Source: Patescibacteria group bacterium (GTDB lineage: Bacteria; Patescibacteriota; Patescibacteriia; Buchananbacterales; UBA6539). From it: a stretch of DNA of 64,000 nt. The notes beneath the pieces are model-generated. The model ran no database searches, was not told the origin of the DNA, and saw nothing but the letters and a program-made list of their open reading frames with translations. Position numbers and translations under genes: made by a program. The stretch covers positions 58,643 to 122,642 of the forward strand of contig JAVEXP010000003.1 of NCBI GenBank assembly GCA_034003985.1, written 5' to 3'. Below are positions 1 through 64,000 of the stretch, piece by piece. How positions within the stretch are numbered: the stretch's first letter is position 1; every line of letters begins with the position of its first letter.

Positions 1-174
1 TTTCTTAGTCAATCGTCGCAAACTGTTATCGTGAACCACAACCGGATGTTTATCTTTAGTAATTCTAATGTCCATTTCCACCATATCAACTCCCAATTCC
101 AAGGCTTTACGAAAAGAGGAAATGGTATTTTCCGGTGCATAAGCCTTAGCGCCCCGATGACCGATTTTTAACAT
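1..174 (-). CDS. Glycerophosphodiester phosphodiesterase (GDPD family), N-terminal part only; gene continues past the left window edge
   Basis: Reverse-strand translation from ATG (revcomp of 172-174) gives MLKIGHRGAKAYAPENTISSFRKALELGVDMVEMDIRITKDKHPVVVHDNSLRRL. This is the canonical GDPD N-terminal HR(G) catalytic motif and the E..D.R divalent-cation motif. Confidence 0.65.
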   Translation of the reverse strand, partial: MLKIGHRGAKAYAPENTISSFRKALELGVDMVEMDIRITKDKHPVVVHDNSLRRLTKK

Positions 175-206
175 AATAATTCAAAGACTCTTTCAATAAT
201 AAACAC

Positions 207-280
207 TGGACAATGCTGGACTCGAACCAGCGACCTTCGCGATGTGAACGCGACGCTCTAACCAACTGAGCTAATTGTCC
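207..280 (-). tRNA. tRNA-Val (anticodon CAC)
   Basis: Revcomp folds as a cloverleaf: acceptor GGACAAT/ATTGTCC, D-arm AGCTCAGTTGGTTAGAGC, anticodon stem TCGCG/CGCGA with loop TTCACAT, T-arm GGTTCGAGTCC, discriminator A. CCA is not encoded. Confidence 0.8.
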
Positions 281-282
281 CT

Positions 283-345
283 GGTCATGACGGGCAGGTG
301 TGAACGCGACGCTCTAACCAACTGAACTGGCAATCGCTGATAACG
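283..345 (-). pseudogene. Degenerate duplicate of the 5' half of tRNA-Val (D-arm plus anticodon arm only, no T-arm)
   Basis: A 26-nt exact repeat gtgaacgcgacgctctaaccaactga occurs at 245-270 and again at 299-324. In the second copy the D-stem is mutated (AGTT instead of GAGC) and no TpsiC arm follows. Confidence 0.5.
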
Positions 346-560
346 GGCCGGGACTAAACTAATTGCCCAAACTTTAAGTAATAACTACGGAAAAAAAATA
401 AAGCGTTGGGTTCACGGTACACCTTCAATATTACGCTAACTTGGTGTATGCCCACAATAAATATGTTATCATTGAGAATATAACACAAAAAATTCAATAA
501 TTCAAGTCAAAAAAATATTGCCAACAGCTTGGTTTTGTGTCACAATAATAGCACCAAACT

Positions 561-1982
561 ATGATAACGCGTCCGGATCCAAATTTCTTGAGCGAGGAAG
601 ATAAAATCATCAAACCTCAGCGGCAAAAACTTAAAATTATCAGTAAAATAGCCATCTATTTACTGATAATTTTTGTTATCCTGTTTATTTTTTTTGGCAT
701 CGGCATGATCAGTTCCGGTGAAAATCTTTCCAAAACTTTGGGCAATGCCAGCTTATGGGGCCAGATCAGACATTTGATTGGCAGCGATGACAAAGCGCTG
801 CAGGGCGAAGATCGCGACCGAATCAACATTTTACTAATGGGCATGGGCGGACTGGAACACGATGGGCCATATCTGACCGATACAATCATGGTCGCCAGCT
901 ACAAACCCTCAACCAATCAAGTAGCAATGATCTCCCTGCCCCGTGACCTACTAGTCCAAATCCCGGGTTTTGGCTGGTATAAAATTAACCACGCCAATGC
1001 CTATGGTGAAATGAAAGAAGCTGGCCAGGGCGGCGAACTGGCTAAACAAGTTGTCAGCCAAACTTTGAATATACCGATTGACTATTATGTCCGAATTGAT
1101 TTTGCCGGCTTTAAACAAATTATTGACGATTTGGGAGGAATTACCGTTGAAGTCGAAAACCTCCTGGATGACGAAAATTACCCGATCCCCGGTCAAGAGA
1201 CGGCCACAACATCCAAACGCTACGAACATCTTTATATTGAGCCAGGGCGGCAACACATGAACGGTGACTTAGCCTTGAAATATGTTCGCAGCCGCCAAGC
1301 CAAAGGAATTGAGGGCTCTGATTTTGCCAGAAGTAAAAGGCAGCAACAAGTCTTAATGGCAGTTAAAAACAAAGGATTGTCATTTACTACCCTTGTTAAT
1401 CCTCACCGGATTGGCAAACTGATGGATACTTTAAGCCAACATCTGGCTACTGATTTTAAAGTTTGGGAAATCATCCGGCTATTCAATCTCGGCAAAGATA
1501 TTGAACCAGAAAATGTCGTCCGACAGGTTTTTGACGACGGGCCCGACGGGGTTCTTTATTCAACCATCCTGGAAAATGGCGCTTATGTCTTAAAACCCAA
1601 GGCCGGCAATTTTTCTGAAATGCAAATGATTGTTAATAACATTTTTGATCCGGATAAAATTGAGGCCCTAACCCCAAAAATGGTCGAAATCCAAAATGGC
1701 ACCAAAATCAGCGGTCTGGCTTTCCAAACTTCCCAATATCTCCAGAGCTTAGGATATCAAGTGGTCAAGATCGGCAATGCCCCAACTCAAGATTACCAAA
1801 AAACCGTTGTTTACAATCTGACGGAAAATCAAAATGACCCTACGGCCCAAACCATTGCTGAATTAATCAAGGCCCAATTGGCGACTGCCCTGCCAAGTTG
1901 GCTGACTGCCACCGACACCAAAGCCGTTGGCGGCCGGACCGAAATTCTGATAATCTTAGGACAGGACCGCAAAGACTTATGA
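561..1982 (+). CDS. LytR-CpsA-Psr (LCP) family cell-envelope phosphotransferase with an N-terminal TM anchor
   Basis: The 473-aa ORF has an N-terminal hydrophobic helix. Its LCP core reads INILLMGMGGLEHDGPYLTDTIMVASY...ISLPRDLLVQIPGFGWYKINHANAYG...YYVRIDFAGFKQIIDDLGGITV. A LytR_C-like C-terminal region follows. Confidence 0.8.
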   Translation: MITRPDPNFLSEEDKIIKPQRQKLKIISKIAIYLLIIFVILFIFFGIGMISSGENLSKTLGNASLWGQIRHLIGSDDKALQGEDRDRINILLMGMGGLEHDGPYLTDTIMVASYKPSTNQVAMISLPRDLLVQIPGFGWYKINHANAYGEMKEAGQGGELAKQVVSQTLNIPIDYYVRIDFAGFKQIIDDLGGITVEVENLLDDENYPIPGQETATTSKRYEHLYIEPGRQHMNGDLALKYVRSRQAKGIEGSDFARSKRQQQVLMAVKNKGLSFTTLVNPHRIGKLMDTLSQHLATDFKVWEIIRLFNLGKDIEPENVVRQVFDDGPDGVLYSTILENGAYVLKPKAGNFSEMQMIVNNIFDPDKIEALTPKMVEIQNGTKISGLAFQTSQYLQSLGYQVVKIGNAPTQDYQKTVVYNLTENQNDPTAQTIAELIKAQLATALPSWLTATDTKAVGGRTEILIILGQDRKDL

Positions 1983-3388
1983 ACCAAAAAATAACCATCA
2001 ATCAAAAATTACCAACGGTGGTAATCGTTGGTCGGATCAATGTCGGCAAATCAACCCTGTTTAACCGATTAACGGAAACCAGCAAGGCAATTATTTCACC
2101 GATTGAGGGCACAACCCGCGACTACAATCTAGGACAAGTGGCCTGGCGCAAAAAAATCTTTAACTTGATCGACAGCGGCGGAGTTAATATTGATATTCTC
2201 CAAAATAGCATCGTCAATCTGATTAACGAAAAACCGCTCCAAAACCTTAAACCAAATATAATTGAACAAGAAATAATCAAACAAACCAAAACTGCGCTAG
2301 CCAAAGCTAATTTAATAATTATGGTCACCGACGGCAAAACCGGCGTATTGCCCGAAGACCGACAGTTGGCGATAACTTTAAAAAAAATGGCCAAGCCGGT
2401 GATTTTGGTGGTCAATAAAATTGATCGGCAATCTCAGGCCGCTAGTACCGCCGAATTTTTCAAACTGGGACTCGGCAAACCTTGGCCGGTATCGGCCGCC
2501 AGCGGCAGCCAAGTCGGCGACTTTTTGGACGAATTGGTAAAACAAATAAAATGGCCGCGGGGACGGCAACCCAATGTTAAGGATCAAACGGCAATAAAAG
2601 TGGCTTTAATCGGCAAACCAAATGTTGGCAAATCATCATTGGTCAATAAAATGTTAGGTGAAGAACGAGTAATTGTTTCACCGCTGGCACAAACCACCAG
2701 AGAACCTCAGGATACCGAAATTATTTTTGACAAACAACACATTATTATAATTGATACGGCCGGACTGAGAAAAAAAACCAAGGTGCACGAAACTTTGGAG
2801 AAAATCGCCACCAAAAAAACTCAAAGGATGATTGAACAAGCCGACATCGTTTTATTGGTGACCGAAGCCAACGAGCCGCTGGCTAAACAAGACGCTTACC
2901 TGGCCGGATTATTGAAAGACCAGGGAGTGGGAGTAATTGTTGTCGCCAACAAATGGGACTTAATTGCGAACAAGACTACCAACACCGACCAACAGGTAAA
3001 AAATTATTACCAGGGTGAATTTGCCTATTTAAGTTTTGCACCATTGATTTTCGTCTCCGCTCAAACCGGCAAAAATGTCGACAAAATTCTGCCGCTGATT
3101 TTGGAAGTAAATCAAGAAAGCACCAAAAAAGTAAGCCCCGAAGATCTGGAAAAATTGACAACCGCGTTAGTTAGACATCACCGCCCGGCCCAAGCCAAAG
3201 GCAACAGCCGACCAAAAATTTATGGCCTGACCCAAAGCGGCGTCAAACCACCGACTTTCACAATTACCGTTGGACCCAGACAAAGCCTCCACTTTTCTTA
3301 TATACGATTCATCGAAAATCAATTGCGCCACAACTTTGGCTTTAAGGGTATTCCTGTTAGAATAAGGACAAGAAGCCTAAAACAATAA
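1979..3388 (+). CDS. der: Ribosome-biogenesis GTPase Der (EngA), two tandem GTPase domains plus a KH-like domain
   Basis: The ATG overlaps the upstream TGA stop (ATGA). Two P-loops are present (GRINVGKSTLFN and GKPNVGKSSLVN), with DTAG and NKxD motifs in each domain. Confidence 0.9.
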   Translation: MNQKITINQKLPTVVIVGRINVGKSTLFNRLTETSKAIISPIEGTTRDYNLGQVAWRKKIFNLIDSGGVNIDILQNSIVNLINEKPLQNLKPNIIEQEIIKQTKTALAKANLIIMVTDGKTGVLPEDRQLAITLKKMAKPVILVVNKIDRQSQAASTAEFFKLGLGKPWPVSAASGSQVGDFLDELVKQIKWPRGRQPNVKDQTAIKVALIGKPNVGKSSLVNKMLGEERVIVSPLAQTTREPQDTEIIFDKQHIIIIDTAGLRKKTKVHETLEKIATKKTQRMIEQADIVLLVTEANEPLAKQDAYLAGLLKDQGVGVIVVANKWDLIANKTTNTDQQVKNYYQGEFAYLSFAPLIFVSAQTGKNVDKILPLILEVNQESTKKVSPEDLEKLTTALVRHHRPAQAKGNSRPKIYGLTQSGVKPPTFTITVGPRQSLHFSYIRFIENQLRHNFGFKGIPVRIRTRSLKQ

Positions 3389-3389
3389 T

Positions 3390-3959
3390 ATGAAGCTGAT
3401 CGCCGGATTGGGAAATCCCGGAACAAAATATGAAAACACCTGGCACAATGTCGGTTTTTTAATGATTGACGAATTACACAAAAATTATGCCGGGGTTGAG
3501 GCTGAATTTAAAAACAGCAAAAAATTCAAATCCTTGGTATACGAATGCAACCAAGTTGAAGATAAAATAATTCTGGCCAAACCTCAAACTTTCATGAATA
3601 ATTCCGGCCAAGCCGTCAGTATTTTAGCCGGCTTTTACAAGATAGCTAAAAATGACTTGTGGGTGATTCACGATGATATTGATTTACCGTTAGGAACAAT
3701 TCGCATTTCCCAAAATGCTTCGGCTGCTGGCCATCGCGGAGTCCAATCAATCATTGATCAACTAAACACTCAGGAATTTGTACGATTTCGAATTGGCATC
3801 AGACCAACAGACCTACGGCAACCGACCGAAGAGTATGTCTTGCAAAATATCAACAAGCAAGGTAAATTGGAAATCGAACAGGCTGCGAAATTACTGCTAG
3901 GAGCAATCGAAATAAGTTTAAGCCAGGGAATTTCGGAAGCCATGAACGAATTTAATTAA
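3390..3959 (+). CDS. pth: Peptidyl-tRNA hydrolase
   Basis: The N-terminus MKLIAGLGNPGTKYENTWHNVGF matches the Pth signature GLGNPG..Y..TRHN.GF. The 189-aa length is typical. Confidence 0.9.
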   Translation: MKLIAGLGNPGTKYENTWHNVGFLMIDELHKNYAGVEAEFKNSKKFKSLVYECNQVEDKIILAKPQTFMNNSGQAVSILAGFYKIAKNDLWVIHDDIDLPLGTIRISQNASAAGHRGVQSIIDQLNTQEFVRFRIGIRPTDLRQPTEEYVLQNINKQGKLEIEQAAKLLLGAIEISLSQGISEAMNEFN

Positions 3960-4011
3960 CTAAAAATTTTAAAAAACATAGCGCCAAACCAAAGGCGTTT
4001 TTTTATTAAAA

Positions 4012-4148
4012 AAGTAGCTTCCAAAAACCTGCATACCAGCGTAAGAGGACTTAATCGAAAAACGATAAGCCGCTTAGCTTGTGGCCTGGACAGATTAGGA
4101 GGGTTAATCTGACCGTGGCCGCTGGTAGACAGGTTTTCAAAAGCTACT
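4012..4148 (+). ncRNA. Candidate structured small RNA or cis-regulatory leader of unknown class
   Basis: Nested long-range complementarity is visible. AGTAGCTT (4012-4019) pairs with AAGCTACT (4141-4148). AAAACCTG pairs with CAGGTTTT, and ACCAGCG pairs with CGCTGGT. Internal hairpins CTTAATCG/CGATAAG and GGACAGATT/AATCTGACC give a three-way junction. No ORF with an RBS is present. Confidence 0.4.
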
Positions 4149-4208
4149 ATCCATATAACAGATATCATACATTAACACAGTTAGTTAAAAAAGTCAAGGA
4201 TAAATAAA

Positions 4209-5312
4209 ATGACTAAATTATCAAAAAATGATGACTTGCCTTATTGGGTTGGCTTTAGTTTGATTAGTAATTTGGGGCCTAAAAATTGGCAACGAATAAT
4301 AAGATATTTTCCCGATTTGAAAACCGCCTGGCAAGCCGAGGTCAAAGAAATAATAAAAGCCGGACTAAACGAAAAACTGGCCAATGAAATTCATTCAAAA
4401 AGATTAGAGATTGAACCCGACCTGGAATGGCAAAAATTAATTGATCAAAAAATTAAGGTAACAACCTGCCTGGATGAGCAATACCCAAAATTATTAAAGG
4501 AAATTTATGACCCTCCTCCCCTCCTTTATTACCGAGGTAATTTTAATTTAAATCAGGATTTTTGTTTGGCAGTTGTCGGCAGCCGCCGGATTGGCAATTA
4601 CGGAAAACAAGTCACCGAGGAATTAGTCGGCCAGTTGAGCCAGCGCGGATTGACTATTGTCTCAGGCCTGGCTTTGGGAGTTGACGCCTGCGCCCATCAA
4701 GCCGCTATCAATAATCACGGCAAAACAGTGGCGGTTTTGGGTTCAGGTCTCCAACGGATTTATCCGGCAAGCAACACAAAACTGGCTGAACAAATAATTA
4801 ATAGGAACGGCGCGATTATTTCGGAATTCCCGTTGGGTACCTTGCCATTAAAATATAACTTCCCCCGGCGCAACCGAATTATTTCCGGCTTAAGCCTAGG
4901 GGTTTTGATTACTCAAGCCAAAGAAAAATCCGGTGCCTTAATTACCGCCGATTACGCTTTGGAACATAACCGCGAAGTCTTTGCGGTGCCGGGAAATATT
5001 TTTCAGGAAGGCAGCTTTGGACCGCACCGTTTAATCAAGGCGGGAGCCAAACTGGTTGAAACAGCTCAAGATATTTTGGAAGTTTTGAATTTAGAAAGTA
5101 TTAAAGAATTAAAAATTGCCAATCAGGTTTTGCCCACCAACTCCACCGAAGAAAAAATAATTGAGATTTTAAAAACCGAACAAATGCACATTGACAAAAT
5201 AGCAAGATACGCTAGACTTGATATCAGTATTATTAATGCCACTTTAAGTGTCATGGAAATGAAAGGTTTGATAAAACATTTGGGCGGCAGTAACTACGCA
5301 AAAACCAGATGA
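4209..5312 (+). CDS. dprA: DNA-processing protein DprA (Smf)
   Basis: The Rossmann-like DprA core reads LAVVGSRRIGNYGKQVTEELVGQLSQRGLTIVSGLALGVDACAHQAAI...TVAVLGSGL..IYPASN. A C-terminal winged-helix-like tail follows. Confidence 0.85.
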   Translation: MTKLSKNDDLPYWVGFSLISNLGPKNWQRIIRYFPDLKTAWQAEVKEIIKAGLNEKLANEIHSKRLEIEPDLEWQKLIDQKIKVTTCLDEQYPKLLKEIYDPPPLLYYRGNFNLNQDFCLAVVGSRRIGNYGKQVTEELVGQLSQRGLTIVSGLALGVDACAHQAAINNHGKTVAVLGSGLQRIYPASNTKLAEQIINRNGAIISEFPLGTLPLKYNFPRRNRIISGLSLGVLITQAKEKSGALITADYALEHNREVFAVPGNIFQEGSFGPHRLIKAGAKLVETAQDILEVLNLESIKELKIANQVLPTNSTEEKIIEILKTEQMHIDKIARYARLDISIINATLSVMEMKGLIKHLGGSNYAKTR

Positions 5313-6097
5313 AAAAAATAACTCAACAAGATAAAATATATCTGCTATTCGCTTTGTTTATCGGAGCGCTATTAAGCGCCAATTTTTTGGGCGCTAAAAT
5401 AACAGCTTTTAGCTTGCCAATAATTCTAGCCTGGCCGCTAAACATTATTTTTTGGCCGCTGATATTTATCATTAATTTGGCAGCCAGTCCATTTGGCAGC
5501 TACTCCCTGTTTGAATCACCGATACTGGCTTATAATTTTTTTGATGTTGTCCATGTGTCAGTGGGAATTTTAACCGTACCAATAATGTTTTTGGTAACCG
5601 ATATTGTTGAAGAGGTTCTGGGCAAAGAAACAGCTAAAAAATTTATCAACGCCGCGTTAATCGTGATGATCTTCACCGTCATAATCACCGCCGTTTCAGT
5701 TTGGCTACCCGCCGACCCCAGTCGCCAATATTTTTCCCAGGAAGCCTACGCCAACATCTTTGCCGTGACTATCAGAATGAGTATTGCCTCAATTATTGCT
5801 TTTATTCTGGCTCAATATCATGATCTTTGGGCCTTCAATTTTTGGAAAGAAAAAACCGGCGGGCGCTGGTTATGGCTGCGCAACAATGCTTCGACCATTG
5901 TTTCCCAGTTGATTGATTCAACCGCTTTCATGTTTATTGCTTTTTACGGCTTAACACCAAAATTCAATATTCTTTATATTATCTCATTAATCATCCCCTA
6001 CTGGATTTTCAAAATTCTCTTTGCATTAATAGACACTCCGTTTGCCTATCTGGGAGTCAGATGGTTGAAGACCGAAAAAAACAATAAACAAAATTAA
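5309..6097 (+). CDS. Queuosine-precursor transporter (YhhQ/Vut_1 family) integral membrane protein
   Basis: The protein has multiple TM helices. FLVTDIVEEVLGKETA and AQYHDLWAFNFWKEKTGGRWLWLRNNASTIVSQLIDSTAFMFIAFYG mirror YhhQ motifs (FLATDLTVRIFG; LDVHVFNRLRQ..WW.APTASTLFGNVSDTLAFFFIAFW). Confidence 0.65.
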   Translation: MKKITQQDKIYLLFALFIGALLSANFLGAKITAFSLPIILAWPLNIIFWPLIFIINLAASPFGSYSLFESPILAYNFFDVVHVSVGILTVPIMFLVTDIVEEVLGKETAKKFINAALIVMIFTVIITAVSVWLPADPSRQYFSQEAYANIFAVTIRMSIASIIAFILAQYHDLWAFNFWKEKTGGRWLWLRNNASTIVSQLIDSTAFMFIAFYGLTPKFNILYIISLIIPYWIFKILFALIDTPFAYLGVRWLKTEKNNKQN

Positions 6098-7390
6098 ATG
6101 AAGGCTAACAACTTTCAAGCTTACTTGGCGGCGGTAAAATATTTGGAATCAATCCAAAATATCGCCCAAGACGATTATTTCATCAAAAAAACCGGGCGCT
6201 CAATTTTTTTAAAACGCATGGGCGCGTTACTAAAAGAGTTAGGCAATCCTCACTTGGGCGTAAATTATATCCATATTGGCGGCACCTCAGGCAAAGGTTC
6301 GGTGGCCAACATGATCCAGTCAATCCTAACTCAAGCCGGATATAAAACCGGCTTATTTACTTCACCTTACCCAACCACTTCAATCGAAAAGATAAAAATT
6401 AACAAGCAGTTAATTAGTCCTGATGAGTTTGCCAAGCTGACGGAAAAAATAAAACCAGCAGTCGACCGGGTTTACCTTAGATCGCCTTATGGCCGACCTT
6501 CCTACTTTGAAATTTTTACGGCCATTGGTTTTTTGTATTTTAAACAACATCATTGCGACTATGTCGTTTTGGAAGTCGGCTTGGGCGGGCGACACGATGC
6601 GACCAACATTATCCCTCAGGCCGATATCACGGTAATCAATCGAATTGGCTACGATCATACTGAAATCCTAGGAAAAACTTTAAGTCAAATTGCCAAAGAA
6701 AAAGCCGCCATCATCAAGCCCCGAACCATTTTTTTTACCACCAATCAAAATAGCCCAAAAGTCCTAAACATTTTTAAAGAAGCTTGCCGAAAAAATCAAG
6801 TACCATTTAATGTGGTAAAAACGCCAACAACACGGTATCAGCTCAAACTTTTGGGAGAACACCAACAAGACAATGCCCAAATTGCCGAGCAGGTCGCCAG
6901 ATATTTGAAAATTGACAATCAAACGATCAGAACCGGTTTAAGCAAGGTAAAAATGTCTTGTCGAACCGAAATTATCCAAACTAAACCGCTGGTAATTTTG
7001 GACGGCGCTCACAATCAATCAAAAATTAAAACCACTTTACAAATTATTGATAATTTGACATACCAAAAACTTTATCTTATTATTGCCTTAACCAATGAAC
7101 GAAACGCTACGGAAATTTTCAAAGAAATCAGCACCAAGGCTGATCAAATAATAATTACCCGCCATTTATCGCCAAGTCGTCGATGCTACCCGCCAAAAAA
7201 AATAGCGGCGAAGTTGAAAAGTAAAAAGCCGATTATGATATTTCTGGATCCGTTTCAAGCACTCAAACAAGCTTTAAATCAAGCGAACAAAAATGATTTA
7301 ATCTTGGTAACCGGATCATTTTATTTGGCAGGGCTGCTGCGCCAACATTGGCGAGATGAATCTAAAATATTAACTGAACGAAAAATATAA
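6098..7390 (+). CDS. folC: Folylpolyglutamate synthase / dihydrofolate synthase (Mur ligase family)
   Basis: A P-loop-like HIGGTSGKGSVANMIQSIL and the VLEVGLGGRHDATNII Mur-ligase central-domain motif are present. The 430-aa size fits. Confidence 0.8.
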   Translation: MKANNFQAYLAAVKYLESIQNIAQDDYFIKKTGRSIFLKRMGALLKELGNPHLGVNYIHIGGTSGKGSVANMIQSILTQAGYKTGLFTSPYPTTSIEKIKINKQLISPDEFAKLTEKIKPAVDRVYLRSPYGRPSYFEIFTAIGFLYFKQHHCDYVVLEVGLGGRHDATNIIPQADITVINRIGYDHTEILGKTLSQIAKEKAAIIKPRTIFFTTNQNSPKVLNIFKEACRKNQVPFNVVKTPTTRYQLKLLGEHQQDNAQIAEQVARYLKIDNQTIRTGLSKVKMSCRTEIIQTKPLVILDGAHNQSKIKTTLQIIDNLTYQKLYLIIALTNERNATEIFKEISTKADQIIITRHLSPSRRCYPPKKIAAKLKSKKPIMIFLDPFQALKQALNQANKNDLILVTGSFYLAGLLRQHWRDESKILTERKI

Positions 7391-9612
7391 TGAAGGGAAA
7401 AAATTTGGTGATTGTTGAATCACCGACCAAGGCCAAAACTATTTCAAAATTTTTGGGGTCCGAATACAAAATCGAATCCTCTTTTGGTCATATCCGCGAT
7501 CTGCCAAAAAGCAAACTGGGAGTTGATGTTGAACACAACTTTGAACCCCAATATGTCATTCCCACCAAATCGCGCCAGCGAGCCAATGAATTAAAAAAAC
7601 TGGCCGACAAAGCCCAGACGATTTATTTCGCAACTGACGAAGACCGCGAAGGCGAAGCCATCTCCTGGCATTTGGTTAATATTTTTAAGACTCCCCAGGA
7701 TAAAGTTAAAAGAATTGTTTTTCACGAAATTACCGAAGAAGCAATCAAAGAAGCTTTAAAAAATCCGCGGACATTGGATTTGAATTTAGTTGACGCCCAA
7801 CAGGCCAGACGAGTCTTGGACCGGCTGGTCGGCTACCAGCTCTCCCCGTTCTTATGGAAAAAGGTGGCGCGCGGCCTTTCGGCCGGACGGGTTCAATCAG
7901 TGGCAGTCAGACTGATTGTTGAACGCGAACGAGAAATTCAAGCTTTTAAACCAGAAGAATATTGGAGTATTGAAAGTATTTTTGAAGCCCAGGGCACAAA
8001 GTTTGAATCTAAACTCCATAAAATTAAAGATCAGGTTATTGATAAGCTGGAGATCAAAAATCAGGCTCAGGCTGAAAATATTATTAAAGATTTAACAGGC
8101 GCCAAATACCAAATCGAAAAAGTCGAAAAACGCCAAACCAAAAAGCGGCCGCTACCGCCTTTTACCACTTCCACCTTACAACAGGCGGCTAACGCCCGCT
8201 TAGGTTTTTCGGCCAAACAAACGATGATGCTGGCCCAACAATTATATGAAGGTATCGAGCTTGGTTCCGGCGGCGTTGGTTTAATCACCTACATGCGAAC
8301 CGACTCTTTGAATTTGGCCCAAAAATTCCTAGACGAAGCCGGCAATTATATTAAAGATAAATTCGGCAATAATTACCACGACGAACCCAAACGATACAAA
8401 GCCAAATCAAAGTTGGCCCAAGAAGCTCATGAAGCAATCAGGCCAACTCTGGCCGAAAATGCACCGGAAAAAATCAAACCACATTTAAATGAAAGGCAGT
8501 TCAAGCTGTATCAGTTGATTTGGCAGCGAGCCATTGCCAGCCAAATGGCTGACGCGATCACCGACAACACCACTGTTGACATCAAAGCGGCCGATACGGT
8601 TTACACTTTCCGCAGCACCGGTTCGGTTATAAAATTTGACGGCTTTTTGAAAGTTTACCCAACCAACACCAAAGAAAATATTTTGCCCGATGTTGAAGAA
8701 AAAGATCAAGTCAATTTGGTTGAGCTTAAGCCGGAACAGCATTTCACCCAACCACCGGCCAGATATTCGGAAGCCACGCTGGTCAAAGCTTTGGAAGAAT
8801 ACGGCATTGGCCGACCGTCAACTTACGCGCCGACCATTTCCACCGTCCAAGATCGAGGGTATGTTGAAAAAGAAGACAAGCGCCTTAAACCAACCGACAT
8901 TGCTTATTTGGTAAACGATTTGCTGGTTGAACACTTCCCCGAAATTGTCGACTATAAATTCACAGCCAATATGGAGGATGACTTGGACGAAATTGCCGAG
9001 GGTAAAAAGAAATGGCAGCCGATTATCCACGAATTCTGGGGGCCGTTTAAAACCAACTTGGACAAAAAAGAATTGGAATTAGACAAAAAGAAATTGACCG
9101 AAGAAAAAACCGATGAAGTTTGCGAGAAATGCGGTAAACCAATGGTAATTAAAATTGGACGGTATGGAAAATTCTTAGCTTGCACCGGCTATCCGGACTG
9201 TAAAAATACCAAGCAGCTTGGCGGCGAAGGCAATGAACCACAAACTCCAGAAGTAACCGGCGAGACCTGCCCGGACTGCGGCAAGCCGTTAGTCAAACGC
9301 CGTGGACGCTTTGGCGAGTTTGTCGGCTGCAGCGGTTATCCTGATTGTAAATATATTAAAAAAGAAGCAGCTCAAACTTTTGGCACTTGCCCGAAATGCG
9401 GCAAAGGTAAAATTGTTGGCAAACGCAGCCGCCGCGGATTTTTCTATGCTTGCGACCAGTACCCGGAATGTAAAAATGCCTTATGGGGCAAGCCACACAT
9501 TAAAGAAGGAAAAACTGAACCAGAGACTTGCCCGGACTGCGGCGCAATTTTAGTGGAAGGCGGCAAAGACGCAATTAAATGTAGCAATAAAGATTGCAGC
9601 TATAAAGAATAA
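7390..9612 (+). CDS. topA: DNA topoisomerase I with multiple C-terminal C4 zinc ribbons
   Basis: A Toprim N-terminus (VIVESPTKAKTI) and the active-site region ITYMRTDS are present. There are four or five C-terminal CxxC..CxxC zinc-ribbon repeats (CEKCGKPM..CTGYPDCKN, CPDCGKPL..CSGYPDCKY, CPKCGKGK..CDQYPECKN, CPDCGAIL). Confidence 0.9.
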   Translation: MKGKNLVIVESPTKAKTISKFLGSEYKIESSFGHIRDLPKSKLGVDVEHNFEPQYVIPTKSRQRANELKKLADKAQTIYFATDEDREGEAISWHLVNIFKTPQDKVKRIVFHEITEEAIKEALKNPRTLDLNLVDAQQARRVLDRLVGYQLSPFLWKKVARGLSAGRVQSVAVRLIVEREREIQAFKPEEYWSIESIFEAQGTKFESKLHKIKDQVIDKLEIKNQAQAENIIKDLTGAKYQIEKVEKRQTKKRPLPPFTTSTLQQAANARLGFSAKQTMMLAQQLYEGIELGSGGVGLITYMRTDSLNLAQKFLDEAGNYIKDKFGNNYHDEPKRYKAKSKLAQEAHEAIRPTLAENAPEKIKPHLNERQFKLYQLIWQRAIASQMADAITDNTTVDIKAADTVYTFRSTGSVIKFDGFLKVYPTNTKENILPDVEEKDQVNLVELKPEQHFTQPPARYSEATLVKALEEYGIGRPSTYAPTISTVQDRGYVEKEDKRLKPTDIAYLVNDLLVEHFPEIVDYKFTANMEDDLDEIAEGKKKWQPIIHEFWGPFKTNLDKKELELDKKKLTEEKTDEVCEKCGKPMVIKIGRYGKFLACTGYPDCKNTKQLGGEGNEPQTPEVTGETCPDCGKPLVKRRGRFGEFVGCSGYPDCKYIKKEAAQTFGTCPKCGKGKIVGKRSRRGFFYACDQYPECKNALWGKPHIKEGKTEPETCPDCGAILVEGGKDAIKCSNKDCSYKE

Positions 9613-9626
9613 AAATCAGCTAAACA

Positions 9627-9655
9627 AAAAATCCCGCGACAGCGGGATTTTTTGT
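9627..9655 (+). terminator. Rho-independent terminator of topA
   Basis: Stem ATCCCGC, loop GACA, stem GCGGGAT, followed by a TTTTTT run. Confidence 0.7.
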
Positions 9656-10063
9656 ATCCTTAACAAAAGTTTAGTTAGGTCATAAAATTGCGGCCATTGA
9701 ATAAGACACGACGGACAGCGCCAGATAAACCGGCAAAACAATTGTTGCGGTCAGCACGGTAAAGGCGCGAGTAATGTCAAAATCCATGTCTTGAGCCTGC
9801 TGGAGTTGTTGGCAATCCATAAATTTTTGTTTTTATTTTTTAGTTTCAATTTTTAAGGTTCAAAAAACACGGCTAAACCAAAGTTGTAATTGCGTCCGAA
9901 AGCCGTGTTCTACTTTTTTGGTTTTTTGTTTTATTTAGCCCACAAAATGTTTAGGGGCAAACGCTGCTGGTATTAACCAGTCAGGCAATCTAAAAAGATA
10001 GGGGTTCCCTATCTCAATATAATCAGTATAGCACATCTAAATTTTTTTGTCAAGATTTTAAAA

Positions 10064-10105
10064 TAAAAAAAGACCGGCGCATCGCTTGTTTGCAACGCGC
10101 CGGCA
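10064..10105 (-). terminator. Rho-independent terminator of the GC-rich secreted-protein gene
   Basis: GC-rich stem GACCGGCGC...GCGCCGGC with a 16-nt loop, followed on the minus strand by a T-run (A-run 10064-10071 on the + strand). Confidence 0.65.
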
Positions 10106-10155
10106 CTAAAGAGTTTGACTGTTTTTCGACCTTCAAAGGGTCGATAGCAGCACTG

Positions 10156-11571
10156 CTACTGAATGGGAATGGTGAGGTGAGCCAACGGCTCTACCTCGTT
10201 GCCCGCGCCGTCGGTAAATACCGGCGGACGATTGATGCAGGGGACCTGCCCGCACATTTCGGCGACGGTGTCGGACTGCACCAAGAACAACTCCAGACGA
10301 ACCGCGTCCGAATCCGGCGCAAACGAGATGTCCCAGGTTCCACCGACAATCGGCGAGTAGGCCTCGTCGCCGAAGTTCGGCTTGGCGTAATACGCCTCGT
10401 AGGTTCCGCCGTCACCGTCCGGGTGCTGGGTTACCGAGAACAGCACCAGATCGGCGCAGTTGGCCAAGGACTCAAGGTCCGGGCCAAAAATAACGCCATG
10501 CGACTGCGTGCCGTCGACTTCCGTCGAGAATAAAGTGTACTCGTTGAGATACACCTGCTCGCACGGAAGCAGCTCTCCTTCGCCTTCTCCTTCGCCTTCG
10601 CCCTCACCGGACACATCTTCCTCAAACACGGCTCGCACGGTCTTGTCGCCATCCACGGTTAAGGTGGTAGGATTGGTGGTGCCGGAGACATCCCCCTCCC
10701 AGTGGTCAAAGCGCCAACCAAAGCCATGAATGGCCCAGACTTGCACTTCGGTGCCAGCAGAAAAGTCACACACATGGGCATAGCCACATGGTGCGGGGTC
10801 CGTGGATATTGATCCATCGCCAACGACTTCCTTGGTGACGGTAAAGGTTTGGGTCTCACCTTCGCCCTCACCGGACTCAACACCGGTGACGGTAACGCTC
10901 TGGGAGCCCAACTGGCCGCAGTCATTGCTGACCACGACATACCAAGTCTGAGCCTGGTTGGTAACCCCCACCGAGAGAGGACTGGCGTCTATCGGGCCGA
11001 GAGACAAACCATCTTCTACCCGCCGCCATGAATACATCAGCGTTGGCGTTCCAGTTGCCTCAACATCCAGCGTCACCGTTTCGCCGACCATGGCTTCAAC
11101 CGACTGAGGTTGAACCGTGATTTGTGGCGCTTCGCACTCACCTTCGCCCTCACCTTCCGAGGAACAAGGGCCGGTGGAAACCCAGATCTGAACGGTCACA
11201 CCCGCTTCCACCTCCTGGCCCTGCCCGGGAGAACAGGCAAAAACCACTCCCGGCGCGACATAGTCATGACATTCGTGGGTCACGCTCGTTTGGAAACCGA
11301 GCAGCTCCAACGAAGTCCGAGCCTGGGCTTCCGTCAGTCCCAGCAACACGGGCACCATCACGGCATCCGACTGCCCGGGGCAAAAGCCGTCTTCTGTGGC
11401 TTCGGTCGGGCAATAGTGATACCCGTCCGAGTTGAAGAACTGGATGACGCGCAACAGCTCCGAGAGTTCGATGCGGCTGTCCTCGTTGATATCCGCATCA
11501 TGAAACACCTGAGCCTGCGCCGGGGCCATCATGAAGACGGCCGTCATCACTGCCAAGAACAATTTTCTCAT
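10156..11571 (-). CDS. GC-rich secreted multi-domain surface protein: signal peptide, EF-hand/dockerin-like Ca-binding motif, PASTA domain, I-set Ig-like domain and InlB B-repeat domain, joined by (GE)n linkers
   Basis: A signal peptide MRKLFLAVMTAVFMMAPAQA is preceded by an AAAGGGAAAG RBS. The Ca-binding motif reads DADINEDSRIELSELLRVIQFF. The PASTA-like region reads LGLTEAQARTSLELLGFQTSV...VTVQIWVS. The Ig-like domain reads PQITVQPQSVEAMVGETVTLDVEATGTPTLMYSWRR...WYVVVSNDCGQLGS. The InlB-B-repeat-like domain reads GDGSISTDPAPCGYAHVCDFSAGTEVQVWAIHGFGWRFDHWEGDVSGTTNPTTLTVDGDKTVRAVF. SGEGEGEGEGEGE linkers join the domains. Codon usage is strongly GC3-biased, unlike neighbouring genes. Confidence 0.7.
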   Translation of the reverse strand: MRKLFLAVMTAVFMMAPAQAQVFHDADINEDSRIELSELLRVIQFFNSDGYHYCPTEATEDGFCPGQSDAVMVPVLLGLTEAQARTSLELLGFQTSVTHECHDYVAPGVVFACSPGQGQEVEAGVTVQIWVSTGPCSSEGEGEGECEAPQITVQPQSVEAMVGETVTLDVEATGTPTLMYSWRRVEDGLSLGPIDASPLSVGVTNQAQTWYVVVSNDCGQLGSQSVTVTGVESGEGEGETQTFTVTKEVVGDGSISTDPAPCGYAHVCDFSAGTEVQVWAIHGFGWRFDHWEGDVSGTTNPTTLTVDGDKTVRAVFEEDVSGEGEGEGEGEGELLPCEQVYLNEYTLFSTEVDGTQSHGVIFGPDLESLANCADLVLFSVTQHPDGDGGTYEAYYAKPNFGDEAYSPIVGGTWDISFAPDSDAVRLELFLVQSDTVAEMCGQVPCINRPPVFTDGAGNEVEPLAHLTIPIQ

Positions 11572-12296
11572 CGCACTTTCCCTTTTTGTTACTAACCAGA
11601 CCACCACGACAAACCCTATTGCCGCAACGGACTAGCCATTTCTGAATTGTATATGGGCACTAACCAAGCACTCCTAGAATTTAATTTCTAGGACTTAGTT
11701 AGAATCTTACTTTTTATCATAAAATCAATATTTTGTCAATAGCAAGCATTATAAATCACTAATTTTAGCAAATTTACTCCATAATAAAAGCGGCCGAAAG
11801 AGAGTTAAACCCCGAAACTTTGTTGATGCTAGGGTGCTCCTTTCGAGCCGCAAAATCATAATACCATAAAAATTGGCTGATACAAAAATAACGGGTCGTT
11901 GGCGATTTGCCGCTGACCCGTGATTTGACCTGTTGTCTCAGTTTTTTCCCGTTTTTAAAGCGGTGCGGGCGCCGCTTCTATTTTTTTGTCTGCACTCTAG
12001 GGCAATCAAGATGGGCAGATCTCTAGCCCATAGCGCAAACGCGGATAGCTTAGCGATCCGCTAAATCGCCAGGCAAATTAAGAGAGGCTCAAGCCTCTCC
12101 CCCGGGGCCGCCTGGCCCTCCCCGAGTTACTGGGTGCTCTTGTGCATGGACCCTCCTCCCTCATCAGTTGTTGAAAGCTTCACCAAAACCACAGCAATTA
12201 GCAGACTAACAAAAAACACCAACCAAGTCAATAATATTTACAGCTATGGTAAAGACGGCTAAGATAAAAGCAACCACACTAAACGGAGGAGTGCCA

Positions 12297-12473
12297 ATGA
12301 AGAATACTGATGATGGCGACAAATCATTGGATTTTTACAGCCTACTGGAAGAGGGAATGTTTGCGGAGGGACAACAGTGGCCTTGGTTTGAATGCCCAGA
12401 TTTGCGGTTCAGACATCAGCTGAACCAAAAGACCTTGAGATCAATTCCTCAGACAGCAGACTATTCAAACTAA
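12297..12473 (+). CDS. Small hypothetical protein (58 aa) in a GC-elevated region
   Basis: ATG is preceded by GGAGGAG at a 6-nt spacing. The product is MKNTDDGDKSLDFYSLLEEGMFAEGQQWPWFECPDLRFRHQLNQKTLRSIPQTADYSN. A perfect 13-bp hairpin follows immediately (12480-12508). No recognisable domain. Confidence 0.35.
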   Translation: MKNTDDGDKSLDFYSLLEEGMFAEGQQWPWFECPDLRFRHQLNQKTLRSIPQTADYSN

Positions 12474-12479
12474 ACTAAT

Positions 12480-12508
12480 GGGCCCGGTTGGCAAAGCCAA
12501 CCGGGCCC
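12480..12508. terminator. Perfect 13-bp GC-rich hairpin (GGGCCCGGTTGGC-aaa-GCCAACCGGGCCC), likely a bidirectional terminator or insulator
   Basis: Read directly from the sequence. No strong T-run on the + side. Confidence 0.5.
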
Positions 12509-12739
12509 TCATTAATTGAACGAAAAGAAACCAACAAAAAAATAAGTTATAAAGAAAACACCTCGAAGTAAAACCACAAGGTGTTTCCCAAGTTTCTAGG
12601 TTATACCTAGCATCAACAAACCAATCCTAGCACAACTCTTAATTTTTGTCAAGCTTTAACCGAATTTAAAATCATCCATCAAAATTGCTTTTTGGGCTTA
12701 AGTCTTTTACAATAACTAAGGCGAATAAATAAAAAATCC

Positions 12740-14263
12740 ATGCCAACAATTGATGATTTGATAAAAGCCCTAAAAAACGGCGATGGTCAAAGAAACCAGC
12801 CAAAAATCCCCTTCCCCAACTTCAATCGGAATAACAAGAATGGGTATGATTTTGATTTCATTAAATTAGCCTACGAATACTCCGAGCAGGCCCATCATGG
12901 TCAAACGCGCAAATCCGGCGAGCCATATATTCAGCATCCTTTGCGAACCGCCATTCAATTGGCCAACATGAAGCTTGACCAAGCAACAATTATCGCCGGA
13001 TTATTACATGATGTTCCCGAGGACACTGACTACAGTTTGGTTGATATTGAGAAAAATTTTGGCCCCGAAATCGCCAAATTGGTTGGCGGCATCACCAAAC
13101 TTGGCATCATTAAATATCGTGGGATTGAGAAATATGCGGAAAATCTGCGCAAGATGTTTGTCTCCATGGCCCAGGACATCAGAATCATCCTGATTAAGAT
13201 GGCCGATCGACTGGACAACTTGCGAACCCTTGATGCCTTGCCCAAAGAAAAACAAAAACGGATTGCGGCTGAAAGCCTGGAAATCTATGCCCCGATTGCC
13301 AACCGTTTGGGTATGGGATCAATCAAAGGTGAAATTGAAGACTTGGCTTTTCCTTATGTTTACCCGGAAAAGTACCAATGGCTGGAACAAGAAATCATAC
13401 CAGCCATTAAAGTTGAAATGGAATACATCCAAAAAGTAATCAAAACCATTGAAAAAGAACTCAGACAAAATAAAATCAAGATTGTTTCGATTCATGGCCG
13501 GGCCAAACGGCTTTACAGCCTCTACCGCAAATTGATCAGGCCGCAATACGACGGCGATGTCTCCAAAATTTATGATTTGGTGGCTCTAAGAATACTGGTC
13601 CCAACCGTCGGCGATTGTTATCACGCTTTGGGAATTGTCCATGAAAATTGGAAACCTCTGCCGGGCAGAATTAAGGACTACATTTCCCAGCCAAAACCAA
13701 ACGGTTATCAATCACTACACTCCACCGTTTTTGGTCCGGAGGGCAAGATTGTCGAAGTTCAAATCAGGACTCCAGAAATGCACCATCAAGCCGAGTTTGG
13801 TATCGCCGCCCACTGGCACTACAAAGAAACCAATCATAGATCAAAAAAACTTGGCGACAAGGGCTATACCCTGCCAAAAAAATTGGACTGGGTCCAAGAT
13901 TTGGTAAAATGGCAGGAAGAAATCAGGGACAACGAACAATATCTTAAAGCTCTGACTTTGGATTTTTTCCAGAATCGAATTTTTGTTTTCACTCCCAAGG
14001 GTGATGTCATTGACCTGCCTGAAAATGCCACGCCGGTTGATTTTGCTTATCATGTCCACAGTTGGATCGGCGATCATTGTGTTGGCGCCAAAATCAACGG
14101 CCAAATAACCAGTCTGGATGATAAATTAAAAAACGGCGATGTCGTCGAAATCATCACCGATAAAAATCGCAAAGGCCCCAGCCGGGACTGGCTTAAATTT
14201 GTCAAAACCGGCGCAGCCAAAGGAAAAATCAAATCAAAATACCTCAGCCAGATAATCGACTGA
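12740..14263 (+). CDS. rel: Short RelA/SpoT-homolog (p)ppGpp synthetase/hydrolase with HD, synthetase and TGS domains, lacking the C-terminal ACT/regulatory region
   Basis: The HD motif HHGQTRKSGEPYIQHPLRTA...LLHDVPEDT is followed by the synthetase region RAKRLYSLYRKL...DLVALRILV and the TGS domain FVFTPKGDVIDLPENATPVDFAYHVHSWIGDHCVGAKINGQ. The 507-aa length ends about 40 aa after TGS. Confidence 0.8.
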   Translation: MPTIDDLIKALKNGDGQRNQPKIPFPNFNRNNKNGYDFDFIKLAYEYSEQAHHGQTRKSGEPYIQHPLRTAIQLANMKLDQATIIAGLLHDVPEDTDYSLVDIEKNFGPEIAKLVGGITKLGIIKYRGIEKYAENLRKMFVSMAQDIRIILIKMADRLDNLRTLDALPKEKQKRIAAESLEIYAPIANRLGMGSIKGEIEDLAFPYVYPEKYQWLEQEIIPAIKVEMEYIQKVIKTIEKELRQNKIKIVSIHGRAKRLYSLYRKLIRPQYDGDVSKIYDLVALRILVPTVGDCYHALGIVHENWKPLPGRIKDYISQPKPNGYQSLHSTVFGPEGKIVEVQIRTPEMHHQAEFGIAAHWHYKETNHRSKKLGDKGYTLPKKLDWVQDLVKWQEEIRDNEQYLKALTLDFFQNRIFVFTPKGDVIDLPENATPVDFAYHVHSWIGDHCVGAKINGQITSLDDKLKNGDVVEIITDKNRKGPSRDWLKFVKTGAAKGKIKSKYLSQIID

Positions 14264-15104
14264 CTAAATTATCCAGTTCTTCGCTTGAAAAAAATTCAAT
14301 CACAATTTGTCCGGATTCTCCGGATTTTTTGACATTAACCTTAGTGCCTAACGCGGCCTGCAGCCGGTCTTCCAAGGCGGTAATATTGGGATCCTTGGCC
14401 CGGCGAACATGGCGGCGAACAACAATTTTTTTGGCCTGATTTTCTGCGGCTCTAACCGTCAAATCCTGTTTCAAAACTTTCTGAAAAAATTTCAAGCGTT
14501 CCTGGGGAGGCAGACCAACAATCAAGCGCGCCGTGCTAAAGTTAATTTTACCGCTGGCTAAAGCTTTCTGAATTTCTGTCGGCAAAGTCAGCAACCGCAA
14601 AATATTGGTAACCGCCGAGCGGCTTTTGCCGACCCGCTTTGCCGCTTCTTCCTGAGTCAGACTAAATTCATCAATCAAGCGCTGATAAGCCACGGCTTCT
14701 TCAATCGGGGTTAAATCCTTACGCTGAATATTTTCAACTAAGGCTAATTCAAGCTTCTGCTGTTCGGCTAAATTACGAATGATGGCTGGAACCGTCTTTA
14801 ATTCCAAAATTTGAGAGGCGCGCAATCGTCGTTCACCGGCAATCACTTCATAATTATCACCACTGGGAACCAAGATTAACGGCTGTAAAATACCATGTTC
14901 CTTAATGGAATTGGTAAGCTCTTCCAAACTCTCATGATCAAAACTACTGCGCGGCTGTAAAGGATTAGCCTTAATTTTATTAATTGGCACTTGGGCAATT
15001 GATTCAGAAATCAGAATTTTTGAATCCTGCGGGATGATTTGTTTGTCGATTTTAGGCGGAATTAAGGAGCCTAGCCCCTTGCCTAGACCTTGAGGTTTTG
15101 CCAT
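14244..15104 (-). CDS. parB: Chromosome partitioning protein ParB (Spo0J)
   Basis: ParB box GILQPLILVP...YEVIAGERRLRASQILELKTVPAIIRNL with an HTH. The 3' end overlaps rel convergently by 20 bp. Confidence 0.9.
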   Translation of the reverse strand: MAKPQGLGKGLGSLIPPKIDKQIIPQDSKILISESIAQVPINKIKANPLQPRSSFDHESLEELTNSIKEHGILQPLILVPSGDNYEVIAGERRLRASQILELKTVPAIIRNLAEQQKLELALVENIQRKDLTPIEEAVAYQRLIDEFSLTQEEAAKRVGKSRSAVTNILRLLTLPTEIQKALASGKINFSTARLIVGLPPQERLKFFQKVLKQDLTVRAAENQAKKIVVRRHVRRAKDPNITALEDRLQAALGTKVNVKKSGESGQIVIEFFSSEELDNLVSRLSG

Positions 15105-15107
15105 AGT

Positions 15108-15881
15108 TTAAAAAATATAATTTTCTTGCTCAATTATTTCCCCGGCAAGCTGCTCGTAAGCCTTGCCACCAGGAGAACTTGAATCATAAGATAAAATTGT
15201 CTGACCATAACTAGGCGATTCGGTCAGCCGGACATTGCGCGGAACGATGGTACTAAACAACCGGTGCGGAAAATGTTGACGCAGCTCTTCCAAAACCTGA
15301 AAAGAAAGCTTGTTGCGCTTGTCATACATGGTAACCACGGCACCCAAGATGGTTAATTCCGGCCGTAAATTTTCCTTAACCAGATTAACGGTGTTAAGCA
15401 ATTGACCCAAGCCTTCCAAAGCCAAATATTCGGCCTGGACCGGGATCATCACTTCTTTAGCCGCCACTAAGCCGTTAATAGTCAATAGATCCAAAGACGG
15501 CGGACAGTCAATCAAGATATAATCATAGTCGTTGCTGACTTCCAGCAAAGAATCGCGCAGCTTATACTCTCGATTTTCCGCGCCGACTAGTTCAACCCGG
15601 GCACCGGCTAAATCCTGAGTCGAGGGGGCCAATTTATAACCCTGATGATGAGTACCAACCGTAATTTCCCGAAATGAAACGGGACTAAAAAGCGTATGGT
15701 ACACCCCTTTTTCCAACCCGGCAGGATTAACACCAAGGCCGGAGGTGGCATTGGCCTGCGGATCAAGATCAACTAACAAAACAAACTTACCCAGCCAAGC
15801 CAAGTAAGCTCCTAAGTTTACTGCAGTGGTCGTCTTACCAACACCACCTTTTTGATTAACGATCGCAATAATCCTTGCCAT
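15108..15881 (-). CDS. parA: Chromosome partitioning ATPase ParA (Soj)
   Basis: A deviant Walker A (IIAIVNQKGGVGKTTTAVNLGAYLA) and typical ParA downstream motifs are present. The gene lies directly upstream of parB. Confidence 0.9.
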   Translation of the reverse strand: MARIIAIVNQKGGVGKTTTAVNLGAYLAWLGKFVLLVDLDPQANATSGLGVNPAGLEKGVYHTLFSPVSFREITVGTHHQGYKLAPSTQDLAGARVELVGAENREYKLRDSLLEVSNDYDYILIDCPPSLDLLTINGLVAAKEVMIPVQAEYLALEGLGQLLNTVNLVKENLRPELTILGAVVTMYDKRNKLSFQVLEELRQHFPHRLFSTIVPRNVRLTESPSYGQTILSYDSSSPGGKAYEQLAGEIIEQENYIF

Positions 15882-15887
15882 AGCTTA

Positions 15888-15938
15888 ATTATAGTTGAAA
15901 AATAAACCTTTGACAATTATTATTTTTTTCATTATACT
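15888..15938. promoter_or_regulatory. Overlapping divergent consensus sigma70 promoters
   Basis: The + strand promoter is TTGACA (15910-15915), 17-nt spacer, TATACT (15933-15938). The minus-strand promoter for parA is TTGTCA (revcomp of 15911-15916), 17-nt spacer, TATAAT (revcomp of 15888-15893). Its -10 ends 6 nt before the parA ATG at 15881, with no SD upstream, implying a leaderless parA mRNA. Confidence 0.55.
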
Positions 15939-16139
15939 GTGTTTTGTAGTCGCTTAAGGCTCTTTTTGGTCTTTAGCTCCAATTTAAAATCGAACGGCGA
16001 CACCCTTTTCTGATAAGCCAATTGATAGCCCTTTTAAACTTATTTTAGTCGAACCTTATAAAAGCAGAAAGGAAGCCGGGAATAGAGAAAAATATCTCAA
16101 GTCAGGAAGCGGAAAAGAATTTTTAGAAAGCTTAATCAA

Positions 16140-16225
16140 GCCCGAGTGGCGGAACTGGTAGACGCGCACGACTCAAAATCGTGTGGACTCTGTCCGTGAG
16201 AGTTCGAGTCTCTCCTCGGGCACCA
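16140..16225 (+). tRNA. tRNA-Leu (anticodon CAA) with a long variable arm and encoded CCA
   Basis: Acceptor GCCCGAG/CTCGGGC, anticodon stem CACGA/TCGTG, loop CTCAAAA, variable-arm hairpin GGACTCTGTCC, T-arm GAGTTCGAGTCTC, ending ACCA. Confidence 0.85.
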
Positions 16226-16235
16226 TAAAAATCTT

Positions 16236-16727
16236 ATGGAGCCAACACCGATCGTAAACAAAATAATAAGCCAGCCGTTTGTCATCAGCGGTTGTATTAT
16301 TAAAAACGGCGATCAATTTTTACTGGTTCAGGAAGCCCGCAAAGAAAGGGGCAAGTGGAACCAACCGGCCGGTTGGCTCGACTTTGGCGAAAAAATTATT
16401 GATGGCGCCAAACGCGAAGCCAAAGAAGAAACCGGTTTAGAAATTAAAATTACTGGGCTTCTGGGAATTTATTCCCTGATCAAACACCAAGACGGCAAGA
16501 TTTATCACGCGGTAAAATTTATTTTCGCCGCTGAAGCGTTGACTAATGATATAAAATTCGATCCCGAGGAGCTAATAGCTGTAAAATGGTTTAGCCTTGA
16601 TGAAATAAAAAAGTTAAAAGCAGAAAGGATTCTAAGAGATCACGACATTATTAATGAAATCCAAGATTACCTTGACGGTAAAATTTATCCGACAGAAATA
16701 GTTGATAAATATTACGAACAAGTTTGA
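16236..16727 (+). CDS. NUDIX hydrolase
   Basis: Nudix box GEKIIDGAKREAKEETGLEI (GX5EX7REUXEEXGU) in a 163-aa protein. Confidence 0.8.
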   Translation: MEPTPIVNKIISQPFVISGCIIKNGDQFLLVQEARKERGKWNQPAGWLDFGEKIIDGAKREAKEETGLEIKITGLLGIYSLIKHQDGKIYHAVKFIFAAEALTNDIKFDPEELIAVKWFSLDEIKKLKAERILRDHDIINEIQDYLDGKIYPTEIVDKYYEQV

Positions 16728-16753
16728 CAATTGAACAGATTACTATTATACTG

Positions 16754-16828
16754 GCAAAATCGACGCGGGATAGAGCAGTAGCAGCTCGCCAGGCCCATAA
16801 CCTGGAGGTCGGGGGTGCAAATCCCCCT
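16754..16828 (+). tRNA. tRNA-Met (anticodon CAT), initiator-like (C1:A72 mismatch) with encoded CCA
   Basis: Acceptor CGCGGGA/TCCCGCA leaves C1 opposite A72, the bacterial initiator hallmark. Anticodon stem CCAGG/CCTGG with loop CCCATAA, T-arm GGGGGTGCAAATCCCCC. Confidence 0.75.
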
Positions 16829-16872
16829 CCCGCAACCAAATAAAAATAATTTACCCGATATAAAGACTTCGC

Positions 16873-16949
16873 GGCGAGGTAGCTCAGTTGGTTAGAGCGA
16901 AGGAATCATAACCCTTAGGTCGTGGGTTCGAATCCCACCCTCGCTACCA
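16873..16949 (+). tRNA. tRNA with CAT anticodon (elongator Met or Ile2-lysidine type) with encoded CCA
   Basis: Acceptor GGCGAGG/CCTCGCT, D-arm AGCTCAGTTGGTTAGAGC, anticodon loop ATCATAA, T-arm GTGGGTTCGAATCCCAC. Met versus Ile2 cannot be decided from the sequence alone. Confidence 0.7.
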
Positions 16950-17067
16950 GACCCAAAAAATCAGCAATAAATCAGCAATTCTCTAGGTCAGGGGATTTTT
17001 TTGTTGTCCAAAAAAAATAAATTTGATAAAATATAAAAGTAATCAACAACTAACCAACTTAATAAAT

Positions 17068-17544
17068 ATGTATTTAACAATCCACGCGGCCGCCGGCGCC
17101 CTAATTGGCACCTATGTTGAAAACTCGCTAATTTCATTCATTGTGGGGTTTATGTCTCACTTCTTTTTAGATATGCTCCCGCACAAAGACGGCGAATTGC
17201 CGACCAAAACCCACAGCGCCAAAGCTTTGAGAAAACTGTATTTCAGTAAAATTGTCGGATTGATTTACTTTGACATCTCTATGGCTATCATCGTCGCTGG
17301 CGCATTATTTACCAATAATATCCAATTTTTAACTAAGCCAATCATTTGGGGAATGATCGGCGCGATTTTACCCGATGTTTTCCAAGCTTTAAGCTTTTTC
17401 TTTGCCAAAAATAAGATTCTTCGCAAATTCAACGAGTTTCACAATTTCATCCATTACTCTCCCCAGCAGCCGATTTCTTTTATTAATGGCCATCTCACCC
17501 AGCTAGCCACCTTGATTATTTTGATCAGGCCGTTGCTGATCTAA
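17068..17544 (+). CDS. Membrane-bound metal-dependent hydrolase-like protein (YdjM/DUF457-like), paralog 1
   Basis: MYLTIHAAAGALIG...SHFFLDMLPHKDG and GAILPDVF resemble the YdjM H..G/SH.L.DMLT/LPD motifs. The protein has three or four TM helices. The ORF-track start at 17023 is probably upstream of the real ATG (MYLTIH). Confidence 0.4.
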   Translation: MYLTIHAAAGALIGTYVENSLISFIVGFMSHFFLDMLPHKDGELPTKTHSAKALRKLYFSKIVGLIYFDISMAIIVAGALFTNNIQFLTKPIIWGMIGAILPDVFQALSFFFAKNKILRKFNEFHNFIHYSPQQPISFINGHLTQLATLIILIRPLLI

Positions 17545-17583
17545 TCAAACAATAACCGACCGGAATCACCGGGATCTTTACTT

Positions 17584-18054
17584 ATGTTTTTAACCGTCCA
17601 TACCGCCGCAGGCATTATTATCGGCGAAACCGTAGGCAATCCCTGGCTGGCTTTCCTCGCCGGCTTCATCTCTCATTTTATACTGGATGCCATTCCCCAC
17701 GGTGACAATACACTAATAACCAACCGACCTAAATTCGCCAAGAACACGATTGATCTGCTGGTTAAATTATTAATAATCGACCTGGGTTTTTTGGTTCTAA
17801 TTTTTGGCGCACTATATTTGGAAGGAGAAATTTTACTGACCTGGCCTTTGATAATGGCAGTTGCCGGCACGATCTTGCCCGATTTCATTCAAGGAGTATA
17901 TTTTTTAACCAAAACCAAAAAATTAGAGAAATATTTCGCTTTTCACGAAAGAATGCATACGGTTATGAATGGTCTGACCGTATCATTTAGAACCGGAATG
18001 ATAATTCAATTCTCCGTATTGATGATATTACTATTCATTATCTATTTGATTTGA
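17584..18054 (+). CDS. Membrane-bound metal-dependent hydrolase-like protein (YdjM/DUF457-like), paralog 2 (tandem duplicate)
   Basis: MFLTVHTAAGIIIG...SHFILDAIPHGDN...GTILPDFIQ is collinear with the upstream paralog. Confidence 0.4.
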   Translation: MFLTVHTAAGIIIGETVGNPWLAFLAGFISHFILDAIPHGDNTLITNRPKFAKNTIDLLVKLLIIDLGFLVLIFGALYLEGEILLTWPLIMAVAGTILPDFIQGVYFLTKTKKLEKYFAFHERMHTVMNGLTVSFRTGMIIQFSVLMILLFIIYLI

Positions 18055-18141
18055 AAAACCTGCATCACCCCACATCCCCACTTGGATATATATATAATAA
18101 AAAATGCCTGATTGCTCGGGCAAATTTTTATTATATATAAG

Positions 18142-19410
18142 TTAGATGTCTAAAATCTTGATGAATTCTTGTTTGTTCTTGAATGGGCCGATCAGAACCA
18201 AATTAAGATGTGATTTTTTAATCAGATCATTGGCTACCTGCAAAACCTGCTTTTTGCTGACGGCAAAAATTTTTTTCAAACGCTCTTCGGGAGAATCCAG
18301 ATTATTGAAAAATAATTTTTGCTTGGCATACCAATCGGCAATATGTTCGGAATCTTCCAGGTCCAAAACCATTTTACCTTTCAAAAATTCCTTGGCATTA
18401 TTAAGCTCTTTGGCACTGACGCCATGGTCTTTCAGCTTCCTTAATTCGGCCAAAATGACTTCAATGGCCTGTTTAATTCTGGCTTTATCAAGCCCGGCCT
18501 GAATCATCAAAGTACCGACATCTTCATAGGCGCTAACATCGGATTTAACGAAATAAGCCAATCCCCGGCGTTCGCGCACCTCTAAAAATAACCGCGAACT
18601 CATATTGCCTCCCAGGATAACCGACAGCAGATAAAGCGGATAAATTTTAGTGTTTTTAAAACTGTAGGCCAAAAAACCCAAGCCCAATTGAACTTGACTG
18701 CTGGATCGGTAAACCAAATTGAGCTGGGGCTTAGATTGATTAATTTTCAGCCGCTGATATGATCTGTTGGAATGACGAGTGCCAGAATAACTGAAATATT
18801 TGTCGGCCAATTGGGAAACTTGTCTTCGGGTAATATTGCCGGAAACTGCCAGTACCAAATTTTTAGCTTGATAAAAATTATTTTTAAAAGCCAAAATCTT
18901 TTGGCGACTAACCTTTTGGATTACTTCCTTGGGCCCGGAAATTAAACGACCAAGCGGGTGGTCACCAAAAACAGTTTGTTCAAAAATTGAAGCAAGCAGC
19001 AGTAGCGGATTGTCGTGGTACATATTAATTTCTTCAATAATCACTCCCCTTTCCTTATCAATTTCTTGACCGTCAAATTTGGAATTAAACAGCATATCGG
19101 ACAAAATATCAAAAGCTAATTCCAAATGTTCCCGGCTAACTTTGATGTAATAACCAGTATGGTCTTTGGCCGTAAAAGCGTTATACTCGGCGCCAACGGC
19201 ATCCAATTCCCTGGTCAAGTCCAAACTGGTGGGGCGCTTAACCGTACCCTTAAACATCAAATGCTCAATAAAGTGCGAAACCCCGTTAAGATCTTTTGAT
19301 TCATAACGAGAGCCAACCGGCACCAATACTAAAACCGTCACCGCTTTAGTTTCTTTAAGCGGCGCCGTAATAAGATTTAATCCGTTTTTTAGTTTAGTTT
19401 TTTTAACCAT
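18142..19410 (-). CDS. Zinc metallopeptidase, M16 (insulinase/pitrilysin) family
   Basis: The inverted zincin motif HFIEHLMFKGT (HxxEH) sits near the N-terminus of a 422-aa two-lobed protein. Confidence 0.8.
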   Translation of the reverse strand: MVKKTKLKNGLNLITAPLKETKAVTVLVLVPVGSRYESKDLNGVSHFIEHLMFKGTVKRPTSLDLTRELDAVGAEYNAFTAKDHTGYYIKVSREHLELAFDILSDMLFNSKFDGQEIDKERGVIIEEINMYHDNPLLLLASIFEQTVFGDHPLGRLISGPKEVIQKVSRQKILAFKNNFYQAKNLVLAVSGNITRRQVSQLADKYFSYSGTRHSNRSYQRLKINQSKPQLNLVYRSSSQVQLGLGFLAYSFKNTKIYPLYLLSVILGGNMSSRLFLEVRERRGLAYFVKSDVSAYEDVGTLMIQAGLDKARIKQAIEVILAELRKLKDHGVSAKELNNAKEFLKGKMVLDLEDSEHIADWYAKQKLFFNNLDSPEERLKKIFAVSKKQVLQVANDLIKKSHLNLVLIGPFKNKQEFIKILDI

Positions 19411-20788
19411 TAAGCTTGCCTAATAAGTAAGCGGCTAATTGGTCAACCTTAACCCGTTCCTGGCTCATGCTATCGCGATCGCGAACCGTGACGGATTTAT
19501 CGTTTAGAGTATCAAAATCAATGGTAATACAGTAAGGAGTGCCAATTTCGTCCTGGCGGCGATAGCGGCGACCAATACTTTGGGTTTCATCGTAAGTGAT
19601 GGAAAAATATTTGCGCAAATCGTCAGCAAGTTCCTTTGATAAATTAGTCAATTCTTCCTTCTTGGATAACGGCAAAACGGCTGCCTGATATGGCGCCAAA
19701 TCTTTTGGCAATTTCAAGACTACCCGGGTTTCGGTCTTGCCGTCTGCTGTTGGCGCCGCTTCTTCGGTAAAAGCTGAAACCAAAACGGCCAATAAGGTCC
19801 GGTCTACTCCCCAAGTAGGCTCAATCACATGGGGAATAAATTTTTCATTAGTCTTAGGATCGGTATAAGACAAGTCCTGACCGCTCAACTCGGCATGACT
19901 TTTTAAATCGTAATCAGTCCGGTAGGCCAAACCATAAAGTTCGTCCTGACCAAACGGAAACATAAAATCAATATCAACTGTCCGTTTTGAATAATGAGCC
20001 AACTCGTCTTTACCGATTTCCCGATAGACCACCGATTGCTGACTGATACCCAATGAATCAATCCAGGCTTTCATTTCATTAAGCCAATGCTCAAAATATT
20101 TTTCCCAATCTTGCTCCTTGATGAAATATTCAATTTCCATCTGCTCAAATTCCCTGGTACGAAAAGTAAAATTGCCGGGAGTAATTTCATTGCGAAAAGC
20201 CTTACCAATTTGAGCAATTCCAAAAGGAAAGCCGGTGCGGGTTGAATCAATGACATTTTTAAAATCGACAAACATCGCCTGAGCGGTCTCGGGCCGCAAG
20301 TAAGCCACCGCCGTATCGTCTTCCACTGGACCGACAAAAGTCTTAAACATCAAATTAAATTTCCGAACCGGCGTCAGCTCTCCCCCGCACTCCGGACATT
20401 CTTTCAATTCCTGAGGAGCTTCTTTCATTGTCCCTAAATCCGGTTTAATGCCCTTAACTTCCAGAAGATGGTCGGCGCGAAAGCGCTTTTTGCATTTTTT
20501 ACAATCAACCAACGGGTCGGTAAAATTTTTCAAATGGCCGGAAGCTTGCCAGACCTTGGGATTCATAATCAAAGCAGCATCAATTCCCACAATATCACAG
20601 CGGCCGTGAACAAACCGTCGCCACCACTTCCGTTTGATATTGTTTTTTAATTCAACGCCCAACGGGCCGTAATCCCAAGTATTAGCAAACCCGCCGTAAA
20701 TTTCGGAGGATGGATAAATAAACCCTCGCTGTTTAGTAAGGGAAATGATTTTATCCATCAGCTGATTGTCGATTATTTTTTTTGCCAT
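19403..20788 (-). CDS. glyQS: Glycine--tRNA ligase (dimeric GlyQS type)
   Basis: The N-terminus KQRGFIYPSSEIYGGFANTWDYGPLGVELKNNIKRKWW and the class II aaRS core with a C-terminal anticodon-binding domain are typical of alpha2 GlyRS. 461 aa. Confidence 0.9.
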   Translation of the reverse strand: MAKKIIDNQLMDKIISLTKQRGFIYPSSEIYGGFANTWDYGPLGVELKNNIKRKWWRRFVHGRCDIVGIDAALIMNPKVWQASGHLKNFTDPLVDCKKCKKRFRADHLLEVKGIKPDLGTMKEAPQELKECPECGGELTPVRKFNLMFKTFVGPVEDDTAVAYLRPETAQAMFVDFKNVIDSTRTGFPFGIAQIGKAFRNEITPGNFTFRTREFEQMEIEYFIKEQDWEKYFEHWLNEMKAWIDSLGISQQSVVYREIGKDELAHYSKRTVDIDFMFPFGQDELYGLAYRTDYDLKSHAELSGQDLSYTDPKTNEKFIPHVIEPTWGVDRTLLAVLVSAFTEEAAPTADGKTETRVVLKLPKDLAPYQAAVLPLSKKEELTNLSKELADDLRKYFSITYDETQSIGRRYRRQDEIGTPYCITIDFDTLNDKSVTVRDRDSMSQERVKVDQLAAYLLGKLNG

Positions 20789-20836
20789 AGACCAAGCTTA
20801 ACTTAAAACGACTTTTTTTTCAAGGCCTAATTCTGA

Positions 20837-21400
20837 CTAGATTAAAAAATTCACAACTACGGCGCTAACCACCGCCACGGTAATATTGTCGTCAATTTTT
20901 AACGGCAAACTTTCGGCGATGGCCGCGACAACCGCCGTTTTAAAGCTGACGCTAACAAGCTGGCTGGTGACCAAAATTGGATCAAACCATTTGAGCACCA
21001 CCCCCGCGCCGAGGGCGCCAAAAACGACAAAGGCCAAGCTGCCAGCATAACTCTTGGTTAAATTCCAAGGCAACTTTCTAGTCTTGAAATTACGGCCGAT
21101 CAAAGTGGCCATGCCGTCGCCCAAAGCCAAAATACCCCAACTTACAGCCACCACTTTCAGGGGAAAAATTAAAATCAAAGTCAACAAAACCAAAAAATAA
21201 GTCACCGCGCCGTTACGGTATTGTTTTTCGAAATGGCGATAGAAGTGAGAACGAATTTTCAAACGAGGAAAAATGAATAATACCAGCACCAGTAAAAAAA
21301 TTAAAATTAAAAGCGACTGGAAAACCGACAAAAATTTTAAGACAAAGGCCAGGCCAAATAGCAGAATATGAACGGCTTGTCGCTTGGTTTCATTATGCAT
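20837..21400 (-). CDS. CTP-dependent polyprenol/dolichol kinase-like integral membrane protein (SEC59/VTE5/CTP_transf_1-like)
   Basis: A polytopic membrane protein with ILALGDGMATLIGRNFKTRKLP, matching the GDGxA...GRxxG motif of phytol/dolichol kinases. Confidence 0.45.
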   Translation of the reverse strand: MHNETKRQAVHILLFGLAFVLKFLSVFQSLLILIFLLVLVLFIFPRLKIRSHFYRHFEKQYRNGAVTYFLVLLTLILIFPLKVVAVSWGILALGDGMATLIGRNFKTRKLPWNLTKSYAGSLAFVVFGALGAGVVLKWFDPILVTSQLVSVSFKTAVVAAIAESLPLKIDDNITVAVVSAVVVNFLI

Positions 21401-21403
21401 AAA

Positions 21404-24400
21404 TTATCCAAAGATGCTGGGTGAAGGTTTATCTTTTGAGGCGGGTTTGTCTTTGGGCGACTCGGATGAAACACCGGGCGTTTCCGGCTTGGTTGCCGAT
21501 TCAACTTGGCCTGGTTTAACCGTCGGGGTTTGAGTTAAAGTTTGATCCTGACCCAAAGATTCGATTTTCTGGTCAAGGGTCTTGGCAATATCCTCAACCT
21601 GATCTTCCAGGCCATCAAGATCTTCCTGGCGTTCATCAATTTCTTCATGCAACTCATCCAACTGTCTTTTGGTCTTGAGCAGCTCTTCCAATGATTCACG
21701 GCCAACACCGCTACTTAAACTATCTACCCGTTTGGCCAAATCTTGGTCGGCTACTGGTTCAGTCGAACTCTCTGGTGCAAGCGGTTTAGATATTAAAGAT
21801 ACTGAAGACAAATTGGCCGACTGACCAATCTTTGGTTGGACACTGGTCTCTGGTTGATAACCTGTCGATTCCGTCGAAACGACAGTCGGCGTACTCGGAG
21901 CTGACGGCTGAACCAGGTCTTGACCTTTTTCCAAAGGAATATCTAAACCAATAACGGTTTCACGATCTTTGCTCACTAAATTAACATCAGCGGTCTGGCC
22001 TTTCCGATAGCCCGGCTTTTCGGCGGTAACATAATAAACATTATTATTAACCAAAAAGGAATAGCGGCCGCGGTTATCGGTTACCCGGGTCTCTAAAAGT
22101 TTGTTGTATTGCTTGTCATAAATACGGGCAATGGCGCGCGCCAATGGTTTTTTGGTTGCCCGATCATAAACAATACCCCAATTCTTGGGTGGCCGTTCAT
22201 AGCCCAAACGACGAAACAAAACATAAAGCAAGCAGTGAACGCCAAACAAACTAAAAGTCAGCGGACCGGGGCTGACAACCATTGAAATAGCCGCCAGCGG
22301 TACGGCGGTAAAAGCCGCGGCATATTGAATCTTGCGCAAATAATGCTGAATAATAATCCGAAAAACCGGCTTTTCGCTGACCTGCGGGTCAATTGGAATG
22401 TTGACGGTAATATCGGCCCGGGCAGTGGTAACTTCCACCACCTCGCCATGATAAACATCAAGATAAGTGACATCTTCTTTAACATCCTTCAGATATTGCG
22501 TCGGAAAATCAAACTTCGGCTTAGTTACGGTCAAATAGTAACGGCCTGGTTCGGTCAAAAAACTGTAGCGCCCCTGTTTATCAGTTACCCGGGACTGAAT
22601 CAACCGACCGTTTTCTTTGTTGTAAAGACGAACAATCGCCAAATCAACCGGCTGTTTGGTCAAGGCATTGTAAACCACTCCCCACTTCCGCCGTTTTTTT
22701 CTGAATAATGCAGCAAACGGCTGGGTGATAAAAAATTGAAGATAAGAAAAGAAATTGATGAAAGAAAAAGTGGCAAAAGTATTAACGGCAACAGCCGTAA
22801 CGACTACCGGCGCCACCACCTCGTTGGCCTGTTCGACTAGCGGGTTATCAAAAACCTCCTCTTCCAAAAATGCCTGAATATTGACAATCACTTCGGTTAA
22901 ATTCAGCTCGTTGTTGTCTTGAGGGCTTTCACAGCCCGGATCAGCTGGAAAATCAACCAATGAATCCTGATCGTTATCCAACCCATCAACGCAAGCTGAA
23001 AGTCTTAGTGAAAAATCCGGCGGAATGCCGCAGTCGACAGCACAAGACCAGTTAGTCTCAACTTCTTCGCAAACTCGATTGCCACAGCAAGGAATGGTAG
23101 CCAAACAGCTGCAACTACTGACATCAAGATACTGACAAGTACCGCAAGCCAACTCGCAACCGGCCAGACAGGAACGCGAAACCGGCGGTTTACCCAAATC
23201 CAAACCACAGCCGTTCAAATCGGAAACGGTTCTGGTTTGAACGCCGTTGATACACTCGCTCCAGGCCGTAACGGTCCAATTTGGGGTACAAATCACCACG
23301 CAATCCGCAGGACAATTATCATGATTTTCCGTCAATTCACAGACACCATTGCCACAAAACGGCACAATGTCTTCACAAATACACTGATCCAAATTGATCT
23401 GCTGACCGCTGCCACAAGTCAAGCCTTGGCAAACATCGCCACAGCTGCGGGTTAACGCCGGCTGATTGATCGGAATCGGACAGGCATTGCGGTCAAAACA
23501 ATCCCGCGCCTGAATGCCAGACGGCGGACAAACCGCCGGCTGCCAGTCAGTACACTGCCAATCGGACAGACAACTGACTGAACAATCCTGAGGACAAGTA
23601 TAAGGATCTTCCAGTGGCGGTTCACAAACACCATTGCCACATTGCGAAGGAATTGGTTGGCAAGAACAATTCTGGGGATTTAACTGAAAATTGGGAGGGC
23701 AAGTCACTCCGGCACAAGCGTCACAACCGATGGTCTCTTCGGGCAAGGGTTGATCGTTCCAGCAATTATTAATTTTTTGGCAGCTGCGAGTCTTTTGATT
23801 ATTGACACAAGGAACCTGATCCCAATCCGCGGGAGTACAAAGCCATTCGGCTTGACAGGGACAATCAGGGTCAGCAATGTCAACAAAGCCGTCGGCATCA
23901 TCATCAATGCCGTTGGAACAATTTTCAACCGCTCCCAAGGTCTGAAAGGAGCCGGTAACTGAATCTTGAGCGCTGGCCGCGACAGCGGTAATCCGATAAT
24001 AATGAACAGTCGATGACTGCAAACCAATAATATTATAACTGAAATTTTGACCAGTTAAACCGCTAACCGAACCATCACTGACCGAAACATTGGTCCCCCA
24101 TTCCAAAGTCGAATCAGCCACTTGGCAAGCCACGACCCAGCTGACAGTAGCCGAATTGGTAGTCGGCGTGGCCAAAACATTAGTAATATTTAATTCCCGC
24201 CGGCAGGTACTGGAACAACAATCACCGGAGACCAAGTTACCGTCGTCGCATTCTTCACCGGCTTCGACAATGCCGTTGCCGCAGCCAACTTCCACTTGGC
24301 AGATAGCCGAACAGCCGTCACCGGAAACCAAATTGCCGTCGTCGCATTCTTCACCGGCTTCGACAATGCCGTTGCCACAAGCCACGCTGATGCAAGGTTG

Positions 24401-25243
24401 AGTGCCGGAAATAACATTACAACCATCAGTACAGACAAACGAACGCTGGTTATTAATACATTCACCATAACTGCAAACTTGGTCACCGGGAATGCATTCT
24501 CCTTTGTTGTGAGCCAAATAATCCTGGGCATAATAATTATGATTGCCACCAACTTCCAAGTTGTAGACATCAACTTCAAGAACTTGCGGGATGATGCTGA
24601 CAATCGGCACAATTCGACCGTCTTTAGTCAGCAAATTATCGCCGAGCTTGGCAAAACCAATCGGCTGCCACTGACCATTAATGTAAAATGGATGATTGGG
24701 AGTTACTTTGATTTCATCATTGATAATCAGGTAACCACCGGTCTGATGCTTAAAAATTTGAGTAACCAAACGATTTTCCTGTCGGCCGGTGGTTTCATTA
24801 TAGGAAACCACCACATCACCTACTTCAACATCTTCAATGTTTTTGGTCACACCGCCGGCCAAAGCAATGTCAGTATCGCCCAAGAAACAAGCCGGCGCGC
24901 CGCAAACGCAATTGACGCAAGATGCGCCACCACTACAATCAGCGTCACTCTCACATTCTTCCGCTAAACTGATCGGGTTTTTGCAAATGGCGTCACAATA
25001 AGTGCCATTTTGAATGGAGCCGTCACCACAACTTTCCGTCAAAGTATTGCCATCGTCACAAGACTCGCCGGCATCAACATTACCGTCGCCGCAAGCTGGG
25101 CCGACATTAAGATTGGGCACTTCGGCGCTGACATTAACATTGGCGGCAAAAACCGTCGACAAACTGAAATTAATAAAAAACAAGCCAAAACTAAGGCTCA
25201 GAAAAAAACTAAAAATAAAATATTTTTTGGCCATTGACTTCAT
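21404..25243 (-). CDS. Giant (1279-aa) secreted Cys-rich surface protein: signal peptide, Myxococcus-type cysteine-rich repeats (CGDG/CGNG...E.CDDGN), a bacterial intein-like (Hint/BIL) domain, an Fn3-like domain, further Cys-rich modules, two TM segments each followed by a CarboxypepD_reg-like beta-sandwich, and a coiled-coil/ST-rich tail
   Basis: The signal peptide is [26 protein letters not shown]. The Cys-rich repeats read [16 protein letters not shown] and 2x [21 protein letters not shown]. The Hint domain spans residues 119-246 (nt 24506-24889): CFLGDTDI (block A), VTPNHPFYI (block B), [21 protein letters not shown] (blocks F/G), followed by Lys rather than C/S/T. The CarboxypepD_reg-like segments read [41 protein letters not shown] and [41 protein letters not shown]. 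Confidence 0.75.
24188..24379. repeat. Two tandem ~96-bp near-identical repeats inside the giant gene, encoding duplicated Cys-rich modules
   Basis: Unit 1 encodes [32 protein letters not shown] and unit 2 encodes [27 protein letters not shown]. At the DNA level, accggagaccaagttaccgtcgtcgcattcttcaccggcttcgacaatgccgttgcc repeats with about four substitutions. Confidence 0.8.
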
Positions 25244-26193
25244 GATCGCTTGCTTGGCTGATGTTTTATTTTTTTAATTTTCTTATTAAGACAAAGAAAA
25301 ACAATCAAACCAACCAGCAGCAGTAAGACCACGGAAAGCAAGCGCCAAGGGATAAACCAAAAATCAACAGTCCGGACAACCGGCTCGGCTGAACCATAAG
25401 CAAATGTTAAACTGGCCTGAATTTTTCCTACTGCCAAATATTCAAACTCCTGCTTGGCACTCAACCAAAAATTTTGCCAAGCCGAACCGGCAAAACCACT
25501 ACCCCAAGCCACCTCAAACCGTCTGACCGTATCCGGCAAAACGGCTTTATGATCGGGATTAAGCGGCAAGCTGGCCAATTGTCCAAACCACCCGCGCAGT
25601 TCAATCACGCCAGTCGGACGCTGATGGATATTGCCGTTATTGGCAAACCGCACCAAAAAATTAAGCGGCAGCTCCCAAAAAATATTTTTAGCCTCAGCCG
25701 GGGCGAAATCCAAAACTTCACCGCTCTCGACCAAATCGCCCTCGACTTTCAAAAAAATCAGCGTTCCAACTTTACTATTTACCGCCAAGGAATCGACTTG
25801 TTTATCCGGAGATTGCTGCCAAAAAATAACAGCGTAATAACCGCCTGGAACGGCCTTGGCGGGGATAGAGACGGTAAACGGCACAATTGCCACCTGACGG
25901 GGCTGTAACAGAATTGAATCGGTTGGAACGGTAAACCAGTCAAGATATAATCGCCGCTGATCAGGTGGCAAATAAATCGGCGTACCGACTTCATCACTAC
26001 TGGTAAAAGCTTCAATACTGGAAACCAAAACTAAATCCTCATCAGTCTCGTTATATAATTTAACAACCCCCTGAAGTGTTTCGCCGGGCGCACCGGTCAA
26101 TTCAACCACCGGCGAAAAAACCGTCGCGGCCCAAACCGGGGTGGCCAGTAACCAAGAACCAAAAATAATGGAAAATAAAAAAAACTTTTTCAT
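25240..26193 (-). CDS. Cell-surface protein with DUF916/DUF3324-like architecture: signal peptide, ~280-aa ectodomain, C-terminal TM anchor and a basic tail
   Basis: Signal peptide MKKFFLFSIIFGSWLLATPVWA and C-terminal anchor LLSVVLLLLVGLIVFLCLNKKIKKIKHQ. The size and topology match the CscA-like DUF916 proteins of WxL surface clusters. Confidence 0.45.
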   Translation of the reverse strand: MKKFFLFSIIFGSWLLATPVWAATVFSPVVELTGAPGETLQGVVKLYNETDEDLVLVSSIEAFTSSDEVGTPIYLPPDQRRLYLDWFTVPTDSILLQPRQVAIVPFTVSIPAKAVPGGYYAVIFWQQSPDKQVDSLAVNSKVGTLIFLKVEGDLVESGEVLDFAPAEAKNIFWELPLNFLVRFANNGNIHQRPTGVIELRGWFGQLASLPLNPDHKAVLPDTVRRFEVAWGSGFAGSAWQNFWLSAKQEFEYLAVGKIQASLTFAYGSAEPVVRTVDFWFIPWRLLSVVLLLLVGLIVFLCLNKKIKKIKHQPSKRS

Positions 26194-26199
26194 GACGGA

Positions 26200-26922
26200 T
26201 TAAAAATTAGCAGTAGCCGCGAAAGTTAAAGTAGTTGAATAATTGCCTTGAGCAGTAGCCGTTGAGACATTGGCAATGTAAGAAATCGTAAAAGTCGTTT
26301 GGTTGACTAAGCTGGATGCCGAAGCCACCACATCACCGCTGTTAAAGGCAAATTGGTCGGCAGTATCATAGGGACTAGCTGCCGCGCCGATTGGTGCGCT
26401 GCCCGAAGGGTCCGCACCGATAGACGGCGCATTGTTGGCCACCAAGTTGATGCCAAACTGTTCGGCACCAATCGTGCTAGGCGAGGCTGTTGCGCCGATC
26501 GCTGCGATAGTATTAACACCGCTGGTCAAAGTCGAACCGCTAACGGTGACGGCGAAACCATTGGTGGCATTGGTATTAATAATCATGGTGTGACTGTCAC
26601 TTTTAGTGGCCGAGTCGCTTAAAGTACCCAAATCAACAGCCGGGTCAGGAATGGCAAAACTCAAAAATTCACCAGGATACATTTCCTGAAAGCCAACTTT
26701 GGCGCCATAATTTGCCGAGGTTGAAGTAGCCGACAAAATAATGGCTTCGCCAATGGTATCATGAAGCGAATAAGTATCCGAGGTACTGGTGGACAAACCA
26801 CCAGAACTAAAAACATCGGCATAAATTACATAATTGTCACTTTCCATGCGCGCCCAAATATTTAACGGACACAACAAGGCCCCAAGACTTAAAAACAAAA
26901 AATAGGTTAAAAATTTGTTCAT
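26200..26922 (-). CDS. Small secreted Ser/Thr/Ala-rich beta-rich protein (possible fibre or WxL-like partner of the surface cluster)
   Basis: Signal peptide MNKFLTYFLFLSLGALLCPLNIWA. The mature 215 aa are low-complexity and S/T/A/G-rich, ending TTLTFAATANF. There is no catalytic motif. Confidence 0.35.
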   Translation of the reverse strand: MNKFLTYFLFLSLGALLCPLNIWARMESDNYVIYADVFSSGGLSTSTSDTYSLHDTIGEAIILSATSTSANYGAKVGFQEMYPGEFLSFAIPDPAVDLGTLSDSATKSDSHTMIINTNATNGFAVTVSGSTLTSGVNTIAAIGATASPSTIGAEQFGINLVANNAPSIGADPSGSAPIGAAASPYDTADQFAFNSGDVVASASSLVNQTTFTISYIANVSTATAQGNYSTTLTFAATANF

Positions 26923-27020
26923 AAATTAATTAAGTTACTGTTGATATTATACTAAAATTTTGACTTTAAATCAAAATGACCCCGCCATAGGCGGGGTCAT
27001 TAAAAATTTAACTGAAACGA

Positions 27021-27572
27021 TTACTGAGCGGCTGAATTTTTCTGACTGTTAACATAGTCATTAATCGCTTGGACAACCCGCGAGTCGTCTTTCAAATCTT
27101 CCATAATCACCACATGATCACGATTAATCACCATTTCATCGCGCGGGCCATGAAGTTCATTACCCAGCTTGATTAAGGTTAAACGCTGCTGGGTTTCCTG
27201 ATTGGTAGTATCTCCTTCCTGGCTGCGTTGCAAAGGCTGGGTTACCACCTGCAAATAATAGATATCGGTTAAAACCACCAAGTCATTGGTAATTTTGTCG
27301 ACTTTACCGAAATAAACCTGACCATTAGTCAGAAATACTGCCTGCCACTGGGCCCGCAGGCTGGAACCACCGGGTAACCAATTGCTACCAACTCCGGTAT
27401 AGCTGGCGATCAAATAGATACCGCCGCCGATAATTACTAAAACGACAATTAAAGTTACTAAACCTTTGAGCCAGGAGCCGCCGGTTTCTTGACCCGGTCG
27501 TTTGGCAACTGGAGTGGTACTTGAAGATTGATCCATAGTTTTTAAATTTTTTGGTGGCACGGGATAAGCCAT
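27021..27572 (-). CDS. Hypothetical single-pass membrane protein (N-in; ~120-aa extracytoplasmic domain)
   Basis: TM helix LVTLIVVLVIIGGGIYLIASY. No recognisable motif. First gene of the minus-strand surface cluster. Confidence 0.4.
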   Translation of the reverse strand: MAYPVPPKNLKTMDQSSSTTPVAKRPGQETGGSWLKGLVTLIVVLVIIGGGIYLIASYTGVGSNWLPGGSSLRAQWQAVFLTNGQVYFGKVDKITNDLVVLTDIYYLQVVTQPLQRSQEGDTTNQETQQRLTLIKLGNELHGPRDEMVINRDHVVIMEDLKDDSRVVQAINDYVNSQKNSAAQ

Positions 27573-27681
27573 GTTTACCTCCTTAGAATTATAATGTTGG
27601 GAATCTAGTCATTCCCAGCTAATTAAATATTTAATATTTTGATTATACAGGTAAATTAATAACTTGAAAAGCCCTGACCGA

Positions 27682-28743
27682 CTATTCCAAATCATCCTTA
27701 AGTTTAGCCAACTCTGACTTCTTAATAAAATCACTAACAATCACCCAAACTACCGTCGCAGCCGGAATAGCCAAAATCAAACCGATAATGCCGGCAATCC
27801 GGGTGCCAATCAACATAACGATAATAATAATAACCGGGTTCAAACCGACTGATTTTTTCATCACCTGGGGAACAATAATGTTATTTTCCACTTGCTGGAT
27901 GACAATATACAAAATCAAAACCGCCAACCCGCGACCAAACGAAACCGGCGGTACGGCAAAGCCCAAAAAAACTGCCGGAATTGCCCCCAAAATCGGTCCG
28001 ATATAAGGCACCAGTTCGGTAATGCCGGCGACCAGCGCCAAAACCAAAGCATACTTGGGTAACAGAATAATCAACCCAATGAAAGATAACACGCCGATAA
28101 TCAATCCCAAAATCAGCTGCCCCCTGGCCCAATCGCCGATCTTTTTTTGAATAGCAGTAAACAATTGACTCAAATGATCATGATACCGCGCCGGTGCAAT
28201 GGCCCGCAGAACCCGATCCATTACATCTTTTTCCACCACCAAATAAAAAGTAATAACCAAGATCATGATAAAGTTAACCAGATTTTCGAAGATGGCGATA
28301 ATAAAACCATAAACACCAGTGGCTGCCTGTTGCAAACCTGACTGTAGACCCTTCAAGCCGCTCATGACATTATCCAACAACCCTTGCTGCTGTGAGTATT
28401 CTTTAATGCTCAGATAATTTTGAGAAATTTGTTCCCAGAAACCCGGAAAATTTTGAATGAACAAACCAATCTGTTCAGCAATTGGCGGGATTAACAACCT
28501 AATAACCAACACCAGAAATAAAAATAAAATCAGGTAAATTAAAAAAATCCCCAAGGCGCGGGGGATCTTCTTTTTTTCCAAATAACTGACTGGCGGTTCA
28601 ATCAAAGCGGCAAAAATGATGGCGATAAAAACCATCAACAAAATGTCACCGATGAAATAAGCAAACAACACTACGGCAATAATTCCCAAAAATTTCAGGA
28701 TCGTTAGCGTTGAAATATTAATGGTGATATTTTTTTCGTCCAT
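27682..28743 (-). CDS. AI-2E family transporter (PerM/YdiK/TqsA-like, UPF0118)
   Basis: An 8-TM protein with the family signature ITELVPYIGPILGAIPAVFLGF. Confidence 0.7.
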   Translation of the reverse strand: MDEKNITINISTLTILKFLGIIAVVLFAYFIGDILLMVFIAIIFAALIEPPVSYLEKKKIPRALGIFLIYLILFLFLVLVIRLLIPPIAEQIGLFIQNFPGFWEQISQNYLSIKEYSQQQGLLDNVMSGLKGLQSGLQQAATGVYGFIIAIFENLVNFIMILVITFYLVVEKDVMDRVLRAIAPARYHDHLSQLFTAIQKKIGDWARGQLILGLIIGVLSFIGLIILLPKYALVLALVAGITELVPYIGPILGAIPAVFLGFAVPPVSFGRGLAVLILYIVIQQVENNIIVPQVMKKSVGLNPVIIIIVMLIGTRIAGIIGLILAIPAATVVWVIVSDFIKKSELAKLKDDLE

Positions 28744-28830
28744 TGTAATTAAACTCCTTTCAAAGCATCTTAATTATAATAAATTATACTTGCTAATGTC
28801 AATTAAAAAAGATATGATAACTGAGATTAG

Positions 28831-29289
28831 ATGCCCCAAATTACCACCAACAAACAAGCACTACATGATTACCAGGTTCTCGACAAGGCCGAAGCTGGCA
28901 TTGTTTTATCTGGCCCGGAAGTCAAAGCTGTTAAAAACGGCCAGATTAATTTGAAAGGTAGTCATATTTCAATTGACCCCAAAAGCGAAGTTTGGCTGAT
29001 TGGCACCCACATTTCTCCCTATAAGCCAGCCAGCGCCAACCAAAAGGACTACCGGCCAACCAGGGATCGCAAGCTACTATTGAACCATAAGGAAATCGAC
29101 CAACTGCGAGGCAAAAGTAAAGAAAAAGGCTTGACAATTCTACCTATTTCTGTATATACTAGAGGAAGTCTGATCAAAGTCGAAATTGCCGTGGTTCGAG
29201 GGAAAAAACATTACGACAAGCGCGAAACCATCAAACGACGGGAAATTGACCGAGAAATCAGAAGAAAGGTCAGACATTCGTCAAGATAA
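28831..29289 (+). CDS. smpB: SsrA-binding protein SmpB
   Basis: NKQALHDYQVLDKAEAGIVLSGPEVKAVKNGQINLKGSHISI...TRDRKLLLNHKEI..KGLTILPISVY..G.IKVEIAVVRGKK with a basic C-terminal tail. The gene sits immediately 5' of tmRNA. Confidence 0.9.
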   Translation: MPQITTNKQALHDYQVLDKAEAGIVLSGPEVKAVKNGQINLKGSHISIDPKSEVWLIGTHISPYKPASANQKDYRPTRDRKLLLNHKEIDQLRGKSKEKGLTILPISVYTRGSLIKVEIAVVRGKKHYDKRETIKRREIDREIRRKVRHSSR

Positions 29290-29298
29290 CAATATCAA

Positions 29299-29690
29299 GG
29301 GGATGCCTAAAATCGATAGGATGCAGACCTTGGACAGTCAAGCCGAGGGTTGATTATTTGCCTCGCCAAACCCAAATAGTCATCAAAAATAAGTGCCAAA
29401 TCACTTATGGCTAGGGTCAAGAGCGCTTTTAGCTCTCTTAGTCTAGCCCCCGCTTTGGCCTAAAACCCAAAGCCATCGGCCCGACAATGCCTAATAGTCG
29501 GTCACCGGTGTCAATTATTAGGCTGCAGCCGTTTGGTGTTTCAGTAAACGGCCCAAGTCTAAACTGAGACTTTAAAGCTTGGGGTTTTGTCAATTTTTGA
29601 CTTGAGCTTTGAACTTAAAAATTGACTAAGCTTGTAGAGCTGTTTACGATCACTTTCTAGACAGGGGTGCGAATCCCCTCATCTCCACCA
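29299..29690 (+). ncRNA. ssrA: tmRNA (SsrA)
   Basis: The 5' end GGGGATGCCTAAAATCGATAGG... and the 3' end ...GACAGGGGTGCGAATCCCCTCATCTCCACCA form a tRNA-Ala-like acceptor stem (GGGGATG/CATCTCC, G3:U70 pair), a T-arm and CCA. An internal ORF ends ...SLSLAPALA followed by TAA. The 392-nt length is typical. Confidence 0.85.
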
Positions 29691-29718
29691 TTACCAATCA
29701 TTATTAATTTTCAAAATC

Positions 29719-30270
29719 TTGAGAATTTCAAGAAAAAAAATCAAGTACAAACCGAGTCAACAGAAAAAATACCGGGCCAATGATCGGATTAAAAGTCCGC
29801 AAATCAGGCTGATTGACGAAAACGGACAAAACATCGGGATTGTCGATACTGACGAAGCTCGAGAAATGGCCCAAGACCGAGGTCTGGATCTGGTAGAAGT
29901 TTCGCCGCTGGCCAACCCGCCAGTGGTCAAAATTGTCGATTATAGCAAATTGAAATATCAGGAAGAAAAAGAACGACGCAAAGAAAAAGCCAAACAGAAA
30001 AAAGTCGAAATCAAAGGGATTAGACTGTCACTAAGAATCAGTGATCACGATAAAGAAGTGAGAATCAAGCAGGCCGAAAGATTTCTTAAACAAGACGACA
30101 AAGTTAAGCTGGAATTAGCACTCAAAGGCCGGGAACGGCAGCACAAAGATTTGGCTAGTGAGATTGTTAATAAATTCATTAAATCTTTAAACGAATTAGT
30201 GGAAGTAACAGTTGAACAGCCGCTGAATATCCAGGGCGGCAAGCTTTCAATTGTTATCGCTAAAAAATAA
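29719..30270 (+). CDS. infC: Translation initiation factor IF-3
   Basis: Non-ATG (TTG) start as is common for infC. ANDRIKSPQIRLIDENGQNIGIVDTDEAREMAQDRGLDLVEVSPLANPPVVKIVDYSKLKYQ, then the C-domain EIKGIRLSLRISDHD. Confidence 0.85.
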   Translation: MRISRKKIKYKPSQQKKYRANDRIKSPQIRLIDENGQNIGIVDTDEAREMAQDRGLDLVEVSPLANPPVVKIVDYSKLKYQEEKERRKEKAKQKKVEIKGIRLSLRISDHDKEVRIKQAERFLKQDDKVKLELALKGRERQHKDLASEIVNKFIKSLNELVEVTVEQPLNIQGGKLSIVIAKK

Positions 30271-30322
30271 TTAAAGGCCAAGTAACAGCCAATTTGCTGT
30301 TTTTTAATTTTCAACCAAAATT

Positions 30323-30526
30323 ATGAAACTAAAAACTCATAAAACTACGGCTAAAAAAGTGAAGGTCACTAAAGCCAAAAAAAATCGCAAGCTAATCACC
30401 AAACATGCCGGACAAGATCATTTTAATGCCCGCGATACCGGGAAAGTCGGCCGGCGCAAACGGCGCAATCAGAGCTTAGCCAAAGCGGACAGCAAGAACA
30501 TCAAACGCCTATTACCTTATTCATAA
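30323..30526 (+). CDS. rpmI: 50S ribosomal protein L35
   Basis: MKLKTHKTTAKKVKVTKAKKN... is short and basic. Canonical infC-rpmI-rplT order. Confidence 0.85.
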   Translation: MKLKTHKTTAKKVKVTKAKKNRKLITKHAGQDHFNARDTGKVGRRKRRNQSLAKADSKNIKRLLPYS

Positions 30527-30551
30527 GATAAATTCTCAATAAGTTAACATT

Positions 30552-30899
30552 ATGCCCAGAGTGAAACGAGGAACAACTCATGTCGCTAAACGCAAACGAG
30601 TCCTGAGCAAAACCAAAGGCTATAAGTGGGGCCGCAAAAACATCGGTCGCTTAGCCAAAACCGCCGCCAAAAAAGCCGGCGCCCAAGCGCTCAGTGATCG
30701 ACGCAAGAAAAAGCGGGTTAATCGGTCGTTGTGGTTGATTAAAATCAACGCGGCTTGCCGAGAAAACGATCTGTCCTATTCTAAGCTCATCAAACTGTTG
30801 AAGGACAACAAGATCGAAATCGACCGCAAAATCTTAGCCGAAATGGCTGCCAAACAGCCCAAAGTGTTCAAGCAAGTTGTTGAACAAATCAAAAAATAA
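30552..30899 (+). CDS. rplT: 50S ribosomal protein L20
   Basis: MPRVKRGTTHVAKRKRVLSKTKGYKWGRKN... Confidence 0.9.
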   Translation: MPRVKRGTTHVAKRKRVLSKTKGYKWGRKNIGRLAKTAAKKAGAQALSDRRKKKRVNRSLWLIKINAACRENDLSYSKLIKLLKDNKIEIDRKILAEMAAKQPKVFKQVVEQIKK

Positions 30900-30925
30900 T
30901 ATAATGGGTCTTGTGACCCATTTAC

Positions 30926-31002
30926 GGGGGCGTAGCTCAGTTGGTTAGAGCGTCTGCCTGTCACGCAGAAGGTCGAGGGTTCGAGCCCCTTCGTCCCCGC
31001 CA
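30926..31002 (+). tRNA. tRNA-Asp (anticodon GTC) with encoded CCA
   Basis: Acceptor GGGGGCG/CGTCCCC, anticodon stem TCTGC/GCAGA with loop CTGTCAC, T-arm GAGGGTTCGAGCCCCTT, discriminator G plus CCA. Confidence 0.85.
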
Positions 31003-31003
31003 T

Positions 31004-31032
31004 TAAAAAATCGCCTACTGGGCGGTTTTTTG
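31004..31032 (+). terminator. Rho-independent terminator after the rplT/tRNA-Asp unit
   Basis: CGCC-tact-GGGCG stem followed by TTTTTTG. Confidence 0.55.
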
Positions 31033-31067
31033 CTATACTTAGGACACGATAATTAATAATAAAAATT

Positions 31068-31631
31068 ATGGGAAGATTTAACCGAAACGACAAACCAGGC
31101 GGCAGAAGAGACTTTGGCGACAGAAAGAATGATAAACCAATGTACAAGGCAATCTGTAATAACTGCGGCAAAAATTGCGAGGTGCCATTCAAACCAAGTG
31201 GTGACCGACCGGTTTTATGCAGTGACTGTTTCTCCAATAGTCGTGGCAATGATCGACCTAAACATTACGACCGCTCTGGTAATAAAAATTTTGGTCGCGA
31301 TAAAACAATGTATATTGCAACTTGTGATAATTGCGGCGACAAATGTGAAGTACCTTTTCGACCAACTGGTGATAAGCCGGTTTATTGCAATAAATGCTTT
31401 AACCAAATAAACGATTCGAATAGGGGTAGGAATGAAAATGAAACCACCAAACAGCTAAACACCCAATTAACTACCCTGAACAACAAGTTGGATAAAATTT
31501 TAGAAATTCTATCTCAAAAATCAGCAGTTGAAACTAAATCAACTGCCAAACCAAAGAAAGCGACCATAAAAGAAAAAAAAGTATCAACCACCAGTAAAAA
31601 GAAAACTACTGCCACCAAGAAGAAGAAATAA
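31068..31631 (+). CDS. Tandem CxxC...CxxC zinc-ribbon protein with a coiled-coil and Lys/Thr-rich C-terminal tail (function unknown)
   Basis: Two copies of C-N-x-C-G-(K/D)-x-C-E-V-P-F-(K/R)-P-x-G-D-(R/K)-P-V-x-C-x-x-C-F (CNNCGKNCEVPFKPSGDRPVLCSDCF and CDNCGDKCEVPFRPTGDKPVYCNKCF), then LNTQLTTLNNKLDKILEIL and a K/T-rich tail. Confidence 0.5.
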   Translation: MGRFNRNDKPGGRRDFGDRKNDKPMYKAICNNCGKNCEVPFKPSGDRPVLCSDCFSNSRGNDRPKHYDRSGNKNFGRDKTMYIATCDNCGDKCEVPFRPTGDKPVYCNKCFNQINDSNRGRNENETTKQLNTQLTTLNNKLDKILEILSQKSAVETKSTAKPKKATIKEKKVSTTSKKKTTATKKKK

Positions 31632-31974
31632 CTGGTATTGATTTTTTCCCGTTTGTCTCCGTTACGCAAATTTATCCACTTAACACCCCCCGTTGTTATT
31701 ATATCAATCAAAGTGTGAATAAAAATAAATTATTATTTTCTATTATCACAATACTATTCGGGTTGTTTTTGATTGTCTTTGGCGGGGCTGACGACAGTCC
31801 TGGGGCGCAACTGCTTGGACTGGTAATAATTGCCATCAATATTGCGATAATAATCAAAAATAAACGAACTCTCAAACCCAAGCCATAACCGCCTAACAAA
31901 TGGACATCGTATAATTTTTTCCATTTGTTATTATTGAATAACCCAATAGGCTGTTTGGTGGTAAAATTAAACCT

Positions 31975-32874
31975 ATGAAACTAGGTCGGCAGCGACAAGG
32001 CGAATTATTTATTTTTTCCGAAGCGACCCTCTGGGCGCTTTTTCCGATTGTCACCGTTTTTTCTTACAGCAGTCTGTCACCGCTGATGTCGTTAGCGGGC
32101 AGCACGATTTTTAGCATCTTATTTTTTGCACTGGCGGTTGGCTTAAAAAAGCGCTGGCGAGAATTCAAGAACAAAGAAGCAATGAAAGATGTGCTATGGA
32201 TTGCTCTAATCATTGGAGTTGGCTATTATTCCTTAATCTTTTTGGGTCTGAATTATACCAGTCCGGGCAACGCCAGTATTATTGCCTTTACCGCCGAAAT
32301 TTTGTTTAGTTTTATTTTTTTTCATCTTTGGCGCAAGGACTATATTCCACTCAACCACTTGATGGGTGCAATGCTGATGGCCACGGCGGCGGGAATAGTC
32401 CTCTACCCCAATACCACCAGCCTGAACCACGGCGACCTGCTAATTCTACTGGCCGCCGCTGTTCCCCCGCTTGGTAATTTTTTCCAGCAACGCGCCCGAA
32501 AAAAAATCAGCAGCGAAAGCATTATGCTGGGGCGCAGCCTAATTAGCGCGGTGGCAATAATGGCGCTGGCCTTAATTTTTGGCGGACCGGTAAAAATAAT
32601 TGATCTCAAAACTTCCATCCTATTCTTATTAATCAATGGTTTTTTGTTGATGGGATTATCGAAAATTTTATGGATTGAAGGAATCCACCGCATATCGGTC
32701 ACCAAGGCAACCTCGCTAAGCACTATCGCGCCGATACTGACAATTCTATTTTCCTGGTTTTTCTTACAGCAATCGCCCACCGGCGGACAACTGCTGGCAA
32801 TTATTCCAATGATTCTTGGGGTCGGTTTTCTGGCTACACCGGCCAAAGAACCGACCATGTCTGATACTAGATAA
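31975..32874 (+). CDS. DMT-superfamily (EamA-like) transporter
   Basis: Ten predicted TM helices in two ~140-aa halves. 299 aa. Confidence 0.5.
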   Translation: MKLGRQRQGELFIFSEATLWALFPIVTVFSYSSLSPLMSLAGSTIFSILFFALAVGLKKRWREFKNKEAMKDVLWIALIIGVGYYSLIFLGLNYTSPGNASIIAFTAEILFSFIFFHLWRKDYIPLNHLMGAMLMATAAGIVLYPNTTSLNHGDLLILLAAAVPPLGNFFQQRARKKISSESIMLGRSLISAVAIMALALIFGGPVKIIDLKTSILFLLINGFLLMGLSKILWIEGIHRISVTKATSLSTIAPILTILFSWFFLQQSPTGGQLLAIIPMILGVGFLATPAKEPTMSDTR

Positions 32875-33008
32875 ATAATTCAATTTCAACGAAGTGATAA
32901 AATTACCGCTAACGGGCTTGAGCGGTTTTTTTGATTTGACAAACAATATTTTCGGTGATAATTTGACCTTGGTTTCAAGGGATCAAACACTTACTGGGAG
33001 GATTGAAG

Positions 33009-33485
33009 ATGAGTATGAAAACCTTGGACATTGGGCCGGATGAAGCAGAGTGCCAAACAAAATATGGCTGCTTTGCAATCTTTTTCGAAAGGCAAAAACA
33101 CGACCTGCCAATCAATTGTCTAGTGACGCCAACTCTGGAAGACCAAAGGCTGACGGAATCCAAGTTGGTAGCCATCGAAGAAATAATGATGCGGGCAGAA
33201 GATGGCAAAACTCGGCATGGCTGGCTTTACCTGTTTATATCGCAGTTAAAGCCCCAGACTCGCAACCTGAGATGCACCACCATTGTTGCCACCTGGCAAC
33301 GGGCGCAATGCTACCGGCAATATGGATATGTCACCCTGCCCGGCACGGATTCAAGCATCTTTCCGGTTGGAACAGCCATATGGTTGAAATGTTTTGGTGA
33401 AGATTTGGGCATGGGTAAAATCGTGGCCGTCCAGAAATTCCGCCCCATCTGGACCTATCTGTTCATCGTCGCTCGCGAGCAGTAA
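33009..33485 (+). CDS. Hypothetical protein with elevated GC (~50%); orphan without recognisable motifs
   Basis: Strong RBS GGGAGG 7 nt before ATG. Product MSMKTLDIGPDEAECQTKYGCFAIFFERQKHDLPINCLV... A terminator CCGAGGGT...ACCCTCGG+T7 follows at 33506-33545. Upstream promoter TTGACA-17-TAATTT at 32936-32964. Confidence 0.4.
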   Translation: MSMKTLDIGPDEAECQTKYGCFAIFFERQKHDLPINCLVTPTLEDQRLTESKLVAIEEIMMRAEDGKTRHGWLYLFISQLKPQTRNLRCTTIVATWQRAQCYRQYGYVTLPGTDSSIFPVGTAIWLKCFGEDLGMGKIVAVQKFRPIWTYLFIVAREQ

Positions 33486-33759
33486 GGCCAAGTCACGCCT
33501 TAAACCGAGGGTCTGCACACCAAGTACACCCTCGGAATTTTTTTAACAATTAGACAAGGCAAAATTACAACTCACCGCGATGATTGACATTAACAAGTTG
33601 TTATGATATCATTAGACTGCTTCCTGATAAATATAATTCTTGAAGTTCTGAGGCTTGCGGAAATCAAATTCCACAGATGTCACAGAGTATAGTTATGTAG
33701 AAATGTAGTCGAATTTCTAATTGCTATGGCAAACTAATTCACTATATTTCTACAGAACT

Positions 33760-33960
33760 ATGCAAGGAACCATAAAAAAATTATTAGGTGAAAAGAAATG
33801 TGGCTTTATCAGCCAAGAAGGTGTCGAAAAGGATGTATTTTTCAGTGACGCGAAGTTGGATGGGGTTAAATACGAAGACCTTAAAGAGGGTGATACTGTC
33901 ACTTTTGATGTTGAAGAAGGTGAAAAAGGACCAGCGGCCGTCAAAGTAAAGAAAGTCTAG
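33760..33960 (+). CDS. Cold-shock domain protein (CspA family), with a divergent RNP1 motif
   Basis: MQGTIKKLLGEKKCGFISQEGVEKDVFFSDAKLDG..YEDLKEGDTVTFDVEEGEKGPAAVKVKKV is collinear with CspA (MNGTVKWFNAEKGFGFI...VFVHFSAI...GQ.V.F....G.KGP.A..V). KCGFI replaces KGFGFI. Confidence 0.7.
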   Translation: MQGTIKKLLGEKKCGFISQEGVEKDVFFSDAKLDGVKYEDLKEGDTVTFDVEEGEKGPAAVKVKKV

Positions 33961-34037
33961 CCTTTTATAAGTTTCTCAAAAAATCGCCCGAGTGGCGATT
34001 TTTTGAGAATATCAAATCAAATCAGTAATTTAAAAGT

Positions 34038-34220
34038 ATGCTTAAAAAATCAAAAGAATTCGCCACTGGCGAATCAAGATATTGCCAAAAATGCGGCCGA
34101 GAGTCTCATCACTTAATAACCATCGCCGACGGCACTAAAGGAATAGATCAGTTAAAGTACTGTCCGAACTGCGCCGAGAAATTTAAACGATCAAAAAAAA
34201 CTTCCGATAAAACTGACTAA
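34038..34220 (+). CDS. Small zinc-ribbon protein (60 aa)
   Basis: CQKCG...x18...CPNC plus a basic tail. Hypothetical. Confidence 0.35.
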   Translation: MLKKSKEFATGESRYCQKCGRESHHLITIADGTKGIDQLKYCPNCAEKFKRSKKTSDKTD

Positions 34221-34344
34221 TGAACTTTAAGGACGCCCTATTATTTTTTGACGATCGGTTTTAAATTTAATTATCGTAGACACCAACCACATCAACCAAG
34301 GAGTGGTTTTTTGTTACTGCAAATGTTATGATTAGTTATATCAT

Positions 34345-35154
34345 ATGGAAAAAACCCGAAAAAAAATCGGTTTGGCCTTGGGTAGCGGCGGCATCCGCGG
34401 TCTCAGTCATATTGGCGTAATCAAGACTTTGTTAAAACACCAAATTCCAATTGACTACATTGCCGGCAGCAGTATTGGCGCCTGGGTTGGTGCACACTAC
34501 GCGCTGTTTCAAGATATTGAAAAATTGGAAGAATACACTCTGGAAAGAAAGAAAGAAAAATTTCTCTCCTTTCTGGAACCAACTCTAAGAGGCGGTTTAG
34601 TGAAGGGCAAAAAAATCGAAAAGCTGCTGACTGAATGGCTAAACGACGCTTCATTTACCGATACTAAAACTCCCCTTCAGGTTGTCGCCACCGATTTAGT
34701 CAGCGGTCAAGATATTGTATTTTATGAAGGCAAACTGGCCGTTGCGGTCCGAGCCAGTATGTCGGTACCAACCCTGTTTAAACCGATGAAATGGTCTGAT
34801 AAATTATTAGTTGATGGCGGCATCAGTAATCCAGTGCCGGATGATGTGGTACGAAGCATGGGCGCTGATATTGTCATCGCTGTCAATTTAGATAATTACA
34901 TCAAAAATAAAAAATTCACCGAAAAAGAAAGCCAGAGTCTAAGCGCTTCGGCTCAGCGCAGTCTAAATATTTTGCGTTATCATCTTTCGCGCTATTCAAT
35001 TGCTTCGGCCGACATTGTGATTGAACCATACACGCCAGTTGTAGGCATTCGCAGTTTTCGTGATTATTTTGATCAAAAAATTAATACCACTTTAGTCCAA
35101 AGCGGGATTGAAGAAACCGAAAAAGCCATTATTCAAATTAAAGGCCTGCTGTAA
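34345..35154 (+). CDS. Patatin-like phospholipase
   Basis: Oxyanion-hole GSGGIRG, nucleophile elbow GSSIG (GxSxG) and catalytic DGG (LVDGGISNPVP). Confidence 0.85.
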   Translation: MEKTRKKIGLALGSGGIRGLSHIGVIKTLLKHQIPIDYIAGSSIGAWVGAHYALFQDIEKLEEYTLERKKEKFLSFLEPTLRGGLVKGKKIEKLLTEWLNDASFTDTKTPLQVVATDLVSGQDIVFYEGKLAVAVRASMSVPTLFKPMKWSDKLLVDGGISNPVPDDVVRSMGADIVIAVNLDNYIKNKKFTEKESQSLSASAQRSLNILRYHLSRYSIASADIVIEPYTPVVGIRSFRDYFDQKINTTLVQSGIEETEKAIIQIKGLL

Positions 35155-35213
35155 TTTTTTCAAGTCCGACAAATAATCGCCGAGACAGCGATTTTTTGCT
35201 ATAATTAAAATCT

Positions 35214-36437
35214 ATGAAAAAAATAATTTCCGTTTTATTAATATTAATCGCTTCCCTAGGCTGGCTGTCAGCGGCGGGAGCAGCGGAAACTGATCTCAGT
35301 AACCGATTAGCCGGACGAATTTTACTGCAAGTCGAAAGCTACGGCCGGGCCTGGTATGTTGACCCCCTAACCCTAACGCGTTATTATCTCCAGGACGGCA
35401 ACGAAGCTTATTTTTTAATGCGCACTAAGGCTTTGGGTATCACCAATCAAAATTTAAATAAAATTCCTACTAAAAAAGGGCAGCGCGCCGATCAGGCGTT
35501 GGTTAATCGCCTCAAGGGCCAGATATTGTTGCAAGTCGAAGAGCACGGCGAAGCTTGGTATGTTGATCCAATTGACGGTTTACGCCATTATCTGGCCGAT
35601 GGCCAGGCAGCCTTTGAGTTGATGAAGGCCAAAGGCTTAGGAATCAGCAATGCCGATTTGGCAAAAATTCCAATAAATCAAGAACAAATTGTTCATGATA
35701 CGACATTTAACGATGTAGCCTATGCCAAGTTTGATGGTGATATTTTTTCAGACGAGTATAACGCCAATCAAATCTTGCCCTTGGCTTCTTTGTCAAAATT
35801 AATGACTGCTCTAGTCTTTTTAGACACCAATCCTGACTGGAACAGACAAATTACTATCACCCAGGAAGAAATCGACTATCCCAAAACTCTGGCCGGAAAC
35901 GACAATACCAGTGAAGTCGACTTGTCAGCCGGCGATACACTCAGCGTCAATGATTTGTGGGTGGCGATGTTAGTGGCTTCGTCCAATCAGGCGGCCGTAA
36001 CTTTGGCCGACAATTCTGGGTTCAACCGAAGCGAATTTGCCCAAAAGATGAACGACAAGGCCGCGGAATTGGGATTAACCAAAACCAAATTTTATGACCC
36101 CTCGGGTTTAGACGCCCACAATGTAACCACCGCTCAAGAGATGGCCAAGATTGCTTGGGCGGCGTTCAACCAACCAAAGATTGTCGAACCTCACCAATAT
36201 CAAAATTATGCCATCAAGGTTGTTACCAACCGGGGAGAAACCAAAACAGTGACAGTCGCCGATCGCAATTACAGCCTGCAACAATTCATACCTCAGGCTT
36301 CAAAAACCGGCTACCTAGTTGAAGCCCAGCGAACCGTGGCATTAAAAAAAGATAATCAAATAATCGTGGTAATGCACGCCTTGAGTATGAACCAGAGAAA
36401 TGATATTATCAAAAAGCTAATCAACAATTCTTTATGA
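35214..36437 (+). CDS. D-alanyl-D-alanine carboxypeptidase (peptidase S11/PBP5-like) with two N-terminal ~50-aa repeats
   Basis: Signal peptide, then the repeats RILLQVESYGRAWYVDPLTL.. and QILLQVEEHGEAWYVDPIDG.., then SxxK (ASLSKLM), SxN (SSNQAA) and KTG (ASKTGYL) motifs. Confidence 0.75.
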   Translation: MKKIISVLLILIASLGWLSAAGAAETDLSNRLAGRILLQVESYGRAWYVDPLTLTRYYLQDGNEAYFLMRTKALGITNQNLNKIPTKKGQRADQALVNRLKGQILLQVEEHGEAWYVDPIDGLRHYLADGQAAFELMKAKGLGISNADLAKIPINQEQIVHDTTFNDVAYAKFDGDIFSDEYNANQILPLASLSKLMTALVFLDTNPDWNRQITITQEEIDYPKTLAGNDNTSEVDLSAGDTLSVNDLWVAMLVASSNQAAVTLADNSGFNRSEFAQKMNDKAAELGLTKTKFYDPSGLDAHNVTTAQEMAKIAWAAFNQPKIVEPHQYQNYAIKVVTNRGETKTVTVADRNYSLQQFIPQASKTGYLVEAQRTVALKKDNQIIVVMHALSMNQRNDIIKKLINNSL

Positions 36438-36670
36438 TTATCAAAATTTTAGGATCAGGCTGCCCAAATTGCCAGAAACTTGAAAGTTTGGCCGGTCAGG
36501 CAGCCACCGAATTGGGACTAGATGCCAAAATCGAAAAGGTTACCGACTTTGCCCAGATTGCAGCCTATGGCGCAATGGCTATGCCGGCCCTGGTAATTGA
36601 CGACCAACTCAAACTGGCCGGCCGACTACCAAAACTAGAAGAATTAAAAAATCTATTAGCCAATGCTTAA
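36434..36670 (+). CDS. Thioredoxin-fold redox-active disulfide protein 2-like (CPNC)
   Basis: MIIKILGSGCPNCQKLE... (78 aa) is translationally coupled to the downstream DUF318 permease, a conserved gene pair. Confidence 0.7.
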   Translation: MIIKILGSGCPNCQKLESLAGQAATELGLDAKIEKVTDFAQIAAYGAMAMPALVIDDQLKLAGRLPKLEELKNLLANA

Positions 36671-37625
36671 AGCGACAATTGATTATTTAACTTTTGAATT
36701 ACTAAAATTAAATCCCGCTTCGCCGCTGGGACAAAGTGTTAATTTTTTTATTTACGACAGCATTAAAATCCTGCTATTACTTCTGATTGTCACTAATTTG
36801 ATGAGCTTGATTCGTTATTACTTGCCATTGGAAAAAATTCGCGATTTTCTTAGTACCAATAAATTACACGGCTTGGAATATTTTTTGGCAGCAGGCTTTG
36901 GAGCAATCACGCCATTTTGTTCCTGTTCGTCCATTCCCCTGTTTATCGGCTTTTTGGGCGCCGGAATTCCCCTGGGCGTTACTCTGGCGTTCCTGATTAC
37001 CTCACCACTAGTCAATGAAGTGGGATTAGCCTTATTCATCGGATTATTCGGCTGGAAAATAACTATCATTTACGCGGTCAGTGGCATCATTATCGGGGTT
37101 AGCGGCGGTTACATTTTAGGAAAATTAAAACTGGAAAAATATGTTGCTTCGTTTGTTCGGGAGACCAAAATTAATCAAGCGGCAGTCAAAACAACGGCTA
37201 AAAAATCAATTAGGCAGATTGCTAAAATAATCTGGCAAGAAGCTCAAGGGATTATTGTTAAAATTTTGCCCTATATTCTGGCTGGGGTAGCAATCGGGGC
37301 AATTATTCACGGCTATGTCCCCCATGGTTATTTTGAAAAATACCTCGGTAAGGAAAATTTTTGGGCGGTACCGCTGGCCGTTATTTTAGCAGTACCACTT
37401 TACTCCGATCATAGCGGGATAATCCCGATTATCAAGGTACTAATAGACAAAGGTATCCCCTTGGGAACGGCGATGGCTTTCATGATGGCCACAGTCGGAC
37501 TGTCCCTGCCCGAAGCAATGATCCTAAAAAAAATAATGCGCTGGCAATTACTGACAACTTTTTTCGGGGTTGTTACTTTAGGAATAATCATTTTAGGCTA
37601 TCTCTTTAATCTGATAATTTTCTGA
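36663..37625 (+). CDS. Predicted permease (DUF318/ArsP-like) with a CxC metal/thiol motif
   Basis: Ten TM helices; TPFCSCSSIPLFIGF is the conserved motif. Confidence 0.65.
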   Translation: MLKATIDYLTFELLKLNPASPLGQSVNFFIYDSIKILLLLLIVTNLMSLIRYYLPLEKIRDFLSTNKLHGLEYFLAAGFGAITPFCSCSSIPLFIGFLGAGIPLGVTLAFLITSPLVNEVGLALFIGLFGWKITIIYAVSGIIIGVSGGYILGKLKLEKYVASFVRETKINQAAVKTTAKKSIRQIAKIIWQEAQGIIVKILPYILAGVAIGAIIHGYVPHGYFEKYLGKENFWAVPLAVILAVPLYSDHSGIIPIIKVLIDKGIPLGTAMAFMMATVGLSLPEAMILKKIMRWQLLTTFFGVVTLGIIILGYLFNLIIF

Positions 37626-37683
37626 TTGGCTAGAAAACGCCGCCGGAACCCCAACGGTGTTTTTGAATAGCAAAAAATCAAAC

Positions 37684-37731
37684 TTGACAGCCAAAAATAA
37701 AAATATTACAATATCCCCATATAGGGGATAT
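37684..37731 (+). promoter_or_regulatory. Sigma70 promoter (TTGACA-17-TACAAT) overlapped by a 21-bp perfect palindrome ATATCCCCATATAGGGGATAT (candidate CsoR operator)
   Basis: -35 at 37684-37689, -10 at 37707-37712. The palindrome at 37711-37731 begins inside the -10. G/C-tract inverted repeats are the typical CsoR operator type, and csoR is the next gene. Confidence 0.6.
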
Positions 37732-37765
37732 TTTTAATAAAACTAAAATCAGTATTAAGAACCGT

Positions 37766-38038
37766 ATGGACAAAAGACACAAAACAACAACCAAAGACAG
37801 AGCGCTCCACCGGATTAAAATTATCAAGGGCCATCTTGATTCAGTGGAAAAGATGATTCAACAAAATCAATATTGCGTTGACATAGTTCACCAATCCCGA
37901 GCCGTCCAAAAAGCCTTACAAAAATTGGATTTATTAATTATTAACAACCACCTAAATCATTGCGTGGTCAAACAAATTAAAAACGGCCAGGAAGCCAAAA
38001 GTACCGCCGAGCTTCTACGGTTGTTTGAATATCGCTAA
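37766..38038 (+). CDS. csoR: CsoR/RcnR-family metal-sensing transcriptional repressor
   Basis: ALHRIKIIKGHLDSVEKMIQQNQYCVDIVHQSRAVQKAL...NNHLNHCV carries the C-H-C ligand set of Cu(I)-sensing CsoR. Confidence 0.8.
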   Translation: MDKRHKTTTKDRALHRIKIIKGHLDSVEKMIQQNQYCVDIVHQSRAVQKALQKLDLLIINNHLNHCVVKQIKNGQEAKSTAELLRLFEYR

Positions 38039-39470
38039 AAATATGGACAAAAATTATAAAGAAAAAACTTTATATATCAGCGGCATGCATTGCCCATCAT
38101 GCGAAATACTAATTGAAAAAAAGTTGCTAAAAAAAGAAGGTGTTGAAGCAGTTGAAGCATCGTTGAACAATTCTTCGGTACAAATTGTTTCGACCAACAA
38201 CACCGAAATTAACTTAGACGAACTCAATCGGGAATTTGCTGAATTGGGCTATTGCTTCAGCACCAAACCACTTGCCAAAAAAAATCATCACCTATTCTTT
38301 AAAAATCCTGACGGCAAATGGAAAATCAATCATCAGCAAGCTAAAAAACTATTCAAGAGCTTCCTGATTGCGGGCGGTTTCCTGATAATTTTTATAATAA
38401 TTGAAAAGGCCCAAGTCGGGAAATTTGTCTCAATTAAACCAGGGGCAACACTTTCGGCATTCTTCCTACTGGGGTTGACCGCTGGCGTTTCCAGCTGCGC
38501 CGCACTGGTTGGTGGCGTTTTATTATCTCTGACCAAGCATTGGCATGAACAAAACATTGATGCCGAGACCAACCTCGGTCGGGCAAAGCCACACTTAATG
38601 TTTCATTTTGGCCGAGTCAGCTCATTTTTTATTCTGGGCGGCATTCTAGGCTCAATTGGTGAGGTGATCACCTTTAACAACACAACGGTCTATGCTTTGT
38701 TGGTAATTGCGATTTCAGTGGTCATGTTACTTTCGGCCTTGCAGATGCTTAATGTTTCTTGGGCTAAAAAATTCTATTTTCGAATGCCCAAATTCATCAC
38801 TAGGGCGGCGGCCAAAGACCAAACCAACAAAACCGGTTTTGGGCCATTATTTGAGGGCGCTTTGACTTTCTTTCTGCCCTGCGGCTTCACTCTCATTGCC
38901 CAAGGAGCGGCTTTGGCCAGCGGGAATTTTCTTTTCGGCGCTTTAATAATGCTTTATTTTGCTTTTGGTACAATGCCGATGTTAATCGGCATCAGTCTTA
39001 GCGGTCTAAAATTCACCAGTAAACCTCATCTGACTGCCAAATTTTCAACAGTGGCGGGAATCTTAGTACTGTTTTTTGCCTTATACAATATCAATGGCCA
39101 ATTCAATGTTTTGGGATTACCCAGTCTCAACGACACTCCCCTGTTTAATGGACCACCGACAACCAAAACTTTGGACTTAGCAAAAAATAATCAAACTGAC
39201 GAACAAATAATTTCTTTAATCGCCAAAGACTTTAATTATATCCCTAATGGGCCAACCGAAATCAAAGCCGGCGTGCCGACCAAATTGATTGTCGATAATC
39301 AAGGAATTTTGGGGTGCGGCTCTTTTCTAGCCTCGCGCGGACTGATTAACGGTTTTGTGTCGCTGGCCAAAGGCCAAAATATCATTGATTTAGGAACACC
39401 GAAACCCGGCACTTACAAAATTACCTGTTCAATGGGAATGGTCCATCCGGTAACAATCAACATTAATTAA
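38025..39470 (+). CDS. Membrane protein with an N-terminal HMA (MxCxxC) domain, a DsbD/CcdA-like transmembrane core and a C-terminal cupredoxin-like beta-sandwich; part of the copper operon
   Basis: GMHCPSCEILIEKKL (HMA). The TM core has one Cys in each of two helices (GVSSCAALVGG; FFLPCGFTLIA). The C-terminus is ...GILGCGSF...YKITCSMGMVHPVTI. Overlaps csoR by 14 nt. Confidence 0.5.
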   Translation: MNIAKNMDKNYKEKTLYISGMHCPSCEILIEKKLLKKEGVEAVEASLNNSSVQIVSTNNTEINLDELNREFAELGYCFSTKPLAKKNHHLFFKNPDGKWKINHQQAKKLFKSFLIAGGFLIIFIIIEKAQVGKFVSIKPGATLSAFFLLGLTAGVSSCAALVGGVLLSLTKHWHEQNIDAETNLGRAKPHLMFHFGRVSSFFILGGILGSIGEVITFNNTTVYALLVIAISVVMLLSALQMLNVSWAKKFYFRMPKFITRAAAKDQTNKTGFGPLFEGALTFFLPCGFTLIAQGAALASGNFLFGALIMLYFAFGTMPMLIGISLSGLKFTSKPHLTAKFSTVAGILVLFFALYNINGQFNVLGLPSLNDTPLFNGPPTTKTLDLAKNNQTDEQIISLIAKDFNYIPNGPTEIKAGVPTKLIVDNQGILGCGSFLASRGLINGFVSLAKGQNIIDLGTPKPGTYKITCSMGMVHPVTININ

Positions 39471-39471
39471 T

Positions 39472-39687
39472 ATGGATCAAGTTTTAACCATTAACGGCAT
39501 GCATTGCAATGCCTGCCGAAATCTAATTCGGATGGAATTGGCAGACAACGGTTACGCCGACAAGATTAAATCCATCAAAATTGTTAGCTCCAACCAAGGA
39601 AAAATTGAACTTCAAGAAGTTTCAATCGCCGAACAGGCGGCGATAAAAAAAATAATAAATAATCTGGCCCAATATTCCATTACTTAA
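39472..39687 (+). CDS. copZ: Copper chaperone CopZ (single HMA domain)
   Basis: LTINGMHCNACRNLI in a 71-aa protein. Confidence 0.8.
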   Translation: MDQVLTINGMHCNACRNLIRMELADNGYADKIKSIKIVSSNQGKIELQEVSIAEQAAIKKIINNLAQYSIT

Positions 39688-39692
39688 ATAAT

Positions 39693-42134
39693 ATGATCAA
39701 AAAAATTTTTCCCATCGTTGGAATGCATTGCGCTTCGTGTAAAATGCTAATCGAAAAAATGGTCGGTAAACTTGACGGCGTAACATCCGTAACAGTTAAT
39801 TACGCCACCGAGAAAATGGCCGTTGAATATGACGAAAATAAAATTAACATTGTCGATCTGGCCGGAGCGGTGGGTAAAGCCGGATCATATCAACTAGTCA
39901 CCGATGAACACAACCAAACGGTTCTAACTCCTAACAATCTAGCTAACCGACCGCAGGCCAAAATGCATGACCACGCTTCGGTTTTAAAACAAAAAGAATA
40001 TCAATTACTAAAAATTAAGGTAATATTAATCGGTTTGGGCGTAATACCTTTTGCGATCATTATGGCTAATATGATTCTGGCGGCTTTAGGTTTAAGCCGA
40101 GGTTGGCATGCACCGCTAGGATACCTTAATATCGAATCATTAAGCTACCGCCTAAATTTGCTCTGGTTTTTGGAATTTTTATTAGCCACACCGATTATAT
40201 TTATCGGCGGGTGGCAATTCTTCAGCAGTGCGCTCAGCGCCCTTAAAGCCAAAGCCGCCAACATGGATACGCTGATTGCCCTGGGCACTTTCACCGCCTG
40301 GTTGTTTTCGACAATCGTCACTTTCACCCCCGACATTCTTGGCGGGATTAAAACCGAAGTATTCTACGAAGCGGCCGTTTTTATTGTCTTTTTTATCCTG
40401 CTGGGGAGACTACTGGAAGCCCGGGCCAAGGGCCAGGCCAATGACGCAATTAAAAAACTGCTCGCTTTGCAGGCCAAAGAGGCAACCGTGATTAGAGACG
40501 GACGAGAAATTAAAATTCCAATTGACCAAGTGATTATCGGGGACAAAATTATGGTTAAGCCCGGAGAAAAAATCCCGGTTGACGGTATCATTGTCGAAGG
40601 CGCCAGCACCATTGACGAATCAATGATCAGCGGCGAATCAATGCCGGTAGATAAAACAATCGGCCAGCAGGTAATTGGAGCAACCATCAACAAAACCGGG
40701 GCTTTTATTTTCGAGGCCAAAAAAATCGGTGCCGATACCATTTTGGCACAAATCATTAATCTGGTTGAACAGGCTCAAGCGACTACCGCGCCAATCCAGC
40801 GACGGGCCGATAAAATCTCGGCCATATTTGTCCCAACCGTAACGGTAATTGCCGTAATCGCCTTTTGGTTTTGGTGGCTGGCAGCGCCAAGACTGGGGCT
40901 ACTAACAAGCGATCAGCCAATTATTCAATTGGCGGTTTTCATTGCCACCACGATTTTAATCATCGCCTGTCCCTGCGCTCTGGGACTAGCCACGCCGACC
41001 GCCGTAATGGTAGGTACTGGCAAAGCCGCGGGGCGAGGAATTTTAATCAAAGATGCCAGTGCTTTAGAAATAGTCCACAAAGTTAACACCGTTGTTTTTG
41101 ACAAAACCGGCACGCTAACCAAGGGACAACCGGAAGTAACCGAGGTGGTGATTGCCCCTGGCACAAATCAGGCCAGGCTTTTTCAACAAGCCTACGCCAT
41201 TGAAAAATTATCAGAACATCCCTTATCAACAGCCATTACTAGATACACCGAAACCAAAATTAAACCCTTGGCCGAAAAAGTCAAAAATTTTTCCGCGATT
41301 GCCGGTCAAGGGATTAAAGCTCAATTGGATCAAACGGAAATTTTACTTGGCAACCAAAGATTAATGTCAGAAAATAACATCAGATCTAATCCGCAAATTG
41401 ACCAAGCGGCCAAACAATTAGTTAAATCCGGCAAGACCATAATTTTAATGGCCGTTGCGGGAAATTTACAAGCCGTCTTTGGACTGGCCGATGTTGTCAA
41501 AACCGACTCTCGGCTCGCCATTGAAAAATTACAGCGCCTGGGAATGAAAACAATAATGTTAACCGGTGACAACTTAAAAACCGCCCAAACGATTGCCAAA
41601 CAATTGGGAATTGATGATGTTATTGCCGATGTCTTACCTCAAGATAAGAGTGACATTATTAAAAAATTACAAAACCACGATCAAATGGTGGCAATGGTTG
41701 GTGACGGTATTAACGACGCACCAGCCCTAGCCCAGGCAGATGTGGGAATCGCCATGGGCAACGGTACCGATATTGCAATTGAAGCCGGTGACATTATTTT
41801 AGTCAAGGGTTCATTGGATAAAGTCGCCGAAGCCATAACTATGTCAAAATTAACTTTAATTACCATCAAACAAAATCTGTTTTGGGCGTTTGGCTATAAT
41901 ATCGTTGCCATTCCGCTGGCAGCCGGGGTACTCTATCCAGTATCGGGATTATTGTTATCCCCCATCATTGCCAGCGCGGCCATGGCTTTTAGTTCAATAT
42001 CAGTGGTCTTAAACAGTCTCCGATTAAAAACCTTGACTTTAACTAATCGCTATTTTTCTGATGCCGTTTTTTATCTCTTCATCGTCATATTCTTGGCGGC
42101 AGCCGGCTATGCCGGAACTCTACTAACTGACTAA
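39693..42134 (+). CDS. copA: Copper-translocating P1B-type ATPase
   Basis: N-terminal HMA GMHCASCKML, transmembrane CPC (IIACPCALGLATP), DKTGTLT, GDGINDAPAL. 813 aa. Confidence 0.9.
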   Translation: MIKKIFPIVGMHCASCKMLIEKMVGKLDGVTSVTVNYATEKMAVEYDENKINIVDLAGAVGKAGSYQLVTDEHNQTVLTPNNLANRPQAKMHDHASVLKQKEYQLLKIKVILIGLGVIPFAIIMANMILAALGLSRGWHAPLGYLNIESLSYRLNLLWFLEFLLATPIIFIGGWQFFSSALSALKAKAANMDTLIALGTFTAWLFSTIVTFTPDILGGIKTEVFYEAAVFIVFFILLGRLLEARAKGQANDAIKKLLALQAKEATVIRDGREIKIPIDQVIIGDKIMVKPGEKIPVDGIIVEGASTIDESMISGESMPVDKTIGQQVIGATINKTGAFIFEAKKIGADTILAQIINLVEQAQATTAPIQRRADKISAIFVPTVTVIAVIAFWFWWLAAPRLGLLTSDQPIIQLAVFIATTILIIACPCALGLATPTAVMVGTGKAAGRGILIKDASALEIVHKVNTVVFDKTGTLTKGQPEVTEVVIAPGTNQARLFQQAYAIEKLSEHPLSTAITRYTETKIKPLAEKVKNFSAIAGQGIKAQLDQTEILLGNQRLMSENNIRSNPQIDQAAKQLVKSGKTIILMAVAGNLQAVFGLADVVKTDSRLAIEKLQRLGMKTIMLTGDNLKTAQTIAKQLGIDDVIADVLPQDKSDIIKKLQNHDQMVAMVGDGINDAPALAQADVGIAMGNGTDIAIEAGDIILVKGSLDKVAEAITMSKLTLITIKQNLFWAFGYNIVAIPLAAGVLYPVSGLLLSPIIASAAMAFSSISVVLNSLRLKTLTLTNRYFSDAVFYLFIVIFLAAAGYAGTLLTD

Positions 42135-42273
42135 ACCAACTCCTTTTAAAAAAATGCCAAAGGGGCGGTTTTTTTGGTATTTAAAAAATGTCCTTGACAA
42201 GATTAAAATTTTAAGATAATATAATTATGGGTATATATTCATAATTAATAATCCATAGAAAGGTGGTGATTTT

Positions 42274-42504
42274 ATGCCTTATTTTGATGGTACTGGCCCT
42301 TTGGGAAACGGTGCAATGGGACGCGGGTTGGGACCCTGCGGTCGCGGACTAAACCGCGGTCGCGGCGGATTCAGCCGACGGTTTTGGCATCGCAACTGGA
42401 CCAAACAGGACGAGCTCAAATCTCTGGACGAGGAAGAAAAAACGCTCAAAGAAGAACTAGCAGCCATTAGCCAGGAGCGCGAAAACCTGACAAACCAAAA
42501 ATAA
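42274..42504 (+). CDS. DUF5320-like small protein (Gly-rich N-terminus with a Cys, then a coiled coil)
   Basis: MPYFDGTGPLGNGAMGRGLGPCGRGLNRGRGG...LKSLDEEEKTLKEELAAISQERENL. Upstream promoter TTGACA-17-TAATAT at ~42201-42229. Confidence 0.45.
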   Translation: MPYFDGTGPLGNGAMGRGLGPCGRGLNRGRGGFSRRFWHRNWTKQDELKSLDEEEKTLKEELAAISQERENLTNQK

Positions 42505-42595
42505 AGAAGGCTTGGGAGACTGCTCCCCCTTTTTTAGGGGGAGCAGGCAAGCCTTCTTAGTCAACAGAGTATCACTTTATTTAATAATTTTCAAT

Positions 42596-42874
42596 ATGCC
42601 AAGACCAAGAAAATGCCGCCGGATAAGATGGCGCGGAGACGCCAATTACTTTAAGCCGCTGGGAATACCCATGCGCCATTTGACCGAGATTGAACTGACC
42701 GCCGAGGAAATCGAGGCTGTCCGACTGAAAGATTATTTGGGATTAGATCAAACCGAGGCAGCTAAAAAAATGAATACTTCCCAAAGCACTTTCCAACGAA
42801 TTTTGACCTCGGCCAGAAAAAAAATCGCTCAAGCGATTACCACTGGTCAAGCAATTAAAATTAATATTAAATAA
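42596..42874 (+). CDS. DUF134 (UPF0251) family putative DNA-binding protein
   Basis: MPRPRKCRRIRWRGDANYFKPLGIPMRHLTEIELTAEEIEAVRLKDYLGLDQTEAAKKMNTSQSTFQRILTSARKKIAQAI contains a sigma-70 region-4-like HTH. The ORF-track start at 42512 (TTG) runs through the upstream palindrome and is probably not real. Confidence 0.6.
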   Translation: MPRPRKCRRIRWRGDANYFKPLGIPMRHLTEIELTAEEIEAVRLKDYLGLDQTEAAKKMNTSQSTFQRILTSARKKIAQAITTGQAIKINIK

Positions 42875-42881
42875 CAAAAAC

Positions 42882-43151
42882 ATGAAAGTCTTAAAATTCG
42901 GCGCTGTCTGGTGTCCAGGCTGCGTCATTATGAAACCGCGCTGGCAGGAAATTGAGGCTGAACTGCCCTGGCTAAAAACCGAATATTATGAATATGACGA
43001 CCATCCGGAATTAATAGAACAATACCAAATCGGCCAAGAAATTCCCGTATTTATATTCCTGGATAAAGATGGCAAAGAATTTGCCAGATTTAAAGGAGAA
43101 ATCAGTAAAAAAGAGTTGATTGAATTTGTTAAAAATAATAAAAACAAATAG
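42882..43151 (+). CDS. Thioredoxin-family protein (variant WCPGC active site)
   Basis: KFGAVWCPGCVIMKPRW... in an 89-aa protein. Confidence 0.7.
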   Translation: MKVLKFGAVWCPGCVIMKPRWQEIEAELPWLKTEYYEYDDHPELIEQYQIGQEIPVFIFLDKDGKEFARFKGEISKKELIEFVKNNKNK

Positions 43152-43153
43152 CT

Positions 43154-43786
43154 CTATTCTTTGGGCTGTAAGATTTCAGTTGAGCCGGTAATCAGGACGA
43201 GCTTTGACCCCCCATCAGCCAATTTAATGGTCAGACTGGTATCGTCTTTTTTTAATATTTCACCTTGAACCATCATTGAACTCTGACTGGTCCTGGCCTG
43301 AATACCATTTGGCCGGGAATTACCCTGCTGGGCAAAACGCGATCGCATTTGTTCGCGTTGCTCATCGGTCAAATCTTCAAAATCCGGCATTTGACCGTTG
43401 GCTTTGGCGACAGCCTGTTGGCGATCCTGGGATCCGACACCTTGATCAGGCTGAGGGCGAATATCGGAGTTAATCATTCCCAAACCAGGCGGGAGCATAT
43501 TTTCAGCAGCGCCGACAATAATCCTGCTGGCGGTGATGCTGCCATCGTCATTACTAGCACCCGTAATCACCACTTGGTTGCCAATAACCAACTGCGAAAA
43601 ATCTGTGATGGTAAAATTTTCTTCAAAATTGAACCGGACGGCTCGATCGGTAGAAGTGGCTTGATCCAAAAAATTGTTTAAATCGCCTTGGCTATTATTA
43701 CCAGCATTCTGGCTGGCAGTTGCACAACCACTAATAAGCAACAGTCCGGAGGCCAAAGTTAAGTAAAAAAAGTTAACCTTTTTCAT
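43154..43786 (-). CDS. Hypothetical lipoprotein
   Basis: Lipobox LLLISGC at residues 17-21. Q/S/N/D-rich mature region. Confidence 0.5.
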   Translation of the reverse strand: MKKVNFFYLTLASGLLLISGCATASQNAGNNSQGDLNNFLDQATSTDRAVRFNFEENFTITDFSQLVIGNQVVITGASNDDGSITASRIIVGAAENMLPPGLGMINSDIRPQPDQGVGSQDRQQAVAKANGQMPDFEDLTDEQREQMRSRFAQQGNSRPNGIQARTSQSSMMVQGEILKKDDTSLTIKLADGGSKLVLITGSTEILQPKE

Positions 43787-43898
43787 TTCCTAAGTTAGTT
43801 AATAATAAAATAAAAAAGTAAGGATTAAAATTGCCAAGGCGGCAAGCAACAATACGGCGAAAGCCTTGAATTTATTGCCGGATTGATCATCAAAATCG

Positions 43899-45125
43899 TT
43901 ATTCATATCGCAAGGCCTGAATCGGGTCAAGCTTGGCCGCCCGGCGCGCCGGATAATAACCAAAAATAATACCGATGCCAGAAGACACCCCAACGGCCAG
44001 AATAATTGACGAAACATTAACCACTGTAGTGGTGCCGCTTAATTTGGTAATTAAAATTGACGCCAGCCAACCAAGAAAAATGCCAATGACACCGCCAACA
44101 AAAGTCAAAGCCATTGATTCAGCCAAAAATTGGAAACTGATGTCCCGTCGCTTAGCGCCAAGCGATTTACGCAAACCGATTTCCCTGGTGCGTTCGGTAA
44201 CGGTGGTCAGCATCATATTCATAATGCCAATTCCGCCGACCAATAAAGAAATGCCGGCGATCGCTCCCAACAACAAAGTCAGGGTGCCGCTGACTGAAGA
44301 CAAAGCGCTCAAGACATCGGCTTGATTGACAATGGTAAAATCGGCGCTGGCGGCGTCAGCGATTTTGTGCCTAGTTAAAAGCAAATTGGTAACTTCTTCC
44401 TGAGCAGCATCCATTAAATCCTCTTGGCTAATTTCGATATTAATATTACTAACCGATTCACTGCCAGTAAGATAACGCTGGGCCGTAGAAATCGGAATAT
44501 AAATCAAGTCGTCGGAACTGCCAAACCCGGTTCCACCCTTGGAAGTGGTCACACCAATAACCGTAAACTCCAATCCCTCAATGCGAATTTTTTTACCGAC
44601 CGGGTCGGCATCTTGGCCGAACAAATCATCTCTGGTAGTCGGGCCTAAAACCGCGACCTTGGAATTTCGGCTGACATGCTGATCAGTGATGAAAGTCCCC
44701 AAATCAACAGCCACGGTTTTAATTTCACCATAGGCCGGAGTGATACCATAAATGCTGGTGTTAGTATTGGTACCTTCGGTTGTAGCAACTTGTTTGCGGG
44801 AAGAAACCGTTGGCGCAATGGCTTTGATATTGCTGACTTCTTGGGCAATGGCATTGGAATCATCAATGGTCAAGGTAGTTGCCGAACCAAAGCCGCCGCG
44901 CACCACCGAACCGGCAGTCCGCTGCGAACCAGGCGAGACCACCAACAAATTAGTGCCCAGCGATTGAATATTGGACTGAATATCAGCCGTCGCGCCTTGG
45001 CCGATTGAAATCATCGCAATCACTGAGCCAATGCCAATGACAATCCCTAAAATCGTCAAAGCTGAACGAGACTTATTGGAATACAGGGCCAAATAGGTTT
45101 CTTGAAACAAATCAGAAACTAGCAT
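43899..45125 (-). CDS. ABC transporter permease (FtsX/MacB-like, with a periplasmic domain)
   Basis: N-terminal TM, a ~220-aa extracytoplasmic MacB_PCD-like region, and a C-terminal FtsX 3-TM bundle (GIMNMMLTTVTERTREIGLRKSLGA). Confidence 0.8.
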   Translation of the reverse strand: MLVSDLFQETYLALYSNKSRSALTILGIVIGIGSVIAMISIGQGATADIQSNIQSLGTNLLVVSPGSQRTAGSVVRGGFGSATTLTIDDSNAIAQEVSNIKAIAPTVSSRKQVATTEGTNTNTSIYGITPAYGEIKTVAVDLGTFITDQHVSRNSKVAVLGPTTRDDLFGQDADPVGKKIRIEGLEFTVIGVTTSKGGTGFGSSDDLIYIPISTAQRYLTGSESVSNINIEISQEDLMDAAQEEVTNLLLTRHKIADAASADFTIVNQADVLSALSSVSGTLTLLLGAIAGISLLVGGIGIMNMMLTTVTERTREIGLRKSLGAKRRDISFQFLAESMALTFVGGVIGIFLGWLASILITKLSGTTTVVNVSSIILAVGVSSGIGIIFGYYPARRAAKLDPIQALRYE

Positions 45126-45127
45126 GG

Positions 45128-45856
45128 TTATTTATCCTTTAATAAATTCTCACTTTGACGATCAACCGCAATTAATCCATCTTTGATTTCAATCACCCGA
45201 TCAGCATGTTCGGCAACATACTTCTCGTGAGTGATTAACACAATGGTATGACCTTTCTCACGGTTAAGGCGTTGAAAAGTTTCTAAAACGATATCACCGG
45301 TTTTGGAATCCAAATTGCCGGTCGGCTCATCTGCCAAAATCAAATCCGGTTCGTTGACCAGCGCCCGAGCAATGGCCACCCGCTGCATCTGTCCGCCGGA
45401 CAATTGATTGGAAAGATGGTGCCAGCGATTTTCCTCCAAACCCGAAGCCTGCAAAGCGACTTTGGCTTTGGCCAAGCGCTGAACCTTAGGAGTTGCCCGG
45501 TCATAAATTAAAGGCAACATGACATTGCGCAACACCGTTGAACGGGAAAGTAAATTAAACGATTGAAATACAAAACCAATTTTTTGCGAGCGGATTTCGG
45601 CCAGTTTATCATTGGATAAAGTCAACATATCCTGGCCGTTAAGAAAATAACAGCCGGAAGTCGGACGATCCAAAGCGCCTAAAATATGCATCAAGGTCGA
45701 CTTGCCGGAACCAGACGGACCGACAATCGCCACAAATTCACCCGGTTTAATTTCGAATGACACTTCTTTTAGAACTTTCAATTCAATGTCACCGGTATTA
45801 TAAATTTTAGTCAGCTTTTCGCATTTAATCATATTATCGCGGCGGGCCAGTGGCAC
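45128..45856 (-). CDS. ABC transporter ATP-binding protein (MacB/LolD-type)
   Basis: Walker [11 protein letters not shown], signature [15 protein letters not shown], Walker [12 protein letters not shown]. Confidence 0.9.
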
Positions 45857-47612
45857 CGTTAAGCTGCATCATGCTGCGCATTGCGTCATTGTTAGAACTG
45901 TTGGAATTTGAATTTGACGAAGAAGTAACGCCACTAGATCCGCCGATAGTTTGGGTAATGACCTGATCACCTTCAGTCAAACCGTCAACAATTTCAATCA
46001 TTGTATCATTACTTAAACCAGTGGTAACGGCCACTCGTTGAGGTTGACTATCAACCAAAACTTCGACATAACTGCTATTGCCAACGGTCTTGACGGCGCT
46101 CAAAGGAACCATTAAAACATCCTGACTGGAATCAACAATAATATTGGCACTTAAAGTCATGCCCGGTTTAATTCTATCGTCTTGAACATCAAAGCCAATC
46201 TTGATGCCATAACTTACCACCCCGGAAGCGACCGTACCCAAAGTATCAACCTCGGCTACTTCGCCAGTAATCATCAAATTATCGATGGCATCAAATTCCA
46301 AAATCGCGCGCTGGCCAAGTTTAACTTTGGCGGCATCAATTTCATTCAAAGTAATTTCGGCCAATTTGGTGGTAGTAATTAAAGTGGCAACCGTCGTGCC
46401 GGAGCTAACGGTGTCCCCTTTACTGACATTCACTTCGGCAAGAACGCCGTCAAAAGGCGCCCGGACATAATAATCAGCCAACTCCTGCCGGGCATCAAGC
46501 AATGAATTTTCTTTTTGCTTGATAGCCAACTTCTGGGATTTAATATCAAGCTCATCGGTACCGGCCAGCAACTCGGCTAAAGTACCTTCCTGTTCGGCAA
46601 TTGTCCGATCAGCATCAACGATGTCTTTTTGATAATTGATGATACTATTTTTAGCAGACAATATTGATGAAATATGACTATTGACTTTACTGGTATAACT
46701 TTCCAAGTTGTTTTGATGGGTAGCAGTCGCGCCTGGAACCTGAACATCCTTGCTGGTTAAGGTGTCTTCAAAAAAATCAATTAAATTTTTCATATTCTTA
46801 ACCGATTCCGAAACATCTTTGATAGTGTTATAAGTCTGAAGAATTAAGGCTTCAATTTCTTCGTTGTTGGAATAACGGCTAGAGTTTTTATAGTCCTCAA
46901 AATTCTGCTCATATTCCTGACGGGCTTTATCATAGCTAGCAATGGCTTTATCGACATACTCATCAACCTTATACTCCTGGCCGTTACCGACATAACGCTT
47001 GGCCAGAGTTTTGTAATAATCAATATTCCACTGATCGTTACTAAAATCATTACCAAAAATAACGCCATCCAACCCCGCCATCAAACTTGGCAAATCCAAA
47101 AAAACATTAGCCACATCATTAAAACCATTTTCGTAAGAAAGCGCGAGATTTTCTGCAATCTCCAACTTGTTTTCCTTGGCTTGTTCAAGGTTATTTTGGG
47201 CTTTGGCCACTTCCAATTCATCGGCGGGCGCCGTTAATTTTTCCAATGAAATTTTGGCGCTTTCCAAATTGGCTTGAGCATCGCGAATTGATTTTAAAGC
47301 CGAAACATTATCCAACTGAGCGATTAATTCGCCGGATTTTACTTCCTGGCCGTTTACTACTCCCAAGTAAAGCACTTTGCCCGATGCCTCGGGTTTGATT
47401 TCAACCTGATTAGAAACAGCCACTTGGCCAGTACCAGAAACGGCAACGCTGATCGTCCCCTTTTCAGCAGCGGCGGCAACATACTGAACGGTAATATCCG
47501 ACTCACCCTTGAAATATTGCCAAGCATACCAACTGCCGAAGCCAACCAAAGCCGAAGCAACGACGGGAATAATTATTTTTTTAGAAAAAATCTTTTTTAG
47601 GATAGGTTTCAT
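45834..47612 (-). CDS. HlyD/MacA-family periplasmic adaptor (membrane fusion protein) with a long coiled coil and an S/N-rich C-terminal tail
   Basis: N-terminal TM, biotinyl/lipoyl-like and coiled-coil hairpin segments, a beta-barrel domain and a tail GSSGVTSSSNSNSNSSNND. Forms a MacAB-like operon with the two downstream genes. Confidence 0.7.
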   Translation of the reverse strand: MKPILKKIFSKKIIIPVVASALVGFGSWYAWQYFKGESDITVQYVAAAAEKGTISVAVSGTGQVAVSNQVEIKPEASGKVLYLGVVNGQEVKSGELIAQLDNVSALKSIRDAQANLESAKISLEKLTAPADELEVAKAQNNLEQAKENKLEIAENLALSYENGFNDVANVFLDLPSLMAGLDGVIFGNDFSNDQWNIDYYKTLAKRYVGNGQEYKVDEYVDKAIASYDKARQEYEQNFEDYKNSSRYSNNEEIEALILQTYNTIKDVSESVKNMKNLIDFFEDTLTSKDVQVPGATATHQNNLESYTSKVNSHISSILSAKNSIINYQKDIVDADRTIAEQEGTLAELLAGTDELDIKSQKLAIKQKENSLLDARQELADYYVRAPFDGVLAEVNVSKGDTVSSGTTVATLITTTKLAEITLNEIDAAKVKLGQRAILEFDAIDNLMITGEVAEVDTLGTVASGVVSYGIKIGFDVQDDRIKPGMTLSANIIVDSSQDVLMVPLSAVKTVGNSSYVEVLVDSQPQRVAVTTGLSNDTMIEIVDGLTEGDQVITQTIGGSSGVTSSSNSNSNSSNNDAMRSMMQLNGATGPPR

Positions 47613-47843
47613 ATAAATTTTTATATTTTAACCCCCACTAGTCTGTAGCCACTAGCGAGGGTTAAAATATATGCTACAGCTAAATTTTGCCGGTTAATTA
47701 TTAAGCTTATTTGACTGATTATTTTTTAAACTACTTACTATAATACGCAAAAATATCAATTTTATTTCAAGGGGCAGTAAATTACAAACCTTTGAATTTT
47801 TGATATAATAAATCAGGGAAACTAAATAACTTAAACTAATACC

Positions 47844-50378
47844 ATGTCATTTGGGCAATACACAACAGCCAGCCAGGCCGAGTTATTCAAAATATTGGAC
47901 ACTAAACCAGGCGGCCTGACCGAAATGGAAGTCGCCAGGCGCCATAAAAAAAACGGCCTCAACACCATTGAGTCGGAAAAAGTCAGTTGGTTTATCATTT
48001 TGGCCAGGCAATTCAAATCATCCTTCATCTATTTATTGGCGCTGGCTGGGGCCACTTCTTTTTTATTGAATCAAGCCACGGAAGGAATAATGATTATCAT
48101 TTTTGTAGGCATTAATGTCGCTTTAGGATTTTGCCAAGAATATAAATCGGAAAAAAATTTAAAAATCCTTAAAAACTGCGCGGCCCAAGAAAGCAAGGTA
48201 ATTCGCAACAGCAAAGAAAAAATAGTTGATACCAGACAATTAGCAGTCGGCGACATCATCACTTTTGAAACCGGCGACTTGATCGGCGCTGATGCCAGAA
48301 TTTTAGAAGCAACCAGTCTGACAATTGACGAATCGGCGCTAAGCGGTGAATCAAATCCAGTGGCAAAGCAAGCCGAGGTCTTAAAGCATGAAGTGGCCGA
48401 AATTTATCAAGCTAAAAATATCACCTTTGCCGGAACCACGGTTACTACCGGCAGCGGGTGCGGAGTAGTGATTGCCAGCGGGAAGCAGATGCAGTTTGGC
48501 CGGATTTCAAGCCTGACGGTTAAAACCAAGCGCCAAAGCGCATTTCAAAACAATATCAACAAAATCAGCAGTTTTATTCTCAAGCTGATTATCACAACCC
48601 TAATAGTTGTTTTTATCGCCAACCTGGCAATTAAAGGTGAACAGGCCAATATCGGCGAATTGTTAATTTTTGCCATCGCCCTGGCAGTCAGCGTGGTACC
48701 GGAAGCGCTGCCGGTGGTAACCACTTTTTCGTTTACCCGCGGGGCGGTAAAGTTGGCCAAAAAGAAGGTAGTGGTCAAACGCTTGTCGGCAATTGAAGAT
48801 TTGGGCGGTATTGAAGTATTGTGTACAGACAAAACCGGCACCCTGACTGAAAATAAAATGCGGGTGGCCGAAATCTACGGTTCCGACCAAAGCCAAACGG
48901 TTTGGTATGCCACCTTGGCCAACGATTCACTAAAAGGCGGCAAGCAAATTTCGGCTAATGCTTTTGATTTAGCTTTGGAAAACAGCTTAACCGCCACCCA
49001 GACAAAAAATTTAGCCCGGGCAAAAAAAATCGCCAAACTGCCGTTTGATCCGGACAGACGGCGCAACAGCGCTTTGGTTAAAATTAATAATCGCCGTTTA
49101 CTTATTGTTCGAGGAGCGCCCGAAGCGATAATTGAACATTGTCGACTAACCAGAACCAATCGAACGGCAATTAATCGCTGGGTCAAGCAGCAAGGCCAAT
49201 TGGGCCGGCGAATTTTAACGGTAGCACTCAATCCCCGCCTCGTCAAAGACGAATATGCCGCCCCAGCAGAAACTCAAAACTTGGAACTGATTGGCGCAAT
49301 TTCATTCATTGACCCGATCAAACCAACGGCCAAAAAAGCGGTAAGCCAAGCCGAGGAACTGGGCGTTGATGTTAAAATTTTAACCGGTGATTCCCGAGAG
49401 GTGGCCACCGATGTCGCTTTGCAAGTCGGCTTAATAACCAACCAAAGTCAAGTAATCACCGGCGAAGAGCTGGAAAAAATGAATCCAGCCCAAGTGAAAA
49501 AGACCATTATGAATTATGAGGTGTTCGCCCGAGTCTCGCCAGAACAAAAATACCGAATTATTCAGCTAATGCAGGAACAAAAGCAGGTAGGATTTTTAGG
49601 TGAAGGAATCAATGACGCGCCAGCCCTAAAAATTGCCAATGTTGCTATTGCTGTTGTCGGCGCCGCTGACATCGCCAAAGAAGCCGCCGACATTATCCTG
49701 CTCCAAAAAAATTTGAATATTATCATCGAAGGCATCAGCGAAGGCCGAAAAATATTTTCCAACACCATCAAATACATCAAATCGACACTAGCTTCCAACT
49801 TTGGAAACTTTTTTGCCGTCGCCTCGGCCTCGCTGCTGATCGATTTTTTACCAATGCTGCCGCTGCAAATTCTACTGCTGAACCTGCTCTCTGATTTCCC
49901 AATGATTGCTGTCGCCGCCGACAATGTTGATCCCGAAGAACTAAAACAGCCTGGTGGTTACAACATCAAAGACATCGCTTTACTGGCGCTGGTTTTGGGA
50001 ATGGTCAGCACAATTTTTGATTTTTTGTTTTTCGGTTTATTTTACAAAATCTCCCCGACCGTGCTACAAACCAACTGGTTTATCGGCAGCATTCTGACTG
50101 AATTGGTGCTAATATTTTCCATCCGCAGCAAAAAGAAATTTTATTCGGCCACTCGACCATCAAAAATTTTATTCTGGCTTACTTTCGTTACGATCATCAT
50201 TACCGTGGCTTTACCCTTCACCACTTTCGCCCAAAAAATATTCAAATTTACTGCCCCCAACATTTTCCATCTTTTGATGATTGCCGTCATCGTCTTAGTC
50301 TACTTCCTAATCAATGAAAAAATTAAAACCTACTATTTTCGGCTAACCAATAACCGGGCCAACCAGCAAACCATATGA
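47844..50378 (+). CDS. Cation-transporting P-type ATPase (P2/P3-type, Ca2+/Mg2+-like)
   Basis: CTDKTGTLTENKM phosphorylation site, TGDSREVA, GDGINDAPALK and ten TM helices. 844 aa. Confidence 0.85.
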   Translation: MSFGQYTTASQAELFKILDTKPGGLTEMEVARRHKKNGLNTIESEKVSWFIILARQFKSSFIYLLALAGATSFLLNQATEGIMIIIFVGINVALGFCQEYKSEKNLKILKNCAAQESKVIRNSKEKIVDTRQLAVGDIITFETGDLIGADARILEATSLTIDESALSGESNPVAKQAEVLKHEVAEIYQAKNITFAGTTVTTGSGCGVVIASGKQMQFGRISSLTVKTKRQSAFQNNINKISSFILKLIITTLIVVFIANLAIKGEQANIGELLIFAIALAVSVVPEALPVVTTFSFTRGAVKLAKKKVVVKRLSAIEDLGGIEVLCTDKTGTLTENKMRVAEIYGSDQSQTVWYATLANDSLKGGKQISANAFDLALENSLTATQTKNLARAKKIAKLPFDPDRRRNSALVKINNRRLLIVRGAPEAIIEHCRLTRTNRTAINRWVKQQGQLGRRILTVALNPRLVKDEYAAPAETQNLELIGAISFIDPIKPTAKKAVSQAEELGVDVKILTGDSREVATDVALQVGLITNQSQVITGEELEKMNPAQVKKTIMNYEVFARVSPEQKYRIIQLMQEQKQVGFLGEGINDAPALKIANVAIAVVGAADIAKEAADIILLQKNLNIIIEGISEGRKIFSNTIKYIKSTLASNFGNFFAVASASLLIDFLPMLPLQILLLNLLSDFPMIAVAADNVDPEELKQPGGYNIKDIALLALVLGMVSTIFDFLFFGLFYKISPTVLQTNWFIGSILTELVLIFSIRSKKKFYSATRPSKILFWLTFVTIIITVALPFTTFAQKIFKFTAPNIFHLLMIAVIVLVYFLINEKIKTYYFRLTNNRANQQTI

Positions 50379-50824
50379 AAAAAATCGGATTATTAACCAG
50401 CGGCGTTGTCCTAATCATTGTTATCAGCGGTTTGATCTTGACAATTAAGCCCTCAATCGCCCCGACAATGCCAACTAACCAACCGCCAAACCCAACGGCC
50501 AACGACTTAATTGAAGTTAACCAACCAAAGCCCAATACTGCCATAACATCACCCTACCGGGTTGACGGGCAAGCACGGGGGCATTGGTTTTTTGAAGCAA
50601 CATTCCCAATCATCTTAACGGACAACCAAGGAAACATCTTGGCCAGCAGTTATGCTACTGCCCAAGATGACTGGATGACAACCGAGTTTGTCCCTTTCAG
50701 TGGTGAAATAATTTTTACCAAACCAACCAGCACTACTCAAGGTCAGTTGATATTTAAAAAAGATAATCCATCGGGCTTAAGCGAATACGACGAACAAATT
50801 GCCATCCCGATTACTTTTGAATAA
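50375..50824 (+). CDS. Membrane-anchored Gmad2-like Ig-fold protein
   Basis: An N-terminal TM, then ITSPYRVDGQARGHWFFEATFPIILTDNQGNILASSYATAQDDWMTTEFVPFSGEIIF, resembling the GerM/Gmad2 Ig-like domain. ATGA overlap with the upstream ATPase. Confidence 0.4.
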   Translation: MKKIGLLTSGVVLIIVISGLILTIKPSIAPTMPTNQPPNPTANDLIEVNQPKPNTAITSPYRVDGQARGHWFFEATFPIILTDNQGNILASSYATAQDDWMTTEFVPFSGEIIFTKPTSTTQGQLIFKKDNPSGLSEYDEQIAIPITFE

Positions 50825-50873
50825 ATCAAAAAGCCGCTCGATCATGATGAATGCGTAACGGCTTTTTTAATTA

Positions 50874-51902
50874 TTAGTCCCACTGCAAATTGCCAGAGGT
50901 TTGATATTCGTTAACCCTGGTTTCAAAAAAATTCTTTTCTTTGCGAGCGTCAATAATTTCACTCATCCAAGGAAATGGATTAGCTGTATTATAAACTTTT
51001 GCCAAACCAATGCGCTCCAACCGCCGATCAGCGATATATTTAAGATAGTCTTCAACAATATCGGCGCGCAATCCCAAAATGCCCTTGGGCAAAGCATCGT
51101 AAGCATACTTAGTTTCCAAAGCGACTGCCTTAACAATATTATCCTTGATGTTCTGCTGGAATTCCGCCGTCCAAATATCGGGATTTTCGTTGACAATCGT
51201 ATTGATTAAATCGGTGCCAAAAGCCAGATGAACCGATTCATCACGCAGAATAAACTGGAATTGCTCACCAACGCCGATCATTTTATTATGGCGCAATAAA
51301 GAAAGCATCATCGCAAAACCGGCGTAAAAAAAGATGCCCTCCATAATGACATAAAACCCAACCAAATCATGGACAAACCGTTGAATATTGGCCACCCCGA
51401 CGGTGTTAAAATTCGGATCCAGTACGGATTTGGTCATATCAACCACAAAATCGTCCTTTTCTTTGATGCTGGGAATTTTTTCGTACATCGTATAAATTTC
51501 GTCCGGATCGAGACCTAAAGAATCACAACAATAAATAAAAGTATCGGTATGAACTGCCTCTTCGTAAGCCTGGCGCAACATATACTGGCGGCATTCGGGA
51601 TTGGTGACATGACGATAAATCGCCAAAACAATATTATTGGCGGTTAAACTTTCAGCGGTGGAAAAAAATCCCAAATTCCATAAAATCATTCGTCGCTCAT
51701 CGGCCGTTAAGGCTTTAGGGCCCTGGCGTTTCCACAATTCAATATCATCCTGCATTGGAACTTCTTCGGGGACCCAGTTATTGGCCACCCCGTTTTTGTA
51801 ATGCAATCGCGCCCAGGGATACTTCAAAGGTAAAATTTTATTGGGATCGGTGGTTGAGTTGTTAATTATTCCTACAGGCATAAAATTGATAATTATTGAC
51901 AA
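50874..51902 (-). CDS. nrdB: Ribonucleotide reductase class Ia beta subunit (R2)
   Basis: Di-iron/tyrosyl ligand regions EAVHTDTFIYC and FEGIFFYAGFAMMLSL; C-terminal tail for R1 binding. 342 aa. Confidence 0.85.
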   Translation of the reverse strand: MSIIINFMPVGIINNSTTDPNKILPLKYPWARLHYKNGVANNWVPEEVPMQDDIELWKRQGPKALTADERRMILWNLGFFSTAESLTANNIVLAIYRHVTNPECRQYMLRQAYEEAVHTDTFIYCCDSLGLDPDEIYTMYEKIPSIKEKDDFVVDMTKSVLDPNFNTVGVANIQRFVHDLVGFYVIMEGIFFYAGFAMMLSLLRHNKMIGVGEQFQFILRDESVHLAFGTDLINTIVNENPDIWTAEFQQNIKDNIVKAVALETKYAYDALPKGILGLRADIVEDYLKYIADRRLERIGLAKVYNTANPFPWMSEIIDARKEKNFFETRVNEYQTSGNLQWD

Positions 51903-54706
51903 GATTCACAAGTTGGATCGTCGATTTTACAAAGCAATAAATTGTTGTTGGCAACCTCGGCAGGGCTGGCCGAAGCCAGAACCACTGGTTCAACCGAAGG
52001 CCTGATGGTTAGATCTTCGGCCTGATGAGCAATATTGGACATACTTTTTTGTTTATCTAAATCCAAAGCGCTTTGCTCCACAGCAGTAGCCCCCAAGGTT
52101 CGCAAATAATAAGTAGTTTTCAACCCCAGCCGCCAAGCCAGCTGATACATATCGGCAATCTTCTTGCCAGAATTACCCTTAAAAAACAAGTTCAATGACT
52201 GACTTTGATCAATCCACTTGCCGCGATAAGCGGCGGCTTGAATTAACCAATCAGCTTCAATTTCAAAAACTTCTTTATATTTGTCCTGCAAAACTTCGGG
52301 GATTTGTTTAAGGTCGCCAATACTGCCCTCGTGACCCTTAATCATCGCCAAAATTTCTTCGTTCCATAATTGTCGTTTTTTAAGATCAGCAACCAAATAA
52401 GGATTAACAATAATAAACTCACCGCTCATGTTGGATTTGACATAAACATTCTTATAGATTGGTTCAATGCTGGGAAAACACCCGGCGATATTGGCGATCG
52501 TCGCCGTCGGGGCAATAGCCATACAGTTGGAATTACGCATGCCATATTTGGCAACAGCCTGGCGAACCGGTTGCCAGTCCAGTTTGCCCTGACGCTTGAC
52601 TTCAATTGTTTCACCCCGTTCTTGTTCCAATAAATCGAGGGTATCAACCGGAAATATCCCCCGATCCCATTTGGAACCGCGGTAGCTTTGGTAAGCCCCC
52701 CGCTCTTGAGCCAATTGGCTGGAAGCTAAAATAGCATAGTAAGAAATAACTTCCTGGGAATAGTCAGCAAAATCGATACATTCAGGCGAGCTGAAATTAA
52801 TGTCCAACAAATACAAAGCGTCTTGAAAACCCATCAGCCCCAGGCCTACTGGCCGATGGCGCAAATTGGAATTTTTACCCTCAACAGTCGGATAAAAATT
52901 GATATCAATAACATTATCCAACATTCTCATGGCGGTAGTGACGGTATCTTTCAATAACTCAATATCAAGCTGTTTGTTTTTAAGGTGTCGCGCCAAATTA
53001 ACGGAACCAAGATTACAGACTGCTGTTTCATCAGCCGTAGTATTCAAAGTAATCTCAGTACAGAGGTTGGAACTATGAACCACTCCCACATGATCCTGCG
53101 GTGACCGAATATTAGATGGATCTTTCCAGGTCATCCAGGGATGACCGGTTTCAAACAACATCATAATCATCTTCTTCCAAAGCTCGCGGGCTTTGATTTT
53201 TTGGAACAAGCGTAATTTACCCTGGCTGGCCAAGGTTTCGTAATGCGTGTAGCGAGAAACAAAATTACGACCGTAAGCATGGTGCAAATCAGAGGTTTCC
53301 TCGGGCGAAAACAAAATCCAGTCCTGATCAGCCATCACCCGCTGCATAAATAAATCAGGGATCCAGGCGGCAGTATTCATGTCGTGAGTGCGCCGCCGCT
53401 CATCGCCGGTGTTCTTGCGCAGTTCCAAAAAATCGGGAAAATCACAATGCCACGCTTCCAAGTAGGCGCAAGTCGCGCCACGCCGACGGCCGGATCGATT
53501 TATGGCGACAGTGGTATCATTGGCAATCTTTAAGAATGGAATTACACCCTGGCTTTCAACGCCCGTCCCTTTAATCAAAGCACCGGTAGCGCGCAGATTG
53601 GTCCAGTCGTTAGCCACTCCGCCAGACCATTTCGACATTTGGGCGTTATCGCCAACACACTTAAAGATGTGGTCCAACGAATCCTCAACCGTTGTCAGAT
53701 AACAAGAACTGAGTTGCGGCTGGTTGGTACCGGCATGAAACAAGGTTGGGGTTGAAGGAACAAAACGCAAGGAAGAAATTAAATCATAGAACTGCAAGGC
53801 CCGAGCTTCGGCCTCGTCTTCATTAACCGCCAAACCCATGGCCACCCGCAGCCAAAAAGCCTGAGGCGTTTCCAAAATGCTTTTGGTTTTGGGATTGGAA
53901 ATAAAATAACGATCATATAAAGTTTGACCGCCAAGATAAAAAAACAAATCATCACGCTCAAGTTTAAGCTGTCGGCTTAAAGCTTCGAGATTGAAATTAA
54001 GCAAACGCGGATCAAGCCGGCCGATTTGGACTCCCATCTTAAGATTATTGATAAAAGCCTGACGATATTGTTGATCAAGATTTTTATAGTCTAATTTCTG
54101 ACCAATGACCTCGCGATAAAGCGAATCAAACAACAACCGAACGGCAACTCGGGAATAAGCCGGATCGCGCTCAATTAAACTGCGGGCGGCCAGCACTCTG
54201 GCTTTGGCGATTTCAGCAGTCTTAATGCCATCAAACAAATTGGCCTCGGTCTGTTTAACCATTAAATCAATATCAACTTCGGATTCGAAGCCCTTGACTA
54301 CCCAGCCAAAAGAGTTCTTAAGTTTTTTTAGGGAAAATTTTTCCTTTTGGCCGGAGCGCTTAACAACCGTCAGATCGCTTCGTTCAATCTTTTCCTGAAG
54401 ATCCTGACGCTGCTGATCTCTGACCTTAGAATGCTCATAACGATAAATAATATAACTTCTGGCAACCTCAAAAAAACCACTGGCCATCAGTTTTTTCTCG
54501 ACAATATTTTGGACATCCTCAACCCCGGGCATAGCATCAACAAACCGATTAGCCAATTCCAAAACCGCATCGTCAACGATTATTTCAAGTTGTTCTTCGG
54601 TAACATCTTGCCCAAGGGCAGCAAAGGCTTGGCGCAAGGCATTAACAATTTTTTTAGAATCAAAATCAACAATCCGGCCATCACGCTTTTTGATTTGAGC
54701 AATCAT
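51893..54706 (-). CDS. nrdA: Ribonucleotide reductase class Ia alpha subunit (R1) with an N-terminal ATP-cone
   Basis: ATP-cone MIAQIKKRDGRIVDFDSKKIVNALRQA; catalytic region with the conserved Cys/Asn/Glu set (NLCTEI) and C-terminal redox cysteines. 937 aa. Overlaps nrdB by 10 nt. Confidence 0.9.
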   Translation of the reverse strand: MIAQIKKRDGRIVDFDSKKIVNALRQAFAALGQDVTEEQLEIIVDDAVLELANRFVDAMPGVEDVQNIVEKKLMASGFFEVARSYIIYRYEHSKVRDQQRQDLQEKIERSDLTVVKRSGQKEKFSLKKLKNSFGWVVKGFESEVDIDLMVKQTEANLFDGIKTAEIAKARVLAARSLIERDPAYSRVAVRLLFDSLYREVIGQKLDYKNLDQQYRQAFINNLKMGVQIGRLDPRLLNFNLEALSRQLKLERDDLFFYLGGQTLYDRYFISNPKTKSILETPQAFWLRVAMGLAVNEDEAEARALQFYDLISSLRFVPSTPTLFHAGTNQPQLSSCYLTTVEDSLDHIFKCVGDNAQMSKWSGGVANDWTNLRATGALIKGTGVESQGVIPFLKIANDTTVAINRSGRRRGATCAYLEAWHCDFPDFLELRKNTGDERRRTHDMNTAAWIPDLFMQRVMADQDWILFSPEETSDLHHAYGRNFVSRYTHYETLASQGKLRLFQKIKARELWKKMIMMLFETGHPWMTWKDPSNIRSPQDHVGVVHSSNLCTEITLNTTADETAVCNLGSVNLARHLKNKQLDIELLKDTVTTAMRMLDNVIDINFYPTVEGKNSNLRHRPVGLGLMGFQDALYLLDINFSSPECIDFADYSQEVISYYAILASSQLAQERGAYQSYRGSKWDRGIFPVDTLDLLEQERGETIEVKRQGKLDWQPVRQAVAKYGMRNSNCMAIAPTATIANIAGCFPSIEPIYKNVYVKSNMSGEFIIVNPYLVADLKKRQLWNEEILAMIKGHEGSIGDLKQIPEVLQDKYKEVFEIEADWLIQAAAYRGKWIDQSQSLNLFFKGNSGKKIADMYQLAWRLGLKTTYYLRTLGATAVEQSALDLDKQKSMSNIAHQAEDLTIRPSVEPVVLASASPAEVANNNLLLCKIDDPTCESCQ

Positions 54707-54982
54707 ATAATTTAACCTCCTTAAAAATTTAATTACAAGCTTAGGCTGACAAAAAAATAAGACAGGAAACCTAGGCCATCTTATTTTAAACCAGTACCGG
54801 CCAAAATCATTCCGGCGGGTTTGTTAATTATATAAAATATTTTTCAATAAGACAAACACCTAGTAAAATACTAGGAAATTGTTAAAAATGGCAAAGTAAT
54901 CCACAACTCAAGCATTGGATCAAAAAACCCGCCGGTTTGGCCGGCGGGCTGGAAATCATAATGACCGAAGAGAAAATTGCGA

Positions 54983-55468
54983 TTATTCAACAATCAGCTT
55001 GCCAATCATACCCATTTGGCGATGCTGCCCAACGCTACAATAATATTCAAAAGTACCAGCCTGATCAGCAATAAACTCAACCGATGATGAATCACCAGTC
55101 ATTACCTGTTTGGTGGCAGCCCCAAATTCATCGACCACCCAATCATGGAATCCGTCGGTACTAGTAAAATTAATAACCACACGATCTCCCTTTTTCACTG
55201 TGATTTCAGTCTGGGAAAAGGCAAAATTGGTACCGCTGATATTAAAAACTTTAGCCTCATTAGCAGTCGGTTCATCAAGCTGGTCGACCATCTGATCTTC
55301 TGTGATTGAATTATTCACTTCATCAATCATCATTACGCCACGACCCTGATCGTCGGCCAGGGTTTCACTAATATCCGCATCGCTTTGGATAGTAATGTCG
55401 GAAATACTACAACCAGCAACCAGCCCCGATAATCCGATGATGGCTGCCAATAAAAAATATGTCTTCAT
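54983..55468 (-). CDS. Cupredoxin (plastocyanin/azurin-like) lipoprotein
   Basis: Lipobox LVAGC. Type-1 Cu ligand pattern H(DWVVDE)...C-SVGQ-H-RQ-M (FHDW... YYCSVGQHRQMGM). The terminator CCCGCCGG-tttgg-CCGGCGGG+T7 lies at ~54920-54950 on the minus strand. Confidence 0.55.
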   Translation of the reverse strand: MKTYFLLAAIIGLSGLVAGCSISDITIQSDADISETLADDQGRGVMMIDEVNNSITEDQMVDQLDEPTANEAKVFNISGTNFAFSQTEITVKKGDRVVINFTSTDGFHDWVVDEFGAATKQVMTGDSSSVEFIADQAGTFEYYCSVGQHRQMGMIGKLIVE

Positions 55469-55647
55469 ATTTTATTATTTATTATTAAGTAATAATTTAA
55501 TTAATGACGGTTTATACATTTTACCCTATGATGACATAATGTCAAATTATTAAATTCCATTAAACCAAATAGAAAACCAGCCGCTTCGTTTCGCAACGAT
55601 GCGGCTGGCGCAAATTGGTCTGGCCACCAGCCAAGTGTCCACAGTGT

Positions 55648-57132
55648 TCACTTGGTGGGCGGCACGGCCTTATTGGTGTTGAACCACTCATCGTGACTGG
55701 CGCGAAGATCTTGCGTCAGCCCGTCGATGTGGTCCGTTTGGGATCCCCAATTGCTTGGGTACCCAAGCCGGGAGCGAATGCGAGACTGGCGGGTCTCCAA
55801 GCGCCGAGACTGATCGGCACCCAGTTCGACTCGGTCGACCTTGACCAAGCGGCCATCTCGTTCACCCGTGAATTCCAGGTGTTCGAGCGGCAGCTGGATC
55901 TGCTTAGGCGCAACCGCGATCTGCCCGCTAGCCTTGGGGTCGACAACCGACACGAAGGTCAGCCAAACCCCGTCGTTCCAAGACTGTTGATAGGTTCCCG
56001 GGGGCAGGAACCAACCATCGGCTTGGGCCTTGGAAGTTTTGGCCTCTTCCTCGTCGTTGAGGCCGACCCAGTCCTTCCCCTTCTCCCAAAGGCCGAGGGG
56101 AGAAACAATGGACTTGTGAGCCGGTTTGGGATCGGGAATGGTTGGCGCGCTGCCGGGGTTGCGAAGGATGGAATAAACCATTCCAACGACTACGCCAAGC
56201 AGCAAAACAGCCAAGACCAGCCACAATTTTGGCCGGTGGTGAGTTGCCACCGTTCGGCCCTGATCATCCAGATTGACCAGAACCAGAGGTTCAGCGGTGC
56301 CACCAGGGCGATCATCTTCGCCCCAGAACTCTTCGGCGCTGGCACCACCGGTTCCCAACGGCTGGGGACCAAGGTCCGAAGCGTGCCCGAAGGGATCGGC
56401 CAAGGCTTCCTTGTCAGGATCACCTGACTCGCCTCCCCAGACATCATCGAAACGAGGGTGCGGTCCAGAGTCTCGCCCCAGGTCGGAATCAGAAAAGGGT
56501 GGAAGCGATTCAGGGCCATTATCCTGGTGGAGTTCACCATCACTTCCTTCGTCAAAAACCGGCAGCCCCTCTTCATCGGCATGGTCGACATCCTGGTTGG
56601 CATCACCAGGGTCGAGTGTCGGTTCAGGCCACAGAGAATCCGGATCTTCAGCCTCAACAGCTTCTTGTTGGCCTTCGGCTTGTTCCGAATCAGATCCCAA
56701 CCCTGCAAGCAGAGCATCCAAATCCTCTGGCGAAAGCGAAGTCGGTTCAAGGTCATCCTCCTGAGGCGGAGGGCCAGTTTCTTCATCAAGAACCGGCAAA
56801 CCCTCTTCGGCAGGTTCGACATCCTGGTTGGCATCACCAGGGCCGAGCGTCGGTTCGGGCTCGGGTGGTAGTGGGAGCGTGTCCCAAATCAGATAATTTG
56901 CCAGCACCTCGCTGTTGACATACGGCAAATTCTGAAAGGCCACATCTTTTTCCACCTCTTCAAAGACATAGCCCCAACCGTCATCTTGGAGTCCAGCGAC
57001 TTCTGTGGTAAAGATGTCGCCAAACCCCTGAGCAGCCAAGTAAGTTTTGATCTCCTCGTCGGATTTGAAACCGTCGAGAATCTCTCCCTTTCCGGCCGCC
57101 CGAAAAACCTCAATTACTTGTTGAGCCTGCAT
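55648..57132 (-). CDS. GC-rich hypothetical membrane protein: N-terminal cytosolic domain, tandem acidic Pro-rich repeats, one TM helix and a ~190-aa extracytoplasmic domain
   Basis: RBS AAGGAG overlaps the upstream gene's stop. The repeats read EPTLGPGDANQDVEPAEEGLPVLDEE and EPTLDPGDANQDVDHADEEGLPVFDEG. TM helix LWLVLAVLLLGVVVGMVYSIL. The terminator CCAGCCGC..GCGGCTGG+T-run lies at ~55575-55612. ~60% GC. Confidence 0.6.
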   Translation of the reverse strand: MQAQQVIEVFRAAGKGEILDGFKSDEEIKTYLAAQGFGDIFTTEVAGLQDDGWGYVFEEVEKDVAFQNLPYVNSEVLANYLIWDTLPLPPEPEPTLGPGDANQDVEPAEEGLPVLDEETGPPPQEDDLEPTSLSPEDLDALLAGLGSDSEQAEGQQEAVEAEDPDSLWPEPTLDPGDANQDVDHADEEGLPVFDEGSDGELHQDNGPESLPPFSDSDLGRDSGPHPRFDDVWGGESGDPDKEALADPFGHASDLGPQPLGTGGASAEEFWGEDDRPGGTAEPLVLVNLDDQGRTVATHHRPKLWLVLAVLLLGVVVGMVYSILRNPGSAPTIPDPKPAHKSIVSPLGLWEKGKDWVGLNDEEEAKTSKAQADGWFLPPGTYQQSWNDGVWLTFVSVVDPKASGQIAVAPKQIQLPLEHLEFTGERDGRLVKVDRVELGADQSRRLETRQSRIRSRLGYPSNWGSQTDHIDGLTQDLRASHDEWFNTNKAVPPTK

Positions 57133-57143
57133 GGTTCATCTCC

Positions 57144-58025
57144 TTATTCCGCGGCGCGGATTGTCAGGACAACGACTTGCTTGCTTGGGGCCAAGCCCGA
57201 CAAGCGAAACTGAACAGTGGCACTACCCTTGATGTGGGGTAGTTTTTCGGTTGGGACTTCTCGCCAACCTTCACCATTCAGATTCCAGCTCAGGCCACAG
57301 CTGTCGGCAAAACCCAGACTATACTGAATCTGTTCCCGAATGGCAAACGCCAGCTTGGGCGTTTCCTGTCCGGGTGCCACCTCCACGGCCCACTTTTCCA
57401 GGACTTGCGACTCCTCTTTGGGAACTGCTTCCCAGCGCGGAGCCTGATTCTCGAGAGGTTCGTTACTGACGGCATCACGGGCCAACCAGCACAAGCTCTC
57501 TTCCTTGTAGGGTGGGAGCGCAACCCAACAGTAGGTCGTCAGATCGCCGGGGAATGTCCGCGATGCCCCGGGATAGTAGCGAACTACATCGCCGGGCTTA
57601 GCGATCTTTCCCTCAATCGGATTGTGGCGATCATCATAGACCACCGCGGCCGAGACTACCGCTCGGACCGAGTAATTGGCAATCCGGTCACCAATCTCAC
57701 CCGCGTCCAAGTTGACCCGGCTGACCTCGTGGTCGACCAGAGCGGCTTCGCGGTCCAGTTGGCTGTTGGCCAACTGCTGACGCGAGCCTCGGTAGTGTTC
57801 GACAATGGCACGAGCCTCGGGCGAGGTTGCGGCCAGCTTGTCGAGCTCGTCATTGCGGACTTGCTCAACGCTGGTCTGCTTGCCCCAGCCCGCATAGCTC
57901 TTGTACCAAGGCCAGGCTTTCGGCAAAACCAGAAACGCGCCGATCACCACCGCGATCCAAAATACCGACACCAAGAAATTCCATGTCCGTGCCTTCGCTT
58001 CAACGCTCATGACGCTTTCCTCCAC
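57144..58025 (-). CDS. GC-rich hypothetical single-pass membrane protein (293 aa)
   Basis: RBS GGTGGAGGAAAG is followed by ATG. N-terminal TM FLVSVFWIAVVIGAFLVLP. Translationally coupled to the downstream 494-aa gene (stop inside the next RBS). Confidence 0.55.
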   Translation of the reverse strand: MEESVMSVEAKARTWNFLVSVFWIAVVIGAFLVLPKAWPWYKSYAGWGKQTSVEQVRNDELDKLAATSPEARAIVEHYRGSRQQLANSQLDREAALVDHEVSRVNLDAGEIGDRIANYSVRAVVSAAVVYDDRHNPIEGKIAKPGDVVRYYPGASRTFPGDLTTYCWVALPPYKEESLCWLARDAVSNEPLENQAPRWEAVPKEESQVLEKWAVEVAPGQETPKLAFAIREQIQYSLGFADSCGLSWNLNGEGWREVPTEKLPHIKGSATVQFRLSGLAPSKQVVVLTIRAAE

Positions 58026-58130
58026 CGGAAAAGTCCGGTTTGTTTGAAGTTCCGTTCAATACCAAAATATATATTCACAGGTTGTCAAAGACCTGATTAA
58101 TCGCTAATCGCACATTGATTAGGATTATAT

Positions 58131-58159
58131 ATTTTATCATATTTTAGATAATTTGTCAA
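58131..58159 (-). promoter_or_regulatory. Near-consensus sigma70 promoter driving the GC-rich B-C operon (TTGACA-17-TAAAAT; TATGAT also present)
   Basis: Minus-strand sequence TATTGACAAATTATCTAAAATATGATAAAATAT lies in a ~300-bp stretch of <25% GC between two ~60% GC genes. Confidence 0.5.
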
Positions 58160-58329
58160 TAAATTACTTAAAAAACAAACTAAAAAATAATAATAATTTT
58201 GGCTAAAATTAAATAAATATTAATGATTAAATTTTGATTATTTAAAAAATAGTAAATTTAGCTAAAAAAGAAGGCGGGCATTCGATTGCTCGTTTGCCCG
58301 CCGTGTTAATGGAAGGATGATTGTGAGGG

Positions 58330-60162
58330 TTACTTTTTTTCACCCTCTTTACCACGGCGATCCTTGTCGCCTCCCCGTTGCTCGCCCTTGCCGCGATCTC
58401 CTCGGTCGCCCTTGCCACCACCACGGTCATCCCGCGGTTTAGTGCTGCGATCACCGGACTGCGGACGAGGACGGTCGGTGCGGGGACGCTGCTGGCCTTC
58501 GGCGCGTGGTGGAGTTGGATCACTCAATCCAGCCAATCCTCGGTAAGTTGCCATCAGACTGACAAGGTCAGTCTGGGCACCACCCGGAGTGGTCACCACC
58601 GTCAGGTTGCCAGTCTTACTGGCAATAGTCCCGGCCGCGTCAACTGCCAAGATTTCATGCCCGCCAGGCGAATTGATTGCCTTGGCGCGCTCGCTGATTG
58701 AGTACGCCTGCGCGTCAGCGAGAATCATTGTCGCCTTGGCGTCGCCAGTGGCTTCGTTGGCCTTGGCCGCGGCTTTGGCCAAAGCGGCCTTGGCATCCTG
58801 CACTGACCGGGCCAGCGATGTATTGCTGGGTTCCAGATCCGTAACCTGGGCATCGTAGAGAAGAAAACCGAATTTCTCCATGATTACCGCGGCCGGTGAT
58901 TCCGCCGGAAACGAATCGACCAGAACAATGTTTCGGCCTTGCATTTCCAAGCGGGGACGAATCGGCCGGGTATCCTGATCGTGGTTGACCGTCGGACTGT
59001 ACCCGTCAAACGGCGGAGCCACCAACTTCAGCTTCCAGGCCAAAACGCGATGGGCCTGAAGCTGGATAATCGGATTGAGTTCCAAAGCCCCGAACTCGTT
59101 CTTGGCCTTCTTCTTACTCCTGGCCTTGGCCGAGTCGGCGGCATTAGCCCCAGCTTCGCTGCCAGCATCCTCTTCCGCTTCGTCGGTCTCGTCGACATCC
59201 CGTTTGGCAAAATAGCGCAACGATGCGACCACCTGGCGCCAGCGCGCCAAAATGATGTTGCGCGTCGCTTCAATCGGGAAGTCGGCGCCAAACACTGCCA
59301 GATAAGGATCCCAAACCACCGCTCGGAGGAACAAGTCCGCCGAAATGTCGATTGGGTCAGCGGTGCCCGAATCAGGCACTACGCCGCCGGCTTTGATTTC
59401 GCGCAGCCAGTTCCAGGTGCGCTCGGTGAGGTCGAGGTAACGAACCGGCTGCTTACTGGCACTTTGGACATCGCTGTCCTTTTCATACCAAGGCGGTGCC
59501 ATCTTGTAGCGCCACGGCCAAACCGTAACGCCAAGAAAGTATAGGCCCTTACCCGGAGGTAACAGCACATACCGATCCTTGGTTTGCATCTGGGCGTTGC
59601 GAAGCCTTACCAACAGCTGGTAATGCTTGCGTTTTTCCGGGTCGCTGGTATTGATAATGATCTTCCAGATACCCTTGTCGCCCATGATAAAAGCGGCACG
59701 GTTTTCCGGGACCATCACCCACCACCAGCCCAGTTCGCCCATCGGCCGCAGCATCGGCTGGCTGCTGAAAAACACCAACAGTCCGCCGACCAAGCCAAAG
59801 CCAATCAAAGCGAGCGGGCCAAATGGGTAGTCAAACGACGAGACACCCACCAAACCCAAAACGATGAGGAAAAGACCGCCGAAGACAAAGGCAAAGTACT
59901 GCCAAAAGTCTCGGCGATAGCCGTCCAACTCGTGCCAGATTTCTTCCTCGCCAGGGTTGACCTTGCGCGAAAGACTCTTGCGCTCCACCGACCAGGCGCC
60001 AGTCAGAATGCCGGCAATGCAGATGCCGCCAGCCAGCGCCAGGCTGCCAAACGGCTGCGGGGTGAACAAAAACAACGCCACCGCAATAATCAGGGTTGCC
60101 ACCAGTTTGGCAACCAGGTTGCCGCTCTTGCTAGCAACCTTCTCATCAGACTTATTAGCCAT
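58330..60162 (-). CDS. GC-rich SPFH/band-7 (flotillin-like) membrane protein with two N-terminal TM hairpins and a C-terminal Ala-rich coiled coil plus an RGD-rich disordered tail
   Basis: Consensus RBS AAGGAGG 7 nt before ATG (revcomp 60160-60162). The SPFH-like core reads VMVPENRAAFIMGDKGIWK...YFLGVTVWPW...ISADLFLRAVVWDPYLAVFGADFPIEATRNIILARWRQVVASL (cf. YqiK IVPQGEVGVVTRFG...VDAVVYYRVTDP...LAQTTLRSVIG). The tail is RPRTDRPRPQSGDRSTKPRDDRGGGKGDRGDRGKGEQRGGDKDRRGKEGEKK. The terminator GGCGGGCA..TGCCCGCC+T7 lies at 58264-58300. Confidence 0.6.
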   Translation of the reverse strand: MANKSDEKVASKSGNLVAKLVATLIIAVALFLFTPQPFGSLALAGGICIAGILTGAWSVERKSLSRKVNPGEEEIWHELDGYRRDFWQYFAFVFGGLFLIVLGLVGVSSFDYPFGPLALIGFGLVGGLLVFFSSQPMLRPMGELGWWWVMVPENRAAFIMGDKGIWKIIINTSDPEKRKHYQLLVRLRNAQMQTKDRYVLLPPGKGLYFLGVTVWPWRYKMAPPWYEKDSDVQSASKQPVRYLDLTERTWNWLREIKAGGVVPDSGTADPIDISADLFLRAVVWDPYLAVFGADFPIEATRNIILARWRQVVASLRYFAKRDVDETDEAEEDAGSEAGANAADSAKARSKKKAKNEFGALELNPIIQLQAHRVLAWKLKLVAPPFDGYSPTVNHDQDTRPIRPRLEMQGRNIVLVDSFPAESPAAVIMEKFGFLLYDAQVTDLEPSNTSLARSVQDAKAALAKAAAKANEATGDAKATMILADAQAYSISERAKAINSPGGHEILAVDAAGTIASKTGNLTVVTTPGGAQTDLVSLMATYRGLAGLSDPTPPRAEGQQRPRTDRPRPQSGDRSTKPRDDRGGGKGDRGDRGKGEQRGGDKDRRGKEGEKK

Positions 60163-60288
60163 GCGAGTTCCTCCTTGCCTGTCAGCAGACAGGCGGGTTG
60201 ATTCAAATCGGTCGAACCGAATTTCCTTCCAGTTAAATTGCCAATGATCTATACAAACACCCATTGAATCACAATGAGGTGATTTTAT

Positions 60289-60317
60289 ATCATACCAAAA
60301 TTCTAATATTTTGTCAA
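60289..60317 (-). promoter_or_regulatory. Consensus sigma70 promoter (TTGACA-17-TATGAT) driving the SPFH gene
   Basis: Minus-strand sequence CTATTGACAAAATATTAGAATTTTGGTATGATATAAAA. The first 16 nt are identical to the promoter of the 10.2-11.6 kb GC-rich gene (11717-11739). Confidence 0.55.
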
Positions 60318-60394
60318 TAGAAAATCTAAAATTAAATAAAAACAACCCCCTAGCTAAGAGGGAGCAGATATCTGTTAATTAATTTTACACGATA

Positions 60395-60799
60395 TTATGA
60401 ACCGGCCAGCGTGCTGATAACAAAAGATACGATCGCGTAACTCATAAAAATTACCGCCAAGCCAAAAACCGCCCACATAATCATGTCTTTGCCTTTTTTA
60501 ATTTTTTCTTCATTACCCGCCGAAGTCACCCAGGTGAAACCACCTAACACGAAAACCGCCAGTGCCAACGAGCCAACCAAACCAAGCATGGCTCTAATGA
60601 CATTGCCAATAATCACCCGCGGATCAGCGGTTGGCAAAGGATTATCCAAACCGCTGGGACTGCCATACCCAGTTGGACCCAAACCTTCAGCGCCTTCTCC
60701 ATATACTGTTGGATCGCGTCCAGCCAAGACATTGGTTAAAGGAAAAAATGAAAAAACTAACATCAGAACTAGAATTGAAGCAATAAAATATTTATTCAT
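60395..60799 (-). CDS. Small secreted/membrane protein (134 aa) with a signal peptide and two C-terminal hydrophobic helices separated by a short basic loop (VirB2/TrbC-pilin-like or holin-like topology)
   Basis: MNKYFIASILVLMLVFSFFPLTNVLA; ...MLGLVGSLALAVFVLGGFTWV-TSAGNEEKIKKGKD-MIMWAVFGLAVIFMSYAIVSFVI. Confidence 0.4.
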   Translation of the reverse strand: MNKYFIASILVLMLVFSFFPLTNVLAGRDPTVYGEGAEGLGPTGYGSPSGLDNPLPTADPRVIIGNVIRAMLGLVGSLALAVFVLGGFTWVTSAGNEEKIKKGKDMIMWAVFGLAVIFMSYAIVSFVISTLAGS

Positions 60800-60816
60800 A
60801 CTATTTTAAGTATAAA

Positions 60817-61620
60817 TTAGTGCCGGCGCAGTGTCAAACCTTTAAACCGGACAAAAATCATGACCAAACTGACAATAATTAGCCCGGTGCTGAAAACAAT
60901 CGGCCAGCGCACGCCAAAAAATAACGGTGTTTGGTCCAGCCGTAAAATCTCCATCAAAATCCGAATAATGGAATAATTAATCAAATAGATAAATAGCAGG
61001 ACGCCGGATTTTAGTTTTAATTTTTGATAGATGAAAAGCAGGATTAAAAAATTAAGCAAATTCAAAATTGATTCATATAAAAAAGTCGGATGAAAATAGT
61101 GATGACTTAAATATTCCAACGGCCGATTGGCCAAATCAATGGGAATACCCCAGGACAAATCAGTTGGCCGGCCAAACAATTCCTGATTAAAATAATTGCC
61201 AAAGCGGCCAATCGCCTGGCCCAAGGGCAAGGCCACAACCAACAAATCAGCCAAAATCCAAAAATTCAAACCCTTGGTCCAACAATAAATAACCAAAGTA
61301 AAAACAGCGCCAATAATCGCTCCGTGAATGGCCAAGCCGCCGTGCCAAACGGCAAAAATTTCAAAAGGATGCGACTGATAAAAACGCAAATCCAAAAAAA
61401 CAGCGTAAATCCTGGCACCCAGCAAACTGGCAAGCAGCAAATAAAAACCAAAATCATAAATTTGATCACGGCTGATTTTCTGGTTTTTTGCCAACTTTAA
61501 AACAACCAACAGACCGGCGATTATTCCCAACACAATAAACAAACCATACCAATGAATTTTTAAAAAACCGAATTGGAATAAAATTGAATTGGGCTGAAAA
61601 TGATGCAAAAAATTTATCAT
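60817..61620 (-). CDS. lgt: Prolipoprotein diacylglyceryl transferase
   Basis: HWYGLFIVLGIIAG near the N-terminus and the Lgt signature GRFGNYFNQELFGRPT. The ORF-track start at 61731 is extended; MINFLHH at 61620 is the likely start. Confidence 0.8.
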   Translation of the reverse strand: MINFLHHFQPNSILFQFGFLKIHWYGLFIVLGIIAGLLVVLKLAKNQKISRDQIYDFGFYLLLASLLGARIYAVFLDLRFYQSHPFEIFAVWHGGLAIHGAIIGAVFTLVIYCWTKGLNFWILADLLVVALPLGQAIGRFGNYFNQELFGRPTDLSWGIPIDLANRPLEYLSHHYFHPTFLYESILNLLNFLILLFIYQKLKLKSGVLLFIYLINYSIIRILMEILRLDQTPLFFGVRWPIVFSTGLIIVSLVMIFVRFKGLTLRRH

Positions 61621-61720
61621 ATTTTCAGTATAACATGTTTTAAAGATAAAAAAATAAGGGGGAGACCGGAAGTGACTTTTCACTCCGGCTCCCCCGAGAC
61701 TGCTTGGAAATCGCGACGGG

Positions 61721-61906
61721 TTACGCCGCAACCAACTTGCGGGCGCGATGTCCGCATTTCACCTTGCTCGAGGTAAAGCGCCCATCATGAGCCTCGGCCG
61801 CAGCGCGGCGTTGGAGATTGCGGACCTCGGGTTTGGTGGTGGCGGTGGCGGTTTTGGAAATTGTCTTTCCCGACTCGTCGACGATGTTCCAGCGGACTTC
61901 AACCAT
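61721..61906 (-). CDS. Small GC-rich hypothetical protein (61 aa)
   Basis: RBS GGGAGAG before ATG. Product MVEVRWNIVDESGKTISKTATATTKPEVRNLQRRAAAEAHDGRFTSSKVKCGHRARKLVAA. A long imperfect hairpin terminator lies at 61656-61700. ~62% GC. Confidence 0.45.
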   Translation of the reverse strand: MVEVRWNIVDESGKTISKTATATTKPEVRNLQRRAAAEAHDGRFTSSKVKCGHRARKLVAA

Positions 61907-62155
61907 GATCTTCTCTCCCGTTTTGAACCTGAGTTAATGTAATGACAGAATGATTCAGACGCTCAGCGTTCAAACGGCGGATCGTGCGATTTTGCCGACA
62001 TGGCAACCCTCCTTATGGTTTTGTTTCTCCTGCCAAGGCAGCCCAGTCAGCACTGTGGACTACCTATATAAAATACACCATACCAAAAATTGACCTTAAT
62101 GTCAAGGTTAACTAAAAAACGGCGGCTGATTCCGCCTGTTTTTTAGTTAGAATAA

Positions 62156-64000
62156 TTATTGCTTGCGGCGAAGTTTCTTTTCCTGTTCCAAGACTTCCAA
62201 AGTGGTTTTAACAATCGTATCGGGATTAAGCGACATACTGTCAATCCCCTGACTGACCAAGAACTTGGCCAAATCGGGAAAGTCGGACGGCGCCTGGCCG
62301 CAGATGCCGATTTTGCGTTTGGCCTTTTTGGCAATCTTGATTACTTGAGCCAGCATTTTTTTGACCGCTTCATCGCGCTCATCATAAACATTAGCCACCA
62401 ACGAAGAATCACGGTCAACCCCCAAGACCAGTTGGGTCAAATCATTGGAGCCAATCGAAAAACCGTCAAAAATCTCAGCGAATTTTTCGGCCAAAATCAC
62501 ATTGGAAGGAATTTCACACATCACATAAATTTCCAAACCATCCTCGCCCTGCTTGAGACCGGCTTGATTGATTACCTTAATCACCTTGCGGCCTTCTTCG
62601 ACAGTGCGACAAAATGGCACCATCATTTTAACATTCTTCAAACCAAATACATCCCGGGCTTTTTTGAAGCCCTGACATTCCAGCATAAACGCTTCTTGAT
62701 ATTGCGGCGCGTAATAGCGAGAAGCGCCGCGCCAACCAATCATCGGATTGGATTCGATCGGTTCAAATTCAGTGCCACCGATCAAATTGGCATATTCGTT
62801 TGATTTAAAGTCAGACAAACGGAAAATCACATCCTTGGGATAAAAGGCTGATGCCAACTGACCGATGCCTTCGGCCAACTTGTCAACAAAATACTGACCT
62901 TTGTTTTTGTAACCAACGGTTAGTTTGGCGATTTGTTTTTTGGCGCGCTTGTCTTTCAGTTTGTCAAAATGAAGCAGCGCCAAAGGATGAATCTTAATCT
63001 GATTGGCAATAATAAATTCTTCACGGGCCAAACCGACACCATCGTTGGGAATAAACGAAGACGCAAAAGCGATGTCGGGTTGACCGATATTCATCATAAT
63101 TTTGGTTTTCGGCCGCTTGATCTGGCGAACATTGGTCTTTTTGACTTCAAACGGCAGTAAACCATCATAAACATAGCCGGTTTCACCTTCAGCGCAAGAA
63201 ATGGTCACTTTTTGCCCCGGCTTGATTTTTTTGGTCGCCTCCACCGTGCCGACAATACAAGGAATACCAAGCTCGCGGCTGACAATGGCCGCATGGCAAG
63301 TCCGGCCGCCCTTGTTGGTAATAATCCCGGCGGCAATCTTCATAATCGGCTCCCAGTCGGGATCGGTCATGTCGGTCACCAGAATCTGGCCGGCCACAAA
63401 CCGTTCAATTGCCTTGGGGCTTTTAATAATATTGGCTACGCCGTTGGCAATTTTATTGCCGACCGACGGACCCTGAACAATCACCGTCCCGCGTTTGGCC
63501 AGCTTATATTCTTCTAAAACACTCAAATTCTTAGCGGCGTGAACGGTTTCGGGACGAGCTTGAAGAATGAAAAGTTTTTTGGTTTTACCGTCCTTGGCCC
63601 ACTCAATATCCATCGGCCGCTGATAATGCTTTTCAATCAGCACTCCCCATTCGGCCAATTGCAAAATTTCTTTGTCTGTTAAAACATATTTTTGCTGTTC
63701 AGCTACGGTCGTTCGGACATCCTTGACCGGTTGACGATTGGCGGCTTTGGCATCATAAATCATCTTGATTTTTTTACTGCCAAGTTTTCTGTTAATAATT
63801 GGTTTATAGCCCTGACTTAAAGTTTCTTTAAAAACATAAAACTCGTCGGGGTTAACTTTGCCCTGAACGACATTTTCCCCCAGCCCCCAAGAACCATTGA
63901 TCAGCAGCGCGCCGCGAAAACCACTTTCGGTGTCAATCGTGAACATCACCCCGGAACAAGCCTTGTCGGAACGAACCATCAATTGAACGCCGACGGACAA
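62156..64000 (-). CDS. ppsA: Phosphoenolpyruvate synthase (pyruvate, water dikinase), C-terminal ~614 aa; the N-terminus lies beyond the right window edge
   Basis: Phosphohistidine swivel domain GGRTCHAAIVSRELGIPCIVG and C-terminal PEP-utilising TIM barrel (..MCEIPSNV.., GICGQAPSD). The bidirectional terminator GGCGG-aatcag-CCGCC with flanking T-runs lies at 62115-62147. Confidence 0.85.
   Translation of the reverse strand: MSVGVQLMVRSDKACSGVMFTIDTESGFRGALLINGSWGLGENVVQGKVNPDEFYVFKETLSQGYKPIINRKLGSKKIKMIYDAKAANRQPVKDVRTTVAEQQKYVLTDKEILQLAEWGVLIEKHYQRPMDIEWAKDGKTKKLFILQARPETVHAAKNLSVLEEYKLAKRGTVIVQGPSVGNKIANGVANIIKSPKAIERFVAGQILVTDMTDPDWEPIMKIAAGIITNKGGRTCHAAIVSRELGIPCIVGTVEATKKIKPGQKVTISCAEGETGYVYDGLLPFEVKKTNVRQIKRPKTKIMMNIGQPDIAFASSFIPNDGVGLAREEFIIANQIKIHPLALLHFDKLKDKRAKKQIAKLTVGYKNKGQYFVDKLAEGIGQLASAFYPKDVIFRLSDFKSNEYANLIGGTEFEPIESNPMIGWRGASRYYAPQYQEAFMLECQGFKKARDVFGLKNVKMMVPFCRTVEEGRKVIKVINQAGLKQGEDGLEIYVMCEIPSNVILAEKFAEIFDGFSIGSNDLTQLVLGVDRDSSLVANVYDERDEAVKKMLAQVIKIAKKAKRKIGICGQAPSDFPDLAKFLVSQGIDSMSLNPDTIVKTTLEVLEQEKKLRRKQ

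Follow-up and report, generated by a model that had tools for sequence, protein, structure and literature searches.

Type I dockerins, such as those of Cel5A from C. cellulolyticum (2VN5) and Xyn10B from C. thermocellum (2CCL), are built from loop-helix 'F-hand' Ca2+ motifs that lack an entering helix. Two of these repeats stand in tandem, as a dockerin requires, form one compact domain and occupy the C-terminus of diverse secreted proteins. Two other modules are known from other proteins: PASTA domains from the PknB/Stk1 kinases and PBP2x, and B-repeats of the Flg_new_2 type from surface proteins such as Listeria InlB. Here, we describe a gene from a metagenome-assembled genome of the Patescibacteria (CPR) whose predicted product combines a single F-hand with one PASTA domain, an Ig-like domain and one B-repeat. 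The gene lies in a stretch of 64,000 nucleotides that was analysed as a whole and is called the window below.

Domain architecture of the gene product

The coding sequence spans positions 10156 to 11571 of the window on the minus strand (ATG at 11571, stop codon at 10156-10158) and encodes 471 aa. An alternative GTG start at 11607, which was called in an independent Logan assembly, gives a 483-aa version. Direct reading and hydropathy revealed a Sec-type signal peptide at residues 1-20 (11512-11571, minus strand; MRKLFLAVMTAVFMMAPAQA, with cleavage before Q), in agreement with the preliminary description of this DNA. It is the sole hydrophobic segment of the 471-aa protein, and the same two approaches found neither a lipobox nor a C-terminal anchor. 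The mature protein has a mass of about 48 kDa, a pI of 4.05 and 13 Cys residues.

All four module types that had been named from the letters (EF-hand/dockerin-like, PASTA, Ig and InlB B-repeat) were recovered by searches. The PASTA domain (residues 71-133; 11173-11361, minus strand) belongs to PF03793 with 40.8 bits against a Pfam gathering score (GA) of 23.2, covering model positions 1-64 of 64, and a PDB search gave weak matches to PknB. Like the PASTA domains of PknB/Stk1 kinases and PBP2x, it thus matches the full-length Pfam model, and it also matches the PASTA region of NF033483. In contrast to these proteins, the window protein carries one PASTA domain, is secreted and is neither a kinase nor a PBP; the domain may bind peptidoglycan fragments or beta-lactams. 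The divergent InlB B-repeat (Flg_new_2; residues 240-316, 10624-10854, minus strand) likewise exceeds its threshold, as residues 270-318 score 30.5 bits against a GA of 23.6 for PF18998 (model positions 19-71 of 73). It shares the GWxFxxWxGD core with Listeria InlB and other Flg_new_2 surface proteins, but is present as a single B-repeat in a protein that has no LRR or GW modules. The Ig-like domain of the I-set type (residues 147-231; 10879-11133, minus strand) stays just below GA, with 29.1 bits for Ig_3 (GA 30) and 23.2 for I-set (GA 23.7); in both cases, the match is limited to the N-terminal half of the model. Nonetheless, residues 148-225 match Ig domains in the PDB when searched with phmmer (9c2d_S, E=1.7e-7; titin, 7e-7).

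Three linkers of the previously reported (Gly-Glu)n type join these modules on the minus strand: SSEGEGEGE between Cys136 and Cys146 (11137-11163), ESGEGEGE (10855-10878) and EEDVSGEGEGEGEGEGE (10573-10623). The four-module picture was correct as far as it went, but it omitted a fifth domain, an orphan C-terminal region of 138 aa (residues 334-471; 10159-10572, minus strand) that is probably beta-rich. A phmmer search of this domain against 1.84 billion representatives returned three weak multi-repeat matches, all to Ig-repeat proteins, but did not yield a usable family. A single-sequence AF2 model of the full-length protein was unusable (pLDDT 32.7).

The N-terminal module and its family

Residues 22-66 (11374-11508, minus strand) form a single F-hand, or 'half-dockerin', module, which consists of a 12-residue EF-hand-type loop (residues 27-38), the helix SELLRVIQFFN and a Cys-bracketed tail (GYHYCP..TEDGFCPG). 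On direct reading, the loop D27-I-N29-E-D31-S-R-I34-E-L-S-E38 shows the canonical 1,3,5,8,12 EF-hand pattern, followed by LLRVIQFFN. Pfam EF-hand models score the repeat below threshold (E 0.04-0.06; 13.5-14.8 bits against GA 25-30), and Dockerin_1 (PF00404) did not match the window copy at all. Among the 35 repeats of the wider family, five reached Dockerin_1, all of them below threshold (E 0.03-0.09, best E = 0.032; GA 22.9 bits). Ten window proteins that are secreted or large were searched for a Pfam cohesin domain, and none had a match.

As in type I dockerins, the F-hand lacks an entering helix. However, it also lacks a paired second hand, and the protein has one repeat only. The dockerin-like element noted previously is present, but as a single repeat rather than a pair, and it is N-terminal instead of C-terminal. 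Position 12 of the loop is Glu, as in EF-hands, whereas dockerins have Asp. Compared with type I dockerins, the repeat of the family is about 45 aa long rather than about 22 and adds a GYHC...TEDG(F/Y)xPG hairpin with a conserved Cys. The organisms differ as well, being Hydrogenedentota and CPR and not cellulolytic Firmicutes.

The module family comprises 300+ matches and has no dedicated Pfam or NCBIfam model. In nearly all cases, the module stands at the very C-terminal end as a tandem pair with repeats about 50 residues apart, and, like type I dockerins, it ends diverse secreted proteins with two repeats that would form one compact domain. AF2 modelled the tandem pair with a pLDDT of 97.4 and a pTM of 0.86, and the predicted fold is dockerin-like. 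A profile of the module matched EF-hand loops of troponin C (E=0.005). Of the 35 family repeats, 10-18 are matched by the EF-hand models of Pfam. Matches with a named source came from Hydrogenedentes/Hydrogenedens (about 30), Patescibacteria (3) and two other names. Literature searches for the module motif, or for Hydrogenedentes together with dockerin, found nothing relevant.

To our reading, the single repeat is probably a remnant of such a pair. PSSM scores of all four single-copy proteins favour repeat 1 over repeat 2 for the head of the repeat, by 7-13 bits, and repeat 2 over repeat 1 for its tail, by 14-23 bits. With a head like repeat 1 and a tail like repeat 2, the single F-hand would represent a collapsed tandem module. 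Such a single F-hand, exactly as seen, would result if the DNA from one conserved SELLRxIQFFN helix to the other had been deleted in frame.

The module occurs sporadically in CPR, namely in the window protein, P0086, P0092 and P0205. Over its signal peptide and module, the window protein is most similar to the Patescibacteria protein P0086 (64% identity over 64 aa). P0086 (312 aa), P0092 (505 aa, Candidatus Buchananbacteria) and the unassigned P0108 resemble the window protein in running from a signal peptide through a single hybrid repeat (HxADxNxDxxIxLSELLRVIQ plus GYHxCP..TEDGFCxG) and a GE linker to an Ig domain or B-repeat. The Ig domain of P0092, at 28% identity, is the only sequence match to the window Ig domain among the retrieved homologues. 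Otherwise, the downstream domains of P0086 and P0092 differ from those of the window protein, and neither has a PASTA domain or the C-terminal domain. Hydrogenedentota proteins such as P0005, annotated as 'PASTA domain-containing protein' of a Candidatus Hydrogenedentes bacterium, are built from the components of the window protein, namely B-repeats, PASTA domains with STGPC at their end, linkers rich in E/G and the ELLRVIQFFN module. Identity to this type is 37-47% per domain and 60-77% in the module, and the window B-repeat is 40-47% identical to B-repeats of module-bearing proteins. These proteins, however, carry their domains in the opposite order, with a tandem module at the C-terminus, have B-repeats and PASTA domains in many copies, and lack both an Ig domain and a counterpart of the window C-terminal domain. 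None of the proteins retrieved is collinear with the window protein.

Through its N-terminal module, the gene is linked, as far as sequence can tell, to a Hydrogenedentota-centred family. This raises the question of whether the tandem module might dock secreted proteins of Hydrogenedentota on a common surface receptor, and whether a CPR bacterium captured this tag, directly or via other CPR, so that its secreted protein would plug into this receptor and tether the putative episymbiont to a Hydrogenedentota host. The module is overwhelmingly associated with Hydrogenedentota, where it is fused to LRR, Kelch, PASTA, peptidase, sulfatase and beta-helix domains, a pattern characteristic of tags for docking or sorting. 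Several copies per MAG (PLI09_ and PKI11_ locus tags), the predicted dockerin-like fold, the scattered occurrence in CPR and the fact that the PASTA domain and B-repeat of the window protein are closest to those of module-bearing proteins are consistent with such a capture. Yet the tag has no known receptor, the CPR form is half a dockerin, and the nearest relative of the window module is another CPR protein. Moreover, the samples that yielded the best matches among module proteins (DRR330606, GCA_964466925) are not that of the window, and literature searches found no link between CPR and Hydrogenedentota. We consider host docking of this kind unlikely. The wider proposal, that the ELLRVIQFFN tandem module is an undescribed, phylum-wide, dockerin-like surface-docking system of Hydrogenedentota from which this bacterium and a few other Patescibacteria put a captured, collapsed half-dockerin at the N-terminus of secreted adhesins, is in our view likewise unlikely.

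Composition and genomic context

The claim of a GC content near 60% proved accurate: the ORF has a GC content of 0.59 (59%) and a GC3 of 0.68, compared with means of 0.43 (sd 0.028) and 0.456 (sd 0.048) for the 46 other ORFs of the window. These values are 5.6 sd and 4.7 sd above the means, respectively, and GC3 is largely independent of amino-acid content. In a 100-nt profile, the GC step falls at the ends of the ORF and is sharp at both. Codon usage of the gene correlates with that of native genes at 0.54, with that of the other GC-rich island of the window, which carries an SPFH gene, at 0.83, and with that of a 59%-GC contig encoding module-bearing proteins at 0.77. GC content alone may account for the likeness to high-GC contigs.

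Synteny with relatives showed that the gene is part of a lineage-specific 3.1-kb filling of the gap between TopA and RelA (9613-12739), which consists of the gene and about 1.6 kb of mostly non-coding DNA. This gap measures 3128 bp here compared with 35-400 bp in most relatives examined. The order DprA-TopA-RelA-ParB-ParA is collinear in >15 relatives, and the insertion interrupts this conserved block, DprA-(FolC)-TopA-RelA-ParB-ParA, here. None of the relatives examined has a homologue of the gene in the gap; at L007 and L014, it is occupied by unrelated accessory genes on the minus strand.

Searches for close homologues found none among proteins or DNA loci, and a set of 5.8 billion protein clusters contained no orthologue. 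Neither the 471-aa nor the 483-aa product had an exact match, and scans with the whole protein picked up nothing but B-repeats in JGI metagenome contigs and had no match in IMG/VR. Together, the atypical composition, the absence from the syntenic site and the mostly Hydrogenedentota relatives of the module suggest that the gene was acquired by horizontal transfer. The 'high-GC origin' proposed previously holds in the sense of a compositionally foreign gene inserted in a conserved block, but the wording is too vague as a statement of origin. Because other Patescibacteria proteins share the N-terminal single-repeat architecture, the immediate donor may be another CPR bacterium.

The same shared architecture could also reflect a native, fast-evolving family of CPR surface proteins that was inherited vertically, with a high GC content caused by amino-acid composition or local mutational bias. 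P0086 and P0092 show that other Patescibacteria encode proteins in which a signal peptide and a single module precede a GE linker with Ig domains or B-repeats, and a neighbouring Buchananbacteria lipoprotein combines the SGEGEGEGEGE linker with Ig domains. Genes of the P0086/P0092 type are only mildly GC-elevated and remain near genome GC (0.47 vs 0.44 and 0.52 vs 0.46). The window gene departs from this picture in its GC3 and in its weak codon-usage correlation with native genes; none of the relatives examined carries it at the syntenic site, and the protein clusters contain no orthologue, which makes vertical descent quite improbable.

Flanking signals and mobile elements

Upstream of the gene, a scan identified a promoter-like site, TTGCTA-18-TATGAT (11716-11745, minus strand; 9/12 matches). 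A consensus promoter was reported previously at this place, but TTGACA and TATGAT are just 12 nt apart, and the partner of TATGAT in the scan is TTGCTA, with a spacing of 18 nt; the AT-rich promoter-like site stands, whereas the consensus reading needs this correction. The reported 16-nt match to the promoter of the SPFH gene is exact: the window contains the 16-mer CTATTGACAAAATATT exactly two times, on the minus strand at 11727-11742 and 60305-60320, and the second copy is upstream of the GC-rich SPFH island. A putative 5' leader (11572-11715, minus strand) folds into two stable hairpins, and the slightly longer stretch 11572-11720 has an MFE of -41.9 kcal/mol (z = -4.1). Downstream, the gene has its own strong intrinsic terminator, as had been described (10073-10104, minus strand), with a 13-bp stem (9 G-C pairs), a 6-nt loop and then the T-run CTTTTTTTAT. 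In an Rfam search around the locus, no family reached its gathering score.

The codon usage and the exact promoter-region 16-mer common to the two GC-rich islands would fit an arrival of the gene on a phage or another mobile element, for example as the remnant of a tail-fibre or receptor-binding-like gene from an element that also brought the second island. A T4SS-pilin gene adjoins that island, an rve transposase adjoins the P0086 gene, and the best PDB match of the Ig domain, 9c2d_S, is a phage tail protein. However, Ig domains on phage tails are generic, and there was no match in IMG/VR or, by tblastn, in 50,697 phage records and 72,556 plasmids. Neither an integrase, an att site nor a transposase was found beside the gene, and a tRNA target is absent. 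Neither a target-site duplication nor terminal inverted repeats emerged convincingly from a repeat search of the locus, which returned only a promoter-like direct repeat of 30 nt with 77% identity. A homologue search with the SPFH-like protein, in which a common donor was sought, returned only the protein itself. Mobile cargo thus appears very unlikely.

The sharp GC steps might also suggest an assembly or binning chimera, with a fragment of a high-GC organism spliced into the CPR contig, but this is hardly credible, as both flanks belong to one conserved syntenic block, the insert carries its own native-style AT-rich promoter and terminator, and the Logan assembly, recovered through TopA and made by a second assembler, is 100% identical over window positions 1-16173 (16,173 bp), spanning both junctions, which makes the mis-assembly considered earlier unlikely.

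Discussion

Overall, we favour a model, with a probability of roughly 0.6, in which the gene is an acquired Patescibacteria accessory gene in the variable TopA-RelA gap that encodes a Sec-exported mosaic protein with a collapsed F-hand, held at the envelope by its N-terminal end and presenting its C-terminal domain as a tip. The gene would be expressed from the native-type AT-rich promoter. After Sec export and cleavage of the signal peptide, the product would be a very acidic, disulfide-rich, extracellular protein with domains arranged like beads on a string: from N to C, a Ca2+-binding F-hand, PASTA, Ig I-set, an InlB-type B-repeat and the orphan domain, separated by extended (Gly-Glu)n spacers.

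In such a protein, the F-hand (loop, exiting helix and Cys-clamped hairpin) and the PASTA domain would hold the N-terminal end at the cell envelope. The PASTA domain could bind stem peptides of peptidoglycan, while the F-hand might make a Ca2+-dependent contact, either through a second F-hand in a homo- or heterodimer or through a cohesin-like receptor. Lone EF-hands tend to dimerise. The Ig domain, B-repeat and linkers would then form a stalk, and the orphan C-terminal domain a ligand-specific tip. The domain repertoire is consistent with a possible function as an adhesin.

To our knowledge, the hosts of most Patescibacteria, and the way they attach to them, are unknown. The gene offers a clean and well-delimited example of the gain of a foreign secreted multi-domain protein by a CPR genome. 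Through its N-terminal tag, it is connected to a large module family found on hundreds of Hydrogenedentota proteins. If this tag mediates docking, it would provide a handle on the surface organisation of Hydrogenedentota, which may involve a non-cellulosomal, cohesin-dockerin-like system, and on partner recognition by CPR; if the docking is onto a host, the tag would be a sequence-readable marker of the partner of a CPR episymbiont. Even if the tag has no role in docking, the TopA-RelA gap is still a documented insertion hotspot that gathers lineage-specific surface genes in Patescibacteria.

A GC-rich gene with foreign codon usage

The open reading frame at 10156-11571 (minus strand) encodes 471 aa from an ATG at 11571. 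Starting instead from a GTG at 11607 would lengthen the protein by 12 residues, giving the 483-aa version called in the Logan public assembly. Its GC content of 0.59 and GC3 of 0.68 deviate by 5.6 and 4.7 sd, respectively, from the other 46 ORFs of the window (GC 0.43 +/- 0.028, GC3 0.456 +/- 0.048), in line with the ~60% GC in a low-GC genome noted in the preliminary description. In a 100-nt profile, GC climbs at the stop-codon end, from ~0.36-0.43 to 0.55-0.64, and drops to 0.43-0.45, then 0.25-0.29, directly upstream of the start codon. Within the window, only three other ORFs have a similar composition, all in a second GC-rich island (55648-60345). Synonymous codon usage of the gene correlated at 0.54 with 15 native genes, at 0.83 with the three second-island genes and at 0.77 with those of a contig of 59% GC that encodes proteins sharing its N-terminal module. 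These correlations indicate that the gene evolved outside this genome; they do not name the donor, because the similarity is partly a mere reflection of GC content. The immediate donor could be a CPR organism of higher GC; Patescibacteria loci with 55-60% GC exist (L014, L018, L046).

A G+C-rich hairpin with a 13-bp stem, followed by a T-run (10104..10073, minus strand), lies 52 nt beyond the stop codon and fits the gene-specific terminator proposed previously. Upstream of the gene is an AT-rich promoter-like site, and the 64 kb contain exactly two copies of the 16-mer CTATTGACAAAATATT, at 11727-11742 and at 60305-60320 upstream of the operon of the second island; outside this 16-mer, the two upstream regions are unrelated. 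The site and the shared 16-mer had been described correctly, but not the -35/-10 pairing: TTGACA and TATGAT are merely 12 nt apart, and a promoter scan paired TATGAT with TTGCTA at 18-nt spacing. The putative 5' leader (11572-11720, minus strand) contains two long predicted hairpins (MFE -41.9 kcal/mol, z = -4.1; 0/200 shuffles equally stable) and matched no Rfam family.

The second island (minus strand; promoter region 60290-60330; GC 0.56-0.58, GC3 0.58-0.67) carries three genes, whose products measure 494, 293 and about 610 aa. Pfam matched just the third, at a borderline level, to Band_7/SPFH; among 5.8 billion clusters, this SPFH-like protein retrieved nothing but itself. Directly upstream, at the promoter end, 60395-60799 (minus strand) encodes a 134-aa T4SS_pilin-domain protein (E = 7e-10), a hint that the island may be part of a conjugative or secretion-system-associated element. 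Elsewhere in the window, 21404-25243 (minus strand) encodes a 1279-aa secreted protein with PT-HINT/Vint, DUF4215 and CarboxypepD_reg/SdrD_B-like domains, a candidate polymorphic-toxin-like or Hint-containing surface protein. Its gene leads a run of three more signal-peptide-bearing ORFs without Pfam matches.

The gene is inserted between TopA and RelA

TopA and RelA of the window exactly match MDX9893425.1 and MDX9893429.1 from a 'Patescibacteria group bacterium' MAG (195,734-bp contig), supporting the Patescibacteria/CPR host assigned before. Among 80 Patescibacteria and other genomes recovered via TopA, the order DprA-(FolC)-TopA-RelA-ParB-ParA was kept in more than 15. The TopA-RelA gap measures 35-400 bp in most relatives examined (L008, 269 bp; L009, 168 bp; L013, 175 bp; L011, 154 bp; L019, 35 bp) compared with 3128 bp in the window. 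Unrelated minus-strand genes occupy this gap in two further loci, encoding a membrane-anchored protein of 322 aa (L007, 10251-11219) and an acidic, Ala/Glu-rich protein of 823 aa (L014, 3624-6095). The site therefore seems to act as a hotspot for lineage-specific genes, one at which insertions have apparently recurred in Patescibacteria.

The flanks of the gene showed neither an integrase or tRNA gene nor terminal repeats. The sole notable repeat at the locus is a 30-nt direct repeat (10029-10058 and 12628-12657; 77% identical), whose copies bracket the gene and ~1 kb of upstream non-coding DNA. Both copies are strong minus-strand promoter-like sites (TTGACA-17-TATACT, 11/12, with TG; and TTGACA-17-TAGGAT), and the repeat may represent either duplication of a native promoter or the scar of an insertion. 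The inserted region also contains a 60%-GC non-coding patch (12050-12180) and two small ORFs (12297-12473, plus strand; 9680-9820, minus strand), a 58-aa one that Logan called and a hydrophobic one of 46 aa; neither had a Pfam match.

A Logan assembly of SRR25572339 yielded a 27.6-kb contig 100% identical to window positions 1-16173, island included. This independent assembly and the syntenic flanks around both junctions make the mis-assembly considered at the outset highly unlikely, and the gene is an insertion. Its foreign acquisition, suspected from the start, is borne out by GC3, codon usage and insertion site.

An exported mosaic protein with an orphan C-terminal domain

A classical Sec signal peptide spans residues 1-20 (MRK, hydrophobic core, AQA|Q); it is the sole hydrophobic stretch in the hydropathy profile, and the protein has no lipobox or C-terminal anchor. 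The mature protein (~48 kDa, pI 4.05, 13 cysteines) has its domains spaced by three (Gly-Glu)n linkers; both the clean signal peptide and the SGEGEGEGEGE-type linkers had been recognized earlier. PASTA (residues 71-133; Pfam 40.8 bits, gathering score 23.2, full model covered) and a divergent InlB B-repeat (30.5 bits, gathering score 23.6) were recovered as first assigned. The Ig domain (residues 147-231) fell 0.5-0.9 bits under the Pfam gathering scores of I-set and Ig_3 but along its full length matched Ig domains in the PDB (9c2d_S, E = 1.7e-7; titin, 7e-7). A fifth, orphan domain at the C terminus (residues 334-471) had been overlooked. In a phmmer search of 1.84 billion representatives, its matches were limited to three weak, multi-repeat ones in surface proteins with Ig repeats. 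The domain may be a divergent beta-sandwich. No collinear homologue of the protein was found among 5.8 billion clusters, and AlphaFold, run on the full-length protein from its single sequence, gave no usable structure (pLDDT 32.7). Overall, these data show an exported, anchorless, acidic multi-domain protein of foreign origin, with a single F-hand, PASTA, Ig and B-repeat.

The N-terminal F-hand resembles half of a tandem module

The N-terminal module (residues 22-66, VFHDADINEDSRIELSELLRVIQFFNSDGYHYCPTEATEDGFCPG) is behind most of the 306 database matches. Nearly all of these proteins carry it as a pair of repeats in tandem, spaced ~50 residues apart and placed at the very C-terminus behind E/G-rich linkers, with LRR, Kelch, PASTA, B-repeats, carboxypeptidase, sulfatase, beta-helix or papain-like peptidase as N-terminal fusion partners. 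The tandem (~95 aa, four conserved Cys; proteins P0126-P0245 and P0001-P0120) forms the end of hundreds of secreted proteins that are functionally diverse and mostly from Hydrogenedentota, and resembles a docking or sorting tag that has yet to be described. Source-named matches comprise ~30 from Candidatus Hydrogenedentes or Hydrogenedens, one from Competibacteraceae and one from Kiritimatiellae; three are from Patescibacteria (P0086; P0092, Buchananbacteria; P0205, Paceibacterota). The locus-tag series PLI09_ and PKI11_ suggest multiple module proteins from one MAG. The module itself appears to have its main home in the Hydrogenedentota.

No dedicated model for the module exists in Pfam-A (2025) or NCBIfam (2026). 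Pfam returned EF-hand models only, mostly sub-threshold, with Dockerin_1 at E 0.03-0.09 in a few members. Run against the PDB, a profile of 35 repeats picked up the EF-hand loops of troponin C and its relatives (E = 0.005). The loop of the window protein, D-I-N-E-D-S-R-I-E-L-S-E, is canonical at positions 1, 3, 5, 8 and 12. An AlphaFold model of the 97-residue tandem of P0142 (m15ed286579f3; alignment of 115 natural sequences; pLDDT 97.4, pTM 0.86) showed, two times over, a loop, a 12-13-residue helix and a short beta-hairpin. Matches in a fold comparison included 4dh2_D, 6kg9_A, 5nrk_B, 3ul4_B, 4fl4_A, 8ajy_D, 2y3n_D and 5n5p_D. The top four Foldseek matches were dockerins, yet at E-values of 0.9-3, which are not significant. 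We treat the tandem as dockerin-like in predicted architecture, with two F-hands packed together, without counting it as a proven dockerin. Unlike dockerins, each repeat carries an additional Cys-containing GYHC...TEDG(F/Y)xPG hairpin.

Four proteins, that of the window, P0086, P0092 and P0108, have a single N-terminal repeat, directly behind the signal peptide in the first three; two of the four carry a Patescibacteria label. The tandem consensus is HxADxNxDxxIxLSELLRVIQ ... GYHC-x3-5-TEDGYAPG for repeat 1 and PHxSDYNPxDWxIxLSELLRLIQ ... GYHYCPxExTEDGFCPG for repeat 2. Scored with position-specific matrices from 114 tandem modules, all four single copies favoured repeat 1 in the head (by 7-13 bits) and repeat 2 in the tail (by 14-23 bits). 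We infer an in-frame deletion between the near-identical SELLRxIQFFN helices of a tandem. The piece initially called EF-hand/dockerin-like has a canonical loop and belongs to a dockerin-like family but is a single repeat here, probably a collapsed one of the Hydrogenedentota module family.

The nearest relative of the signal peptide plus module is P0086 (64% over 64 aa). An rve-family transposase gene (L001, 8901-9821) lies 180 bp upstream of P0086, consistent with mobility of such genes in CPR genomes. P0205 has a full tandem at its N terminus. The single-copy N-terminal proteins, the P0086 similarity and this tandem together indicate that the architecture circulates among CPR bacteria. In a Candidatus Buchananbacteria locus (L004, 8297-11518), two adjoining genes encode mosaic surface proteins with SGEGEGEGEGE-type linkers and Ig or Bact_surface_Ig-like domains. 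The module is present in one, P0092, and absent from the other, a lipoprotein; the pair has glycosyltransferase genes on one side and a cluster of type IV pilus genes on the other.

A model for the acquired protein

We favour, with a probability of about 0.6, an acquired secreted binding protein anchored via F-hand and PASTA; this confidence attaches largely to the acquired secreted binding protein, not to the anchoring details. The N-terminal end, F-hand and PASTA, would attach the protein to an envelope. PASTA would do so via peptidoglycan stem peptides, the class of ligand established for the PASTA domains of PknB and PBP2x, and the F-hand via a Ca2+-dependent contact, pairing with a second F-hand or binding a cohesin-like receptor. 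Ig, B-repeat and GE spacers would form a flexible stalk, with the orphan C-terminal domain supplying specificity. Of the initial interpretation, the domains, the foreign acquisition and the CPR host are supported, whereas the adhesin role and the episymbiotic lifestyle are conjectural.

The most interesting reading, host-receptor mimicry aimed at Hydrogenedentota, the group in which the module is commonest, is unlikely; searches gave no sign of co-occurrence or of a receptor. That the gene belongs to a native CPR family with biased composition is unlikely too, being contradicted by GC3, codon usage and synteny. Cargo of a mobile element would account for the 16-mer and codon usage common to the gene and the second island, the adjoining T4SS pilin gene and an Ig domain matching a tail protein; as no phage or plasmid homology was found, we consider it improbable. 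An assembly chimera, against which the second assembly and syntenic flanks speak, is highly improbable.

For the acquired binding protein that we favour, the analysis adds two identifications: a putative half-dockerin from a Hydrogenedentota module family without a dedicated Pfam or NCBIfam model, and an apparent insertion hotspot between TopA and RelA.

Follow-up and report, generated by a model that had tools for sequence, protein, structure and literature searches.

In the long leaders of some mRNAs for envelope and secreted proteins, such as the 5' UTR of E. coli ompA and the aprE leader of B. subtilis, 5'-terminal stem-loops stabilise the transcript. Genomes may also carry cell-envelope genes in hypervariable islands, called 'flexible' or metagenomic, and variable surface-protein genes can lie behind expression sites that are conserved. 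For Patescibacteria (CPR bacteria), to our knowledge, almost nothing has been learnt experimentally about transcription signals. Three properties of promoters are well established elsewhere: TRTG is the Gram-positive form of the extended -10 element (-17 TRTG -14), -35/TGn promoters compensate for a poor -10 element, and some very strong promoters carry all four elements, UP, -35, TGn and -10 (PMC2613000).

The three promoters described here, P1, P2 and P3, lie in a 64,000-nucleotide stretch of DNA (the window, always taken at its full length). They share with sigma-A/sigma-70 extended -10 promoters, and with all-four-element promoters such as those of the phage T4 early genes, the TTGACA hexamer, the 17-bp spacer, TRTGn, A/T-rich upstream DNA and, in P2 and P3, TAnnAT. 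The differences are that the host is an uncultivated Patescibacterium, close to Ca. Buchananbacteria, and that two A's after the -35 element and an A-tract in the spacer are conserved as well. The predicted transcripts resemble those of ompA and aprE in having long leaders, a stable hairpin starting only a few nucleotides in and envelope-protein genes downstream, but they are unrelated to these in sequence and match no Rfam family. The likeness to hypervariable envelope islands lies in a syntenic position, strongly divergent content, envelope products and conserved upstream expression signals. Unlike those islands, however, the B-C-D island is GC-richer, not GC-poorer, than its genome, and the variation observed separates species rather than strains or copies in one genome; neither silent cassettes nor a recombinase came to light.

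Promoters, leaders and terminators

The initial annotation had placed a minus-strand promoter ahead of each of three GC-rich transcription units, and all three were found where it had put them (Table 1). P1 precedes gene A and P2 gene B, while P3 heads an operon of genes C and D, the start of gene D lying 11 nt past the end of gene C. The sequences are TTGACA-aaatattgattttaTGa-TAAAAA for P1 (11739-11711), TTGACA-aaatattagaatttTGg-TATGAT for P2 (60317-60289) and TTGACA-aattatctaaaataTGa-TAAAAT for P3 (58159-58131). The -35 hexamer therefore matches TTGACA at six of six positions in each, and the spacer is 17 bp (sigma-70 range 16-18, optimum 17), as it is in all 15 orthologous promoters. The extended -10 element reads TATGa in P1 and P3 and TTTGg in P2.

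Table 1 Features of the window discussed in the text, in order of position
Feature	Position	Strand	Description
Terminator after gene A	10073..10104	-	intrinsic; 13-bp stem and T run
Gene A	10156..11571	-	secreted multidomain protein, orphan; GC 0.585
Gene A leader (predicted)	11572..11705	-	~134 nt; strong hairpin near 5' end; -41.9 kcal/mol, z -3.9
P1	11711..11739	-	-35 TTGACA 11739-11734, 17-bp spacer ending TGa, -10 TAAAAA 11716-11711
P1, alternative register	11745-11740, 11721-11716	-	TTGCTA, 18-bp spacer, TATGAT
Palindrome-like element TTGCTAAAATTAGTGA	11756..11771	-	contains CTAAAATT/AATTTTAG; 16 nt before P1 -35
Promoter-like site	32936..32964	+	TTGACA-17-(TGa)TAATTT ahead of ORF 33003-33485 (GC 0.49)
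Gene D	55648..57132	-	acidic repeat region, TM segment, C-terminal domain; no known domain; GC 0.574
Gene C	57144..58010	-	single-pass membrane protein, no known domain; GC 0.583
Gene C leader (predicted)	58011..58125	-	~115 nt; 5' hairpin; second hairpin before GGAGG site
Conserved block of gene C leader	58095-58078	-	CAGGTCTTTGACAACCTG
P3 (C-D operon)	58131..58159	-	TTGACA-17-(TGa)TAAAAT; conserved B/C promoter class
Second exact copy of 15-mer TTTATTTAATTTTAG	58203..58217	-	43 nt before P3 -35
Hairpin and T run after gene B	58264..58302	-	GGCGGGCA...TGCCCGCC TTCTTTTTT; read from sequence as terminator
Gene B	58330..60162	-	membrane protein, N-terminal TM helices, SPFH/Band-7 domain, basic low-complexity tail; GC 0.559
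Gene B leader (predicted)	60163..60283	-	~120 nt; begins AUCACC, 5'-terminal hairpin; AGGAGG before ATG
P2 (gene B)	60289..60317	-	TTGACA-17-(TGg)TATGAT; conserved B/C promoter class
Upstream 15-mer TTTATTTAATTTTAG	60326..60340	-	8 nt before P2 -35
Terminator after T4SS-type pilin gene	60345..60365	-	intrinsic; separates lgt-pilin unit from P2

Both the A at -11 and the T at -7 expected of a -10 hexamer occur in P2 and P3, and in P1 solely by way of the alternative register. In the 17-bp register of P1 the key T at -7 is missing, which is why the promoter scan had passed over this register and given TTGCTA-18-TATGAT instead. Apparently strong promoters of sigma-70 type do head the GC-rich units, but P1 is less close to consensus than had been claimed, again because TAAAAA lacks that T. 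With its perfect -35 hexamer, TG and poor -10, P1 is like the -35/TGn promoters E. coli gapA P1 and T4 Pminor, from which it differs in having a second register.

The 16-mer CTATTGACAAAATATT, said to be identical in P1 and P2, occurs exactly twice in the window, at these two promoters, and P3 matches it at 13 of 16 positions. In a search of the window TATTGACAAA was found exactly at P1, P2 and P3 only. A further sequence that had been given as common to all three, TATGATAAAA, is exact in P1 and P3, but P2 has TATGATATAAAA in its place. TATGA sits within the spacer in P1 and P3, its TG forming the extended -10; in P2, TATGAT is the -10 hexamer itself.

Predicted leaders are 115-135 nt long in the window and about 75-165 nt in related genomes, and that of gene A has a purine-rich GGGAAAG stretch upstream of the ATG. 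Over their first 45 nt, transcripts from promoters of the class described below fold with a mean of -9.9 kcal/mol (z -1.9), against -4.7 kcal/mol (z +0.15) for the transcripts of 12 other promoters (p = 7e-4 and 3e-4). The gene C leader is 92.9% identical over 28 nt to that of a relative (locus L013), and C leaders have a conserved CTTTGACAA block at about +45. RNAalifold predicted no consensus fold for this block; by eye, six genomes keep a CAGG/CCTG stem, but the one compensatory change in it is too little to establish a fold. The block has no role in the model of strong promoters and stabilising leaders put forward below. No leader matched Rfam at gathering score, and at E <=1 there was no relevant match in 9600-12750 or 57950-62200. 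A known riboswitch or leader family is therefore not supported by the covariance models. Structural RNA genes were rejected as an identity for the GC-rich blocks, which have no Rfam matches and consist of long ORFs with Pfam domains and homologues.

Terminators mark off the separate transcription units. The placing of the promoters, behind terminators and in front of genes, is consistent with predicted starts 6-8 nt past the -10 element under the housekeeping sigma factor. The hairpin after gene B has too long a loop for the terminator scan and was recognised by reading the sequence.

The B/C promoter class in related genomes

A matrix was built from the B and C promoters of other genomes, and sites scoring above about 30 bits were assigned to the class. 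P2 scored 44.9 bits and P3 39.6 bits, while the next-best site in the window scored 17.1 and the maximum in 40 shuffles was at most 13.9. P1 scored 12.5-14 bits, in the range of generic promoters. The TTGACA site at 32936-32964, which the initial annotation had reported ahead of a GC-elevated orphan, is present on the plus strand but falls outside the class, its score being under the 8-bit reporting cut-off. Location gives the same division: P2 and P3 lie directly upstream of a B- or C-family gene beside lgt, usually with a pilin gene, and P1 precedes the orphan gene A.

All 15 B/C promoters from other genomes have the form TTGAC(A/T)-17-TGnTAnn(A/G)T, and the positions of high information are the -35 hexamer, the two following A's, TRTG, the -10 hexamer and a purine start. 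In leave-one-genome-out and held-out searches class promoters were recovered at 33-47 bits, the exception being the L013 B promoter (15.1), and almost no other sites scored in about 300 kb. When the DNA of loci L013 and L017 was compared by blastn, homology vanished in the B, C and D coding regions, and the C promoter and leader, 81.8% identical over 154 nt, was the best-conserved DNA of the locus. Blastn was used in preference to a global comparison of leader and coding-sequence identity, which was discarded as uninformative since gapped global alignments inflate identity.

By these sequence comparisons P2 and P3 are members of a single, distinct class of promoters, conserved as orthologues. 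The class is also present in locus L026, where gene B is not GC-rich, and therefore goes with the gene and not with GC content. The suggestion that the promoters are a cassette duplicated during domestication is not supported for P2 and P3, which appear ancestral and orthologously conserved, even at this B gene of ordinary composition.

Composition and context of the GC-rich genes

The GC contents of genes A to D (Table 1) stand against 0.38-0.49 for all other ORFs in the window. By codon position GC is 0.65/0.45/0.65 in the GC-rich genes and 0.49/0.36/0.45 in the others, and AAG use is 0.74 versus 0.24. The composition is therefore deviating, as would be expected of a recent island, and the genes had been called foreign. 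For B-C-D this reading did not survive the comparison with related genomes. At least 10 related CPR loci (L010, L011, L013, L014, L017, L020, L021/22, L024, L025 and L026) have gene B linked to lgt, usually along with the T4SS-type pilin gene. PPDK is also nearby where the flank was recovered, and C and D are present where the contig extends far enough. Amino-acid identity across these relatives is 28-37% for B and 20-33% for C, D is barely alignable, and flanking genes are 53-81% identical. B, C and D are GC-enriched in most, not all, of the related loci.

An exhaustive search with the core of B, covering 1.84 billion proteins, uncovered a family of 61 representatives; the 12 genomic contexts that were inspected were all CPR-type loci, and one member is named as a Ca. 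Buchananbacteria SPFH protein. Word-index searches with full-length B, gene C and the C-terminal domain of gene A returned only the query itself or nothing, and no homologues elsewhere were detected for C, D or that domain. The AlphaFold model of gene B is poor (pLDDT 49). No donor lineage, and no closest homologue outside the host clade, was found. Neither unit has an integrase or transposase beside it, flanking direct repeats or an adjacent tRNA gene, and the only repeats at the borders of the GC-rich units are the promoter regions themselves. On this sequence evidence B-C-D appears not to be a recent import.

Other origins of the GC-rich blocks were considered and rejected. At both AT/GC junctions the window is matched with 100% identity by Logan contigs of SRR25572339, which excludes an assembly chimera. 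Codon bias from high expression, in its simple form, does not account for the composition, as the L20, IF3 and SmpB genes keep AAA and GAA while the islands also use CAG at 0.72; the islands and the host do, however, have the same GCC, GGC and ACC preferences. There were no meaningful PHROG or NCBIfam matches and no viral contig for gene C to suggest a phage or defence origin.

Gene A is a different case. It combines a signal peptide, a dockerin-like motif, PASTA and Ig domains, an InlB B-repeat and GEGEGE linkers. It was found in its own organism only, and no relative of its locus was retrieved.

Explanations for the likeness of the promoters

The explanation that we consider probable is that P1-P3 are maximal-strength promoters of the housekeeping sigma factor (sigma-70/sigma-A type) which, with stabilising leaders, would serve abundant envelope proteins, and are not a foreign cassette. 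They would combine a perfect -35 hexamer (usually TATTGACAAA), the optimal 17-bp spacer, a TRTGn extended -10, a -10 hexamer and A/T-rich flanks, presumably the strongest promoter form of this host. P2 and P3 would be ancestral, as promoter, long leader with 5' hairpin and GGAGG site precede B and C(-D) in relatives. The module would most likely keep abundant envelope proteins expressed constitutively and at a very high level, the strong promoter providing for initiation and the 5' hairpin for mRNA stability, a function that we infer from the position and stability of the hairpins. It is proposed that P1-P3 look alike because selection for maximal strength keeps promoters near one optimum. P1 itself would be of -35/TGn type with a poor -10, having acquired the -35-proximal half and upstream A/T element of P2 and P3 by convergence or partial copying.

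The cautious fallback of the initial annotation, that the likeness reflects only strong sigma70 consensus, was largely right, since the conserved positions are known RNA-polymerase contact elements. Promoters upstream of tRNA genes and others close to the tmRNA gene, which are presumably strong too, are without TG and without AAA after the -35, however, and so strong forms would exist besides the one optimum. The rarity of the 16-mer of P1 and P2, the own-genome neighbours of P1 and the presence of AATTTTAG upstream of all three hint at a shared ancestry or factor beyond polymerase contacts.

In a broader proposal, possible if unlikely, promoter and leader beside lgt and the pilin gene would form a fixed, conserved expression site in Buchananbacteria-like CPR bacteria. 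The envelope genes behind it would turn over or diverge extremely fast, their anomalous GC of about 0.5-0.6, almost regardless of a host GC of 0.31-0.46, being kept by repeated cassette replacement or recombination-linked biased gene conversion, and gene A would have picked up part of the promoter.

It seems doubtful to us that P1-P3 descend from a single sequence copied by duplication or recombination. P2 and P3 would have been homogenised by gene conversion and P1 copied ahead of a newly acquired gene A; more broadly, exchangeable cassettes of GC-rich envelope genes would sit behind a fixed site of promoter and leader. The exact 16-mer of P1 and P2 would fit, as would the 71% identity of P2 and P3 over 51 nt, with the exact upstream 15-mer displaced by an indel, the near identity of the B and C promoters in L011 and the orphan status of gene A. 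Hypervariable coding regions behind a conserved promoter and leader would also be expected, and in L006 a class promoter of 44.5 bits is followed by a non-homologous GC-rich block of three membrane-protein genes, with an unchanged placement relative to cupredoxin-RNR. This is the one case of replacement found, however, and its contig stops at the promoter. Population variants behind the window's own pilin gene were not found, a search with the identical gene returning the same contig only, and no mobility genes or direct repeats bound the units. Over six genomes, pairing B and C promoters within a genome gave no greater likeness than pairing them across genomes (21.0 versus 20.3 of 43 positions; p 0.30), and general concerted evolution is therefore rejected. 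Of 18 class promoters, those closest to P1 are P3 and P2, the two from its own genome (1/153 by rank), so that P1 may be a partial copy of them, but it fails the class matrix and its resemblance to P2 and P3 appears to lie mainly in the -35 half.

It also seems improbable that a DNA-binding protein co-regulates P1-P3 through upstream AATTTTAG/CTAAAATT, or TTGCT-N6-AGCAA near -60, such that part of the likeness is an operator or activator site and not polymerase contacts. Three of the 12 occurrences of AATTTTAG in 64 kb are upstream of P1, P2 and P3, at most 60 nt away, and the 7-mer lies upstream of seven of 20 class promoters and none of 17 others. The enrichment (p 0.0075) fails correction for the number of k-mers tested, though, and the choice of motif was in part post hoc. 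In about 297 kb TTGCTAAAATTAGCAA, with up to two mismatches, was found only upstream of P1 and of the C promoters of L021/L022 and L017, the L021/L022 copy being at the same 16-nt distance from TTGACA as in P1, and the CTTTGACAA block of the C leaders could be a second site. Against a positioned operator, the distance from motif to -35 varies (in the window 8, 22 and 43 nt, elsewhere 16-37 nt), as does orientation. Many class promoters (L011, L020_B, L022_B, L025, L026) are without the motif, UP elements would account equally well for A/T-rich tracts upstream, and the cluster has no regulator gene linked to it.

Finally, the view that any near-consensus promoters in A/T-rich intergenic DNA would look this similar, with neither a class nor a gene association, is very improbable and for P2 and P3 largely refuted: the matrix from other genomes sets these two more than 22 bits apart from all other promoters in the window and recovers held-out orthologues, and their relatives include the best-conserved DNA of the locus. 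The striking similarity first claimed for P1-P3 is nevertheless only partly above the background of the window. The exact 16-mer is rarer than a position-specific, column-independent promoter model predicts (p ~0.002 for 136 pairs; ~0.006 by column shuffles), but 16-mer matches with up to three mismatches are not enriched (3 versus 1.7 expected). P1 and P2 are the top pair in flank identity at 14/22 (mean 7.1, sd 2.3), nearly equalled by an unrelated pair of other TTGACA promoters at 13/22. The TTGACA-17-TG architecture is general in the window and genome, TTGACA-N14-TGnTAnnnT having 17 matches in the window against 1.15 expected, and a TTGACAA start is, as had been remarked, common among host promoters.

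The promoter type is thus ordinary; what is noteworthy is its setting, a nearly unchanged promoter and leader before very fast-evolving genes. The locus offers a clean, comparatively validated example of a candidate maximal-strength CPR promoter and leader, of use in annotation, in reading metatranscriptomes and in building tools to express genes in those few CPR bacteria that can be cultivated. It also corrects the reading of B-C-D as foreign genes: they appear to be a lineage-wide, syntenic, fast-evolving envelope module. That the GC excess persists in most, not all, relatives alongside conserved expression signals is a real but separate evolutionary question. The proteins of this module are candidates for abundant surface components of episymbiotic cells.

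Architecture of P1-P3 and their mutual likeness

Upstream of each of the minus-strand promoters P1, P2 and P3, which precede the secreted-protein gene A, the SPFH/Band-7 gene B and the operon C-D respectively, lies a terminator or A/T-rich spacer, and downstream lies one GC-rich unit. The GC content is 0.585 for A, 0.559 for B, 0.583 for C and 0.574 for D, against 0.38-0.49 in every other ORF of the window. The initial annotation had described the three promoters largely correctly. Exact copies of the 16-mer CTATTGACAAAATATT stand at P1 and P2 alone, P3 matching at 13/16 positions, and in the window exact matches to TATTGACAAA are confined to the three sites. TATGATAAAA, said to occur in all three, is exact in P1 and P3 but not in P2. 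Registers were also mixed: TATGAT in P2 is the -10 element proper, and the TG of P1 and P3 belongs to an extended -10 with the hexamers TAAAAA and TAAAAT. The P1 -10 lacks the T at -7, which is why the scan tool did not list its 17-bp register and offered TTGCTA-18-TATGAT instead.

The architecture is in wide use, TTGACA-N14-TGnTAnnnT giving 17 matches in the window against 1.15 expected. Among 18 TTGACA sites the closest pair outside the hexamer is P1-P2 (14/22; mean 7.1, sd 2.3), yet an unrelated pair made up of other TTGACA promoters reaches 13/22. The probability of an exact 16-mer in any pair is ~0.002 with position-specific frequencies and 0.006 by column shuffles. The P1/P2 identity is therefore genuine but modest.

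Features of the window, with scores against the B/C promoter matrix
Feature	Position	Strand	Sequence or content	Score (bits)
P1	11739-11711	minus	TTGACA-aaatattgattttaTGa-TAAAAA	12.5-14.0
P2	60317-60289	minus	TTGACA-aaatattagaatttTGg-TATGAT	44.9
P3	58159-58131	minus	TTGACA-aattatctaaaataTGa-TAAAAT	39.6
Scoring site	17004	plus		17.1
Scoring site	4197	minus		16.8
TTGACA site below gene A	10053	minus		8.1-8.6
Other TTGACA promoters				<8
C-leader block	58078-58095	minus	CAGG-yCTTTGACAA-CCTG then ATATA(G)A	
317-nt unit, GC 0.53	11880-12196	minus	TTGACT-17-(TGt)TAGTCT promoter (12231) to hairpin and T-run terminator	
Short unit	12555-12652	minus	TTGACA-17-(TGc)TAGGAT promoter, then ~65-nt transcript	
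Unit directly after gene A terminator	9655-10053	minus	near-consensus TTGACA-17-(TGc)TATACT promoter, 5' hairpin GAGATAGGG/CCCTATCTT, 46-aa hydrophobic ORF (9820-9680), terminator	
1279-aa protein	21404-25243	minus	pretoxin-HINT/Vint, DUF4215 and CarboxypepD_reg-like domains	
Small basic ORF, 61 aa, GC 0.597	61721-61906	minus	flanked by PPDK and lgt; promoter 62105 lies upstream	

Several other features of the window were recorded. The 317-nt unit just upstream of gene A (fold -118 kcal/mol, z -3.2), which has no ORF and no Rfam match at E <=1, is a candidate structured RNA. The ~65-nt transcript holds nothing but two hairpins, one small and one a strong terminator (z -5.0), and may be a small RNA or decoy unit. 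The transcript following gene A is convergent with the 3' end of topA. The domains of the 1279-aa product suggest a polymorphic-toxin-type surface protein. An Rfam search of the GC-rich regions returned zero families.

A promoter class in related genomes

In other genomes, all B and C promoters follow TTGAC(A/T)-17-TGnTAnn(A/G)T, and TATTGACAAA is present in five of six C promoters. A scoring matrix was built from 13-15 of these B/C promoters, with the window excluded and a reporting cut-off of 8 bits; over 40 local shuffles its null maximum was <=13.9 bits. Leave-one-genome-out and held-out tests recovered B/C positions at 33-47 bits, the exception being the B promoter of the related locus L013 (15.1). 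Beyond these positions almost no sites scored in ~300 kb, apart from one in locus L004 and the head of a GC-rich block in L006, a related Patescibacterium (136-3008; GC 0.54-0.57 against ~0.41). This block, at the same position upstream of cupredoxin-RNR, holds three membrane-protein genes non-homologous to B/C/D; a class promoter scoring 44.5 bits and a GUCAC 5' hairpin stand at its head.

When L013 and L017 were compared by blastn, homology was unbroken across PPDK-lgt-pilin and the B promoter, and the B/C/D coding DNA was essentially without homology; the best-conserved DNA of the locus was a 154-nt patch (81.8%) that is exactly the C promoter and leader. B- and C-type promoters also cross-match between genomes: P2 matches the C promoter of L013, and P3 the B promoter of L020. 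P2 and P3 are members of a separate class of promoter plus leader, which is deeply conserved and goes with an envelope gene module that is hypervariable and anomalous in GC. P1 resembles them only in part.

The conserved positions of the class (-35 hexamer, TRTG, -10 hexamer, A/T-rich discriminator, purine start and A/T-rich upstream DNA) coincide with known polymerase contact elements, as defined in PMC2613000, TRTG being the form that the extended -10 takes in Gram-positives. The alternative first offered, that the likeness reflects strong sigma-70 consensus, was thus essentially right, and the promoter type itself is already known.

P2 and P3 agree at 71% over 51 nt and have the exact 15-mer TTTATTTAATTTTAG upstream, at differing distances from the -35; of 18 class promoters, P3 and P2 come closest to P1. 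AATTTTAG/CTAAAATT lies <=60 nt upstream of P1, P2 and P3, accounting for three of its 12 copies in the 64 kb, and upstream of 7/20 class promoters against 0/17 others (p 0.0075, uncorrected). The palindrome-like TTGCTAAAATTAG(C/T)(A/G)A stands 16 nt before TTGACA at P1 and the L021 C promoter and, allowing <=2 mismatches, is otherwise found only upstream of the L017 C promoter in ~297 kb. Such signals could reflect a regulator site common to the promoters, but, unlike a positioned operator, the upstream element has no constant distance or orientation, and many class promoters lack it. Partial promoter copying, or exchange of expression-site cassettes, might also produce them; general concerted evolution, however, is opposed by B-C likeness being no greater within genomes (21.0/43) than between them (20.3/43; p 0.30). 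With these contrary points weighed, both are therefore kept as minority readings beside the conserved class.

The B-C-D module and its GC-rich genes

The host is a Patescibacterium; its RNR has 61-69% identity to that of MAGs carrying the label Ca. Buchananbacteria or Patescibacteria, and lgt has a T4SS-type pilin gene beside it. Across both GC-rich regions the window agrees at 100% identity with Logan contigs of SRR25572339, and chimeric AT/GC junctions were therefore ruled out. The product of gene A, seen in its own organism alone, is secreted and has PASTA, Ig and InlB-B-repeat domains with GEGEGE linkers. That of B is a membrane protein (SPFH/Band-7), and those of C and D are membrane-anchored without a known domain.

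An exhaustive search of 1.84 billion proteins showed the B family to be small (61 representatives, top identity 40%), one member being annotated 'SPFH domain-containing protein [Ca. Buchananbacteria]'. Synteny is consistent at all members with recovered flanks (L010, L011, L013, L014, L017, L020, L021/22, L024, L025, L026), the order being PPDK-lgt-pilin-B-C-D in most and lgt-B-X-pilin in more distant loci. Identity between genomes is 53-81% for PPDK, Lgt and pilin, against 28-37% for B and 20-33% for C, with D barely alignable. By this shared synteny and the low identity relative to the flanks, B-C-D is an ancestral envelope module that evolves very fast. The proposals that these genes are foreign and that their promoters are a domestication cassette are unsupported for B-C-D, the B family being syntenic across related loci and the B and C promoters conserved orthologs.

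The GC content of B/C/D against the flanks is 0.58-0.64 against 0.35-0.41 in L020, 0.53-0.55 against 0.37-0.40 in L013, 0.49-0.55 against 0.38-0.40 in L017 and 0.52 against 0.31-0.34 in L025; in L011 GC3 is 0.62-0.66 against 0.17 for the pilin gene. Enrichment is weak in L024 and absent from L026 and L019. Genes A-D keep the host preferences GCC/GGC/ACC at four-fold codons, and their two-fold codons are shifted relative to all other window genes (AAG 0.74 vs 0.24, CAG 0.72 vs 0.43, NNC up), a shift not seen in L20, IF3 or SmpB. Plain mutational shift and the usual high-expression codon bias were therefore both excluded as the source.

The 61-aa basic ORF of the window is a further small GC-rich gene, overlooked in the initial annotation. 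The slot between PPDK and lgt also holds small ORFs in L020 (77 aa, GC 0.56), L024/L025 (82 aa), L013 and L017. GC-rich intergenic DNA (0.50-0.56) lies upstream of lgt in L020 (2484-3105) and L024 (934-1206), loci otherwise AT-rich; the small basic ORF accounts for some of this DNA, and some is possibly structured RNA. L025 comes from a relative very rich in AT, its PK, PPDK, lgt and pilin genes having GC 0.31-0.34; the pilin gene there adjoins a gene with a VWA domain (10669-12747), headed by TTGACAaattttataaaaaagagtTAATAT, which is likewise enriched in GC (0.47).

Leaders and a possible mode of expression

Within their first 45 nt, the predicted class transcripts fold into stable hairpins located at the 5' end or close to it. 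The mean is -9.9 kcal/mol (z -1.9), and 12 other promoters average -4.7 (z +0.15); the differences have p = 7e-4 and 3e-4. Leaders are ~115-135 nt long in the window and ~75-165 nt in relatives; those of B type start RUCAC, and both B and C leaders have GGAGG-type sites at the 3' end. The C-leader block is kept in six genomes (the window, L011, L013, L017, L020 and L021), with 92.9% identity to L013 over 28 nt and a stem with one compensatory change; RNAalifold gave no consensus fold for it.

Promoter and leader would together form a module that drives abundant envelope proteins to high expression, in which maximal initiation, a predicted property like the start sites, may be combined with putative stabilisation of the mRNA by the 5' hairpin. 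The leaders of ompA and aprE stabilise their transcripts by 5' hairpins, and it is in this putative property that the class leaders would resemble them. The feature worth pursuing is that conserved expression signals occur together with coding regions that evolve fast and a GC excess that persists.

What the first reader, a model, noticed from the sequence alone, without database searches (positions are those of the whole stretch)
20837..27572. Minus-strand operon of surface proteins resembling Gram-positive Csc/WxL cell-surface complex clusters, capped by a polyprenol-kinase-like gene
The gene order in the transcription direction is: single-pass membrane protein (27021-27572), small secreted S/T-rich beta-rich protein (26200-26922), DUF916/DUF3324-like protein with a C-terminal anchor (25240-26193, stop overlapping the next start), the giant Cys-rich BIL protein (21404-25243), and a CTP-dependent polyprenol-kinase-like membrane protein (20837-21400). 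The genes are tightly packed and same-strand with 3-7 nt gaps. This suggests a dedicated surface-appendage or adhesion system with a lipid-carrier kinase, possibly for glycosylation. The 26200 protein lacks WxL motifs, so any Csc analogy is architectural only.
Basis: inference. Interest (0 to 1): 0.55.

Follow-up and report, generated by a model that had tools for sequence, protein, structure and literature searches.

The report
Shaft-less Pam-type pilus locus in CPR bacterium
This gene cluster is a stripped-down version of the recently described 'Pam' pilus of ultra-small CPR bacteria: one cap-type pilin, one membrane-anchored chaperone and a giant cysteine-rich membrane protein, and its chaperone has the same fold as the WxL-interacting proteins of Gram-positive bacteria.

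Summary
The 240-aa protein passes NCBIfam's curated 'Pam pilus system pilin subunit' domain model (157.5 bits, cutoff 55). It has the PamT (single-domain cap pilin) architecture but falls below the PamT equivalog cutoff. The 317-aa protein is a signal peptide, two Ig-like domains and a C-terminal TM helix. Its best solved-structure matches are Enterococcus WxLIP (E 2e-12), then chaperone-usher chaperones. Its family lies next to Pam pilin genes in about 72 of 79 species-level loci, including canonical Saccharibacteria Pam operons, so it is a PamC/D-type chaperone. The giant protein occupies the slot held by the PamR anchor in canonical operons and starts with a similar strand, so I infer it donates that strand to the pilin. 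There is no shaft pilin in the 64-kb window. The 183-aa gene looks like a separate transcript. It and the dolichol-kinase-like 187-aa gene are linked only within a fully collinear clade, so their membership is unproven. The Csc/WxL analogy holds for the chaperone fold and fails for the WxL proteins. Verdict: a new variant of a known (2026) system, of moderate interest.

The parts
26200..26922 (-). PamT-like single-domain pilin (240 aa). Signal peptide is residues 1-24 (26851-26922). A conserved N-terminal extension with tandem SxNYxI..GG / SxNYxLxDTIGE motifs spans residues 25-81 (26680-26850). The Pam pilin C-terminal Ig-like domain spans residues 82-240 (26203-26679) and ends in a conserved ...ATANF.
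   Evidence: NCBIfam NF058581 CPR_Pam_pilin_C 157.5 bits (cutoff 55); NF058579 PamT 172 bits (cutoff 240, not reached). AF2 model: residues 82-240 pLDDT >90, residues 19-81 <50. Foldseek top 50 are almost all chaperone-usher pilins, E 6e-3 to 0.1. 824 homologues. Motif conservation.
25240..26193 (-). Membrane-anchored PapD/WxLIP-like chaperone of the PamC/D type (317 aa). Signal peptide is residues 1-22 (26128-26193). Two beta-sandwich domains span residues 23-150 and 158-280. The C-terminal TM helix is residues 283-310 (25264-25347), followed by a basic tail.
   Evidence: AF2 pLDDT 88.6. Foldseek: WxLIP 9i25_C E 2e-12, CfaA 3.9e-10, then CsuC, Caf1M, SafB, DraB, EcpB. PF06030 hit in 35 of 47 family members. 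Family HMM finds a member beside Pam pilin genes in about 72 of 79 loci, including canonical operons.
21404..25243 (-). Giant Cys-rich polytopic membrane protein (1279 aa), translationally coupled (ATGA) to the chaperone gene and sitting in the slot that PamR occupies in canonical operons.
   Evidence: Pfam/NCBIfam domains. 72 Cys in residues 34-760 and TM segments. Orthologues follow the chaperone gene in L001, L002, L007-L010, L012 and L013; giantC-like proteins occur in L016 and L018.
25109..25144 (-). Mature N-terminal strand of the giant protein (residues 34-45, [12 protein letters not shown]), the candidate donor strand.
   Evidence: Conserved A-x-V-N-V/I-S/N-A-x-V immediately after the signal-peptide site in orthologues. 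A PSSM from PamR-like anchor strands scores best exactly here in 8 of 11 giant-family proteins, but the window protein's score is not above shuffles.
24500..24892 (-). Hint / bacterial intein-like (BIL) module (residues 118-248), beginning CFLGDT and ending AHN.
   Evidence: PT-HINT 43.4 bits (cutoff 27.7). It is a clean insertion relative to the L001 orthologue and is present in L002.
21944..22876 (-). Membrane module of the giant protein (residues 790-1100): TM segment(s), CarboxypepD_reg domain, TM hairpin, second CarboxypepD_reg domain. This is the most conserved part of the protein.
   Evidence: PF13620 52.5 bits, two stretches. Hydropathy. 67-73% identity to orthologues versus 49-55% for the ectodomain.
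20837..21400 (-). 187-aa polytopic membrane protein of the CTP-dependent polyprenol (dolichol/phytol) kinase / CdsA superfamily. Membership in the system is unproven.
   Evidence: JGI names 'dolichol kinase' / 'farnesol kinase'. PF01148 hit by 5 of 28 family members, best E 7.4e-5; none for the window protein. It is adjacent to the giant gene only in the collinear clade; it is missing from that position in L002, and in the WC508 MAG it lies on a different contig from the pilin.
27021..27572 (-). 183-aa single-pass (N-in) membrane protein with a ~120-aa external domain. Function unknown, probably a separate transcription unit.
   Evidence: No Pfam, NCBIfam or PDB match. TM at about residues 30-62. 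Orthologues occur only in the collinear Buchananbacteria-like clade.
26946..27001 (-). Terminator-like hairpin (27001-26975) followed by a promoter-like site (26974-26946) upstream of the pilin gene.
   Evidence: These are consensus matches only.

Best explanation
The locus is a reduced, shaft-less variant of the CPR-specific Pam pilus system (Troman et al. 2026, bioRxiv 10.64898/2026.03.03.709456), an usher-less, chaperone-assisted donor-strand system of bacteria without an outer membrane. Shown here: the 240-aa protein carries the Pam pilin C-terminal incomplete-Ig domain and has PamT (cap pilin) architecture. The 317-aa protein is a Sec-exported, two-Ig-domain, PapD/WxLIP-fold protein held in the membrane by a C-terminal helix, and it belongs to the family found beside pilin genes in canonical Pam operons. 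No two-domain shaft pilin and no recognisable PamR are present in the window. Inferred mechanism: both proteins are exported by Sec. The anchored chaperone completes the pilin's open groove with one of its own strands (probably the conserved 117-127/141-150 hairpin) and keeps it assembly-competent. The giant protein, encoded in the PamR slot and beginning with a PamR-like strand ([10 protein letters not shown]), then displaces the chaperone by donor-strand exchange. The product would be a cap pilin sitting on the N-terminus of a ~730-residue, disulfide-rich stalk that is itself rooted in the membrane. This single-protein stalk would replace the PamA/B polymer plus the PamR anchor, and presumably serves host or surface attachment. 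The 187-aa polyprenol-kinase-like enzyme and the 183-aa membrane protein may support this (for example lipid-carrier supply for glycosylation), but that is not shown. My probability estimates: about 0.85 for 'Pam-type pilin plus chaperone pair'; about 0.4 for the specific 'giant protein donates its N-terminal strand to the cap pilin' step.
For: Pilin: NF058581 157.5 bits against a cutoff of 55, and full-length alignment to the PamT model. The model has a confident beta-domain whose fold hits are dominated by chaperone-usher pilins. Chaperone: AF2 pLDDT 88.6 with signal peptide, two beta-sandwiches and a TM helix. Foldseek gives WxLIP at 2e-12, followed by CfaA, CsuC, Caf1M, SafB, DraB and EcpB. 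The family HMM finds a member directly beside the pilin genes in about 72 of 79 loci from species-representative genomes, with E 1e-23 to 1e-132. Those loci include operons whose ~250-aa gene passes the PamT equivalog cutoff (269 and 313 bits) and whose post-chaperone gene matches the PamR model (E about 1e-30). Linkage of pilin and chaperone holds in unrelated genomic contexts. Giant protein: ATGA coupling to the chaperone gene. Orthologues sit in the same slot in 8 related genomes, and giantC-like proteins sit next to chaperone and pilin in L016 and L018, which share no flanks with the window. It has a conserved mature N-terminal strand. A PSSM built only from PamR-like anchor strands has its best hit exactly at the mature N-terminus in 8 of 11 giant-family proteins, and this is significant against shuffles in 4. 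The post-chaperone 202-aa gene of L004 has the same layout of strand plus C-terminal TM. No paralogous pilin exists in the 64-kb window.
Against: The window pilin misses the PamT equivalog cutoff (172 versus 240 bits). No NCBIfam model exists for the chaperones, so that assignment rests on fold, position and HMM homology rather than a curated test. The giant protein has no detectable similarity to PamR beyond the short strand (no hit at E<=1). For the window's own protein the strand score (2.8) is below the shuffled-best mean of 5.1. The pilin-linker PSSM ranked the N-terminus first in only 3 of 10 proteins. The pilin's conserved 57-residue N-terminal extension is unexplained by this model and could itself be a donor strand. 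Only 64 kb of a contig of at least 196 kb was examined, so shaft pilins could be encoded elsewhere. No complex prediction could be run. The PamT-as-tip and PamC/D-as-chaperone roles in the source preprint are themselves AlphaFold-based predictions.
Confidence: 0.62

Rival explanations
1. Homopolymeric thin pilus. The 240-aa pilin polymerises with itself, using its conserved mature N-terminal extension (SxNYxIxADVFSxGG...) as the donor strand, as chaperone-usher pilins use their N-terminal extensions and as TasA does. The chaperone primes subunits. The giant protein is only the base, or an unrelated adhesin.
For: The N-terminal extension is among the most conserved parts of the family yet is predicted disordered in the monomer (pLDDT <50, residues 19-81), which is the classic signature of a strand that orders only in a partner's groove. 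It is the only pilin in the window. TasA fibre and chaperone-usher rod subunits are among the fold hits.
Against: The same extension is present in bona fide PamT proteins of canonical operons, which the preprint models as a non-donating tip subunit. The segment that aligns with the donor linker of two-domain pilins (QITVTASVDE) is not conserved in the PamT-like family (KVGFQEMYPGE).
Confidence: 0.22
2. WxL/Csc-type static surface complex. The 317-aa WxLIP-like protein permanently holds the small secreted protein at the cell surface by strand insertion. No exchange occurs and no fibre forms, and the giant protein plays the role of the 'large' adhesin.
For: Solved WxLIP, including a complex with a long WxL protein, is the best structural match. 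DUF916 hits occur across the family. The architecture of signal peptide, two Ig domains and a TM helix is identical, and AF2 predicts strand insertion from DUF916 into WxL (PMC10599100).
Against: No WxL domain or motif occurs in any of 41 pilin-family members and there is no Pfam WxL hit. DUF3324 is not detected. The same chaperone family serves polymerising PamA/B pilins in Saccharibacteria. The host is CPR, not Firmicutes.
Confidence: 0.1
3. Only the pilin and chaperone belong together. The giant protein, the 183-aa protein and the 187-aa protein are neighbours by inherited gene order and act independently: a generic CPR adhesin, an unknown membrane protein, and a housekeeping polyprenol kinase for cell-wall lipid-carrier recycling.
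For: Across L006-L013 the whole neighbourhood (SmpB, IF3, AI-2E, GlyRS, M16) is collinear, so conservation of order there carries little weight. The 183-aa and 187-aa families are absent from all 71 non-collinear loci. The 187-aa gene is missing from that position in L002, and in the WC508 MAG it lies on a different contig from the pilin. A terminator-like hairpin separates the 183-aa gene from the pilin gene.
Against: The giant gene overlaps the chaperone stop codon (ATGA). GiantC-like proteins recur next to pilin and chaperone in L016 and L018, in unrelated contexts. The giant protein sits in the PamR slot and has a PamR-like N-terminal strand.
Confidence: 0.15

Closest known systems
Pam pilus system of CPR bacteria (PamA/B/E pilins, PamT tip, PamC/D chaperones, PamR anchor; Ca. 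Mycosynbacter amalyticus; bioRxiv 10.64898/2026.03.03.709456; NCBIfam NF058578, NF058579, NF058581)
   Same: The pilin C-terminal domain passes the curated domain model. The pilin has PamT-like single-domain architecture, including the N-terminal SxNY extension. A chaperone with two Ig-like domains and a C-terminal TM helix is encoded directly after the pilin. There is no usher and no ATPase. The host is CPR. The gene after the chaperone encodes a membrane-anchored protein that begins with a V-x-V-x-A-x-V strand.
   Different: There are no two-domain shaft pilins (PamA/B/E) in the locus or the 64-kb window. There is one chaperone, not two. PamR is replaced by a 1279-aa Cys-rich, Hint-containing polytopic protein with no sequence similarity to PamR beyond the strand. 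The pilin scores below the PamT equivalog cutoff. The lineage (Buchananbacteria-like, Parcubacteria group) is not among those the preprint highlights (Saccharimonadia, Microgenomatia). There is no neighbouring ATP synthase or CorB context.
WxL / Csc cell-surface clusters of Firmicutes (WxLIP = DUF916 + DUF3324 + TM helix, plus small and large WxL proteins; PMC10599100, PMC1534035; PDB 9i1y, 9i25)
   Same: The 317-aa protein has the WxLIP architecture, and WxLIP is its best solved structural match. It shows weak but family-wide DUF916 sequence similarity. The cluster logic is the same: a small secreted beta protein, an anchored two-Ig protein and a large surface protein. A predicted strand insertion from the Ig protein into its partner is also shared.
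   Different: There are no WxL domains or motifs, and DUF3324 is not detectable by sequence. The partner proteins have chaperone-usher-pilin-like folds. The related CPR systems build real filaments. No peptidoglycan-binding evidence exists here.
Classical chaperone-usher pili of Gram-negative bacteria (Pap, Fim, Csu, CFA/I, Caf1)
   Same: The chaperone has the PapD-like two-domain fold (CfaA, CsuC, Caf1M, SafB hits at 1e-8 to 1e-10). The pilin has an incomplete-Ig fold. Assembly is presumed to occur by donor-strand complementation and exchange without ATP.
   Different: There is no outer membrane and no usher. The chaperone is tethered to the cytoplasmic membrane. There is no detectable sequence similarity. 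Here there is no polymerising rod subunit.
TasA / camelysin-type donor-strand fibres (Bacillus TasA; archaeal threads and bundling pili)
   Same: These are also usher-less donor-strand fibres of monoderm cells. The TasA fibre appears among the weak fold hits (E 0.041).
   Different: No Pfam TasA/Peptidase_M73 hit occurs in any of 41 family members. There is no dedicated SipW-type signal peptidase in the window. TasA systems have no PapD-like chaperone.

Membership tests
Pam pilus system (CPR) | Pilin carrying the Pam pilin C-terminal domain (NCBIfam NF058581, cutoff 55 bits) | tested here: met
   157.5 bits, E 2.5e-46, residues 94-240.
Pam pilus system (CPR) | PamT equivalog (NF058579, cutoff 240 bits) | tested here: not met
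   172 bits over model positions 4-241. True PamT proteins in L052 and L049 score 269 and 313 bits. The window pilin is PamT-like in architecture but not an equivalog.
Pam pilus system (CPR) | Adjacent PapD-like two-domain chaperone with a C-terminal TM helix (PamC/D) | tested here: met
   AF2 model, Foldseek, and family HMM hits beside pilins in about 72 of 79 loci, including canonical operons. No curated model exists for this family.
Pam pilus system (CPR) | Two-domain shaft pilins (PamA/PamB/PamE: N-terminal sandwich, linker donor strand, C-terminal domain) | tested here: not met
   No second pilin-family ORF in the 64-kb window. Collinear relatives L007-L013 also have a single pilin. The rest of the genome was not available.
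Pam pilus system (CPR) | PamR anchor (NF058578): N-terminal strand, FnIII-type domains, C-terminal TM helix | tested here: not met
   No NF058578 hit for any of the five proteins at E<=1. The giant protein shares only the gene position, the membrane anchoring and a short N-terminal strand motif.
Pam pilus system (CPR) | Assembly into filaments by donor-strand exchange | not testable with these tools
   This needs a multimer prediction, cryo-EM or biochemistry. The structure-prediction quota allowed only the two monomers.
WxL / Csc cluster | WxLIP: DUF916 (PF06030) N-terminal domain | tested here: inconclusive
   The window protein scores 14.7 bits, below the 27.3 cutoff. 35 of 47 family members hit at E<=0.1, best 2.2e-6. 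WxLIP is the top structural match at 2e-12 and the top PDB profile hit at E 0.067.
WxL / Csc cluster | WxLIP: DUF3324 (PF11797) second domain | tested here: not met
   DUF3324 is not among the 25 families listed (the top 25 of 35, ranked by the number of members matching) in the scan of 47 family members at E<=0.1. The second domain is Ig-like in the model only.
WxL / Csc cluster | At least two WxL-domain proteins with dual Trp-x-Leu motifs in the cluster | tested here: not met
   0 of 41 pilin-family members have any W.L motif beyond the signal peptide. No WxL Pfam hit. No PDB profile hit to the WxL chain.
Classical chaperone-usher pilus | Outer-membrane usher | tested here: not met
   No usher family among the Pfam hits of the five cluster proteins plus the two flanking gene products (AI-2E transporter, GlyRS). 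From general knowledge, CPR cells lack an outer membrane.
Classical chaperone-usher pilus | PapD-like chaperone fold and incomplete-Ig pilin fold | tested here: met
   Chaperone hits at 1e-8 to 1e-10. Pilin hits are consistent but individually weak, 6e-3 to 0.1.
Sortase-assembled pilus | C-terminal LPXTG sorting signal on the pilin | tested here: not met
   0 of 41 family members have the motif. The proteins end in ...ATANF with no TM segment.
TasA / camelysin fibre | Peptidase_M73/TasA family membership | tested here: not met
   No Pfam hit in 41 members at E<=1. Only a weak fold hit, 8aur at E 0.041.
CTP-dependent polyprenol kinase / CdsA superfamily (PF01148) | Match to the CTP_transf_1 profile | tested here: inconclusive
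   The window protein has no hit at E<=1. 5 of 28 family members hit, best E 7.4e-5. JGI labels homologues dolichol or farnesol kinase. The conserved E4/R7/H11 and GDG..A..G motifs are visible in the alignment.
Bacterial intein-like (BIL) / Hint domain | Hint profile match with an N-terminal Cys and a C-terminal His-Asn | tested here: met
   PT-HINT 43.4 bits (cutoff 27.7) and Vint 27.3 bits (cutoff 27). The sequence starts CFLGDT, contains TPNH and ends AHN, and is a clean insertion relative to L001.

The most novel reading that the evidence does not exclude
Pam pili of CPR bacteria and the WxL/Csc clusters of Firmicutes are two branches of one ancient, usher-less system in which a membrane-tethered PapD-like chaperone drives donor-strand assembly in cells without an outer membrane. 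The Buchananbacteria-type locus would be an intermediate in which the polymer is replaced by a single giant stalk protein. Its N-terminal strand is capped by a PamT-like subunit, and an embedded Hint/BIL domain could cleave or re-ligate that capped tip.
Probability: 0.25. Interest if true: 0.75.

Novelty: new variant of a known kind. Interest (0 to 1): 0.5.

Why it matters
CPR/Patescibacteria are thought to live attached to host cells, and how they attach is largely unknown. The Pam pilus is the first CPR-specific appendage with a structure. This locus suggests three things. First, the system reaches into Parcubacteria-group lineages. Second, it can exist without a polymeric shaft, with a giant disulfide-rich membrane protein in place of the shaft and anchor. 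Third, its chaperone shares a fold, and weak sequence signal, with the WxL-interacting proteins of enterococci, lactobacilli and Listeria. The third link is not mentioned in the Pam preprint. It would connect a poorly understood Gram-positive virulence and adhesion cluster with a structurally defined donor-strand pilus, and would make the hypothesis that WxLIP is an assembly chaperone directly testable.

Tried and rejected
- **Paralogue search.** No second pilin or chaperone was found in the window.
- **Profile searches on the pilin family.** No Pfam hit to WxL, TasA/camelysin or Fimbrial models and no PDB sequence-profile hit, so these were rejected as sequence-family assignments.
- **Sortase pilus.** Rejected because no member has LPXTG.
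- **Pilin-linker PSSM against the giant proteins.** Results were mixed, with the N-terminus top in 3 of 10, so it is kept only as weak support. My first regex-based anchor PSSM was contaminated by signal-peptide segments and was replaced by extraction of homologous HMM columns.
- **183-aa protein.** No Pfam, NCBIfam or PDB signal.
- **Five-gene synteny as proof of function.** Rejected after the flank control showed genome-wide collinearity in that clade.
- **Literature.** No paper describing PDB 9i25/9i1y is held in the library.
- **P0193, a DUF916-annotated bridging homologue.** It lies on a 4-kb contig that is too short to be informative.

Full report
**1. Observation.**
All five minus-strand ORFs exist at exactly the stated coordinates. 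All have conserved homologues, so they are real genes. Four are tightly packed. The pilin and the 317-aa gene are 6 nt apart. The 317-aa and giant genes overlap in ATGA. The giant and the 187-aa gene are 3 nt apart. The 183-aa gene is 98 nt upstream of the pilin gene. That spacer holds a 12-bp GC-rich hairpin followed by a T-run (27001-26975), and then a TTGATT-17-TATAAT promoter-like site (26974-26946). The 183-aa gene is therefore probably a separate transcript. The window is from a 'Patescibacteria group bacterium' MAG (locus tags RB292_03410 to 03425; contig 195,734 bp). Its closest relatives are labelled Candidatus Buchananbacteria, in the Parcubacteria group. The rest of the window is ordinary CPR housekeeping: tmRNA and SmpB, IF3, L35, L20, GlyRS, topoisomerase I, ribonucleotide reductase and P-type ATPases. 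It holds no paralogue of any of the five proteins.

**2. The 240-aa protein.**
Pfam finds nothing in this protein. NCBIfam gives NF058581 'Pam pilus system pilin subunit' at 157.5 bits (cutoff 55). It also gives a full-length alignment to NF058579 'CPR-type pilus protein PamT' at 172 bits, which is below the 240-bit equivalog cutoff. The Pam pilus was described in 2026 from cryo-EM of Ca. Mycosynbacter amalyticus filaments. In that system:
- PamA and PamB are two-domain pilins joined by donor-strand exchange.
- PamT is a single-domain putative tip.
- PamC and PamD are FimC/PapD-like chaperones with a C-terminal TM helix.
- PamR is an RbmA-like membrane anchor with an extra N-terminal strand.
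- No usher or ATPase is present.

The AF2 model of the window protein has a confident beta-domain (residues 82-240, pLDDT >90). It also has a low-confidence N-terminal extension (residues 19-81). That extension is nevertheless among the best-conserved parts of the family, with tandem SxNYxIxADVFSxGG and SxNYxLQDTIGE motifs found from Buchananbacteria to Saccharibacteria. Foldseek against the PDB gives no hit at E<=1e-3. However, about 40 of the top 50 hits are chaperone-usher pilins (CS20, PapA, PapG pilin domain, CsuE, CsuA/B, FimA/F/G/H/I, CfaB), plus the TasA fibre. The family has no WxL motif (0 of 41), no LPXTG and a conserved C-terminal ...ATANF. It has no Pfam WxL, TasA or Fimbrial hit.

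**3. The 317-aa protein.**
The AF2 model (pLDDT 88.6) shows a signal peptide, two beta-sandwich domains and a C-terminal TM helix (residues 283-310). The best solved-structure matches are Enterococcus faecium WxLIP, free and bound to a long WxL protein (9i25_C at E 2e-12; 9i1y). Next come the chaperone-usher chaperones CfaA, CsuC, YadV, Caf1M, CupB2, SafB, DraB and EcpB (1e-8 to 4e-10), and also RbmA. By sequence, the window protein hits DUF916 (PF06030, WxLIP_PGBD) only at 14.7 bits. Across the family, 35 of 47 members hit it, with a best E of 2.2e-6. DUF3324 is not among the listed families. EfmWxLIP1 is also the top, though weak, PDB profile hit (E 0.067). According to PMC10599100, WxLIP is DUF916 plus DUF3324 plus a TM helix, and AlphaFold predicts that a DUF916 strand inserts into the WxL domain. 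That is the same logic as a pilus chaperone. The Pam preprint does not mention WxL or DUF916.

**4. Synteny.**
A scan of one genome per species with the pilin alignment found 422 stretches, of which 79 loci were kept. An HMM of the 317-aa family finds a member beside the pilin gene(s) in about 72 of the 79 loci. The exceptions are short or truncated contigs. In Saccharibacteria the typical order is:
- one ~250-aa PamT gene;
- one to four ~350-aa two-domain pilin genes;
- a 325-350-aa member of the 317-aa family, often with a second copy nearby;
- a 230-320-aa protein downstream.

NCBIfam confirms that these are canonical Pam operons. PamT scores 269 and 313 bits, the two-domain pilins hit the pilin C-terminal domain model, and the downstream proteins hit the PamR model at E about 1e-30. 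No NCBIfam model recognises the chaperones even in those operons, so the window protein's lack of a hit is uninformative. The 317-aa protein is therefore a PamC/D-type chaperone by fold, position and HMM homology.

The full five-gene order recurs in L001, L007-L010, L012 and L013. Throughout that clade, however, the whole neighbourhood is collinear (SmpB, IF3, AI-2E, GlyRS, M16). Conservation there says little about function. Outside the clade the pilin-chaperone pair persists without those flanks. A giantC-like protein accompanies the pair in L016 and L018. The 183-aa and 187-aa families never appear outside the clade. The 187-aa gene is also missing from that position in L002, and in the WC508 MAG it lies on a different contig from the pilin.

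**5. The giant protein.**
The domains are as follows:
- a signal peptide;
- a ~730-residue ectodomain with 72 cysteines (DUF4215 / myxo_disulf repeats and an FnIII-like segment);
- a Hint/BIL module at residues 118-248;
- a membrane module with two CarboxypepD_reg domains separated by hydrophobic hairpins;
- a low-complexity, coiled-coil-like tail.

Positive residues follow both hydrophobic blocks, which suggests that the CarboxypepD_reg domains and the tail are cytoplasmic; this is an inference. The membrane module is the best-conserved part (67-73% identity). The Hint module is a clean insertion, present in the window and in L002 but absent from L001. The gene sits in the slot that PamR-like anchors occupy in canonical operons. 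Those anchors begin, right after the signal peptide, with strands such as QSVNVTAIVPGP, GNVNVTALVLP and GSLEVTAIVPGP, and they end in a TM helix. The 202-aa post-chaperone gene of L004 has the same layout. The giant proteins begin [10 protein letters not shown] (window), ASVNINATV, ADVNVSACV, ATIDVTATV, ADVNVNANV, and so on.

A PSSM built only from homologous columns of 46 unique PamR-like N-terminal strands (47 of the 49 PamR-like anchors gave a gap-free strand) has its best hit exactly at the mature N-terminus in 8 of 11 giant-family proteins. In the controls, 11 of 106 proteins had their best hit anywhere in residues 21-75. The score beats shuffles only in L001, L007, L010 and L016, and not for the window protein itself. 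A PSSM from the donor linkers of two-domain pilins gave a mixed result. I treat the donor-strand role of the giant's N-terminus as a reasonable but unproven inference.

**6. The 187-aa and 183-aa proteins.**
JGI names homologues of the 187-aa protein dolichol kinase or farnesol kinase. PF01148 (the CdsA / dolichol kinase / phytol kinase superfamily) is hit by 5 of 28 family members, with a best E of 7.4e-5. A role in pilin glycosylation is speculation, prompted only by the extra density on PamA Ser356 reported in the preprint. The 183-aa protein has no match anywhere.

**7. Mechanism proposed.**
Sec exports the pilin, the chaperone and the giant protein. The tethered chaperone complements the pilin's open groove. 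The giant protein's N-terminal strand then replaces the chaperone strand. The result is a PamT-like cap on a disulfide-rich stalk rooted in the membrane: a shaft-less Pam appendage for attachment. The shown parts are the family, fold and linkage of pilin and chaperone, the absence of shaft pilins and PamR in the window, and the position and conserved N-terminal strand of the giant protein. Strand complementation and exchange, the 1:1 stoichiometry and the adhesive function are all inferred. The main rival is homopolymerisation through the pilin's own conserved N-terminal extension.

**8. Comparison and novelty.**
The locus works like a chaperone-usher or Pam system. By a curated test it is a member of the Pam pilin family at the domain level. 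It fails the tests for the PamT equivalog, for shaft pilins and for PamR, so it is best filed as a new variant of a known kind. It is not a WxL/Csc cluster, because it has no WxL proteins. Even so, the chaperone's closest solved relative is WxLIP. This suggests that the two systems share a tethered PapD-like chaperone, a link I did not find stated in the Pam preprint. Interest is moderate.

Noticed in passing
window 24500-24892 (-), residues 118-248 of the giant protein: A Hint / bacterial intein-like module (CFLGDT...TPNH...AHN|K) is inserted cleanly into the Cys-rich ectodomain about 84 residues after the mature N-terminus. It is present in the L002 orthologue and precisely absent from L001. 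It lacks a C-flanking nucleophile, like the A-type BIL domains reported (from memory: Dassa et al. 2004) to auto-cleave or splice. If active, it could release or re-ligate the capped N-terminal fragment.
   Followed up: partly
window 26946-27001 (-): A strong terminator-like hairpin (12 bp, 8 GC pairs, then a T-run) directly abuts a promoter-like site upstream of the pilin gene. This implies separate, possibly high-level, transcription of the pilin operon.
   Followed up: partly
loci L014-L084 (for example L060:11521-12234, L032:4022-4693, L004:10840-11448): In about 50 CPR loci the gene downstream of the Pam chaperone encodes a short PamR-like anchor with a conserved mature N-terminal strand (G-S-V-x-L/V-T-G/A-x-V-P-G-P-P-P) and a C-terminal TM helix. 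Many are 220-320 aa and fall below the NCBIfam PamR equivalog cutoff, which suggests the PamR family is broader and more variable than the curated model.
   Followed up: partly
L004:11525-12142 and L005:6626-7243: A type I signal peptidase (Peptidase_S26) gene sits two genes downstream of the chaperone in a distant Pam-like locus. That locus also has a 1456-aa protein with an N-terminus weakly similar to Bdellovibrio mosaic adhesive trimer fibres. A dedicated peptidase would echo TasA/SipW.
   Followed up: no
L016:3202-8028: In this more distant locus the 'giant' is split. A 540-aa secreted protein carries the N-terminal ASVEVTATIPS strand and Cys-rich repeats. It is followed by a 1063-aa protein carrying the conserved membrane/CarboxypepD_reg module. 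This suggests the stalk and the membrane base are separable modules.
   Followed up: partly
window 55600-60350 and 10156-11607: These segments are markedly GC-richer (0.53-0.57 against about 0.43) but contain no rRNA. They encode uncharacterised proteins (494 aa, 293 aa, a 671-aa SPFH/Band-7 protein) and a 483-aa PASTA/Ig-domain protein. They may be recently acquired DNA or compositionally unusual surface genes.
   Followed up: partly
window 17023-17544 and 17584-18054 (+): Two tandem paralogous small membrane proteins (173 and 156 aa), each with an HxxxD...PH(K/G)D motif, have no Pfam hit for the one tested. They are conserved next to the M16 peptidase in relatives (L001 17440-18383).
   Followed up: no
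window 29299-29690 (+): A tmRNA gene (122 bits) lies immediately downstream of smpB (28831-29289). This is an ordinary arrangement but a useful anchor for the collinearity seen in relatives.
   Followed up: yes
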